DNA from: Paraspadella gotoi | Lineage: Eukaryota > Animalia > Chaetognatha | DNA length: 64,000 bases | Direction of reading: 5' to 3' | Assembly (NCBI GenBank): GCA_051294375.1 | Contig: CM119270.1 | Location: forward strand, 14,792,046-14,856,045 | Shown here: one piece after another, positions 1 through 64,000 of the stretch | Position numbering within the stretch: the stretch's first letter is position 1 | Layout: the number at the start of each line of letters is the position of its first letter | Notes under the pieces: model-generated | Databases searched by the model: none | Seen by the model: the letters and a program-made list of their open reading frames with translations, nothing else | Told to the model about the DNA's origin: nothing | Made by a program: the position numbers and the translations under genes

Positions 1-5
1 TCTCT

Positions 6-77
<72 letters not shown>

Positions 78-687
78 CTTCTCTCTCTACTCTCTGTGTC
101 TTTGGATAATCACGACATTCAATTTTCACTGTGGCATGATCACAAATTCATTCATCCATTTAATTGTGAGATTCTAATTCGCAAAGGATTTGTCTTTTCC
201 TTCGCATTGACTTCGCCTTTCATTCCTACCGGTTCATCGTCACGCAAGTTACCTTTTACTTTCTTTCTTCCCTTCCTTTTCTTTTCTTTCTCTGGTCTTT
301 GTCTTGTCTTTTCTCTTTTCCTTCCTATCATCTAATTTCCTAACATTTTCATTCCTTTCTTTTCCATTACTTATTTTTTTCTCTCTATTTTCTTCTCAAC
401 TTATTCAATTTCATTTACTTTCCTTTTTCACCCTTCCTTTCTTCCTTCATTCTTTTCCCAAATACTGATTCCGATTTCCTTATTCTTCTTTCCTCCCTCC
501 CCCCTCGTATTTTTCTTTCCCTTCCTCGCATCTTCATCCTTCACCCGATTTTTCTCGCACTTTTTTTTTCTTTCAAATTTTTTTTCTCCCACCTTCCTCC
601 AACCTCCAACTCTCTCTCCTTTCCTTTCCTCCATCTCTTTTTTTTTATCTTTTCTTTTTCTCGCGACTTTGTTTCCCTTCCTCCAAC

Positions 688-784
688 CTGAGGCGGAGAC
701 GACGTAAACTGCATCGACGACGGCGACGACGACGACGAAGACGACGACGAGAACGACAAGGACGACGACGGCGAAGATCCGCAT
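688..784 (-). CDS. Candidate first exon encoding a signal-peptide-like leader (gene of unknown family)
   Basis: MRIFAVVVLVVLVVVFVVVVAVVDAVYVVSAS then G|gttgga donor; lies about 550 bp downstream of the E-box/CRE/YY1-like block. Caveat: it is built largely of (GTC)n, a common microsatellite in this window. Confidence 0.4.
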
Positions 785-1658
785 CTCGTTGCCCTTTTGT
801 TGAGATTTTAGTTTACTGTTTTTTTTTCTTTTCGTTCTATGTGTTTTCCTTTTTAGAAATTCTTAGTCTTGGATCGGCGATCGTAGGACCTGAAAGAAAA
901 TTAGACTCAGATGAAATTTGGCATTGGGACGTAAAGTTAGGTTGAATAATGCGTCGTCGTCTTCGTCGTTGTCGTCGTCGTCGTTTTCGTTTGAACTATT
1001 TGAGCTTCCGAAATAGTATAATAAAATAATTAACATTTAAAAAATAAGAAATAAGAAAAGCAAAACGTTTAAGATTCCATCTTAACGTCGATGTTTNNNN
1101 NNNNNNNNNNNNNNNNNNNNNGATGTTTAGAAGTGAGGTGGGCTACTGAAAGGGATACGAGAAAATAGGAAAGTGAAAGAGGTAAAGATAGAAAGAGAGG
1201 AGAAGAGAGATGAGAGAGAGAGAGAGAGAGAGGAGAAGAAGAGAGAGAGAGGAGAGAGAGAGAGAGAGACGAGAGAGAGAAGGAGAGGGGTTTTTGCGCC
1301 CTCGAAGAAGAAAAAATAGGCGGAAGCAGCGACCGCGCGGCAGGTCAGGATGACGCCATCCCGCTTGTCGCACTGTACAACGCTGCACGTACATGCCGTG
1401 GACTTTCTGTGCAACGTAACCTGTTCTGACTTGCACGTGAACTTGCCACTAAGAACAGGAACGAAAACCCCGATCCGTAAAAAGAACGTTTTAGCCAACA
1501 TCGTCGAGAACGCGTGAGCTTTTCGGCTCGAGGCGCGGAATATTATCACCGTGACTTGACTCTCTCCTAAAATGTAAGTCCATCCTTTTTAGAAATTAAG
1601 CATTAAACAATACCATCTAATAGGCTGGAGAGAAGTAGAGAGAGAGAGAGGAGAGAGA

Positions 1659-1706
<48 letters not shown>

Positions 1707-2430
1707 GAGAGAGAGAAGAGAAGAGAGAGAGAGAGAATTTAATCCACTGGCTCAGTTGTGGCGTAGCATTATCCACACGGCCTCTTAAAATTCACGGGAT
1801 TTGATTGATTCGAATGAGATCAATCCGAAACTCACTGAAACGTGAGAGGAAATCACAAAAAGTCCAAAGGAAAGCGGGAAACGAAAGAGTGCTCAAAATG
1901 GCGGCGAAAAAAAGAAGAGAATAGAATAGACATTCAGAAGGCGTTGAATATCTTTCCCATATGCTGGGGATATTCATTATGGTTTTGTTGTAAAATTCTG
2001 TCGTATCGGTATAAAAAGGTGATAGACAGAGACGCGGGTCTATTTACACCTCTCCTTCTTATTCACCTCCTCCTTTCAATCCTCCTCCAGGGAATCATAG
2101 ACCTGTTTTTTTTGTTTTTTGTTTTTTTTTTTTGTCAATTTCATTAATAACAAAAAAGCCAAAGAAGAGAAAAAGTGAGAGAAGAAAGGAAAAAAAGAAA
2201 GAAAAAAAAAGAAAAAAAGAAAGAAAAAAAGAAAGAAAGAAAAAAGAAAGAAAGAAAGAAAGAAAGAAAAGAAAGAAAGAAAGAAAGAAGAAAGAAAAGA
2301 AAGAATGAAAGGAAGAAGCCTCCCGTGACAAAGGGTTGTTGAAAATTCTGGCATTATTTTGCAGAGAGGCTCGAGAAGAATTAGTGATGGTTGCCATAAG
2401 AAATCACTGAGGAAAGAAAAGGTGGAGGGG

Positions 2431-2463
<33 letters not shown>

Positions 2464-2771
2464 AGAAGAGAGAGAGAGAGAGAGAGAGAGAAGAGAGAAG
2501 AAGGTGACTCGTTAAAGAAGAGAAAAAGAATAAATGTTAATCTGATTCAGAGTGAGAGAGTCGATCGAGGAGGGAGAGGAAAGTCACGTTTCGCGAGAGT
2601 AGGGAGAGGGGGAGGAGAAAGAGAGAGGGATAGAGAGGTAAATACAAGGCCGTCGACTCACTTTTTTTCTTCTTTTTTATTTCTTTTTTCAATTTTCCGA
2701 GTAAGAAAAAGAAAATTCGTAGAAATTACCCTCTGCGTCTTCGCGGCATCAATCATTACGGCTCTCAATTT

Positions 2772-2829
<58 letters not shown>

Positions 2830-3508
2830 CTCTGTCATGAAAACTAAACTCCACTCTATTTCTCTCTCCATCGGGGGAGAAATTATTCACGCGTTTTTAA
2901 TCGTAATTTCGTTATTTTTTCTCCACCCGAGACGCGCCGATTCCGCCGCCGACTCCGCGCAGACTCGCCGCCGATCTGGCCGGCCGACTCCCCGCAGACT
3001 TTTCGCCGCCGACTCTGCGCCGACCCGCCGCAGACTTCGCCGCCGACTCCGCCGCAGACTTCGCCGCCAGACTCCACCGCATAAAATAAAACTTAATAAA
3101 AAACTCGAACGTCCTCTATAAATAAAAAAAGCATAACACAAACCTCATAAATAAAGTCAATATTATCAATTTAAATATAAACATAAAAAAAATGTATCAT
3201 TCCTCATTTTTTCGTCTCCTTCCAGCGTCACAATCCATTTCCATCTTTCCGACCCCAGGCGGCGCGGTCTCTCTCTGTCTCTCTCTCTCTCTCTCTCTCC
3301 TCTCTCTCTTCTCCTCTCTCTCTCTTTCCTCTTCCGGTGATTGTGACGTTCGGATTTTCCCCTTTGTTCACTCACTTCGTTGAATCCGAGCTGAGACTCG
3401 AAAGCTAAAAAAAAAAATGCAAAGCGCTGAGAGAATCTCCCTAGATCTCCAACACAATTTGACGATTTAGACGCTGAAGGCTTTTTTCTCTCTCCTTTCA
3501 CTGTCTCT

Positions 3509-3550
<42 letters not shown>

Positions 3551-3837
3551 ATCTCTCTCTCATCTCTCATCCCCCTTTTTTGCCCACCCACTTTGTTTCT
3601 ATAAGACAACCCTACTTTCTCAATAAGGATTTAATGACCTTGTTCCTGGCGGGAATATTCGGTCGTCAAACGGTCTCTGTTTCTCTCTCTCTCTCCTCTC
3701 CTCTCTCCTCTCTCTCTCCTTTTTTTTCTCTCTTCCTCCCTTCTCTCCTCTCTTACTCTCTCCCTCGCTCCCTCTTTCCTCTCTCCCTATCACTCTTTAT
3801 TCACATTGATGGAGCTCCGTTTTTTTTTTCATTGACC

Positions 3838-4830
3838 ATTAGGCCGAAAAATTCAGATTTCTCTCTGGATTCTGAAAAAATTCCCGATGATATTATGATA
3901 TTTTCCGGCATATATAATTATAAATTATGCGTTTCAAACATATACTTTCGAGTTGCCATTCTTGTAAGAACACAACTAGTATCATTCAAAACAATGCTGC
4001 TCGATATCAATCACTGACTTGATCAATGATGCCAATTGTTTTCCTCTTATATCGACCTGAAACTCGGTTTTCCTTTGGCTTTTTCTCTTGTGGTTTTTAA
4101 ACGAGACCTAATAAGACCGTAAGCCGATCGAACATACGAACTTAGTCCTTGTTGGATCACTCGGAAAATTAGTGATATGTTATTAAGCCCATTTCTTTGT
4201 TACTGACGGCTACTCTTAAAGGCTGATTTAAAATCATAAGTAATTTGGTGATTTTGAGAACACCCCGCCGTCACACCTGCTTTTTTTTTCAAAGGCGACG
4301 TTTCTTCAGTTTAATTAGAAAAAGAGACTCGCAAGATTTTTCAAGAGAAATTTCGACGCTGAAAAAAAAAAAAGTTTTGCGGATTTTGGATTCAAGATGG
4401 CGACGAAAACTCGTGCGGTTGATGGGAGAGGATTTAGCCGGCAGATGATCGAAACTGGCGAAGAAGAGATGAGATGAGATGATCTGATAGATGTACATGA
4501 ATAATTAAGATGAGATAATTGAGATCGCATGGAAGAGAAGAGAAGACATTAATAGAGAAAAAAAGAAAAAGAAGAAAAACGAAGAGAAAGAGAAGAGAAG
4601 AAAAAAGAAGATGAGAAAGAGATAAGAGAAGAGAAACGACTAAATAGAGAAGTGAGACAATGATAAGTATAAGCGAAAAACAGATGAGTTGAGATGAAGA
4701 AGCAGATTAAACGATATAATATGGATCCTTTAGCTTCCACCTAATGAGGCGATACAAACAAAACAGGAGAGAAAAAATATATGAGGGTCGCTCCCGTTTT
4801 CGACGCTCTTGATAAATGAGAAACTATCAA
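3838..4830 (-). CDS. Cryptic multi-exon gene of unknown family (copy A; also about 19075-20090 and about 27200-28400)
   Basis: Exon-like islands 4276-4138, 4056-3946 and 3871 onward are bounded by cag/gtat and separated by 81- and 74-nt introns. The consensus of copies reads CDGGVFSKSPNYFDFKSAFKSSRQY...ISLIFDDPTRTKF|VDIKRKQLASLIKSVIDIEQHCFLNDTSCVLTRMATRK|NPERNLNF, but only after homopolymer indel corrections. Confidence 0.35.
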
Positions 4831-7800
4831 AAAAAAATGTTCTATCATTAAGAGTGTGACCAAAAGAGGGGAAAGAAGGAATAAGGGAAGATATAAAGGG
4901 AAAAGAAGGGAAAGAAGAATAGTGGGGAATAGTAAAAAAGGAAAAAGAAGAGAAACCGAGAACAAGTGAAAAGAAAGAAGGATTAAGGGAAGATATAAAA
5001 GGAGGATGAGAGAAATGAGAACAAGAAGGGGAAAGTAGAAATGGTGGGAAATAGTAAAAGGAGAAAGAGAGAAATTGAGAACAAGAGAGGGGAAAGAAGG
5101 AATAGTGGGAGATATTAAAAAGGAGAAAGAGAGAAATTGAGAACAAGAGAGGGAAAGAAGAATAGTTGGGAGATATTAAAAGGGAGAAAGAGAAAAATTG
5201 AGAACAAGAGAGGGGAAAGAAGGAATAGTGGGGAGATATTAAAAGGGAGAAAGAGAGAAATGAAAACAAGAGTGGGGAAAAGAAGGAATAATGAGGAATA
5301 GTAAAAGGGAGCAAGAGAGAAATTTGAGCAGAGAAACTGATTTGGAATCGGCTCGATTGACATATCGTTATGGTAATTTAAAGACGACGACTGCAAGAAA
5401 GCCAGACGCCGATGTTTACAGTTTGGATGATGAAACAGGATTGGCGCGGAAGTTTCGGCCCCGGTCTTCGCCAAAACTGAAATTATTTGCTGAATATGTA
5501 ATGTATTATTCCCAAAAATACTATTCTGAACAAACAATTACATAATTTGACCAATCCTGCTCCGCTTTGTTTTGTTGTTACATTGACTTTGACTACGTGG
5601 ACGTGACGATGACGACGTGGACAACGACGACGGTGACAATGAATGACTATACGACGACCGACGCGACGACATTAAAAGAATTTGTGGACGGATAAACTTT
5701 TTGAATTAAGTCATGGATGAAAGTTGGCCAAAGAAAAGAAAAAGAGCGAGGAAATTAGAAAAAAAAAAGGAAAAGAAGGACGAGGCGAGAAATGGGGAAA
5801 GAAAAATGAAAAAAAAAAAATGAAGCGAGAAAGAAAAATTGAAAAAAAGGCGAGAAAACGAGAAAAACTGGAAGAAAATGAAAAGGAACAATAGTAAACT
5901 AATATTTTTAAAATAGGGAAAAAAGAGAGAAAGAGGTAAAGTAAGAGAAAAGAAAGATTAAAATAGGATAAAGGACGAAAGAAGCGAGAGAGAGAGAGAG
6001 GAGAAGAGAGAGAGAGAGAGAGACAAAAAACGGGAAACACGAATAAAACAAGCGAACAATTAGCGAACAAGCAGAAAAAGAGAGAAAAAAACAAACGGAT
6101 TCTTGTGATTTAATTAAAACGAAGGAAAAAACGATTATTCGTCGTCACGGAATAAAAACAAACAAATTGACAATGGAAGATGATATGGAGCAGAGCGATA
6201 AGGAGCAGGCGAAAAGGAGAAGGCGATAAGGAGCAGGCGATACAGAAGCAGTCGATAAGAAGCAGTCGATAAGGAGCAGGCGGCCATCCTCGGGGTTTTT
6301 TTAGCATTAATTTCCTCGTTTACTTTATTTTTTTTTAATTAAAACTCGACGTCGGATTAAAAATAAATTTTTATAATTTTATTACCAAAATCGAAAGTTA
6401 AATCTTTCGATTCAGTCGATCAAAAAACCACATAGAACGCAAACCGCAAAATTGTGGAAAGTATATATATACAAATAATAAACTGAGACTACACCCGAAC
6501 AAAGATACACAATTTGGTGCTTTCTCCATTCTTCTTTATGTTCATATGTTCGGGGTATCCACCGCTTGATGTAGTTCTAGTTCGATTATTTTGTAAAAAA
6601 AAAAAATATTTAAAAAATTTAATCAGGTGATGAAAGAAAAAACAATGACAAAAACAATTATTTCATGTTTTTGTTGTTCGCGACTCCAATTCTTTTTTTT
6701 CCCAGAAAAGTTTTTTTTTTCTGAATAACAACTGAAAATCTATTTTCTCTTTTCTGCTGACTGATGATGCTGATGTCGCGCTGGTTCCATTCCAGAAAAA
6801 AATCTCTCGCAGCCAAACGGCGAAGAGAATTGAAAAAATATAGCTCCATCTTTCTCTCTCTCTCTCTCTTTCTTAAACCTCTTCTCCACCCCTGAATTTA
6901 AAATCCGGCAGGAGATGCAGCCATATTTTTTCATGAATATTCTTCGTTAAAGATAAAAAAAGATTCCGTTTTTCTTTTTGTTTTGTTTTTTTTAAGATAC
7001 CAAAAAGAGGAGAGAGAGGGATTATGAAGAAATAAAAACGGTTAAAATAAATGCATGAATTATACATGATGAGAGATGGAAATAGTAGAGAGAGAGCGAG
7101 AGATAGTGGTTATCGTGAAGAGGGGAGGAAGAAAGTAGGATAAAAGGAACGGGCGTTGATCCCGGGTGCAGAAAAGTTGGTCAACGTGCAATAGCGTGTC
7201 CGATTGGAAAAAGATATGCGAGGGATGAGAGAGGAGCTGGGGGGAGGAGCAGAGGGGGGAAACAGGGTAGGGAGCAAAACAGGCAAATATGTGGGAGTGA
7301 GAATCAGAGCGTGGACGGGATGGAAAAGGATGGCCGGATCTGGAATAGGGGCGCAGGCGAGACTGAGCGTGGCGGGGAAATATTACATATGACGGAATGC
7401 CTGTTTTCTTACGCTGTACATGGAGGTGTAAAAGAAAGTGAAGAGAGAGCGAGAGAGAAAACGCAATACAGAGAGCGAGACGGGAGGCGGAAATGCGGAG
7501 AGAATAAAAGGATTTTGCTTGAATAAAAATCCTGATTAGAGAAACATTTGTGCGTTGTCAAGGCCAAAAGAAGGCGCGAAACCCCGACGCAGTCAGTTGC
7601 GTTGCCGACGCAAGTCAGTAATGACTTGTTGCGGGTTTTTCTCTCATAAAACAAACGCAATACGGGGTTTAAGTAGTCCATTATAATTCCATTTAATAAT
7701 AAAGACGCGATTCCAATTTGACATTATTAAAACGTATATAGACAAACATAGGACAAACGTGAATAGCCGAGGACAAACGCTTAAAATCAAAGAGAATTTA

Positions 7801-8951
7801 ATTATTAATTTCCAATATTTCAAGTATTCACAAAAATATTACCTTAGTTTAAATAAGTTTAAATCTCTTAAATACTACTTTTGACGAATAAGAAGCTAGC
7901 ATTGAGGTTAGGAAAATAAGGAAACTTTAAACCAATAGGAAAAGCAGGAATTATTAAGTCACGATTCTGACTCTAAATATAGGTTCGTTTCCTCGATTCG
8001 AACGGACCAGAGTTAACTCAGATAAAATCATTAAATATCTCTAACAATGACAGTCGACACTGTCGTTAGAAGCTGCGAAAAGCGCTGAAGACTCTGCCAC
8101 TCCAGTTGGCGTCGTCAGATGGTTTCGTCGCCGCCACCGAGCGCCGTAACGAAGAAGTATTAAAATTATTATGTATAACTTATCAACTAGAACATAGTAG
8201 TACTCTGGAGTGAATAAACGGGACTGTGATAGAGTCTTGATTGAAAGCTTGCAGGGACCTGCTATGTAATTATCTTGTAAGAGTGATGGAGGCCTTAAAC
8301 CCACCAAAGCTGTCCAAAGTCAGGGCAAGATAGCTTATTATTAAATGAATGGATAATTTTTATATTGGTTTGTACCAATTTCATATAACAAAAAATATAA
8401 AGATCGTCAAGTTATAATGGAAGAACGTTCAAAATAATTCGAAAAAACAAAAACAAAAATATGAAAAAAAAAATCTTAAATGTTATAACCTTAAAATAAA
8501 AACGTTCAAGATAAAGGTAGTAAGAAAAATTTTCTAATGGATCATTTGACGTATCTCTGTACTTGCGACGTTACATTCGGCCTTTGGCATTTGTTGTAAT
8601 AACAATTCCTACAAATTAACCTAAAAAAGAACTTCTCTCACATTTTAATAAAATTACGAATCGATTTTTCAATAATACTCGGTATTTTTTGTTTTTTTTT
8701 TTTTTCAAACACATCTTCTATATGATATAAAATTTAGTATTTTTTGTAAAAACATCAATATGCAAATAGGATTTTAAGATGAATATCCAATCATTTTGTG
8801 ACATAGACAGCCCGAAAAATGAAAAAAAAAAATATTTTGGCTTAAATGCTTTGTGCCATGTCTGTGGTAAACTAGGGGAGAACAGTTTTAAAAGGAGATT
8901 GGCATGCGGTTGCAGGTTCAGTAGCGTTAGTTCCAGAGGCAGAGCAAACTG

Positions 8952-9160
8952 GACGTCATCCGCTTGTCGCACGTGACTAACGCGTGACTCGCACGTGACA
9001 TGTTCCTGGATTGCACGTGACCTGTTCTTGACTTGCACGTGACTTGCACTAGAACAGGACGAAAACCCCGATCACGTAAAATGAACGTTTTAGCCAAAAT
9101 CGTCGAGAACGCGTGAGCTTTTCGGCTCGAGGCGCGGAATATTAATCACGTGACTTGACT
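8952..9160. promoter_or_regulatory. Homotypic E-box (CACGTGAC) cluster; promoter-like block (other copies about 1315-1560 and 14140-14390)
   Basis: CACGTG at 8970, 8992, 9014, 9036 and 9147, each followed by AC. The copy at 14337-14385 shows the palindrome GGATGACGTCATCC (CRE core) and CTTCCGCCATTTT (ETS/YY1-like). Confidence 0.55.
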
Positions 9161-9254
9161 CTCTCTAAAATGTAAGTCACTCCTTGTTAGAAATTAAGCA
9201 TTAAACAATACNNNNNNNNNNNNNNNNNNNNNNNNNCACTAATAGGCTGAGAGA

Positions 9255-9329
<75 letters not shown>

Positions 9330-9860
9330 GAGAGAGAAGAGAAGAGAGAGAGAGGAATTAATCCACTGGCAGTTGTGGCGTAAGCATTATCCACACGGCC
9401 CTTAAAATTCACGGATTGATTGATTCGAATGAGATCAATCCCGAAACTCACTGAAAACGTGAGAGGAATCACAAAACAAGTCACAAAGAAAGGCGGGAAA
9501 CGAAAGAGTGCATCAAAATGGCGGCGAAAAAAAGAAGAGAATAGAATAGACATTCAGAAGGCGTGATATCTTTCCCATATGCTGGGGATATTCATTATGT
9601 TTTGGTTGTAAAATTCTGTCGCTATTCGGTATAAAAAGGTGATAGAAGAGACGCGGGTTATTAACACCTTCCTTCTTTCACCTCCTCCTTTCAAATCCTC
9701 CTCCCAGGGATCATAGGACCGTTTTTTTTTTTTTTGTTTTTTTTTTTTGTCAATTTCATTAATTAACAAAAAAGCAAAGAAAGAGAAAAAGTGAGAGAAT
9801 GAAGAGCAAAAAAGAAAGAAAAGAAAAGAAAAAAAGAAAGAAAGAAAAGAAAGAAAGAAA

Positions 9861-9904
<44 letters not shown>

Positions 9905-10054
9905 AGAAAAGAAAAGAAAGAATAGAAAGAGAAGCCTCTCGTGACAAAGAGGTTGTTGAAATTCTGGCATTATTTTGCAGAGAGGCCGAGAAGAATTAGT
10001 GATGGTTTGCCATAGAAATCACTGAGGAAAGAAAAGGTGGAGGGGGAGAGAGAG

Positions 10055-10118
<64 letters not shown>

Positions 10119-11193
10119 GGTGACTCGTTAAAGAAGAGAAAAGAAATAATGTTAATCTGATTCAGAGTGAGAGAGTCGATCGAGAAGGGAGAGGAATCTG
10201 TTTCCGAGAGTAGGGAGAGGGGGGAGAAAGAGAGGAGGGATAGAGAGGTCAGAAGTCAGGGGCAAGAATAGCTTATTATTAAATGAATGATAATTTTTAT
10301 ATTGGGTTGTACCAATTCATAAAATTCAGCTCCTGTATTTTGATGCTAGTGCGGAGTACAATAAGTATTCCGATCTAATAACTTAAGGGAGGGGTCTTTT
10401 CATAACAATTGAAACATTCTTTGAATTTATCCACTTCTGTAGGAGAGAGAGGAATTAATCCACTGGCCAGTTGATGGGCGTAGCATTATCCACACGGCCT
10501 CTAAAATTCACGGATTGATTGATTCGAATGAGATCAATCCGAAACTCACTGAAAACGTGAGAGGAATCACAAAAAAAGTCACAAAGGAAAGCGGGAACGA
10601 AAGAGTGCATCAAAATGGCGGCGAAAAAAAGAGAGAATAGAATAGACATTCAGAAGGCGTTGATATCTTTCGCCATATGCTGGGGATATTCATTATGGCT
10701 TTTGTTGTAAAATTCTTGTCGCTATCGGTATAAAAGGTGATAGACAGACGCGGGTCTATTACACCTCTCCTTCTTATTCACCTCCTCTTCATCCTCCTCC
10801 CAGGNNNNNNNNNNNNNNNNNNNNNNNNNNNNNNNNNNNNNNNNNNNNNNNNNNNNNNNNNNNNNNNNNNNNNNNNNNNNNNNNNNNNNNNNNNNNNNNN
10901 NAGAGAGAGAGAGAAGAAAGAGTGACTCGTTAAAGAAGAGAAAGAAATAAATGTTAATCTGATTCAGAGTGAGAGAGTCGATCGAGAGAGGGAGAGAAAG
11001 TCACGTTTCGCGAGAGTAAGGGAAGAGGGGGAGGAGAAAGAGAGGAAGGGATAGAGAGGTAATATACAAGGCCGTCGACTCACTTTTTTTCTTCTTTTTT
11101 ATTTCTTTTTCAATTTTCCGAGTAAGAAAAAGAAATTCGTTAGAAATTACCCTCTGCGTCTTCGCGGCATCAATCATTCGGGCTCTCAATTTT

Positions 11194-11224
<31 letters not shown>

Positions 11225-11708
11225 NNNNNNNNNNNNNNNNNNNNNNNNNNNNNNNNNNNNNNNNNNNNNNNNNNNNNNNNNNNNNNNNNNNNNNNNNNNN
11301 NNNNNNNNNNNNNNNNNNNNNNNNNNNNNNNNNNNNNNNNNNNNNNNNNNNNNNNNNNNNNNNNNNNNNNNNNNNNNNNNNNNNNNNNNNNNNNNNNNNN
11401 NNNNNNNNNNNNNNNNNNNNNNNNNNNNNNNNNNNNNNNNNNNNNNNNNNNNNNNNNNNNNNNNNNNNNNNNNNNNNNNNNNNNNNNNNNNNNNNNNNNN
11501 NNNNNNNNNNNNNNNNNNNNNNNNNNNNNNNNNNNNNNNNNNNNCGAACGTCCTCTATAAATAAAAAAAGCATAACACAAACCTCATAAATAAGTCAATA
11601 GTTATCAATTTAAATATAAACATAAAAAAAATGTATCATTCCTCATTTTTCGTCTCCTTCCAGCGTCACAATCCATTTCCATCTTTCCGACCACCAGGCG
11701 GCGCGGTC

Positions 11709-11765
<57 letters not shown>

Positions 11766-11936
11766 TCGCGGTGATTGTGACGTCGGATGTTTCCCTTTTG
11801 TTTCACTCACTTCGTTGAATCCGCAGCTGAGACTCGAAAGCTAAAAAAAAAAATGCATAAGCGCTGAGAGAATCTCCCTAGATCTCCAACACAATGTTGA
11901 CTGGATTAGACGCTGAGAGGCTTTTTTCTCTCTCCT

Positions 11937-11965
<29 letters not shown>
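8952..11965 (+). repeat. Direct copies of about 1350-2620 (8952-10248) and about 1730-3520 (10441-11965, gapped)
   Basis: Near-identical unique anchors such as aatccactggc, gaatgagatcaatcc and gagaatctccctagatctcc recur in the same order. Confidence 0.9.
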
Positions 11966-11968
<3 letters not shown>

Positions 11969-11969
11969 G

Positions 11970-12893
11970 GAGAGAGAGAGAGTAGAGAGAAGAGAGGAGA
12001 GAGAGAGAGATAACAGAGGACCGTTTGACGACCGAAATATTCCGCCCAGGAACAAGGTCATTAAATCCTTATTGAGAAAGTAGGTTGTCTTATAGAAACA
12101 AAGTGTGTGGACAAAAGGGGGATGGAGATGAGAAGAGAGATGAAGAGAGAGAGAGAGAGAGAGAAGATGAGAGATGAGAGAGAGAGACGTGAAAGGAGAG
12201 AGAAAAAAGCCTCTCAGCGTCTAAATTCAGTCAAATTGTGTTGGAGATCTAGGGAGATTCTCTCAGGCGCTTATGCATTTTTTTTTTTAGCCTTCGAGTC
12301 TCAGCTGCGGATTCAACGAAGTGAGTGAACAAAGGGAAACATCCGAACGTCACAATCCACCCTAGAGAGAAAAAGGAAGAGAGAGAAGGAAGAGAGAGAG
12401 AGAGAGAGAGAGAGAAGGAGAGAGAGAGAGAGAGGAGAGACAGAGAGAGACCGCGCCCCTGGGGTCGGAAAATGGAAATGGATTGTGACGCTGGAAGAGA
12501 CGAATAAATGAGGAATGATACATTTTTTTATGTTTATATTTAAATTGATAATAGTTGACTTATTTATGAGGTTTGTGTTATGCTTTTTTTATTTATAGAG
12601 GACGTTCGATTTTTTATTAAGTTTATTTTCGGCATGGCGGTGGAGTCTCGGGGGTCGCGCGAAGTCTGCGGCGGAGTCGGCGGCGAAGTCTGCGGCGGGT
12701 CGGCGCAGAGTCGGCGGCGAAAAGTCTGCGGGGAGTCGGCCGGCCAGATCGGCGGCGAGTCTGCGCGGAGTCGGCGGCGGAATCGGCGCGTCTCGGGTGG
12801 AGAAAAAATAACGAAATTACGATTAAAAACGCGTGAATAATTTCTCCCCCGATGGAGAGAGAAATAGAGTGGAGTTTAGTTTTCATGACAGAG

Positions 12894-12951
<58 letters not shown>

Positions 12952-13228
12952 AAATTGAGAGCCGTAATGATTGATGCCGCGAAGACGCAGAGGGTAATTT
13001 CTACGAATTTTCTTTTTCTTACTCGGAAAATTGAAAAAAGAAATAAAAAAGAAGAAAAAAAGTGAGTCGACGGCCTTGTATTTACCTCTCTATCCCTCTC
13101 TCTTTCTCCTCCCCCTCTCCCTACTCTCGCGAAACGTGACTTTCCTCTCCCTTCTCGATCGACTCTCTCACTCTGAATCAGATTAACATTTATTTTCTTT
13201 CTCTTCTTTAACGAGTCACCTTTTCTCT

Positions 13229-13260
<32 letters not shown>

Positions 13261-13422
13261 TCTCTCTCTCTCTCTCTTCTCTCTCTCCCCCGTCCACCTT
13301 TTCTTTCCTCAGTGATTTCTTATGGCAACCATCACTAATTCTTCTCGCTCTCTGCAAAATAATGCCAGATTTCAACAACCTCTTTGTCACGGAGGCTCTC
13401 CTTTCTTCTTTCTTTTCTTTCT

Positions 13423-13466
<44 letters not shown>

Positions 13467-13992
13467 TTTTCTTTTTTCTTTTTTTTCTTTTTTTCTTTTT
13501 TCTTTCTTTTTTGCCTTTCATTCTCTCACTTTTTCTCTTCTTTGCTTTTTTGTTATTAATATAATTGACAAAAAAAAAAAACAAAAAACAAAAAAAACGG
13601 TCTAATGATCCCTGGGAGAGGATGAAAAGGAGGAGGTGATAAGAAGGAAGTGTAATAACCCGCGTCTTCTATCACCTTTTTATACCGAATAGCGACAAGA
13701 ATTTTTACAACCAAAAGCCATAATGAATATCCCCAGCATATGGGAAAGATATCACGCCTTCTGAATGTCTATTCTATTCTCTCTTTTTTTGCGCCGCCAT
13801 TTTGATGCACTCTTTCGTTCCCGCTTTCCTTTGTGACTTTTTTTGTGATTCCTCTCACGTTCAGTGAGTTTCGGATTGATCTCATTCGGAATCAATCAAA
13901 TCCGTGAATTTTAGAGGCCGTGTGGATAATGCTACGCCAGCATACTGGCCAGTGGATTAATTCCTCTCTCTCTCTTTCTCTCTTCTTCTCTC

Positions 13993-14050
<58 letters not shown>

Positions 14051-14410
14051 CTCTCTCTCTCTCTACTCTCTCCACCTATTAGACTGGTATGTTTAATGCT
14101 TAATTTCTAACAAGGAGTGACTTACATTTTAGAGAGAGTCAAGTCACGGTGATTATATTCCGCGCCTCGAGCGAAAAGCTCACCGCAGTTCTCGACCGAT
14201 TTTGGCTAAACGTTCTTTTTACGTGATCAGGGTTTTCGTTCCTGTTCTTAGTGGCAAGTCACGTGCAAGTCAGAACAGTACGTGCAATCCAGGAAACATG
14301 TTACGTGCGATTACGTTAGTTACACGTGCGACAAGCGGATGACGTCATCCTGACCTGCCGCGCGGTCGCTTGCTTCCGCCATTTTTTTCTTCCTTCGAGG
14401 CGCAAAAAAC

Positions 14411-14462
<52 letters not shown>

Positions 14463-15560
14463 CTCTCTCTCATCTCTCTTCTCCTCTCTTTCTATCTTTA
14501 CCTCTTTCACTTTCCTATTTTCTCGTATCCCTTTCAGTAGCCCACCTCACTTCTAAACATCCGACGTTAAGATGGAATCTTAAACGTTTTTGCTTTATCT
14601 TCTTTCTTATTATTTTAAAATAGTTAATTATTTTATTTCTTATTCGGAGCCCTCAAATAGTTCAAACGAAAAACGACGGAGACGGACAACGGACGAAGGA
14701 ACGACGACGATTATTCAACCTAACTTCTTAGTCCAATGCCAATTCATCTGAGTCTAATTTTCTTTCAGGTCCTACGAGGGTCGCCGATCCAAGACTAAGA
14801 ATTTCAACAAGGAAACACAAGAACGAAAGAAAAAAAACACAGTAAACTAAAATTCAACAAAAGGAACGAGAACTGCGGATCTTCGCCGTCGTCGTCTTTG
14901 TTCGTTTCCTCGTCAGTCGTCTTCGTCGTCGTCGTCCCTTCGTCGATGCAGTTTACGTCGTCTCCGCACTTCAGGTTGGAAAGGTAGAAACAGTCGCGAG
15001 AAAAGAAAAGATAAAAAAAAAAAAGAGATGGAGGAAAGGAAAGAAGAGAGAGTTGGCAGGTTGGAGCGAAGTGGGAGTAAAAAAATTTGAAAGAAAAAAG
15101 TGCGAGAAAAAATCGGGTAGGATGAAGATGCGAGAAGGGAAAGAAAAATACGAGGGGGGGGAGGGAAGAAGATTAAGGAATCGGATCAGTATTTGGGAAA
15201 GATGAAGAAGAAGGAAAGGGTGAAAAGGAAGTAAATGAAATTGAAGAAGTTGAGAAGAAAATAGAGAGAAAAAATTAAGTAATGGAAAAGAAAGAATGAA
15301 AATGTTAGGAAATTAGTTGTGGAAGGAAAGAGAAAAGACCAAACAAGACCAGAGAAAGAAGAAAAGAAGGGAAGAAAGTAAAAGGTAACTGGCTGTACGA
15401 TGAACCGGTAGGAATGAAAGGCGAAGTCAATGCGAGGAAAGCCAATTCCTTTGCGATTAGAATCTCACAATTAAATGAGATGAATGAATTTGGATCATGC
15501 CACAGTGAGAAATGAAATGTCGTGATTACCAAGAACAGAAGAGAAAGACGAGAGAACAGA
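11970..15560 (-). repeat. Inverted (fold-back) copy of about 60-3700
   Basis: For example, 12012-12035 is the reverse complement of about 3660-3682, 12650-12800 of the GC-rich block 2925-3075, and 15515-15540 of about 96-120. Confidence 0.92.
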
Positions 15561-18500
15561 GAGAGAGAGAGACGAATGAGAGAGAGTTGAGAGAGATAGA
15601 GAGGAAGAGATGGAGAGAAGGGAAGAGAGAATGAGAAGGAGAGAGAGATGAGAGAGAGAACGAGTTACTTCTCTCTCTCTCTCTTTTTCCTTCTTGATCT
15701 GTTCCGCAATCTTTTTTATTTTTATCGTTGACGACATCAAAAGATTCGAACGACATCACGTATCAACGGTCCGCGATGTTGGAAAGGAAATTGGATGTCC
15801 TTGAAGGCCGAAATTCGATGGGTCGTCTGGTCGGGATTCGATCTCGGAGGTTTTTCGTTAACAATGATTTGAAATTTCCTGCTTATTGAACCGTACGAGT
15901 GTTTTATGTTGTAAATTTGTAACTTTGTTCTTGTACTTGTACTGTTGTAATTATATCGAGTGCTTGATTTCGTAAAACGATTATTAAAAACAAGAACGGT
16001 AATTCCAATGTTGTTGCGCCGCAGTGACTTCTATTTTTCAGTGTATGAGTATGGACCATGACATGACTATGACATGAACATGATATGACTAGAAACTTTC
16101 TTTAGCCCATGTATTTATGACATGCACTCACTCAAAATTCCGGTATTATTACTCCTAATATAAGTCTTTAGGATTTCCTAATGACGGCGCTAGCGTCACT
16201 TAGATTGATTTTTTTTTTATTGCCTTAACTACATGAGCAACCAACTATAGTGCGAATTTGTTTAATCATTTTTAATGGCAAAGTGAAGGACAGACCAATG
16301 GACAAACCGGTATCAACGGGACCGACAGACGGACCAAAAATTGACTTATTTGAGTTGCTCCGAGAGTACTCGCGGCGCCAATGAAAAAAAACATGCAGAT
16401 TTGTTTCTCGCAAATTCACAACTAAAAAAAAAAGATGAGAGTTGAGAAACAGCGATGAAAGTGCGGACCGTAACAGTGAGGCGCTACGACCACGCCTCCA
16501 GATTATCCGCGACACGAAGCAAGAGGATTTTAAGGAGATCAAAACGGAATGACGAGTGACGGTTAGAGTGGAGGCAACGAGGTGCCTGCGTTAGGTGGCC
16601 GAATGGGGGGGGGGAGATGTGAAGGACAAAGTGGGGGAAAGAAGGTCTGACTGGAATGAGCGTCTCACGCTTGATTGATGGTGCAAGATGCGCGTTTTGT
16701 GTTGCGATGGGTCGGCCAGAGGAGGCGCACCGCGCAAAGGAAAAGGAAGCATTAAGGGAAGAAAAAAAAAGAAAATTAAATAAAAGGTTTGGTTGTTTTT
16801 TGAGGCGAAACGGAAAAAAAAACAGAATGGTGATTCATGTGTTGCGCCGCAGTGACTTTATGTTTCACGGTATTCTCTTGATCACCATTGATATGACATG
16901 ACATGACATGAGTTAAAAACTTTCTGTACCCAGTGTATTTATGACATGCACTGCATTTTGAGGTCTTTATTTTCCTTCTTGTTTAGCGATTCCTGGAAGG
17001 CAGGCGTCAGCAGTCCCTTAGATTCGAGGTATTTTCCTGTTTAAACATGAGCATCCAACTATAGCGCGAATTATATGGGAGGAGGAAAAGGGGCGGGGAT
17101 GAAAAAACAAAATGAAGTTAAGCTAAGAGGAGGATTTAATACAACGTTAGGAAATCCAGGGGAAAGGGAGATGAGAGGAAGAGCAGACGGAAAAAAATGG
17201 CTCCCCCTTACGGAAAAAAAAGGGGGGGATTTGAAGGGAAGGTTTTTTTCCACTTTCGGGGGTGAAAAAGGGGAAAGATGAAATCGGGAGAGGCAGAGCA
17301 TAGAGATAGAGGAGCGACGAGAATAGGCGTTAGGTCATAAGCAGAAGGAAAAAAAACAAATTGCGGATGAAGGGACCAAATCTTGGGTTGAGATTTGATG
17401 AGGAGAGAGAAGAGAGAGAGAGATGAGGATAGAGAAGAGAGAGAGAGAGAGGAAAACAGACTGGCGAGGCACGAGGGGGAGAGAAAAGTGCTTAGTGTGG
17501 TGAAAAAATTCGGGGAAGGCGACGCCTTTTTAGCATCGACGCTTTACTTCACAAAGATTTTCTGAAGAGATGACGACAAGCCGTCGTCGACGACGACGAC
17601 GACGAGAACGATAAACATGAGGCGGTAAACAACGCGGACGCATGACGCGAATTCGCGTCTTCGTTCGCCCCATGAGGTGGAATGTCCTCCTAGGTCACAA
17701 AAAGGGCGTCATTTAATGTCTGTCTCGTGTCTATTCCGTCTATCACCATTTTCTTATGGTCTCTTTTGTTTTTTCGACTGTACACCGTCAGTGGCGGTTT
17801 ATATAAACCGTTGTTATCTTTTTTTTATTTACGATTTTTATTTGTTCTACGATGTAAATGTTATGCTTAGTTTCTTTGAAGATGGCCGGTTGACGATTTG
17901 ACGAAAATTTTTTTAAATGCGAAGAATCATTCCGAACCACAGGGAACATACAGGCTTAACAACTCGCTGATGTCTATGGTTTATATTGGCCGAATAGAAA
18001 CAATCGACCATCATATTTGTTTGTAAAATGAGTGTGTTAATATATAAATTAGACTGAAAGCTTTCAATGCATTTCTTGCTAAGATAAATGGCGAAGACAA
18101 CCAAAGTCCAAAGTAGGGAACGAAATTAGAATGCAGTTGATTCATAGCTGGAGCTATTATTTCGTAACACCCATGTCCATCTTAATTAGCTTCCAGTGCC
18201 GATAATTGTATTCCTCTCCGTTTGATTGGCTCCCCTTTTCCGCAATCGCTTCAGTTCTTCTAGATTTCAAATTATTGTCGCCACTCGAAGAAATCCTCCA
18301 ATCAACGAAGCGCGTTATGTCAACGCCACCCGGACCAAGGGCCGAGTACGATGGTCCATTTACGCTACGAATGGAGGAGACATGACCTCGATATTGCATC
18401 TGCTCTCGTCAACGGCTCTTCCAGAACTCGCAAAACATGTTACGGAGAGGGGAAGACCCGACGACCGGCAACAAGACAAAAGATGTAAATATATAGCTAA

Positions 18501-18793
18501 ATTACTTGTTACTTATTGGTTTCGAAAAAAAAAAAAAAAAAACAAATTGGTTAAGGCGAAAACTTAACGACTACACGAATGTTTTATTTTTTTTTAAACC
18601 TCAAAATGTTCACATTGTTCAGTTCAGACCCTAACTGCAAATGCAAATGCACGATTCTTGACCAAATTAGATTAAACGACCTGCTGTGATCTCGACGTCG
18701 GGATCGTCGTACTGGTCATCTTGTCGTCGTTAATTCGCTCGTTGTTGTCTCAGTCTTATTCATCTCAGGATCGTCATTTTCGCTATTAGCGCC
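14872..18793 (+). CDS. Candidate spliced secreted or type I membrane protein gene (inverted copy of exon 688-784 plus further exons)
   Basis: Noisy copy of the leader exon at about 14872-14974. A phase-1-compatible exon from 15744 reads (D)SNDITYQRSAMLERKLDVLEGRNSM. An exon-like block at about 18263-18484 follows ttcttctag. A hydrophobic block at about 18670-18793 (DLDVGIVVLVILSSLI...IVIFAISA, needs indel corrections) ends at gtgagt. Confidence 0.3.
16010..17073 (+). repeat. Two diverged direct repeats of about 240 bp (about 16010-16258 and 16838-17073)
   Basis: Both start tgttgcgccgcagtgactt, contain (gacat)n and gtatttatgacatgcact, and end acatgagca.ccaactatag.gcgaatt. Confidence 0.75.
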
Positions 18794-20249
18794 GTGAGTA
18801 CGAGTAGTAAAACCTCACTATTCTCTTCCAACGGAGCTCTTGTCTTGGGCGGTGAAAGAAATATGACGTCGTACGTTTGGCGGTGAAGGAATCTCTTGCC
18901 CGTGAGCCAAAGTATCTCTCTCTTTTTTTNNNNNNNNNNNNNNNNNNNNNNNNNTTTTTTTTTCTCTCTTCCTCCCTTTCTCTCCTTCTCTTACTCTCTC
19001 CCTCGCTCCCTCTTTCCTCTCTCCCTATCACTCTTTAATTCCACATGATGGAGCTCCGTTTTTTTTTTCATTGACCATTAGGCGAAAAATTCAGATTTCT
19101 CTCTGGATTCTGAAAAAAATTCCCGATGATATTATGATATTTTCCGGGCATATATAATTATAAATTTATGCGTTTCAAACATATACTTTTCGAGTTGCCA
19201 TTCTGGTAAGAACACAACTAGTATCATTCAAAAACAATGCTGCTCGATATCAATCACTGACTTGATCAATGATGCCAATTGTTTTCTCTTAATATCGACC
19301 TGAAACTCGGTTTTCCTTTGGCTTTTCTCTTTGTGGTTTTAACGAGACCTAATAAGACCGTAAAGCCGATCGAACATACGAACTTAGTCCTTGTTTGGAT
19401 CATCGAAAATTAGTGATATGTTATTAGCCCATTTTTTTGTACTGACGGCTACTCTTAAAGGCTGATTTAAAATCAAAGTAATTTGGTGATTTTTGAGAAC
19501 ACCCCGCCGTCACACCTGCTTTTTTTTTCAAGGCGACGTTTCTCTCAGTTTTAATAGAAAAAGAGACTCGCAGATTTTTCAAGAGAAATTCGACGCTGAA
19601 AAAAAAAAAGTTTTGCGGATTTTGGATTCAAGATGGCGACGACAACTCGTGGCGTTTGATGGGAGAGGATTTAGCCGCAGATGATCGAAACTGGCGGAGA
19701 AGAGATGAGATGAGATGAGATCTGATAGGATGGTACATGAGATAATTTAAGATGAGATTAATTGAGATCGCATGGGAAGAGAAGAGAAGACATTAATAGA
19801 GAAGAAAAGAGAAAAGAAGAGAAAAGAAGAGAAGAGAAGAGAAGAAAAAAAGAAGATGAGGAAAGAGATAAGAGAAGAAACGACTAAATAGAGAAGTGAA
19901 GACATGTTAAGATAAGCGAAAAACAGGATGAGTTGAGATGAGAAGAGATTAAACGATATAATATGATCCTTTATGTCTTCCACCTAATGAGGCGATACAT
20001 AACAAAACAGGAGAGGAAAAATATATGAGGGGTCGCTCCCGTTTTCGACGCTCTTGATAAATGAGAAACTATCAAAAAAAATGTTCTAATTAAGAGTGTG
20101 ACCAAAAGAGGGGAAAGAAGGAATAAGGGAAGATATAAAGGGAAAAGAAGGGGAAAGAAGAAATAGTGGGGAAATAGTAAAAAGGAAAAAAGAGAGAAAC
20201 CGAGAACAAGTGAGAAGAAAGAAGGATTAAGGGAAGATATAAAAGGAAG

Positions 20250-20515
20250 GATGAGAGAAATTGAGAACAAGAGAGGGGAAAGTAGAAATGGTGGGGAAAT
20301 AGTAAAAGGGAGAAAGAGAGAAATTGAGAACAAGAGAGGGGAAAGAAGGAATAGTGGGGAGATATTAAAAGGGAGAAAGAGAGAAATTGAGAACAAGAGA
20401 GGGGAAAGAAGGAATAGTGGGGAGATATTAAAAGGGAGAAAGAGAGAAATTGAGAACAAGAGTGGGGAAAGAAGGAATAATGGGGAGATAGTAAAAGGGA
20501 GCAAGAGAGAAATTT
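20250..20515. repeat. 63-bp purine-rich minisatellite (also about 5005-5325 and 28630-28990)
   Basis: Unit gagaaattgagaacaagagaggggaaagaaggaatagtggggagatattaaaagggagaaaga; shows up in the ORF track as the 21-aa REIENKRGERRNSGEILKGRK repeat. Confidence 0.85.
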
Positions 20516-21182
20516 GAGCAGAGAAACTGATTTGGGAATCGCGTCGAATTGACATATCGTTATGGTAATTTTTACAGACGACGACTGCAAGAAAGCAGAC
20601 GCCGATGTTTACAGTTTGGATTGAATGGAAAAGGATTGGCGCGGAAGTTTCGGCCCGGTCTTCGCCAAAACTGAAATTATTTGCGGAATATGTAATGTAT
20701 TATCCCAAAAATACTATTCTGGAACAAACATATTACATAATTTGACCAAATCTGCTCCGCGTTCTGTTTGTTGTTACATTGACTTTTGACTACGTGGACG
20801 TGACGATGACGACGTGGACAACGACGACGGTGACAATGAATGACTATTACGACGACGACGACGACAATTAAAAGAATTTGTGGACGGATAAACTCTTTGA
20901 ATTAAGTCAATGGATGAAAGTTGGCCAAAAGAAAAGAAAAAGAGGCGAGGAAATTAGAAAAAAAAAGGAAAGAGAGGATGAGGCGAGAAATGGAGGAAAG
21001 AAAAATGAAAAAGAAAAATGAAGCGAGAAAGAAAAATTGAAAAAAAAGGCGAGAAAACGAGAAAAACTGGAAGAAAATGAAAAGGAAAAATAGTAAGACT
21101 AATATTTTTAAAATAGGGAAAAAGAGAGAAAGAGGTAAAAGTAAGAGAAAAGAAAAGATTAAAATAGGATAAAGGACGAAAG

Positions 21183-21225
<43 letters not shown>

Positions 21226-21382
21226 AAAACGGGAAACACGAATAAAACAAGCGAACAATTAGCGAACAAGCAGAAAAAAGAGAGAAGACAAACAAACGGA
21301 TTCTTGTGAATTTAATTAAAACGAGAGGAAAACGATTATTTCGTCGTCACGGAATAAAAACAAACAAATTGACAATGGAAGG

Positions 21383-21482
21383 TGATAAGGAGCAGGCGAT
21401 AAGGAGCAGGCGATAGGGAGCAGGCGAAAAGGAGAAGGCGATAAGGAGCAGGCGATAAGAAGCAGTCGATAAGGAGCAGGCG
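21383..21482. repeat. 14-bp minisatellite gataaggagcaggc (also about 6185-6283 and 29975-30056)
   Basis: About 7 consecutive near-identical units. Confidence 0.85.
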
Positions 21483-24336
21483 GCCATCCTCGGGGTTTTT
21501 TAGCATTAAATTTCCTCGTTTACTTTATTTTTTTTTAATTAAAAACTCGACGTCGCGATTAAAAATAAATTTTTATAATTTTATTACCAAAATCGAAAGT
21601 TAAATCTTTCGATTCCAGTCGATCAAAAACCCACATAGAACGCAAACCGCAAATTGTGGAAAGTATAATATTATACAAATAATAAACAGACTACACCCGA
21701 ACAAAGATACACAATTTGTGCTTTCTCCATTTCCTTCTTTATGTTCATTGTTCGGGTAATCACCGCTTGATATAGTTCTAGTCTCGATATTTTTTAAAAA
21801 AAAATTTTAAAAATTTAATCAGGTGATGAAAGAAAAAAACAAATGACAAAAACAATTATTTTCATGTTTTTGGTTGTTCGCGACTCCAATTATTTCTTTT
21901 TTTTCCCCCAGAAAAGAATTTTTTTTTCTGAAATAACAACTGAAAATCTATTTTCTCCTTTTCTGCTGCTGATGCTGATGTCGCGCTGGTTCCATTCCAG
22001 AAAAGAATCTCTCTCGCAGCCAAACGGCGAAAGAAGAAATTGAAAAAAATATAGCTCCATCTTTCTCTCTCTCTCTCTCTTTCTTAACCTCTTCCTCCAC
22101 CCCTGATTTAAAATCCGGCAGGAGAGGCAGCCATATTTTTTCATGAATAATTCTTCGTTAAAGATTAAAAAAAGATTCCCCGTTTTTCTTTTTGTTTTTG
22201 TTTTTTTTAAGATACCAAAAAGAGAGAGAGAGATTTATGAAGAAATAAAAACGGTTAAAATAAATGCATGAATTAAACATTGATGAGAGATGGAAATAGT
22301 AGAGAGAGAGATATAGTGGTTATCGTGAAGAGGGGGAGGAAGAAGTAGGATAAAAAGGAACGGGCGTTGATCCCGGGTGCAGAGAAAGTTGGTCAACGTG
22401 CAATAGCGTGTCGATTGGAAAAGATATGCGAGGGATTGGAGAGAGGAGCTGGGGGGAGGAGCAGAGGGGGGAAACAGGGTAGGGGAGCAAAAACAGGCAA
22501 ATATGTGGGAGTGAAGAATCAGAGCGTGGACGGGATGGAAAAGGATGGCCGGATCTGGAATAGGGGGCGGCAGGCCGAGACTGAGCGTGGCGGGGAAATA
22601 TTACATCATGACGGAATGCCCTGTTTTCTTACGCTGTACATGGAGGTGTAAAAGAAAGTGAGAGAGAGAGCGAGAGAGAAAACGCAATACAGAGAGCGAG
22701 ACGGAGGCGGAAACGCGGAGAGAATAAAAGGAATTTGCTTGAATAAAATCCTGATTAGAGAAACATTTGTGCGTTGTCAAGGCAAAAGAAGGCCGAAACC
22801 GCCGACGCAGTCATTTGACGCTGCCGACGCAGTCAGTAGACGATGACTGTTGCGGGTTTTTCTCTCATAAAACAAACGCTATACGGGGATTAAGTAGTCC
22901 AATTATAATTCCATTTAATAATAAAGACGCGATTCCAATTTGACATTATTAAACGTATATAGACAAACATAAGGACAAACGTGAATAGGCGAGGACAAAC
23001 GCTTAAATCTAAAGAGAATTTAATTATTAATTTCACAAATAATTTCAAGTATTCAACAAAAATATTACCTTAGTTTCAATAAGTTTAAATCTCTTAAATA
23101 CTACTTTTGACCAATAAGAAGCTAGAATTGAGGTTAGGAAAAATAAGGAAACTTTAAACCAATAGGAAAGCAGGAATTATTAAGTCACGATTCTGACTCT
23201 AAATATAGGTTCGTTTCCTCGATTCGAACGGACAGAGTTAAACTCAGATAAAATCATTAAATATCTCTAACAATGACAGTCGACACTGTCGTTAGAAGCT
23301 GCGAAAAAGCGCTGAAGACTCTGCCACTCCAGTTGGCGTCGTCAGATGGTTCGTCGCCGCCACCGACGCCGTAACGAGAAGTATTAAAAATTATTATGTA
23401 TAACATATAACATAGTAACATAGTACTCTGGGAGTGAATAAACGGGACTGTGATAGAGTCTTGATTGAAAGCTTGCAGGGACCTGCTATGTAATTATCTT
23501 GTAAGAGTGATGGAGGCCTTAAACCACCAAAGCCTGTCCAAAGTCAGGGGCAAGATAACTTATTTATTAAATGAATGGATAATTTTTATATTGGTTGTAC
23601 CAATTTCATATAACAAAAAATATAAAGACGTCAAGTATATAATGGAAGCAACGTTCAAAAATAATTCCAAAAACAAAAACAAAAAATATGAAAAAAAAAA
23701 TCTTAAATGTTATAACCTTAAAATAAAAACGTTCAAGATAAAGGTAGTAAGAAAAATTTTCTAATGGATCTATTGACGTATCTCTGCACTTGCGACGTTA
23801 CATTCGGCCTTTTGGCATTTGTTGTAATAACAATTCCTACCAAATTAAACCTAAAAAAGAATTCTCTCACATTTTAATAAAATTACGAATCAATTTTTCA
23901 ATATTACTCGAGTATTTTTTGTTTTGTTTTTTTTCAAAACTCATCTATTGATATAAAATTTAGTATTTTTTTGTAAAAACATCAATATGCAAATAGGATT
24001 TTAAGATGAATATCCAATCAATTTTGTGACATAGACAGCCGAAAAATGAAAAAAAAAAATATTTTGGCTTAAATGCTTTGTGCCATTGTCTGTGGTAAAC
24101 TAGGGGAGAACAGTTTAAAAAGGAGAAAGACTTTCAGATTGGCATGACGGTTGCAAGTTCAGTAGCGTTAGTTCCAGAGGCAGAGCAAACTGGTAAGTTT
24201 TTCTTGTCAATTGCATCTTACCCCATTTCACTTCCTGCCTCACGCATGTCACCGTCGTCACTGTCAACGCCTCCGTAGCCGTCGCCGTCGCCGTCGCCGT
24301 CACTTTCTCCGAATAATCGCTATATCACAATGAAGA

Positions 24337-24340
<4 letters not shown>

Positions 24341-24423
<83 letters not shown>
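24341..24423. repeat. (GA)n microsatellite, representative of dozens of GA/CT tracts in the window
   Basis: Perfect dinucleotide run. Confidence 0.95.
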
Positions 24424-24426
<3 letters not shown>

Positions 24427-27099
24427 TGGGTCGAAACTGATCAGAGTTCCCGCGAAGGAAGTTCTCACTGCATTAGTCACGAGTCGAATGGTGGGAGGAA
24501 AAAAGAGGGTGAAAAGTGGGCAGAGAAAATCTGGGGGTGGAATCACTGGGCGAAAAGAGAAAGGCAGTGGGTACGGGTAGGGAAAAGATAGACACTGCGG
24601 CGCAGAAATAGTGCCCACTTGTTGGCCTCGAATGCACCAATTAGTTAAAATTTTAAAAAAATATTCATGGAACTTCTAGTTGCCATGGGAACGGGTCCTG
24701 GGCTTGGAAACCAGGCTTGAGGGTTTTCCAAGGCCCCAAGGCCTTGGCAAGGCGGTTTACGGCCGTCCTCACGATTGCCGCTTGGTAGGTACCGGGTTGG
24801 GATTGTATCCGGTACTCTAGTGGTCAAGAGCTGATGGTTTTACTCGATGAGCCCCGGGGTCACGACCGAAGGTGTCAGGCGGGGTGAACTTAAGCAATGC
24901 CCGACTACCATTTTATAATTAAATTGGTCAAGGTTATTTCTACAGGTTAGCATCGATAACATTTTTTTTTATCCGACAGAGGGTCATGAAGGAAAGAAAA
25001 AAAAAAGAATAATTTTCATCTTAGAAATGATAATAAAAACGTTTAGGGAGAGAAGGCGGAGCTAAAGAGAGACCGAATGGATTCGATGTGGAAAATGATG
25101 GCGGATGGGTGAGAATGAGNNNNNNNNNNNNNNNNNNNNNNNNNNNNNNNNNNNNNNNNNNNNNNNNNNNNNNNNNNNNNNNNNNNNNNNNNNNNNNNNN
25201 NNNNNNNNNNNNNNNNNNNNNNNNNNNNNNNNNNNNNNNNNNNNNNNNNNNNNNNNNNNNNNNNNNNNNNNNNNNNNNNNNNNNNNNNNNNNNNNNNNNN
25301 NNNNNNNNNNNNNNNNTAAGTTGATGAAAATGATGAGGAGTAGGGTAAGGAAGAGGATGAGGAAGAGAAAGAGGAATAGAATGAGAAAGAGGATGAGGAA
25401 GATGATGAGAAAGAGGATGAGGAAACGGAAGAGGATGAGTAGTAGGGTGAGGTTTGGGTGACGAAGGAAAGAAGGCCGGAAGGGAATTGAAAAGACCGGA
25501 AATATGCGTTTCCTCTTACAATGTAATCCCGTTGCTTTTGCGTATCACGCAAGAGTGACCTTCAACGCCGGCCGCCAGCGACGCCGCCGTTTCCGCCGTT
25601 TCCGCCGCCGCTCCCGCTTCCGCCGCTGCCGCCGCCTTTTCGAATTTCGTCCGAGGCTTGAAAAGAAGGAATGAGAAGGAAAATAGNNNNNNNNNNNNNN
25701 NNNNNNNNNNNNNNNNNNNNNNNNNNNNNNNNNNNNNNNNNNNNNNNNNNNNNNNNNNNNNNNNNNNNNNNNNNNNNNNNNNNNNNNNNNNNNNNNNNNN
25801 NNNNNNNNNNNNNNNNNNNNNNNNNNNNNNNNNNNNNNNNNNNNNNNNNNNNNNNNNNNNNNNNNNNNNNNNNNNNNNNNNNNNNNNNNNNNNNNNNNNN
25901 NNNNNNNNNNNNNNNNNNNNNNNNNNNNNNNNNNNNNNNNNNNNNNNNNNNNNNNNNNNNNNNNNNNNNNNNNNNNNNNNNNNNNNNNNNNNNNNNNNNN
26001 NNNNNNNNNNNNNNNNNNNNNNNNNNNNNNNNNNNNNNNNNNNNNNNNNNNNNNNNNNNNNNNNNNNNNNNNNNNNNNNNNNNNNNNNNNNNNNNNGATA
26101 ATAGTAAGCTCAGCCAGATTCTTTCAACTTTCAATAATTAATATCTCACAGTTCATTTTATTAACTTATTGAGATATTACATTCCGTTGTTCTGGCCATC
26201 AGTTGATGTTTCCCTTGCATCAGAAAACAACTCTCCACTCTGACAAGTGCACCCTTTCCTCAGAGAAATATGGTTTCCGTCGAGTCCCAGTTAAAACCTC
26301 ATTATGCTAACATTCGTGGTTTTCTCTCTCCACGCGCGGTTTTGAAATTTCCCGTTTTTAGTCTCGGGCGCTTGCGGGACCCTAATTAGTAATTAGTAAT
26401 GAGTCGTTTTGTCGGTCGGTCCGTTGGTCGTTTTGTTTATTCAAAGTCATCGCGCTGATAAAAAGATTATTATTTTTGTGAGCTCGAAATTAGTAAAAAA
26501 TGTAATGAAGCGTCTATGTATTTTTGAGTCGCAGTTGAGTTTTTTTATATTTCAAATCGTAAAAAAATCATTATATACGTACATAACTAAAAATAAAGTA
26601 TTAAAATGAAATCATGTATACTCTTTACATATATGAAATTTAGTAAAAGCGTTTCCTCCGACTTTACATTCCTCGTGAAATGTTTTGACTTTGCTTTCGT
26701 TTTTTTTTATTCTTTCCTTTCAGAACAGTTTTCGCTTGGACAGTTTTCCTAAGTCAGATTTTTTCAGCTCTGGTCGTCCCGGTCGACGCCGCAGTTTTGG
26801 CTTTTGGCCCCGCTGTTGCCACTCGACGATGTTGACGCCGTGGATGCTGTTGATTCTGTTAATGCTGTAGACGATGTCGACGGCGTCGACGCAGTTAATG
26901 CGGTTGTCCAATCGTCAAGAGTCTCATTTGTGAAAAATGGAAGTCGGTTGGCTGCTTTCGACGTTGTTGTCGTCGTTCGGTTTCCTTTTTTTTTTTCGTT
27001 GTCNNNNNNNNNNNNNNNNNNNNNNNNNCGAGAAAGAAAAGGGAAAGAAGAAAAACGAAAGAAAAAAAAAAAAACGAAAAAACACTTCAGATTTTCTCC

Positions 27100-30000
27100 T
27101 CTGGGAGATGGGGGGATTTCTGATACACAAACAAAAACAAAAAAATTTCCCCCGAGGGGAAATTATTATATATATTTTCCGCGCCCATACTATATTATCT
27201 TATTAAATTCTATAAATGCATTGCGTTTCCAAACACTAATACCTTTCGAGTTTGCCATCCTGGTAAGAAACACAACTAGTAATCATTCAAAAAACAATAG
27301 ACCAACCCTTGCTCGCGATAATCAATCACTGGACTTGAGATCAATGTGCCAATGTTTTCTCTTAATATCTTTCTCTGTTTCTTCTTCCGTTCCTCGACCT
27401 GTAAACTCGGCTTCCTTGGCTTCTTCTTTGTTGACTGGTTTTCTTGAACGAGACCTAATAAGAACCGTAAAGCCGAAAATCGAACATAACGTAAAACTGT
27501 CCCTGGGTCATCGAAAATTAGCCTGATATGTTATTAGCCCATTTTTTTGTCACTGACGGCCTACTCTTAAGGACCTGATTAAAATTCAAAGTAATTTGGT
27601 GATTTTCGAGAACACCCCGCCGTCACACCTGCCCTCTTCTTTTTTTTCTCAAGGCCGACGTTCTCTCGTTTAATAGAAAAAGAGAGATCGCAGATTTTTC
27701 AAGAGAAATTCGACGCTTCGAACAAAAAAAAAAGTTTTGCGGATTTTGGATTCAAGATGCGCGACGAAAAAACTCGTGGGCGTTGATGGGAGAGGATTAG
27801 CCGCAGATGATCGAAACTGGGCGGAGAAGAGCATGAGATGAGATGAGAATCTTGATCAGGGTGGTACATTGAGATAACTTTAAGATGTGAGCATTAATGG
27901 AGATCGCCATGGGAAGGAAGAGAAGACATTAATAGAGAAGAAAGAGAAGAGAGAGAAAGAAAAGAGAAGAGGGAGTCGGAAGAAAAAACACAGCAGAAGA
28001 GAGAAACCAAAAGAAACAAGCAAAGAAAAGGCAGACCGAAGAAGAGAAGAAGAAAGAAAAAAAAAAAAAAAAAAAAGAAGTAATGATAGGAAAGAGGGAT
28101 AAAGAGAAGAAAGAGAAACGACCCCTAATTTAGAGAAGTGAAGAAAAAGAGTAAAGACATGTTTTAAGATAAGCGACCAAGCGAAAACAGATGACGTATC
28201 GGATGATAAGAGAAGGAGAAGGAGATTTTAAAAACGATATTAATAATGAATCCTTTATGTCCTCCCCTCTCCAGCCTAATTAGGGCGAACATTAACAAAA
28301 CGGAGAGGAAAAAACAAATATGGCGTTATGAGGGGTCGCTCCCGTTTTCGACCGCTCTCCCCCGGTGATAAATGAGAAACTATTCAAAAAAAATGGTTCT
28401 AATTAAGAGTGCTGACCAAAAAGAGGCGGAAAGAAGGACATAAGGGAAGATTATAAAGGGACGAAACAAGAAGGGGAAAAGAAGAAAGAAGATAAGTGGG
28501 GGGAAATAGTAAAAAGGAAAAAAAAAAAAAAAAGAAAAAAAAAAAAGATGACGAGAGAAGGAGCGACAAAACCGAGAACAAGTTGAGACAGAAAGATAGG
28601 ATTAAAGGGAAGATATAAAAAGAAGGATGAGAGAAATTAGCAGGAGAACAAGAGAGGGGGAAAGTAGAAATGCTTGCCGGGAAATAGTAAAAGGGAGAAA
28701 GATGAGAAATTTGAGAACCAAGAGAGGGAAAGAAGGAATAGTGCGGGAGTATTAAAAGGGGTGAGAAAGAGAGAAATTTGAGAACAAGAGAGGGGAAAGA
28801 CAGTAATTAGTGGGGGAGATATTAAAAGGGAAAAGAAAGAGAGGAAATTAGAACAAGAGTGGGGAAAAGACAGCGAAATAATTGGGGAGATAGTAAAAGG
28901 GAGCAAGAGAGAAATTGAGAACAAGAAGTGGCGAAAGAAACAAGGTAATAATGGGGACGATAGTAAAAGGGAGCAACGAGAGAAATTTGAAGCAGAGAAA
29001 CTTGATTTGGCGAATCGCGTCGAATTGACATATCGTTATGGTAATTTTTTACCAGCGACGACGACTGCAAGAAAGCAGGACGCCGATTGTTTACAGTTTG
29101 GATTGAATGGGAAAAAGGCAATGTGGCCCGCGGAAAGTTTCGGCCCCGGCTCTTCGCCAAAACTGAAATTATTTGCGCGCAATATGTAATGTATTATCCC
29201 AAAAGAAATACTATTCTGCGAAAACAAACATATACATAATTTTGACCAAATCTGCTCCCGCGTTCTGTTTGTTGTTACATTGGACTTTTGACTACGTGGA
29301 CGTGACGATGACGCACGTGGACAACGACGACGGTGACAATGAATGACTTATGTTACGCACGACGACGACGACAATTAAAAAGAATTTGTGACGGACTAAA
29401 CTTTTTGAACTTAAGTCAATGATGAAAGTTGGCCAAAAGAAAAGAAAAAGAGCGAGGAAATTAGAAAAAAAAAAAAGCGAAAGAGACGGACGAGGCAGAG
29501 CGAAATGGAAAGGATCAAGAAAAATTTGAAAAAAGACACAAATGAAGCGAGAGAAAGAAAATTGAAAAAAAAAAAAAAAAAGGCGAGAGCAAAACGAGAA
29601 AAAAAAACTGGAGAAAATTGAAAAGCGAGAAAAAATAGTAGACTAATATTTTTAAAATAGGGAAAAAAGAGAGAAGCAGGAAAGAGCGTAAAAGTAAAGA
29701 GAAAAAAAGAAAAGATTAAAATAGGATAAAGGACGAAAAGGAGCGAGAGAGAGCTGAGAGGAGAGAGAGAGAGAGAGAGAGAGAAGAGAGAGAGAGACAA
29801 AAACGGGGGAAAACACGAATAAAACAAAGCGCAACAATTAGCGAACAAGCAGAAAAAAGAGAGAAGACAAAACAAACGGATTTCTTGTGAATTTACATTA
29901 AAACGAGAGGCAAAACGATTACTTTCGTCGTTCACGGAATAAAAACAAACAAATTGACAAATGGAAGCATGCATATGGAGCAGGCCGATAAGGAGCAGGC

Positions 30001-33000
30001 GAAGGAGAATGCGATAAGGGAGCAGGCGATAAGAAGCAGTCGATAAGGAGCAGGCGGGCCATCCTCGGGTTTTTTTTAGCATTAAATTTCCTCGTTTACT
30101 TTATTTTTTTTTAAGTTTCAAAACTCGGACGTCGCGATTTAAAATAATTTTTATAATTTTTATTACCCAAAAATCGAAATTAAATCTTTCGATTCCAGTC
30201 GATCAAAAACCCACATAGAACGCCAAAACCGCAAATTGTGGGAAAGTATAAGCGATATTATACCCCAAATAAAGTAAACTTGAGACTACACCCGAACAAA
30301 GAAAGCATACAACAATTCTGTGCTTTCTCCATTTCCCTTCTATGTTCATTGTTGATGGTCGCGGTTAAATTCTTTTTTTTTTCCTTCACCGCTTGGATGT
30401 ATAGTTCTCCAGTCTCGACTATTTTGTAAAAAAAAAATATTTGACAAAAAATTTAATCATGGTGCGATGAAAAGAAAAAAAACAACTGACAACAAACAAT
30501 CTATTTTCATGTTTTTGTTGTTCGGCGACTCCAATTATTTCTTTTTTTTTTCCCCCCAGAACAAGATTTTTTTTTTCTGATTCAAATAACAACTGAAAAT
30601 CTATTTTCTCCTTTTCTGCTTGCTGATGCTGATGTCGCCGCTGGTTCCATATCCAGAAAAAAGAATCTCTCTCGCAAGCCAAACGGCGAAAGAAAGAAAT
30701 TGGAAAAAAAAAAAATATTCAGCCTCCATTCTTTCTCTCTCTCTCCTTCTTTCTTAACCATCTTCCTCACACCCCTGATTTAAAATCACGGCAGGCAGAG
30801 GGCAAGCCATATCTCTTTTCATGAATAATTCTTTCGTTAAAGCAATTAAAAAGCATTCCGCTCTTTCTCTTTTTGTTTTTGTTTTTTTTTAAGATACCAA
30901 AAGAAGAGATGAGGAGCGCAGTTTATGAAGAAATAAAAACGCCGTTAAAATTAAAATGCATGAATTATACCATTGATGAGGATGGAAATAGTGAGAGAAG
31001 AGGAGAGATAGTGGTTATCGTGAAGAGTGGGCGAGGAAGAAGTAGGATAAAAAGGAACTGGCGTTGATTCCCGGGATGCAGACGAAAGTTGGTCAACGTT
31101 GCAATAGCGTGGTTTCGATTGCGAAAAGATATGCGAGGGATTTGTGAAGAGAGGAGCTGGGGGGAGGAAGCAGAGGGGGGAAACAGGGTAGGGGGAGCAA
31201 AGAAACAGGCAAATATGTGGGAGTTGAAGAATTCAGAGCGTGGACGCGGATGCGAAAAGGATGGCCGGGCATCTGGGAATAGGGGCGGCAGGCCCGAGGA
31301 CTGAGCGTGGCGGGAAATATTACATCACTGACGAATGCCCTTGTTTTTCTTACGCTGTACATGGAGGCGTTAAAAGAAAGTCGAGAAGAGCCAGAGCGAG
31401 AGAGAAAACGGGCACCCAATACAGAGGAGCGAGACGGAGAGCGCGAAACGACCGGAGAGAATAAAAGGAATTTTTGCTTGAATAAAATCCCTGATTAGCA
31501 GAAACACTTTGTGCCGTCTTGTCAAGGCAAAAGAAGGCCGAAACCGCCGACCCACGCAGTCAGTTGACGTTGCCGACGCAGCTCAGTAGACGATGACTGT
31601 TGCGGGTTTTTTCTCCTCATAAACAAACGCTATACGGGGTTTAAGTAGTCCCAATTATAATCTCCATTTATAATAAAGACCGCGATTCCAATTTGACATT
31701 ATTAAAACGTATATAGACAAACATAGCGACAAACGTGAATTAGGCCGAGGACAAACGCTTAAATCTGAAAGAGAATCTTAATTATTAATTTCACAAATAC
31801 ATTTCAAGTATTCAACAAAAATATTACCTTAGTTTCAATAGTTTAATCTCTTAAATTAACCTACTTTTGACCCAATAAAGAAGCTTTAGAATTGCAGCGT
31901 AGGAAAAAATAAGGAAACTTCTAAACAATAGGAAAGCCAGGAATTATTTAAGTCACGATTCATGCTCCTAAATATAGGTTCAGTTTCCTCGATTCAAACG
32001 GACAGAGTTAAACTCAGAATAAAATCTTTAAATATCTCTAACAATGACAGTCGACCACTGTTCGTTTAGAAGCTGCGAAAAAAGCGCTGAAGACTCTCCA
32101 CTCCAGTTGCAGTCGTTCAGGATGCGTTCGTTCGCCGCCACGACGGCCGTACGAGGAAGTTAATTAAAAACATTATTATGTTATAACATATAACATAGTA
32201 ACATAGTACTCTGGGAGTGAATAAACGGGACTGGTGATAGAGTCTTGATTGAAGCTGCAGGGACCTGCTATTGTAATTTATCTTGTTAAGAGTGATGCGA
32301 GGCCTTAAACCACCAAAAGCGCCTGTCCAAAGTCAGGGGCAAGATAGGTATTATTAAATGAATGGATAATTTTTATATTGTTGTACCCCAATTTCATATA
32401 AACAAAAAATATAAAAGACGTCAAGTAATAAATGCGACAGCACGTCAAAAAAATAATTCGAAAACAAAACAAAAAATATGAAAAAAAAACATCTTAAATG
32501 GTATATAACCTTAAATAAAACCGGTTTTTCCAAGATAAAGGCTAGTAAGAAAAATTCTCTACATGGATCTATGCACGTAAATCTCTGCTACTTGCGACGT
32601 TAACCTTCGGCCTTTTGGCCATTTGTTGGATAACAATATCCTACCAAATTAAACCTAAAAAAGAATTTCTCTCACATTTTTAATAAACATTACGGAATCA
32701 ATTTTTCAATATTACTCGAGTATTTTTTGTTTTGTTTTTTTCACAAACTTCATCTATTGACTATAAAAATTTAGTATTTTTTTGTAAAAACATCAATATG
32801 CAAAATAGGATTTTAAGATGAATATTCAAATCAATTTTGTGACATAGACAGCCGAAAAAATGAAAAAAAAAAAAATTATTTTGGCTTTAAATGCTTTGTG
32901 CCATTGTCTGTTGGTAAACTCAGGGAGAACAGTTTAAAAAGCGAGATTGGCATGACGGTTCAGGTCAGTAGCGTTAGTCTCCAGAGCCAGAGCAAAACTG

Positions 33001-35963
33001 GGTAAGTTTTTCTTGTCAATTGCCATCTTACCCCCCATTTCACTTCCTTGCCTCACGCATGTCACCGTCAGTCACTGATCAACCGCCTACCGTATGCCGT
33101 CGCCGTCGCGTTCACTTTCTCCGGAATTAATCGCCCTATATCACAATGAAGGAAACCACGAGAGAGAGAGAGAGAGAGAGAGTGAGAGAGAGGAGAGCGA
33201 GAGAGAAGAAGTGTAGAAAGTCCGAAACTGATCAGAGTTTCCCGCGAACGGAAGTTACCACTGCATATAGATCCGAGATCGATGCAGATGCCGTGGGAGG
33301 GAAAGAGAGGTGAAAAGTCGGGCAAGAGAAAATCATTCATGGGGGTGGAATCACTGGGCGAAAAAGAGAAAGGAGGGGTACGCGGTAGGCGAAAGATAGG
33401 ACACTGCGGCGCAGAAATAGTGCCCAACTTCGTTGGCCTCGAATCTGCACCAATTAGTTTAAAATTTTTAAAAAAATACTTCATTGGAACTTCTAGCTTG
33501 CCATGGGAACGCCGGTTCCTGCGGCTTCGGAAACCAGGCTTGAGGCGTTTCAAGCGCCCCAAGCGCCTTGCGCAAGGCGGTTACGGCCGTCCTCACGATT
33601 GCCCGCTTGGCTAGCGTACCGGAGTTGCGATTGTATCCGGGTACTCTAGTGGTCAAGACTGATGGTTTACTCGATGAGGCCCCAAGCGGTCACGCACCGA
33701 ACGGTGTTCACGGCGGCGGTGAACTTAAGCACATGCCCGACTACCACTTCTATAATTAAATTTGGTCAAGCCGTTATTCACAGGTTAGCATCGATAACAT
33801 TTTTTTTATCCGAACAGAGCGGTCATGAAGGAAATAAAAAAAAAAAGAATAATTTTTCATCTTAGAAATGATTAATAAAAACGTCTAGGGACGAAGAAAG
33901 GCGGAGGCTAAAGAGCAGACCGAATGGATTCGATGTGGGCAAAAAATGATGGCGGCATGGGTGAGAATGAGGTTTGAGGAAGAGGATGACGAGTAATGGT
34001 GAGGATGGAGAGCTGGGCTGCAGCGCGGTAGGCGTGAGCGAAGGAGGCCCATGATGAGCTAAGCGGCTAGAGGAAGCAGGCGATGAGAGAGTTAGGGTGC
34101 AGCGAAGCAGGATGAGGAACCAATGATAAGCACATTAGGGTGGAGAAAAGGATTGAGGAAGAGGCCATGAAGAAGAGAATCGATGAAGCGGATGCAGGAG
34201 AGCTTGCAAGGAGTAACAGTTGATTGAAATTGATGAGGAGTAGGGTAAGAAGACTGATGAGGGACAGAGAAAGGGAATAGGAATGAGAAAGAGGATGAGC
34301 GAAGATGAATGAGACAGAGGATGACGGAAACGGTCCAAGAGCGCATGAAGTAGAGGGTAGGTTTGGCGGTGACGAAGGAAAGAAGGCCGGAAGGGAATTT
34401 GAAAAGACCGGAAATATGCGTATTCCTCTTACAATGTAACTCCCGTTGCTTTTGCGACTATTCACGCCAAGCAGCTGACTTCAACGCGGCCCGCCAGCCG
34501 ACGCCGCCGTTTCCGCCGTTCCCGCCGCGCCTCCGCTTCCGCGCTGCCGCCGCCTTTCTCGAATTTCGTTCCGAGCGCTTGAAAAAGAAGGACATGAGAA
34601 GGGAAAATAAGAAGCGAAAAAAAGGGAAATGAAGGATTAAAAGCGAATTGTTCTTTAAATAAAATGATTCGGAAAATCGCGTGCGCAGAAAAACTACGAA
34701 CTTAACCAAGCGTTTGAATTCGCACGGCCAGAAAGCGGCGGCGAAATGGGGGGGGGGAAAAGCCCTAAATACATTACTAACGCGGCTATATAATTGCTAT
34801 TGCGAAACTAATTTGTCATACCATTCGTTAATAATCAGTTGTTTAGTTGCATTTGTTGATCGTCGTTAAGTCGTTACTCGTTTACATAGTTCGGTCGAGT
34901 GATCGCATCATTATTGCTTTGTCGTGAAATTATTATTCCCTGACTTCGCGGCGGAGTTGTTAAAGTGTCAATCCCTTTTACAAGATCAAATAGTAAAGCT
35001 CAGCCAGATTCTTTCAACTTTCAATAATTAATATCTCACAGCTTTCATTTTATTAACTTATTGAGATATTACATTCCGTTGTTCTGCGCCCATCAGTGAG
35101 TTTCCCTTGCCATCAGAAAACAACCCTCCTCCCACTTCTGACAAGTGCACCCTTTCCTCAAGAAATATGGTTTCCGTCCGAGTCCCAGTTTAAAACCTCA
35201 TTATTGCTAACATTCGTGGTTTTCTCTCTCCACGCGCGGTTTTGGAAATTTCCCGTTTTTTTAGCTCTCGGGCGCTTGCGGGACCCTAATTAGCTAATTT
35301 AGTAATGCAGTCGTTTTGGCGGTCCGGTCCGATTGGCGTCGTTTTGTTTATTCAAAGTCATTTCGCGCCTGATAAAAGCATTTATTATTTTTTGCTGCAC
35401 GCTCGAAAATTTGTAAAAAATGTCGTGAAGCGTCTATGTATCTTTTGAGTCGCCAGTGAGTTTGGTATATTTTCAAATCGCTAAAAAAATCGATTATATA
35501 CGCTACAGAACTAAAAATAAAGTACTGTAAAATGAAATCATGTTATACTCTCTCTACATATATGAAATTTCAGTAAAAGCGTTTTCCTCCGACTTTACAT
35601 TCCTCGTGAAATGTTTTGACTTTGCCTTTCGTTTCTTTTTTATTCTTTCCTTTCAGAACGTTTTCGCCTTGGACAGTTTTCCTAAGTCAGATTTTTTCAG
35701 CTCTGTCGCTCCCGGTCGACGCCCCCCGCCAGTTTTGGCTTTTGGCCCGCTGGCTTGCCGCTCGACGTTGTTGACGCCGTGGATGCTGTTGATTCTGTTT
35801 ATGCCTTGTAGACTGATGCCTGTCGACGGGCCACGTCGACGCAGTTAATTGCCGGTTGTCCAATCGTCCAAGAGTCTCATTTGTGAAAAAATGGAACGTC
35901 GGCTTGCTGCCTTTCGACGTTGTTTGTCGTCGGTTCGGTTTCCTTTATTTTTTTTTCGTTGTC
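27100..35963 (+). repeat. Noisy direct copy of about 19100-27003
   Basis: Same anchors in the same order, with dense, mostly 1-nt insertions. Confidence 0.92.
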
Positions 35964-37145
35964 GACGCAGCGAACCGTAGGAGAGTTTGCGCGCTGGATG
36001 GAGGAGGGCGCGGAAATGTCGCAGAAGCGTCGAAAGGGAGGGGAGAGGGTAAGTGGGGGTCAGGATCGAGAGGAGGGCCTGAAAACAGGTTCACGCTCGG
36101 GGAGAGAAGCGTCAAGAAAGATTGACGAAGGAAGGTCATTCGGGGGCAGAGAGGCGCGGGCAGGGTCATTCTTGCCTCGCTTCGATCCTCAACGACCTCC
36201 GTCGACCTCAAGAGGCAAATTGGGAAATTCGAGGTCATCAACGCCAAAAGTTTATCTGTTGAGATNNNNNNNNNNAAAGGATAAAGCAAGGGGGGAAGAA
36301 ATCATGGAAGAAAACGACAAGAATCAAAGAGGAACTAGCAAGGATGTAAAGTGGATAAAAGTATAATTACTTCATAAAAACTTTTCAAGAATTCAGGGGG
36401 AAAACGCAGTAAAAACACGAAGAAAAAATATAAGTCGATGAGTTCGAGTCATGCAAAGAAAATTGAAAAACTAGAGGGATTGCCAAGTTTGCGTCGTTAA
36501 CGTTCGTAATTTTATTACTTTTTCTCGCCTCAGAAAAAGCTAAACCCTTTTTTTTTTTTTTTTTTGAATAGCCGTTTTTAACGGTAAAGAGTTAGAAAAA
36601 AACAGGACTGAAGAAAAGATGAAAAAAAAATCGGAAAAGGAGCAAAGGAAAAGAAAAAGAAGGGGAAAAAAAGGTTAAAAAAGAAAAGAAAGGAGGAAAA
36701 GGAGCAAAGGAGCAAAAGGAGGAGGAAAAAAAAAGGAGGAAGCAATGCTCATTTCGGTCGACGCCCCCTTTCTCGTCGAAACCCAAGGAAAATTAACGGA
36801 GGGAAAGAAAGAGTTTTCGGCTGCCATCTTCTTATCTAACGTTTTCTTTTCTCTCAACCTCCACTTGTACCTTACCTTACTCACTCACTTACCATCACCA
36901 CTTAAACTCAGTGTCTGCGTCTGAACAACTCACATTCATTCTTTCATCATCTTAACCAGTAACGAATTCAATTCTTTGCAACTTACCTTTAATAACACAC
37001 CCGCGCCTTAACTAATAACCCTTTCCCACTCTTTCGCTTTACCAATCCTTTTTACTTACCCTCTCTCTACGTCTCTACCTCTACTCTACCCGACTCAGCC
37101 TTACCTCACTCACCCCGATTCTCCCTTCAACCCCCCCCTTCTCAG

Positions 37146-37275
37146 GTGCCGGCAACACGGAGGTGAAGTTCAACAAAGATGGCGACGGTTTCGGTCGCTA
37201 CAACATCTTCCAATTCCAAAAGGATCCGTTCACGCAGAAGTACGGATACGTCAGGATCGGAGAGTGGGAGAACAG
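37146..37275 (+). CDS. mGluR: mGluR-like exon: end of Venus flytrap domain
   Basis: ctcag acceptor and gtaag donor; 130 nt (phase 1 to 2); (G)[42 protein letters not shown]. Confidence 0.92.
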
Positions 37276-40200
37276 GTAAGAATGGGAGAATATGGGGAGG
37301 CGGGAGTGGGTGAACGAGAGAGAACGGTTGGGAATGGGAGAATCAGGTGAGCGGGATTGGGAGAACTAGGGAGAATGGGAGAACCGGTGAGGATGGGAGA
37401 ATCAGAGGGACGGGAGTGGGAAATGTAAGAAGAATCTGAGAATAAGCGAGAATGAAAAATTTGGGGTCGGAAGTTAGAGAACAACGAAAAGCAGCACAAC
37501 AGGTAGGAATGAGATAATTTCTGGATGGCCGTGGAAGAATGAGGGAGAATAGGAGAACATGTGGGAATGGGAAAATCGGGTAGCGGGAGATGGAGAACGG
37601 GAGAAGACCAGATAGGACAGGTGAAAATTAGAGATAGGGGCGTGAATGGGAGAATGAGGGAGAACAAGGAAGAAAGAAATAGGTGAGAAGACAGCCGTAG
37701 GAGAACGAGGAAGTGTCAGAGAAATATCATTGTGTGTGGAAGTCGGGGAGGAGAATGATTGGACGAATGACTATATGGGATTAAGTTAGGGTTTGAATTT
37801 GGGAGAAGTTAGAATATATGATTAACCGAGAAGGAAGTGAAAAATAAAATGATAATTCCCCGGGGTGAATCAAATGCCGAAAATGGGGGTAAGGGAACTC
37901 CTGTGATCGGGAGAGAGAAACATAGGTTTGAAGCATTTAAGTGGAAAGAAGAAATGGGAAAAGGTAAAAGATAGAAAAAAAATAGAATAGAAATGAGAAA
38001 TTGAGAAAGTTGAGAAGAATGACATGAGGATTTCCAGGAAATGGAGAAAGAAAATGAGGAAAACATGAAAAAGTTAAAGAGGGTGAAGAGAGAGGGTAAG
38101 TTAAGGTGGACGGACGATTGGGTCAGTTTGGCCAGTTGCTTCGACGAGTCACGTGAAAAATATATTTCCCTTTTTCTTTACTTTCCTTTTCTTATTTCGA
38201 AGAATCTTTCTTCTCTAGGGTTTTACGGTNNNNNNNNNNNNNNNNNNNNNNNNNNNNNNNNNNNNNNNNNNNNNNNNNNNNNNNNNNNNNNNNNNNNNNN
38301 NNNNNNNNNNNNNNNNNNNNNNNNNNNNNNNNNNNNNNNNNNNNNNNNNNNNNNNNNNNNNNNNNNNNNNNNNNNNNNNNNNNNNNNNNNNNNNNNNNNN
38401 NNNNNNNNNNNNNNNNNNNNNNNNNNNNNNNNNNNNNNNNNNNNNNNNNNNNNNNNNNNNNNNNNNNNNNNNNNNNNNNNNNNNNNNNNNNNNNNNNNNN
38501 NNNNNNNNNNNNNNNNNNNNNNNNNNNNNNNNNNNNNNNNNNNNNNNNNNNNNNNNNNNNNNNNNNNNNNNNNNNNNNNNNNNNNNNNNNNNNNNNNNNN
38601 NNNNNNNNNNNNNNNNNNNNNNNNNNNNNNNNNNNNNNGAGAGAGAGAGAGAGAGAGAGAGAATGAGATTGCATTCACAGTTGAAGACCATCGGTTGAAG
38701 TAAGAAAATTATTCGTTCGTCCAGGAATTTTTGTGAGAAGAAAAAAGGCACGAGTGAATAGATTAACACATGCTGAGGGTCTTAAAATATAGTGCACACT
38801 TCTCACAGATTTACTTAGAAAGACGCATTACGTCTTACTGTTATCTCACATATTCGTTTACTCGCACACAGACGCTCGCTCTCATACACAGTTACACACA
38901 AACGCACACATTACATGCGCTCACACTCTCGCAACTTTTCCGTACGATAGACCACCAGAGTCGGACCCCAGCGACGCTGCCGGANNNNNNNNNNNNNNNN
39001 NNNNNNNNNNNNNNNNNNNNNNNNNNNNNNNNNNNNNNNNNNNNNNNNNNNNNNNNNNNNNNNNNNNNNNNNNNNNNNNNNNNNNNNNNNNNNNNNNNNN
39101 NNNNNNNNNNNNNNNNNNNNNNNNNNNNNNNNNNNNNNNNNNNNNNNNNNNNNNNNNNNNNNNNNNNNNNNTTCTTCCCGAAAAACGCCACCGAAAAACA
39201 CCATCAAGTCAGCGATAAAAGTTCCGGGGAAAAGCCCGTTATTGAGATTTAAACGACCGACAACGTCGATGGTGGCTTCGGCCTCATTGTTGTCGTCGTC
39301 GTCGTTGGCGACGGAAGATGCGGCGCTGACGNNNNNNNNNNNNNNNNNNNNNNNNNCTAGGGAGCGGAGAAAAAGGAGAAAAAATAAGAAAGCATCATAA
39401 ATGAGAAAGGACGAAAACGTGAAAATAAAGAGAGAGATCAAAGAAAAACTTAGAGTAGCAAGCGGGAGAACAAACAAGAGGCAATGGAGTTCGAAGAGAT
39501 CGACTTAGAGATAGAAGAAATATTGAATGCCCTTTATAAATGATATAATCTGACGAAACAATAGGAGCCGCATAAATGTCGTTTGCTAGGATGGAAGAGA
39601 GAGGCTAAACAGCATTAGCTTTTTTACGAGCTTCCCAAACCATTGAAAACTGCGATTCTATCGACCACCTCTCTCTCGTCTCTCTCCTCTCTCTCTCTCT
39701 CTCTCTCCTCTCCTCATCTCCTCTCTCTCCTCTCTCTCTCTCTCCTCCCTCCCTCCGCGTCCCTCCCTTCCACCCCACCTCTCATCAAGTATTCTTGCCG
39801 AATCTTTGCGCACCTTGAGCTCCGGCTCATATCATGCAAGTTGCATCTGACAAACAGTTTTAACATGCGGGCCTCATTTTCCTCGCCGCTTTCCACCTCT
39901 CGACTCCCCACCCCATTTCCACGTTAGCTTCACTCCTGACACCACCACCCCTCCATCTTCCCCCCACCCCAATCCTTTTTCATGTCTTAGGCGTCTATCT
40001 CTCGCGTTTTTTTTTTTTCGTTCGAAAACTCGATTCATATCCTTTGAACGAAACCATTTTGAGGTGTGTTCCTCCATAAAAAAAAAAAAAAAAGACGGGG
40101 CGATTTCCAGTCCGCCGCGGTGATCCGATGCTGTAGAAATGCTGTCGATGCTGCGGATGTCGTGTCTATCTTTAGCGGAGGGCTTCATGCCGTTGCAATA

Positions 40201-41861
40201 TTGAGGGAGACTGACTAAAATTGGCAGCATCGACGAGGATAGAGATTCAGCAAGATGAGAGATTCAGCCTTTAATTATGTAAACGTCTCTTACGTATGAA
40301 TAAATAACCATGAAAGTTATGTCTTTTTATCAGATGCTTCTTTGTTTGTTTTTGGGTAAAATGTGGCGTTTCTTCTACTTTTTTTTATTTTTTTTGTTGT
40401 CTTCATTCCTTCCTTCCGCTTTTCATTTCAATTTTGAACATCCTTCTTTTTTTTTCTTTTTTTTTGTTACATTTTATCATCTATTTTATTCACCTCTTTT
40501 CTCTCTTTTACTTCTTTTTCTTTTTCTTCCTTTTTTTCTTTTTTTCTTCTCTTTTATTCACCTCTTTTCTCTCTCTCTCTAACTTCTTTTTCTTTTTCTT
40601 CCTTTTTTTTCCCTTCAATTCACCCCCCCCTTTTCCCCTTCCTTCCTTTCCTCGCCCAGTTTAAGTCTCGACACACTCTCCATGAGTTGGTGGCATCATC
40701 AAAGAGAAGAGGCCCTCAACGTCACCGAAGAAGAAGGCAACTTCACGACTCAAAGGTCGGTTGGTCGGTTGGTCCACCTCACTTATAATGTAAAGTTCGC
40801 CAAACATTAGCTTTGCCTGGTTAAAGCTACCATATTATTATTTTGTATTTTGAATTAAAATGTGATTTTTTTAACCGAAAACCGAGGTTTTTTTTTTTTT
40901 AATTTTCGTCACAAAATGTCGTTTAGTTTAAAATCAAATAAAAACTGAACTGATTAGTCCTCAGATTTTCTTCTCTTTGTGATGCAGCACTGAAGAATTC
41001 TCATAACTAATGACAGTAATAAAGATGGCGCAATTTAATCTCGCTTGATTTCAATTCCACAACTTTTTTTTCTTCTCACGGCGCCATTTCTCTTTTTGTA
41101 ATTCTTCTCTTTTTTCATTTCCTCCTCGTTTCTCATCTTTTCCTTCTTTCTACCCCCCTCCCCCCCCCCGAACAGCCTCCCCGGTCCCCCCCGCTCCGTC
41201 TGCTCAGAGCCTTGTCCCGAGGGACACGTCAGGACCATGAAGACGGAACAGTGTTGCTGGATTTGCACCAAGTGCGGCGACTTTGCCATCATCGACGGTG
41301 AGAGAGAAAGGGTAGTCGCAGGATTGTGCCCACGTATTATTGGGACCATAAAATTGCGCCCCAAGGATTGCACCCACGTAGCATTGCGCCCACATAGAAT
41401 TGCACCCATAGTATTCCGCCCACGTAAGATTGCGTCCACATGGCATTCCGACCTGTAGGATTCCGCCCACGTAGAATTGCGCCCACCTCAGACTCAAAAT
41501 AATTTCAAAATGAATAATGCGAGAAATTATGCGTTTCTTATTTTTTTAGTGGACCTTCAGTCGTGCATCGATTGTCCTCAACACCAAGAACCGAACCTCA
41601 ACAAATCCCTTTGTATCGACATTCCAGTTCAGGTGACCCTCTGGTTGGTCGGTCAGTCGGTCGCTCAGTCGGTAGATCGGTCGGTAGCTTAGACGGTAGG
41701 TCGGGAAGTCGGTCGGTCGATAATATGAGAGACGGTTCGCCTAAGCTTGTACGTGGCCATATTTGTTTTGAAAATTAAGAATCTGCATTTAAAATTTCAT
41801 CAGGTCTCGCCAAGCTTTTGACGTAAATTCTGATTTATGATTTCAACGCTCGCACTCTCTT

Positions 41862-41938
<77 letters not shown>

Positions 41939-42027
41939 GTACATGAATTACAGCGCCCCTGGGCCGTCTTCCCTCTCGTCTTCGCCACGCTGGGAATTTT
42001 AACCGCCATTTTCATTATCGGTAAGGA

Positions 42028-42099
<72 letters not shown>

Positions 42100-42456
42100 T
42101 CTCCATCCTTCTCCCTCTCCCGTGATTAAAATCTTTGGTGAACTGATTAAACCGCCTCCGGATTTTCCTCACGGGAAAAGTAGTGAACGAATGAAAAGGA
42201 AAATTCTGGTTTCAGTCATTCGATTTCAAAATAGAAAAAATATATTTAATTTCTTCGCTTTTGCCGTCGATTTTTCGTACAGAGTCCTTGATGAAAGAAA
42301 TTGTGATGAATTTTATCCGATAAAATAAACTTTGGAATCAACTTTTATTTTCTCCCATATCAAGGAGACAATTTGGTCTTTAGGAACTCGTTTTTAATTT
42401 TTTTATGATTTTAAAAGCAACCATCATCATAATCATCATCATCGTCATCATCATCG

Positions 42457-42500
<44 letters not shown>

Positions 42501-43827
42501 GTCATCAACATCATCACGACTCCGATCAACAACCACAACAATAACAACAAAAGAAACCTAAGCGAACTCATGAGGGCAAAAAAAAAAACCGGTGCGGGTC
42601 TTTTCCAGACTCGGGGGGTAAGTTTTCCAGTGGTGAATTTCGAGTGGTAAGTTTTAACTGATAAAAATGAGAAGCAGAGGGAGAGAAACATGACCCGGTA
42701 GGTGGGGCTTGAGGGTGAGGGGCTGAGGGGGGGAGCAGTGTTGAGAGAAAGGTGGCCTAACTCGAGTGCGGAGTTAATTAAGTTTCGGAAAAGACGATTT
42801 ATTTGGATGCGGCTTTCGAGTTTACAGGTTTTTCCCTTTCGTCAACCGAGTTATTGGCTTTCTTTTTTTTACCCTTTAATCCTTCGTTCCTTTTTTTTTT
42901 TCTTCTTTTTTCTTTTAATCTAAATCTTTCTTAGTTTTCGATCTTTTTTTGATTTTTTTTAGGCTTCCAAAATTTTGTCGGTAAATCACTTAGAAATTTG
43001 AATTATGATAGATTATTATAAATGATTATAAAAAAAGATAGATAATAATTAAAAAATAAAAAATAAAATAACAAAAAAGAATAAAAAAAAGAAAAAGAAA
43101 GAATAAAAAAGAAAAATAGGGAGTAAAATCATTGGTCAAAATTGATTATGAAAGCTTGGCTTTTTTTGCTACAAAAGGAAGACTACACCAAGGGGTAGAC
43201 ATTTTTTCATGCTTCGGGGTGACCCCTTGGGAAGGAAGTTTTTTTCACCCCAAGGGGCCGCCCCTAATGCTAAAAAAAATTCCTCCTTGGTGGCACACCT
43301 AGGTATACAGTTTTTGCCCACCCCCAGAGGCTATCCCTAGGTATGACCCCCCCCGGTGTCGCCCCTAGACACTCACCAGGGGGAAGGGTTTTATTCTGAC
43401 GGTATACTTGAGATAAAAACCAAACAAAAAATGAAAAAGAAACTTTTTATTACAAAAGCATTTACCAGTAATTCAGAGGAGAAAATTCCCAATCTGGACT
43501 CGGGATTTTGTAATAATGACGACCGCATGACTCATTGAGCACCGATTCCACCAAAGACCCACCCAAAAACCATACAATTATCTCCACCTTTCATCATCCA
43601 ACCTCGACTTCTTCCATCGAGTCTTTTCTAGACCCATTTTCTGTCAAATCTGTAGTTTCCACTATTATCGTAGCGTCCGTCACCACCGTCGTAACTTCCA
43701 CCGCCACCAGCGTAACGTCCACCGCCACCACCATGACGTCCGCCACCGCCGTAATCTCCATCACCATAACCGCCGACCGCCGGACATTCTTGGTTCCGCG
43801 TAATTAACTATTTGAAATAAGGAAATA

Positions 43828-43921
<94 letters not shown>

Positions 43922-45521
43922 TATGATGATAATAATAATAATAATAAACTTCAATAGTGTGCCAAATAATATTCAAATTTATCCAGCATTACAAGATTTA
44001 CAAATTGCACTCATTTAAACATAAGTAAGACAGACCTATAGAGAGACAAACAGACAAACAGAAAGAGGGACAAAGACACAGACAGAAAAGTTCCTAAAAA
44101 CCCACCTTTGATTGGCCGCCCATCGAGATATGTACCATCGAGGGCGTCGACGGCCTTTTGGGCTGTTTGCTGATTGGCCAAAGTGACGAAGGCGAATCCT
44201 TTGCTACGCCCCGTGTCTCGATCCATAATGATGTTAACGTCAGAAACGTGACCCTTGCCGACTTCCCTTTCAAAGCGGGAACGAAGGCCTTCTTCCGTAG
44301 TTGAATAGTCCAGATTACCTGACCGGGGGGTAGGGAGTTGAGAAAGGAAATGGCTGGTAAATATAAGATAGTTTATTTACTAAAGGGAAAATTTGCGTCG
44401 CGTTGACGTTTATAAATATGTTGTTGTGGTAATAGATGTACAAGAATCAACGGTATGGCGCCAGAGATAGCTCTGGCGAAAGTAGTTGGGTTCACGCCCT
44501 GCTGATTCACACAAGAAAGCGGGATGGGGCGTCTAACTTACGAGTAGAGACGGGAATAATGTATGGTCCAAAGTCTTGAAACTTGTGCGCTACCGACGGC
44601 AAAATGCTTGGGGCATCGTCTTCCAAAAATTTACTTACCCACGTAGAGGCTGACTCTTGTAGCTTGAACGGACGCCGTCAGGAAGATTGATCCCGCGAGA
44701 AGAAACGAGACAAGGAAATGCATGGTTTTATATTTATTGCATTAAAAAATTATAAAACTAAGAATAATATTAAAAAGAACAACAGAAAATGATTCAAAAG
44801 ACAACGAGGGAAGAAAAATGTAACGACGGTACCAAAGTGGTTCCGCCAGTTGGAGTTCTTTGCTTTCATATTGATGCAGGGATTTAATAGAAAACCGGAT
44901 TGGTTTTATTTTTCGTAAAAGATTCGTCCTTGACAATCTTTTAAAGTTAATTTTTTTAGTTTTGGAGCTAGTTATTTTTAGCTTATTTTATTTTATTTTA
45001 TTTTATAACGTATATTTCTTCTCGTTCTACATAATCATATTTATTCTTTATAAATTATTACCTTTAGTACTTGAAATTGGCTTGAGGTTGGATAGACTCG
45101 TTGAAGGTCGGGATTAACGAGATTTTTCAAGAGATCAAGTTTTTTCCTGTTTTAAATCTAAAAACTAAACAATAATTAAGCGGTAATTAGCTAATCAGAT
45201 GATAAATCACGGTAATTATTTCAATTTGTGATCCTAACTGATCAATTGATCATAACAGATCGTACCATACCAAACCAGTGGCTGAACCAATACATGTAAA
45301 TCGCTTGCAAGACATTAAACTGAACTGTTACTATGGTACAAACAAATAATTTTTTTAACTATTATTATTTTTTCAATTCGCATCATTTTTTAAACTCGAC
45401 CGACGGACCGACAAAGTGGATTATAGTGTCTGCTGATAAGCAGATCCGACTGAAAAAGAAATTGAAACCGTAAAACTGCAATAAACAGATTGAATTTCTC
45501 AGAAATGCTCAAGTTTTATTT

Positions 45522-45555
<34 letters not shown>

Positions 45556-46837
45556 CTTCATTTAATACTTTTATTTCCCCAATTCACCCTCACGACCTCT
45601 TTTCCATCTCATCACCTCCTAATTATCTCCTGATTAATCTCTTTCCTTTTTCTCTTCCCCGCTCTTTATCATCTTACTTAATAACTTCCTTTATCATCTC
45701 ATTCCTATCTCCTCCAATTTCCTTTCCTCTTTTTTTCTCCCTCATTTCCTCTCCCATCTTTTTTTTTCCCGCCGAGAGGCGATTCTCCTTTCCCCGAACC
45801 GATCGATCACGGAGAGTGCGTTCAAGATGGCGCCTTGAGATGGCGCCATTACCGAAACGCCATCCTATGGTCGCGTTCGAAATGGGCCAAGGCCCTAGCG
45901 AACGCTCGCCGTTTAAATGGGGCCCTTCGCATTGCGGGGCAATATCGAGTGCAATGGGAGAGAAACTGTCTCGGGATTGTCCTATAAACGATGAGCTTGA
46001 CAAAAAACGTAAGGTTATGTAGTAGTAATTTAATTGTTACATAAAAATAATAGGGATCAATTTACGTCACCACTAAAATAACCCAAGAAATAAATTGGCA
46101 ATATTATTGATCTTATGAAAGCCAAAACTAACGCCGCATTACTCTAATGTTTTGGACATGGCGCCACAATATCGAGTTCCCGGAATCGCGAGGTCGAGAT
46201 TTGCTTATCGAAAAACTATTCGAGGATTAGGAGAGTCATAAAAAAATCCCAACGCCCCTTTAGGCGAGTTTCTCAACCAAATTACTTTGTCAAATTTCTT
46301 TTTGTTATTTATTTTTTTTACTGCCGATAAGAAAATAGATTCTCCAGTTAGGAACGAATCCGTAAAAAAAAAACATCGCAATCGAAAGATGGCGGGTAAA
46401 ATCTCTCAGTCGAGTCTTATTTCGTTTTTTGGGTTTTTTATTTGTTGTTTTTTTTGTTGTTATTTTTCTTCTTCTCTTTTTTAATACTTCAAAAAGATTT
46501 ATAAGAGCGAGAGAGAGAATAGCGAGAGATGGAGTCTCGGCTCTCCCCGTATTGGTCTGCGAAAGCAGTCCTCCGCTATCCACCCTGGGCGGGCCGACGG
46601 GGGGGGGGGGCCGCAGTCATACCATCTGTCACCGTCTCAACTTTTCTCATCAAACTCCGGTGGTTGTGATAACATCGGTCTTTTCCCCATCACCCACATG
46701 GGATCCCGATAGCGTCTCTCTTATCTTTATCACCCTCCCGAGGTTGTGATAGCATCTGCTGCAATAAAAAAAAGAGGATCCGGAATTCCCTCATCGATTC
46801 AACTGACCACCCAAAGGAACAGATTGACGAGGTTGAG

Positions 46838-46876
<39 letters not shown>

Positions 46877-46883
46877 TCTCTCT

Positions 46884-46931
<48 letters not shown>

Positions 46932-48153
46932 TCTTTAATCCTTTTATTTCCCCAATTCACCCTCACGACCTCTTTTTCCATCTCATCACCTCCTGAATTA
47001 TCTCCTGATTAATCTCTTTCCTTTTTCTCTTTCCCCGCTCTTTATCACTTACTTAATAACTTCCTTTATCATCTCATTCCTATCTCCTCCAATTTCTTTC
47101 CTCTTTTTTTTCTCCCTCATTTCTCTCCCATCTTTTTTTTTCCCGCCGCGAGAGCGATTCTCCTTTCCCCGAAACGATCGATCACGGAGAGTGCTGTTCA
47201 AGATGGCGCCTTGAGATGGGCCCCATTACCGAAACGCCATCTATGGTCGCGTTCGAAATGGGCCAAGGCCCTAGCGAACGCTCGCCGTTTTAAATGGGGC
47301 CCTTCGCATTGCGGGGCATAATACGAGTGCAATGGGAGAGAAACTGTTCTCGGGGATTGTCCATAAACGATGAGCTTGACAAAAAAACGTAAGGTTATGT
47401 AGTAGTAATTTAATTTTACATAAAAATAATAGGGGATCAATTTACGTCACCACTAAAATAACCCAAGAAGAAATAAATTGGGCAATATTTGATCTTAATG
47501 AAAGACAAAACTAACGCGCATTACTCTAATGTTTTGGACATGGCACGCCACCAATATCGAGTTCCCGGAATCGCGAGGTCGAGATTTGCTTATCGAAAAC
47601 TATTCGAGGATTAGGAGAGTCATAAACAAAATCCCAACGCCCCTTTAGCGAGTTTCTCAAACCAAATTACTTTGTGTTCAAATTTCTTTTTTTATATTTA
47701 TTTTTTACTGCCGATAAGAAAATAGATTCTCCAGTTAGGACGACGATCGTAAAAAAAAAAAAAAATCGCAATCGAAGATGGCGGCGTAAATCTCTCAGTT
47801 CGAGTCTATTTCGTTTTTTGGGTTTTTATTTGTTTGTTTTTTTGTTGTATTTTCTTCTTCTTCTTTTTTAATACTTCCAAAAAGATTTATAAGAGCGAGA
47901 GAGAGAATTAGCGAGAGATGGAGTCTCGGCTCTCCCCGATTTGGTCTGCGAAGCGTCCTCCGCTATCCCTTGGGCGGGCCCGGGGGGGGGTGGGGGGCGC
48001 AGTCCTACATACCAATCTGTCACGCGTCTCAACTTTTCATCAAACTCCGGTGGTTGTAAACATCGGACTCTTCCCCAAAAACAATCGAGCCCACAATGGA
48101 ACCCGATCCCCGATATCTAGCCCCCGTCNNNNNNNNNNNNNNNNNNNNNNNNN

Positions 48154-48187
<34 letters not shown>

Positions 48188-50417
48188 TTCATACAACTTT
48201 TGTCGACTGTAAAGCGCTGGTTGTCGCAAATGTTGATGAGATCCTTATCGCTTCCTTATTTGCATCTTTTAACATGAGAATACAGCGTCTCCGAAATGGG
48301 TTTCGCTTTCGCTATTGCGTCGAAGAAATTGTAACAAAATCTAGCTAATAAATATTACAGAATGTCGCTCTTTACTATTCATCAATAAAGAAAGCTTTGT
48401 GGCAGCAAGACTTAAAAGCTGCCTCACTGCTGTCCGTCCTCAGCCTCGTCCCAATAGCTGAGCAGGCGTCCCGGGTTCAATCCCTGGGTATCCCGGTTCT
48501 GGCTTAAATGTGACGGTGCCGGTATAAACATGCCAGTGACAGGAGGCGGTCACTGAGGGTCCGCAGCCCCTACGCCAGTTAGTGAGATACCGCGCCCCGG
48601 GTATCACAGGCTATCCTCCCGTTGCCATAGATTTTTTTTTTCTTTCGCTATACGATTATGAATTACGAATGTTCCAGTAACCGTTAACTAGAGGCGCCAC
48701 AAGGCAATCAAGCCGTTCATTTGTTTCCCGCCGTCAAAAGGATTTTATTATTAAGGCAAAGAAGAGACGTTCGCCTCGTGAATAAATTGTTTAAATTAAA
48801 ACAAAATCAAAACGATTAACGTCGACGAAGCGAACGGTGCCGTCGTCGTAAATCTAATCATGTCATGATGAAATTGGTAAATACACTTTGTTTACGAATC
48901 GGCTCTTATGTTATAATTTATCGGAGACGAACCAGTGGTTGTTGACTTGCTGTGGATTAAACGCGAAAACGTTATAATCGAGAAAAACAGAAGGCTAATT
49001 CCCTTTTCTTCTCTAATTTTCTGTTTCATAATCTTTTCTAAACCGTCTTGACGACGAGAAAAAAAATGAAAGGAAGGCGCAATATTAATGAAACACGCAA
49101 ATGAAAAAAAAAATCTATTTTCTCCTTTCACCAAAAAAAAATTCTTTTTTTTTCTTTTCCTTTTTTTTTCGATAAAAGGAAAGAGGACGAAACAAGAGGG
49201 ACGAAAAAGGGAGAGAAAAAGAAAGAAAAAGGACTATATTTTACGCTCAAAAATTTGTTCTTTCTTTTTCCTTTCTTTTTTTCTCCATTTTTTTCGTTCC
49301 TTTCCTTCCTATTTTCTCTTAGATTGCCTTATCGGAATCGGATGTTTGCTTCCAGCGGAGGAAAATCACAGTTTCTTTTCTTTTTAGTCTCATTTTTCGC
49401 ATTTTTCTCTCTCTTGTTTTGTTTGCTTTTATTTTAGTACATATTTGGCGTTGACACGTCGGGTTCGGTCGATAAAATGTGGGTTTGAAGTTATAGGGGT
49501 CATCAGCGGAGTCCGGAGCGTCGCTGTTTTTAGTTACGATCATCTTCTCACGGCATTTGTATCAGTACATAAGAATTCCAATAGGTTCAAATATTACCAT
49601 AGATATAAACATATAAACAATTTTGAAGATTATCCTTAACTTAAACTATTACTCTCAAAAAAACTAAAATTCCATCGCGAACCCAAAACGTTCAAAAAAC
49701 CCCGCGTCTTTGTTGTGAGCGAAGAATAATCGAGTGATTGCCCCTCTGGTGAGAGCGAATTTTGTGAATGACCTTCGCGTGAAAGATCGTTTCCGTCTCT
49801 GGTTTCGGCCGAACTTCACTTCACGAGAAAACTGCGGACGTCAAGAACGTGAAAGGCAGACCGGATTTGATAAATGGTCGCTTTTGGTTCCGAGTCGGCC
49901 TGGCGTCGGGATGGCGTCGGGTTCTTGTCGGTTTGGCTTCAGGTTTGGGTCGGCTTGACGTAAGCAACTCGACGGGTCAGCGTCGAGTTGGAGTCGGCCT
50001 TACTTTGCTTAGTCGTCGGCCCGGTTTTATGTCCAATTGATATCGGAATGGCTAAAATTTTGGGACACGGTTCCAAGTGAAAATGAAGTCAAAGCGATNN
50101 NNNNNNNNNNNNNNNNNNNNNNNCGATTTTTGTTGGGACGAGAGTGGCCGCACACGAGCAAATTTACTTTCAAACCAATTCGAGCGGTTTTAAAAACTCA
50201 TATGAAGTAAAGTGTTGGTCGCAATGGCTGAAACCAGGGCTCATTCAGTTCCATTCTATTCTGTTAGATATTTTTAATATGACCAAAAAAAAGTTAAACA
50301 TGTTCGAAGGGAAATAAAATTTAATTCGATTTGGCGGAAAGCTGGAGAAACCCGGTTTATTTATTTTCCTAAATAGTCTCTACTTAAACGTTTAGTGGCC
50401 CGATTTCCCCCTCCTCT

Positions 50418-50461
<44 letters not shown>

Positions 50462-53400
50462 CTCTCTTCCTCTCTCTCTCTCTCTCTCTCATCCTCTCTT
50501 TGTTTTGTCCGGAAATTTTCTTTTTTTCGTGGAGAAAAATATTGTTTGACTTAAACTTTAAAGGCATTTTTAAAAATTAAGTCATTTTTAAGAGAATATC
50601 CTGCGGGCAGAGGGCAGGTTCTCGCTGACGTCGTCCGCATAGTGGGTGAGATGATTTGTTAGGCTGCGCCAGGAATTCTTTTTTTCCTTTTTCTTTTCCC
50701 CTTTTTTTCTCTTCGAACTAATTTGTTTTTTTATCAATTTCCTCTCCCCTTTATCACTTCTCTCTGCCTCGGGTAGTCAGAAGTTGTCCCGGACGCTCCA
50801 ATCCGCTCCAAAAAACCGTGAACGAACGGCGATGATCTTGGTAAGGAAAAGGGGCAAGAGAGTGGGGGGAAAGGAAAAGGGCGTCACACTCTTGAGATGA
50901 AAACCTTTGGCTTGGGGAAGGAAAGGCAGCGTCCCTGGGAGTGAGGAGATGCGCAGGAATGTTTGCGAGATAGGGACTACTTATCCCTGTGGTTGAAAGA
51001 GACATCCGACTTGGCGCAAAAGGATGGGAAGAAATAGGCAGCCAAAGAAATGGAAATGAGAAAAATGAGAGGAAAATATGAGGACGAAGGAAAGAAAAAT
51101 GAAAAGGAAGAAAGGTTGAAGAACCCAGAGGAAGAAAAGAAGCAAGAAGAAATAAGTGAAGAGAAGATAGAGTGAAAGGGAAGAAAGGAGAATAAGAGAA
51201 AAGGAAAAGAAGAACAGTAGAGAAAGGAAAGAGGAAAAAAAAAGAAAGGAAAAAGAAGGAAGAACACTGGTCAGGAAAGACGAAGTAAAAGAGAGAAAAC
51301 GAAAGAGGAAAAATAGAAAAAAAAAGAAGGAAAAGGAAAGGAACGAGAATGGAAAAAAGGGAAAACAGAAAAAGTCAAGGAAAGAAAAGTGAAAAAGAGA
51401 AAGGAAAGAGAAAAATAGGAAGCGAAAAAATAAACAAAAAGGAAAGAAAGAGAAGGGAAAAAAGAAAGGAAAAAAAATAAAGAAATAAAGAAGAAATTAA
51501 AAAAAAAGGAAAGAAAAAAATGAAGGAAAAAGAAGGAAAAAGAGAAAAAGGAAAGAAAAGAAATAAAAAGAGGAAGGAAGAGATGGAAAGATTCACGAGA
51601 AAAAGGAGGCGCAAAGGAAATCGATCGACCGAAGTCGCGCAGAATGATCAGTCAAAAGGCTGACGTTGGACCGAAGGCCTGACGCTGAACAAGCCCCCTG
51701 AACGATGCACCACAATCCCTAATGGGCGCACGCGGCTGAACAGTTAAGAGCTAACTCTGTCGCATGTCAGTTGTCGGACGCAAGCGGAAACTGCTTTTGT
51801 TTTTGGCCTTCTTTAAGTTTTATTCTGCATATGTGAGCCATATAATAATATAATAATATAATAATATAATAAATATCATGAAGTTAAATAAATACAGGTG
51901 AGTGAAACATTTATAGGGTTTTTGTCTGCCATCGTCTTCATTCTGTCATCAGTCATGAATACTTTGAATTACAGAAGCTTTGCAAAAACCAGACTGTAAT
52001 ATCAAAGGGGATAAACGAAATATTTGTTTCTGTCGCGGCATTTCGCGTACATTCGCAGTGTCAGCCGTGTCAAGCCGTGCTACCTGTCACGTTTTGTCAA
52101 TCCTCATCACCTGCACTGAGACCAAATGGCGCACAAGAATGATTTTGACTCTTGGGCGAGGTGTAGGAAGCGTTTGATGCTTTTGGTCGCTTGATTAAAG
52201 ATGCGAGAGATTCGGTTCGTTTTGACGGAAGAGAGCACTGTGCCGGATTAAAGAGAAAAAACACTGTGCAATTAAACTCGTTAAATTGGTGGAGAATTGT
52301 ATGACGATTAATCGGCACGAAAACGAGTGCACGTAGGTACTTTGTTGCAAACATTAAATATTATACTATAGTAAAAAAAATATCTCTATTGCTTAGGAGA
52401 TCGTGGATACAATGCTTTTGTATTCACTGCTGCATGGTACACCAATTAAATTATCCATCCATTTAATTAATAGCTATCTGTCCCTGAACTTTGGACAGGC
52501 TTTGTGGTTTAAGGCCTCCATCACACTTGCCAAGATAAAACATAACAGGTTTCTCAAGCTTCTATTCAAGCCTCTCCACGATTGTTTATTCACTCCAGTG
52601 AAACCTGGCTTCCTATCAATGAAAGTGGTATAATATTTCCAGAATGTGCAATTGTATGTAAAGACCATTATATTCTACGAATTAAATTTTCACTCTGAAA
52701 TTTCTTCCTTTGTTCGAATACATAGGCCAGATAGTCGACAGCAGTATACATATATAATGTTTATTTAAAACAAGTCAAATGAGTAAGTGATGGTAAGGTT
52801 TAGGTGAATATACACCTGTAGCAGACGGAAAAGACACGGCCGGTCCGATGGAAGGGACACGGCGCAACGAGAAATCGAAGGTTTGGCAAATCGAAAAGTC
52901 ATGTGGTAGCACAGCAAAATTCCACCTGGTTGCAAGAGAACGATCGATGGGTGAAAGAAAGGGTGATGGGGTGGAAAGGAAGATTGCATGGGGTGGAAGG
53001 AAAGCTGCGACGGGTTGGACGTGGAAGGATGTAATTGAATTAAGGGAAGATTGGACAAAAGGAAAAACAAATTTACATTTCTAAAATGAAATTTCAAGAT
53101 GTCATCGACATTTTCGATGTTTTATTCCGGCTTCTCTTTTGTTTCGTGACGGAAATATCGACAAAACTTCGTAAACTTAATTTCGCTAACTTAAAATTTC
53201 GTATTCCTAAGAGAAATCTGTCGAGTTTACTATTTTTTAATTTAAACGCTCTGGATTCCTCAACCAAGCTTAATTAATTCATCACTTCTCAAATATTACC
53301 TTTTTCATTTCTTTCTTTCCATTTTTTCTTATTTTTTAAACTAATTTTTTTGCACGAACGCTAATCACGTTGGTTGTTTTTTAGGCGAATAAACTAGATG

Positions 53401-56400
53401 GCGTTTCAGTGTTTGTGACGTCGTTTGTCCATTGTTTTTTCTGTGAGTTAAGTATCTTGGCTGTTGTTGTTATGAAATTCGCTGTTGTCGTTGAAAAATT
53501 TCGAAAATCAATTACTTGTNNNNNNNNNNNNNNNNNNNNNNNNNNNNNNNNNNNNNNNNNNNNNNNNNNNNNNNNNNNNNNNNNNNNNNNNNNNNNNNNN
53601 NNNNNNNNNNNNNNNNNNNNNNNNNNNNNNNNNNNNNNNNNNNNNNNNNNNNNNNNNNNNNNNNNNNNNNNNNNNNNNNNNNNNNNNNNNNNNNNNNNNN
53701 NNNNNNNNNNNNNNNNNNNNNNNNNNNNNNNNNNNNNNNNNNNNNNNNNNNNNNNNNNNNNNNNNNNNNNNNNNNNNNNNNNNNNNNNNNNNNNNNNNNN
53801 NNNNNNNNNNNNNNNNNNNNNNNNNTTTTTTTCCCCAGCGATAAAATAGAATGTTGAGACAAAAACTTTATCCTGGATCGAAATTCGGGAGGAAATTTGA
53901 ATGAAACTCAATTGAAAACTAATATTAATCTTAAACATTTTATTAATCTTAATTGTAAAAGTTTAAAGTAATGGGTAAAAAATGTGCTCGGGATTAATTT
54001 CACCAATAGTAAAAAAAGAAGATGAAAGTACGAGGAACTAGAAGATTTTCTCTCTCTCTACATAGATTATATATAAAAAATGTGCTCGGGATTAATTTCA
54101 CCAATAGTAAAAAAAGAAGATGAAAGTACGAGGAACTAGAAGATTTTCTCTCTCTCTACGTAAATTATATATAAAAAATGTGCTCGGGATTAATTTCACC
54201 AATAGTAAAAAAGGAGATGAAAGTACGAGGAAATAGAAGATTTTCTCTTACTCTACGTAGATTATATTTTTATNNNNNNNNNNNNNNNNNNNNNNNNNNN
54301 NNNNNNNNNNNNNNNNNNNNNNNNNNNNNNNNNNNNNNNNNNNNNNNNNNNNNNNNNNNNNNNNNNNNNNNNNNNNNNNNNNNNNNNNNNNNNNNNNNNN
54401 NNNNNNNNNNNNNNNNNNNNNNNNNNNNNNNNNNNNNNNNNNNNNNNNNNNNNNNNNNNNNNNNNNNNNNNNNNNNNNNNNNNNNNNGTGTGTTTGATGT
54501 TAGATCGAAGAAAATAGATGTAATTAGTAAAAACGATTCTTTATTTAGCGTAAGAAACTTGAGCTGCAATATCTGCTGGAAGATCTTGAACGGAGAAATC
54601 TTCTTCCTCCTCTTCATTCGTCTTCTTCAGCAAAAATTGGATTTTGACTCAAAATTTTTTTTTCTCGTTGTGATGCTTTTTAAATTGGTGTGGTGAGAAC
54701 TCTTTGGAGTAGGGTTCAAGATACTNNNNNNNNNNNNNNNNNNNNNNNNNNNNNNNNNNNNNNNNNNNNNNNNNNNNNNNNNNNNNNNNNNNNNNNNNNN
54801 NNNNNNNNNNNNNNNNNNNNNNNNNNNNNNNNNNNNNNNNNNNNNNNNNNNNNNNNNNNNNNNNNNNNNNNNNNNNNNNNNNNNNNNNNNNNNNNNNNNN
54901 NNNNNNNNNNNNNNNNNNNNCAAAAATTAGTTTAAAAAAAAGAGAAAATATGAAGGAAGAAATGAAAAGGTTTGAGAAGTGAAATAATAAATTAAGTTTG
55001 GTTGAGGAATCCAGAGCGTTAAATTAAAAATAGTAAACTCGACGATTTCTCTTTAGAATACGAAATTTAAGTTACGAAATTAATTTACGAAGTTTTGTCG
55101 ATATTTCCGTCACGAAACAAAAGAGCAGCCGAATAAAACATCGGAAATTTGTTCGATGTCATCGTTGAAATTTCCTTTTTAGAAATGTTAATTGTTTTTT
55201 TTTCGTTCGTCCAATCTTCCCTTAATTCAAATTACATCCTCTCCACGTCCAACCCCGTCGCACTTTCCTTCCACCCCATCAATCTTACCTTCCACCCCAT
55301 CACTCTTTCTTTCCACCCCATCATCGTCTCCTTGCACACCACCAGGTGGAATTTTGCTGTGCTACCACATGACTTTCGTGATTTTGGCCAAACCTTCGAT
55401 GTTCTCGTGCGCCGTCCTTCGCATCGGACTCGGCCTATGTCTTTCCGTCTGCTACAGGTTATTTTCACCTAAACCTTACCTCACTTACCTCATTTGACAT
55501 TGTTTAAAATAAAACATTATATATGTATATGTGTCACTATCTACATATGTATTCGAATCAAACAAGAAATTCAAGAGTGAAAATTTTAATTCGTAGAAAA
55601 ATAGTGGTCTTTTCATACAATTGAAACATTCTTTGAAAGATTATACCACTTCATTGATAGGGAAGCCAGGTTCACTGGGAGTGAATAAACAAGTCTGTGA
55701 GAGAGGCTTGATTAAAAGCTTGCAGAAACCTGTTATGTTATTATCTTGCAAGTGAGATGGAGGCCTTAAACCACCAAAGCCTGTCCAAAGTCAGGGACAA
55801 GATAGCTTATTAATTAAATGGATGGATAATTTTTATATTGGTTGTACCAATTTCATTTTATTGTGCAGCTGCTGCAGCTGCAGCAGATGAATACAAAAGC
55901 ATTGTATCCACGATCTCCTAAGCAATAAGAAGATATTTTTTTACTATCTAGTATAATATTTAATGTGCAACAAGTACCTACGTGCACTTCGTTTTCGTGC
56001 CGATTAATCGTCAACATTTCTCCACCTAATTTAACGAGTTTTAATCTGGCACAGAGTTTTTTCTCTTTAAATCCGGCACAGTGCTCTCTTCGTCAAAACG
56101 AACCGAATCTCTCGCATCTTTAATCAAGCGACCAAAAGCATCAAACGACCTTCCTACACCTCGCCCAAGAGTCAAATCATTTTGTGCGCCATTTTGGTCT
56201 CAGTGCAGGTGAGAGGATGTGACAAAACGTGACAGGTAGCACGGCTTGACACGGCCTGACACTGCGAGATGTAACGCGAAATGGCGCGACAGGAAACGAA
56301 ATCATTTGTTATCACCTTTGATATTACAGTCTTGGTTTTTCAAAGCTTCGTAATTCAAAGGATATTCATGACTGATGACAGATGACAGACGATGGAAGAA

Positions 56401-57646
56401 AAAAAACCCTAATAAATGTTTCACTCATTTATTTTTTCTTAAAAAACTATCTTCATGATATTATTATATGGCTCAATATGCAAATAAAACTTAAAAGAAG
56501 ACAAAAACAAAAGCAGTTTCCGCTGCGTCCGACAACTGACATTGCGAACAGAGTTAACTCTTTAAACTGTCAGCCCGTCGTGCGCCATTAGGGATTGTGG
56601 TCACTCGTCAGGCGGGCCTGTTCAGCCGTCAGGCCTTCGTCCAACGTCAGCCTTTTAGACTGATTTTCATTCTGCGCGACTTCGGTCGATCGATTTCCTT
56701 TGCGCCTCCTTTTTCTCGTAATTCTCCTCCATCTCTTTCCTTTCCTCTTTTTTTTCTTTTCTTTCCTTTTTTCTCTTTTTTCTTCTTTTTCCTTCATTTT
56801 TTTATTTCCTTTCTTCATTTTTTTCTTTCCTTTTTTTTAATTTCCTTTCTTCATTTCTTTATTTTTTCCTTTCTTTTTTCCCTTCTCTTTTCTTTACTTT
56901 TTGTTTATTTTTTCCTTTCCTATTTTTCCTCTTTCCTTTTCTCTTTTTCACTTCTCTTTCCTTGACTTTTTTCTGTTTTCCTTTTTTCCATTTCTCTTTC
57001 CTTTCCTTTTTTTCCTTCTTTTTTCTTTCCTATTTTTCCTCTTTCGTTTTCTCTCTTTTACTTCTCTTTCCTTTACCATTTTCTTCCTTCTTTTTTCTTT
57101 CTTTTTTTTCTCCTCTTTCCTTTTCTCTACTGTTCTTCTTTTTCCTTTTCTCTTTTCTCCTTTCCTTTTTCCCTTTCACTCTTATTTCCTCTCACTTATT
57201 TCTTCTTGCTTCTTTTCTCCTCTGGGTTATTTCTTCACCTTTTCTTCCTTTTCATTTTCTTCTTCGTCCTCAATTTTTCCTCTCATCTTTTTCTCATTTT
57301 CCATTTCTTTGGCTCCTATTTCTTCCCATCCCTTTTCGCCAAGTCGGATGTCTCTTTAACCACAGGGATAATAGTTCCCTCTCGCAACATCCTCGCATCT
57401 CCTCACTCCCAGGAGACAGCTGCCTTTTCCTCCCCAAAGCCCAAAAGGGTCATCTCAAGAGTGACGCCCCTTTCCTCCCCCCCCCGCCTCTCTTCCCCTT
57501 TTCCCTACCAAAGATCATCGCCGTCGTCACGTGGATCGGAATGGAGCTTCCGGGCACAACTCTTACCTACCCGAGCAGAGACGAAGTGAGTAAAGGAGAG
57601 GAAAACTGATAGAAAAACAAATAGTTCGAAGAAAAAAAGGGGGAAA

Positions 57647-57710
<64 letters not shown>

Positions 57711-58371
57711 AAATTAACAAGGAAAAAATAACGGTTGGCTGTATCAATGAAAAAAGAAAGTAAGAAAGATAGACAGAAAGAAATAAAGATAACAATACAG
57801 AAAGAAAGATCGCACATTTGTTATTCTGCAGGTTTTACTGCGGTGTCGCGTCAACGACGTCTCTCTCATCATGTCGCTATTTTATAACATGGTAATGATT
57901 ATTACGGATATAATTAATGATATAGGCAGTGATTTTNNNNNNNNNNTTTTTCTATGTCTATCTATTGCCTCCCCAAATTTCTTTTCTTTCGCGCCCAACT
58001 ATCATCTTTTATTCTCCCCACTTCTACTTTTTTTTCTTTCTATTTTCTTACTCACTCTTTTCTAAATCGGTCTCTCGGCTCCTATCGTTCGACCCTCACT
58101 TACTTTCTCTCTCTCTCACTCTTGCCCCCTTCTCCTTTACTTTGTTCCCCTGATCCTTTCCTCGCCTCTCTTTCCTCTCGTTCCTCAACGTCTTCCCGAT
58201 TTCCCCCCCCCCCAGGTGCTGATCGTTCTCTGCACCGTCTACGCATTCAAGACGCGCAAAATCCCGGAGAATTTCAACGAGGCCAAGCACATCGGGTTCG
58301 CAATGTATTCCACCTGCATCGTCTGGCTCGCCTTCGTCCCCATCTTCTTCGGGACCAACAACGACTACATG
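37146..58371 (+). CDS. mGluR: Class C GPCR, metabotropic glutamate receptor-like gene (partial; 8 exons visible, TM2-TM3 and TM7/C-tail exons not found)
   Basis: Exons with AG/GT boundaries and matching phases give [18 protein letters not shown]...IGEW (end of Venus flytrap), SVCSEPC...CCWICTKC...CIDC...C (nine-cysteine domain), [15 protein letters not shown] (TM1) and [39 protein letters not shown] (mGluR ICL3/TM6 signature). Confidence 0.95.
40660..40755 (+). CDS. mGluR: mGluR-like exon: VFT-CRD linker with insertion
   Basis: Long pyrimidine tract plus cccag acceptor, gtcggt donor; 96 nt, phase 2-2, matching both neighbours; (S)[31 protein letters not shown]. Confidence 0.75.
41176..41297 (+). 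CDS. mGluR: mGluR-like exon: cysteine-rich domain part 1
   Basis: aacag acceptor, gtgag donor; [40 protein letters not shown]. Confidence 0.93.
41318..41488. repeat. Intronic minisatellite of about 17 bp (gtagaattgcgcccac-like), about 10 degenerate copies
   Basis: attgcgccca / attgcaccca / attccgccca recur at a regular pitch between mGluR exons. Confidence 0.75.
41550..41632 (+). CDS. mGluR: mGluR-like exon: cysteine-rich domain part 2
   Basis: tttttag acceptor, gtgac donor; (V)[27 protein letters not shown] completes the 9 cysteines. Confidence 0.9.
41940..42020 (+). CDS. mGluR: mGluR-like exon: TM1 (5' boundary uncertain)
   Basis: [21 protein letters not shown] then gtaag donor. The start is either tacag at 41953 (RPWA...) or about 41940 (YMNYSAPWA, which needs a 1-nt indel correction). 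Confidence 0.85.
42422..42516. repeat. (CAT)n microsatellite
   Basis: Direct reading; source of the poly-I and poly-M pseudo-ORFs. Confidence 0.95.
43628..43807 (-). CDS. RRM gene exon 3: beta4 plus Gly/Tyr/Arg-rich tail (apparent 1-nt frameshift)
   Basis: aaatag acceptor; (V)[10 protein letters not shown]. As read it stops at 43761; the shifted frame gives a Gly-rich tail to TAG at 43630-43628. Confidence 0.8.
   Translation of the reverse strand, partial: LITRNQECPAVGGYGDGDYGGGGRHGGGGGRYAGGGGSYDGGDGRYDNSGNYRFDRKWV
43628..44723 (-). CDS. Single-RRM glycine-rich RNA-binding protein (Rbp/CIRBP/GRP-like architecture) with N-terminal signal-peptide-like leader; 3 exons, about 158 aa after one indel correction
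   Basis: Exons 44723-44639, 44318-44106 and 43807-43628 are joined by two phase-1 GT-AG introns. The ATG lies in an aaaaccATG context. RNP2 is LYVGNL and RNP1 is KGFAFVTL. The tail [48 protein letters not shown] appears after removing 1 nt near 43775. Confidence 0.88.
43824..43948. repeat. (TAA)n microsatellite in RRM gene intron 2
   Basis: Near-perfect taa run just upstream of the exon 3 acceptor. Confidence 0.95.
44106..44318 (-). CDS. RRM gene exon 2: RRM core
   Basis: 213 nt open: (G)[70 protein letters not shown]. Confidence 0.93.
44639..44723 (-). CDS. RRM gene exon 1: hydrophobic leader plus start of RNP2
   Basis: [28 protein letters not shown] then G|gtaagt consensus donor. Splicing to exon 2 completes the RNP2 motif LYVGNL. 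Confidence 0.85.
45530..48120 (+). repeat. Tandem duplication of a unit of about 1.2-1.4 kb (about 45530-46720 and 46920-48120)
   Basis: Shared anchors caattcaccctcacgacctc, caagatggcgccttgagatgg and catcaaactccggtggttg. Confidence 0.9.
48393..48640 (+). mobile_element. Possible tRNA-derived SINE-like element
   Basis: GC-rich island of about 250 bp with a B-box-like GGTTCAATCCC near 48474-48484, ending in a T-run. The A-box is poor and no second copy occurs in the window. Confidence 0.3.
53978..54273. repeat. Tandem repeat, unit about 98 bp, 3 copies running into a gap
   Basis: aaatgtgctcgggattaatttcaccaatagtaaaaaa recurs at about 53980, 54078 and 54177. Confidence 0.9.
55600..55856 (+). 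repeat. Dispersed repeat family (other members about 8200-8385, 10250-10440, 23425-23610, 32210-32400, and inverted about 52435-52670)
   Basis: Core ggagtgaataaac...gatggaggccttaaaccaccaaagcctgtccaaagtcaggg...ttgtaccaatttcat occurs in unrelated flanking contexts and differs by substitutions. Confidence 0.8.
57514..57585 (+). CDS. mGluR: mGluR-like exon: TM4 end / ECL2
   Basis: aag acceptor after a pyrimidine tract, gtgagt donor; 72 nt; [24 protein letters not shown]. Confidence 0.85.
57646..57712. repeat. (GAAA)n microsatellite in an mGluR intron
   Basis: Perfect tetranucleotide run. Confidence 0.95.
57832..57891 (+). CDS. mGluR: mGluR-like exon: ECL2 Cys / TM5 start
   Basis: ctgcag acceptor, gtaat donor; 60 nt; [20 protein letters not shown]. 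Confidence 0.88.
58216..58371 (+). CDS. mGluR: mGluR-like exon: TM5-ICL3-TM6
   Basis: cccag acceptor, gtgag donor; 156 nt; [52 protein letters not shown]. Confidence 0.97.
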
Positions 58372-59115
58372 GTGAGGGAGGTGCTTGGTGCTTGGTGTGC
58401 TAGGTTGAAGAAGGTGATGATTGCTGGAGTGAACGTGTGCTTGCGCAAAGAGTAGAGTGAAATTTAATGCTTGGGAAAAACATACATTGGAGAAAAAAGT
58501 TTTGAAAAAAAAAATTAAATTTCAAAATTTTTTTGTTGATAAACGTAATTTGTTTAGTCCGTAATTCCTTTATTGCTAGTGTGGCATATACTGTGGCATG
58601 TACTAACAATAATTCTTGTTATTTATTCATTTTAATTCTTGGGAAAAATCTAAATTTGCTTAGTTAATAATAAGAACCCAATGATCAAAATTTTTCAAAG
58701 TTCTTCAAAAACTGCTCTTTCGTCATTCACCAAGGATCCGGTCAAAATTTATTCTTGGCTCGGTGGTGAAACTTACCTTTTTCATAATATTAACGTTCAC
58801 CTCGTTCTCTTTATAAATTATCATTCCTTGCCTCCGTATCTCGCTTCCTTTCTCGTTATTCCTATTTTCCTTTCTTTTCTTTTTCCTTTCTTCCTTTTCC
58901 TTTCTATCCGCTGACTTGATTTTTGGTCTCTTTTTCCAATTTTTCTCTCTCTTCCCGCTATACTCGTACCGGCCTTAGCCAATGGTTCAATAAGCGCATA
59001 TCCTCCTCTTCAAATTTCTTTTTTTTTTTTTTATTCCCTTTCCGAAATTACATTTCGCCAGAAACCTTCGCCGGGATTTCGCCAAGACTCAGGGGGCGGG
59101 GGGGCGGCGAGAGAG

Positions 59116-62100
59116 GGGGTGCTTATAATATTCGAAGCCTTCTGTGTGTATATAATACTTGATTGGCAAGAGGCGAATAGGAGTTGGGAATTTTTGCAGG
59201 ATGGTGCATTATAATTCGAGCCTCTGTGTATATATTACTTGATTGGCAGGGCGAATGAGAGTTAGGGATTTTTGCACAGGTGGGTTTGGCTTAATAATTC
59301 GAGCCTTCTGTTTATATATACTTTGATTGGCAAGGCGAATGAGGAGTTAGGAATTTTGCAGGGTGGTGCTTAATAATCTCGAAGCCTCTGTGTATCATAT
59401 ACTCTGATTGCAGAGGCCGAATGAGGGTTTAGGGAATATTGGCAGGGTCGTGCTTATAATTCGAGCCTCTGTGTAATAATAACTTATTGGCAGGGCGAAT
59501 GAGGAGTTAGGGAATTTTGCAGGTGGTGCTTATAATTCGAGCCTCTGTGTATCATTATACTTGATTGCAGGGCGAATGAGAGGGTTACGGAAATTCTTGC
59601 AGGGTGGTGCTTTATAATTCGAGCCTCGTGTGTATATATACTTGATTGGCAGGGCCGAATGAGGAGTAGGGAATTGTTCAGGGTGGTGCTTATAATTTCG
59701 ACCTCTGTGTATATATACTTGATTGCAGGGCGAATGAGGAGTTAAGGGGAATTTTGCAGGGGTGGCGTGCTTATAATGAGCTCTGTGTATATAACTTGAA
59801 TTGGCAGGGCGAATGAGGAGTTAGGAGAATTTTGGCAGGTGGTGCTTATAATTCGAGGCCTCTGTGTATATTATACTTTGATTGGCAGGGCGAATTGAGG
59901 AGTTAGGCGAATTTTGCAGGGTTGGTGGCTTATAATTCGAGCCTCTGCTGTATATATCAACTTGATTGGCAGGCGCGAATGAGGAGTTAGGGAATTTTGC
60001 AGGGTCGGTGCTTATAATCGAAAGCCTCTGTGTATATATACTTGATTGGCAGGGCGAATGAGAGTTAGGGAATTTTTGCAGGGTCGGTGCTTATATTCGA
60101 GCCTCTGTTGTATATTATACTTGATTGGCAAGCGGCTGATGATTAATTTAGGGAATTTTTGCAGAAACGGTGGTGCTTTATATCATGTCGAGCCTCTAGT
60201 GAGTTATAATTACTTGTACTGGCAGTGGCGAATGAGGAGTTAGAAATTTTGGCAGGGTGGTGTTTTATAATTCGACGTCCCGTCATGTGGTATCATATAC
60301 TTGTTGGCATGGTATGCGTAATAAGAGGTAGTTAAGGGAATTTTGCAGGGGTGGTGCTTATAATTACGAGGCCTCCTGTTGTATATATACTTGATTGGAG
60401 CATGCGGCAATGTAGGAGTTAGGGAATTTGCAGGGAGTGTGCCTAATTTAAATTCGTAGCCTCCGTGATTATATATACCTTTGAATTGGTCTAGGAGGGC
60501 GAATGAAGGAGTTAGGGAATATTTGCAGGAGGTGCTGTGCTGTTATAATTCTGAGGCCTCTGTGTAATATATTGATATGTGCAAGGGACGAAAGAGGAGT
60601 TAAAGGGAATTTTCGCAAGGGGGTGCTTATAGAATTCGAGCCTCTGTTAATAATATACATTGATTGGCAGGCGAAATGAGGAGTAGTGGAATTTTTGCAG
60701 GGAGATAGCGATGCTTTTATAATTCGTAGCCCTCTGATGTAATTATAATACTCTGAATGGCAGGTGTTCGCCAATGAGGAGTTAGGGAATTTTGCATGTG
60801 GTTGGGTCTTATAATTCGAGCCTCTGTGTATAATATACTTGATGGCAGGGCCGAATGAGGATTAGGGAATTGCAGGTGGTGCTTATAAATTCGAGCCTTT
60901 GATTATATAACTTGATTGGCAGGGCGAATGCAGGATTAGGAAATTTGCAGAGGTGGTGCCTTATAATTCGAGCCTCTGGTTATATATACTTGATTGGCCA
61001 GGGGCCGCGAATGAGGAGTTTAGCGAATTTTGCAGGGTGGAGTGCGTGTTCGATATAATTCCGGCCATCTGTGTATATATACTTGTATTGGCAGGGCGAA
61101 TGAGGAGTTAGCGGAATTTTTGCAGGGGGGTGGGTTGCCTTTATAATTTCGAGCCTCTGGTGATATACTCATAATTGATTGGCAGAGGCCTGAATGAGGA
61201 AGTGTACGAGGGAATATTTGGCAGGTGGTAGCTTATAATTCGAGCCTCTGTGTATATTAAATACTTGATTGGGCAGGGCAGACATGAGGAGTTAGGGAAT
61301 ATCTCTATGGCGTAGGGTGTGCTTATTCAATTCGAGCCTGCTGTGTATATATACTTGAATTGGCTCAGGGCGAGAACATTGAGGATTGTTAGTGGAATTA
61401 GGCAGGGTGGTGCTTATAATTCCGAGCACTCTGGCGTGTATAATATACTTGATTAAGGCAGGGAGCGAAATGAGGAGTTTATAAGGGAATTCTTATGCAG
61501 GGTTGGTCTTATCAATTCTCGAGGCTCCCTGTGTACTATATACTTGATTGGCAGTGGCGACATGAGGAATAGGGAATTTTGGCAGGGTGGTGCTTATAAT
61601 TCGAGCCTCTGTGTAATATTACTTGATTGCAGGGCGAATGAGGAGTTAGGGGAATTTGCAGGGTGGTGCTTATAGATACCAGCCTCTGTGATCCTCTAAT
61701 ATATACTTGAAATATGCAGGCGCGAATCGGAGGAGTTTAGGGAATTTTTCAGGGTGGTGCGTTATAATTCGAGCCCTGTGTAATTCATACCTTTTGATCT
61801 GGCAGGGCGAATGAGGAGTTAGGGGAATTTTGCAGTGTAGTGCGTGGCCTTATAATTCGAGCCTCTGGTGTATATATACTTTGATTGGCAGGGGGCGAAT
61901 GAGGAGTTAGGAATTTTTGCAGCGGGTGGTGCTTATAAATTCGAGCCTCTGTGTTCATATAACTTTGATTGTGCAGGGCGTGAATGAGGAGTTAGGAGAC
62001 CAGTTTTTGCAGCTAGCTCTGTGGTGCTTATTAATCGAGGCCTTCGCTGTGTTATATAACTTGATTCGGTGCAGCGGACCGCAATGAGGGAGTGAGCGGC

Positions 62101-62409
62101 TGGAATTCTCTTGCAGCGGTAGGTGTGCCTTAATAATTTCGAGCCTACTGCTTGTATATATACTCTGATTGTCAGGTCGGAATATGACGGAGTTTACGGG
62201 AATTTTGCAGGGTGGTGCTTATATAATTCGAGCCTCTGTGGGATAGTCATATACTTGATTGGCAGGGCGCAATGAGGAGTTTAGGGAATTTTTGCAGCGG
62301 TGCCGTGCTTATAATTCGAGCCTCTGTGTATATAACCTTATTGGCAGGGCGAAAATGACAGGAGTTAGGGAATTTTGCGCAGGGTGGTGCTTATAATTCG
62401 AGCCTCTGG
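59116..62409. repeat. Tandem array, unit about 77 bp, roughly 40 copies
   Basis: Consensus gcagggtggtgcttataattcgagcctctgtgtatatatacttgattggcagggcgaatgaggagttagggaatttt repeated head-to-tail with scattered indels. Confidence 0.95.
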
Positions 62410-62689
62410 TGGGAGACCGACGTTTAAAAAACTGAGGGAAGGCGTTCAAGTACAGGGAAAACAGCTTTAGACGAGACCCGATCGTAAACCTCTTGAAATA
62501 CGCTGAGAAACTATTGAGCAGTGTTCATCTCATTGGATCTCGCAAGGAGTTGATTTTGAACTGAAGNNNNNNNNNNNNNNNNNNNNNNNNNTTACTGGAG
62601 GTTGATGAGGATGGGATACTGCGCCTACGGGGCACGCAGGGAGTGTCTCAAGTAGGCCGTCGAATGGGGGAAATAAATGTATTAGAGAG

Positions 62690-63855
62690 ATAGAGAGAGA
62701 GAGAGAGAGAGAAGAGAATGAGAGAGAGAGAGAGAAGAGAGAGAGAGATAGAGAGGAGAAAATAAACTTGCAGCATGTTTCTGAGGAAATCAATCTGTTT
62801 ATTTGCAGTTTTTACGGTTCAAATTTCTTTTCATCGGATCTGCTTATCAGCAGAACCACTATAATCCACTTGTCGGTCCGTCGGTTCGAGTTTTAAAAAT
62901 GATGCGAATGAAAAATAATAATATTAAAAAATTATTTTGTTTGTACCATAGTACCAGTTCAGGTTTAATGTCTTGCAAAGCGATTAATGTATTGGTTCCA
63001 GCCACTGGTTTGGTATTTGTACGATCTGTTTAGGAGTCAATTGATCCAGTTTAGTGGGATCACAAATTGAAATTAAATTTACCGTGATTTATCATCTGAT
63101 TTAAGCTAATACCCGCTTAAGTTATTGTTAAGTTTTTAGATTTACAACAGGAAAAAAACTTGATCTCTTGATTTAAATCTCGTTAATCCCGACCTTCAAC
63201 GAGGGTCTATGCCAACCTCAAGCCATATTTTCAAGTACTAAGGTATATTAAAATTATAATATGTATAAATAGGATTATGTTTTTAAGAAATATATTATAT
63301 TTAAATACCTGTTTTTTGAAAAGTAAAATCCTATTTTAATATTATAAGTTATTTTAAAAAAGAAAGTCCAATTATATGTTTGAATAAATAATATAGATTA
63401 AAATACTAAATCCTTCATAAAAAATATTTAAATATTTAAGATAAGGAAAAATGAAAAAATATAGTGAAACAAAGTAATTTTTGCAAATTTGTCATACGTT
63501 ATAAAATAAAATAAAATTAAAATTAAAGCTTAATAAAAACCTTAGCTCCAAACTAAAAAAATTAACTTAAAAGATTTGTTCCAAGGGACGAATTCTTTTA
63601 CGAAAAAATAAAAAACCAATCGGTTTTTCTAATACAAACATTCCCTGCCACTCAATATTGAAATGAACAAAGAAACTCACCAAACTGGCGAACCACTTTG
63701 GTAGACCCTGGGGTCGTTTTTCTTCTTCTTTTTCCTTCCCACTCCCACGTTTTTGGGATTGACAGACTTTTGTCCGATTTTATAGAAGAGATAATTTATC
63801 ATCGTTGTGTCGCGTTTTTTAATATTATCTTTAGTTTATAAATTTTTTAATGCCA
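62690..63855 (+). repeat. Inverted copy of about 44740-45560 (region upstream of the RRM gene)
   Basis: 62803-62910 is the reverse complement of about 45380-45482. The copy diverges at aattttttaatgc, about 15 nt before the position of the RRM ATG. Confidence 0.85.
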
Positions 63856-64000
63856 CATTAGTAGCAGTCCAATAAGTTCACGTCTAGCTCGCACCAGCTC
63901 ACGCCTTTCGCTATGTCCTAATTAGGCCACTGTTTTCTGGCCTTTCTCGATCTTTCTCTATTCTCTCCTCTCATCTTGTTTAACTCATTACCTTCTTTTT

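Follow-up and report, generated by a model that had tools for sequence, protein, structure and literature searches.

A gene that joins a signal-peptide-like leader directly to a single RRM is real and is spliced. It lies on the minus strand of the window, that is, the whole 64,000-nucleotide stretch of DNA analysed here. The reading that we favour, with moderate confidence, is that it belongs to a small multi-copy family of likely secreted single-RRM nucleic-acid-binding proteins, and that the tail of this copy is truncated. The first-pass annotation of the same DNA, which had described a secreted glycine-rich RNA-binding protein, was borne out in part.

Structure of the RRM gene

As shown in Table 1, the gene consists of three exons. 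Direct reading of exon 1 confirmed the annotated 21-residue leader, which runs straight into TRVSLYV. The splice of intron 1 was also confirmed and completes RNP2 in phase. RNP1 was found intact as described, and a KDEL-type C-terminus is indeed absent, the protein ending in RRLW.

Table 1. Features of the RRM gene and its surroundings (positions in the window)
Feature	Position	Strand	Remarks
RRM gene	44723-43761	minus	three exons; antisense within an intron of the metabotropic glutamate receptor gene
Coding exon 1	44639..44723	minus	leader and first RRM strand; A at -3 of ATG; in-frame stop 44744-44742
Predicted signal peptide	44661..44723	minus	21 codons; called by a crude rule
Intron 1	44319..44638	minus	320 nt, GT-AG, phase 1; splits RNP2; repeated element near 44439-44572
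Coding exon 2	44106..44318	minus	RRM core; RNP1 at 44202-44179; 3 residues more than bacterial Rbp between helix 1 and strand 2
Intron 2	43808..44105	minus	298 nt, GT-AG; (ATT)n run; spliced in X9 record 26, a window-like copy
Exon 3, coding part	43761..43807	minus	last RRM strand, 8-residue tail, stop 43763-43761
Former Gly/Tyr/Arg/Asp-rich tail	43628..43774	minus	48 codons, 21 Gly, 21-nt repeat units; out of frame, 3' of the stop
Remaining 3' UTR (inferred)	43390..43627	minus	two AATAAA signals, at 43451 and 43395
Host gene, metabotropic glutamate receptor	37150..58370	plus	Pfam NCD3G and 7tm_3; PDB mGlu3, E 3.6e-23; motif scan
Inverted copy of the RRM-gene upstream region	62717..63855	plus	79-86% identical; breaks off about 17 nt before the ATG position

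The ATG at 44723 is preceded by an in-frame stop six codons upstream, and the next methionine is residue 60, within the RRM. This ATG is therefore the only start that gives a whole RRM. Two further elements were noted upstream of it on the minus strand. A two-codon upstream ORF begins at 44742, and an AG behind a long pyrimidine tract at 44758, 35 nt upstream of the ATG, might act as acceptor for trans-splicing or for a first exon without coding sequence.

Transcript evidence and diverged copies

Contigs from four sequencing runs were compared with the window, and paralogues were recognised solely as contig differences. X1, X2 and X5 are DNA runs. X9 is probably an RNA run, a guess supported by its exact GT-AG skips: both introns were skipped at their GT-AG ends in X9 contigs, and in none of the three DNA runs.

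One X9 contig (record 31) skips exactly the 320-nt intron 1, with CT..AC ends. It derives from another copy, about 90% identical to the window (11 differences in 109 nt), and the same version is present in the DNA of X2 and X5. The contig runs gap-free from 44743 through the whole leader region into exon 2, with no indel. Because a spliced contig spans all of it, the leader region of the diverged copy is exonic and is not a polypyrimidine tract. The listing gives four of the 11 differences. Two of these are silent and two change residues 5-6, and none of the four alters residues 7-19; the other seven are unlisted and lie near the contig ends, so the ATG of that copy is not visible.

Since the junction-spanning contig comes from the diverged copy, it establishes intron-1 splicing for the family and not specifically for this locus. 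The annotated junction 44639/44318 was accordingly seen in probable RNA of the diverged copy and not in a window-identical copy. X9 contigs identical to the window over intron 1 (record 28) are unspliced. No window-like X9 contig covers exon 1 and none lies upstream of 44743, a coverage hole that carries no evidential weight. Intron 2 was spliced at its canonical acceptor, with exon 3 starting from 43807 and 0 gaps.

At least three versions of exon 2 are present in X9. In a selection of 12 exon-2 differences that were translated, six were silent, including the sole two within RNP1 (F72 and L75). In X1, X2 and X5 the depth over exon 2 was several-fold greater than over the tail, depth not being equal to copy number. 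Within the 64-kb window itself, no second coding copy of the RRM gene was found.

The RRM domain

Exon 2 matched Pfam RRM_1 (PF00076) with 63 bits against a cut-off of 20.7. The fold model had a pLDDT of 81.8 and gave Foldseek matches to solved RRMs, and identity to solved eukaryotic RRMs was 23-43%. The protein carries a single N-terminal RRM in which RNP1 and RNP2 are intact, aromatics included. RNP2 starts at residue 26, and the RNP2-RNP1 spacing is 42. The domain is 39% identical both to human CIRBP and to tobacco GR-RBP1.

The leader and predicted secretion

The leader contains no K, R, D or E and has a 13-residue hydrophobic core, and its hydropathy averages 2.47 over residues 3-15. V-Q-A occupies positions -3 to -1, and the predicted cleavage site lies two residues ahead of RRM strand 1; alternative cuts are possible after residues 17 or 18. 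The hydrophobic core and the V-Q-A site just before the first RRM strand, both claimed in the first-pass annotation, are thus present. A cut after Ala21 would leave a predicted mature protein of 93 residues, basic (pI 9.15) and of 10.4 kDa. Neither Cys nor a sequon occurs in the predicted protein, and it has no second hydrophobic stretch, further membrane anchor or retention signal.

Signal-peptide calls were made with a crude rule of our own, which includes false positives and which controls pass at 2-5%. The rule was passed by 8 of the 399 open ATG frames in the window, the leader included. Base-shuffled leaders passed it in 613 of 20,000 cases (3.1%), or 4.8% of the 12,664 shuffles that were open. 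A pass at a chance rate of 2-5% is suggestive and not decisive. By this rule the leader and protein show the features of classical secretion, namely a hydrophobic core, a -3/-1 site and no further anchor or retention signal.

The layout of leader plus RRM, together with a second transcribed copy that keeps the leader region, supports an RRM protein of the secretory pathway. The proposal of a secreted or luminal RNA-binding protein has therefore gained from the architecture, the intron-1 splice and the leader-keeping second copy, while export itself is judged likely by the crude rule only.

We regard as unlikely the alternative in which T/C-rich DNA happens to be translated into a hydrophobic extension of an ordinary cytosolic or nuclear single-RRM protein of the CIRBP/GRP/Rbp type. 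A chance extension would have to be kept as exon over its whole length, without an indel, in a spliced contig of a copy about 10% diverged. It would also have to coincide with the lack of a methionine at the usual position ahead of RNP2, and with a -3/-1 site placed just before the first RRM strand. Such an origin would nevertheless suit the composition of the leader DNA, which has 41 pyrimidines in 60 nt and the look of a 3' splice site, AG occurring four times within 44663-44650. It would also suit the share of open shuffles that pass the rule, and the fact that all single-RRM relatives found begin just before RNP2.

The glycine-rich tail

A glycine-rich tail reaching to 43628 had been annotated as part of the protein. 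This part of the annotation did not hold. With the acceptor used in RNA (43807), translation stops in exon 3 and the product is a 114-residue protein that ends eight residues beyond the RRM; the tail lies in another frame, and the glycine-rich, phase-separating part of the proposal fails at this locus. Near 43775 the Gly/Tyr frame falls one base out of register. Contigs of X1, X2, X5 and X9 cover the break, and since none has an indel there (four of four runs, from three studies), the frame break is natural and an assembly error is ruled out as its source. A weak AAG acceptor at 43788 that would restore the tail (152 aa) was rejected because the RNA contig uses 43807.

Read in the Gly frame, five of eight tail variants are silent and the remaining three change to Gly or Tyr. 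Judging from this pattern, the tail was evidently coding in the past. A version in X5 that is 22 nt shorter would restore a 151-aa frame (the letters between are not known), and manual reading of a loose end of X9 at 43753 gave additional Gly-Arg-Tyr repeats without a change of frame. An in-frame glycine-rich C-terminal region, absent from the window copy, is likely in other copies, whose Gly/Tyr tails appear to be longer or in frame.

The frame break also bears on whether the window locus is a decaying duplicate that yields little or no useful protein, with the family itself possibly functional. In favour of decay, the tail lost through the one-base shift still varies like coding sequence in the Gly frame, the shorter X5 version restores the long frame, and many segmental duplicates are spread over the window, one of them a truncated copy of the region upstream of the gene. 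Decay of this kind would, however, have left the leader, both splice sites, RNP1 and RNP2 intact. The stop codon falls in the last exon, a window-like X9 contig has intron 2 spliced, and the short tail recurs in all four runs from three studies. We consider a decaying duplicate quite unlikely.

Relatives and possible origin

Homologue searches (4 of 42 and 5 of 94 candidates) gave no close relative. The best 150 of 16,522 representatives were all multi-RRM proteins at most 55% identical to the query, and as representatives of 50% clusters they could hide a relative. In a metagenome scan (4 of 64 parts) and a genome scan (6 of 64 parts), the best identities were 55% and 54%. These homologue, metagenome and genome searches revealed no combination of leader and single RRM outside this organism. 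Conservation of the leader is for this reason documented by one near copy, a transcribed paralogue that keeps the leader region without an indel.

The highest pairwise identity was to P0005 (63% over 81 columns), whose Atlas neighbours are all bacterial. In the Atlas ranking for the RRM, a plant RRM cluster came first (0.91) and a myxobacterial cluster second. The best NCBIfam model was NF058537 Rbp_regulator, with 68.1 bits against a cut-off of 100; the query was exon 2 alone, with both domain ends missing. In the bacterial comparison set (140 parsed of 160 loci), no signal-like leader was found in any of the 140 parsed loci. RNP spacing was 39 in all 140, and a methionine stood 2-7 residues ahead of RNP2 in 127. 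The window gene, with its methionine 25 residues ahead of RNP2 and a spacing of 42, lacks this leaderless, spacing-39 layout of Rbp.

Among 158 proteins, 12 passed the leader rule, all of them multi-RRM proteins of 300-580 aa, with P0137 and P0095 among the false positives. The leaders of most of the 12 look plastid-type, or so we presume. Eight proteins (P0034, P0047, P0053, P0063, P0078, P0126, P0131 and P0145) form a three-RRM family with a 3-residue insertion after RRM helix 1, equal in length to that of the window gene, and several members have organelle-type leaders.

A tree was built from 91 rows and 79 columns, comprising the query, 5 single-RRM hits, 28 random bacterial-genome loci and 57 domains from the 158 proteins; its rows include no named animal or fungal single-RRM GRP. 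Grouping of the query with the bacterial core (p-AU 0.65) and with the insertion family (p-AU 0.68) were both named post hoc, and neither was rejected. A horizontal origin of the RRM gene is possible on this evidence.

Comparison with known RNA-binding proteins

Like class IVa GRPs and CIRBP/RBM3, the window gene has one N-terminal RRM with RNP2 and RNP1, and a Gly/Tyr/Arg-rich tail would be shared through the other copies. It differs from them in its classical-type leader, its 3-residue loop insertion and the lack of an in-frame tail. In PMC5852109 no signal peptide is given for plant class IV GRPs, and PMC3881573 agrees. Bacterial stand-alone RRM proteins (NF058537) resemble it by top pairwise identity and by best NCBIfam model; unlike bacterial Rbp, the window gene has two introns, a leader and an RNP spacing of 42 instead of 39.

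A signal peptide is found with an RRM in Plasmodium vivax apiRBP and in algal proteins. Targeting to an organelle, whether by a mitochondrial signal or by the signal-plus-transit type of complex plastids, is a role that we consider very improbable for this leader. PMC5794462 reports a signal peptide plus a single RRM for the Plasmodium apicoplast, several multi-RRM hits have such leaders (some with an insertion of equal length) and a clade with the insertion-sharing hits was not rejected (p-AU 0.68), but residues 1-21 contain no Arg or Lys, the host is an animal with an intron-rich glutamate receptor gene, and there is no room for the transit peptide by which apiRBP and the algal proteins reach the plastid: the window RRM starts right after the cleavage site, its RNP2 beginning at residue 26, whereas in the 12 leader-bearing hits measured RNP2 begins at residues 44-188.

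RRM proteins are regarded as intracellular. The one extracellular case that has been studied well, CIRP, is leaderless and released through exosomes or lysosomes (as described in PMC8687456). The secreted animal RNA binders considered here rely on other domains. Honeybee MRJP-3 forms RNA-protecting granules (PMC6509358). Trichinella TsPUF, which carries a canonical signal peptide, binds secreted miRNA; it works through PAN and PUF-like regions, and the term RRM is absent from its paper (PMC10660789). Extracellular RNA binding, as proposed here for the window gene, would make MRJP-3 and TsPUF functional analogues only. The terms 'RRM' and 'signal peptide' are absent from a review of extracellular RNA in insects (PMC8001424). 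No animal signal-peptide RRM protein is named in the literature found, though supplementary secretome tables may contain cases that went unremarked.

Proposed function

For the favoured reading of a likely secreted single-RRM family, we propose the following course. Translation would start at the ATG at 44723, and the leader would be cut after Ala21. ER import, leader cleavage and default export are standard rules of the secretory pathway. Import and cleavage would yield the 93-residue basic protein, for which export by default is proposed because Cys, sequon, second hydrophobic stretch and retention signal are all lacking. Once exported, the single RRM would likely bind single-stranded RNA outside the cytosol.

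By analogy, copies with a Gly/Tyr/Arg tail could engage RNA multivalently, coating or clumping it in the manner of MRJP-3, whose fold is different. To our knowledge MRJP-3 has no RRM. The tail-truncated window copy might then represent a monovalent version. On the same analogy, the protein would most likely serve to capture or protect extracellular RNA, irrespective of its sequence, in a body fluid or a secretion. The frameshift in the window copy is a caveat to this reading, as it fits decay.

More tentatively, the gene may belong to an expanding animal family of classically secreted RRM proteins that bind and condense extracellular RNA, possibly derived from a horizontally acquired microbial Rbp-type gene, in which tail-bearing and tail-less versions would tune valency. 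We hold this wider scenario to be doubtful at present.

If the favoured reading is true, a signal peptide fused to a canonical RRM would constitute a dedicated extracellular RNA binder of the commonest RNA-binding fold. Such a small and readily expressed protein would offer a handle on the protection, scavenging or sensing of extracellular RNA in animals.

Genomic context

The RRM gene lies antisense between receptor exons at about 42020 and 55345 of the host gene (Table 1). Receptor exon motifs were located at 37193, 41252, about 41940-42020, 55348, 56095 and 58276. The exon expected between membrane helices 1 and 2 of the receptor was missed by the motif scan and may sit in an N gap. A search made with one receptor exon, meant to place the host more closely among animals, returned no match. 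Part of the receptor locus is duplicated in inverted orientation, with 50676-53349 matching 54922-57667 at 85% identity; minus-strand copies of two receptor exons lie in this duplicate at 52923 and 52223 and look damaged.

No clear terminal inverted repeats were found flanking the RRM gene. Short elements that are highly repeated by read-contig depth lie upstream of it (45109-45300), in intron 1 (44439-44572) and downstream (43300-43433). Just upstream of the gene, 45523-46689 and 46898-48077 form a tandem duplicate of about 1.2 kb that is 92% identical. The inverted copy of the upstream region at 62717-63855 runs on beyond its break into unrelated sequence. Several long direct and inverted segmental duplicates of up to 5.4 kb, with 81-92% identity, lie within positions 1-36000 and are either real repeats or uncollapsed haplotypes. 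A degenerate tandem repeat array of about 3.3 kb is present at 59112-62411.
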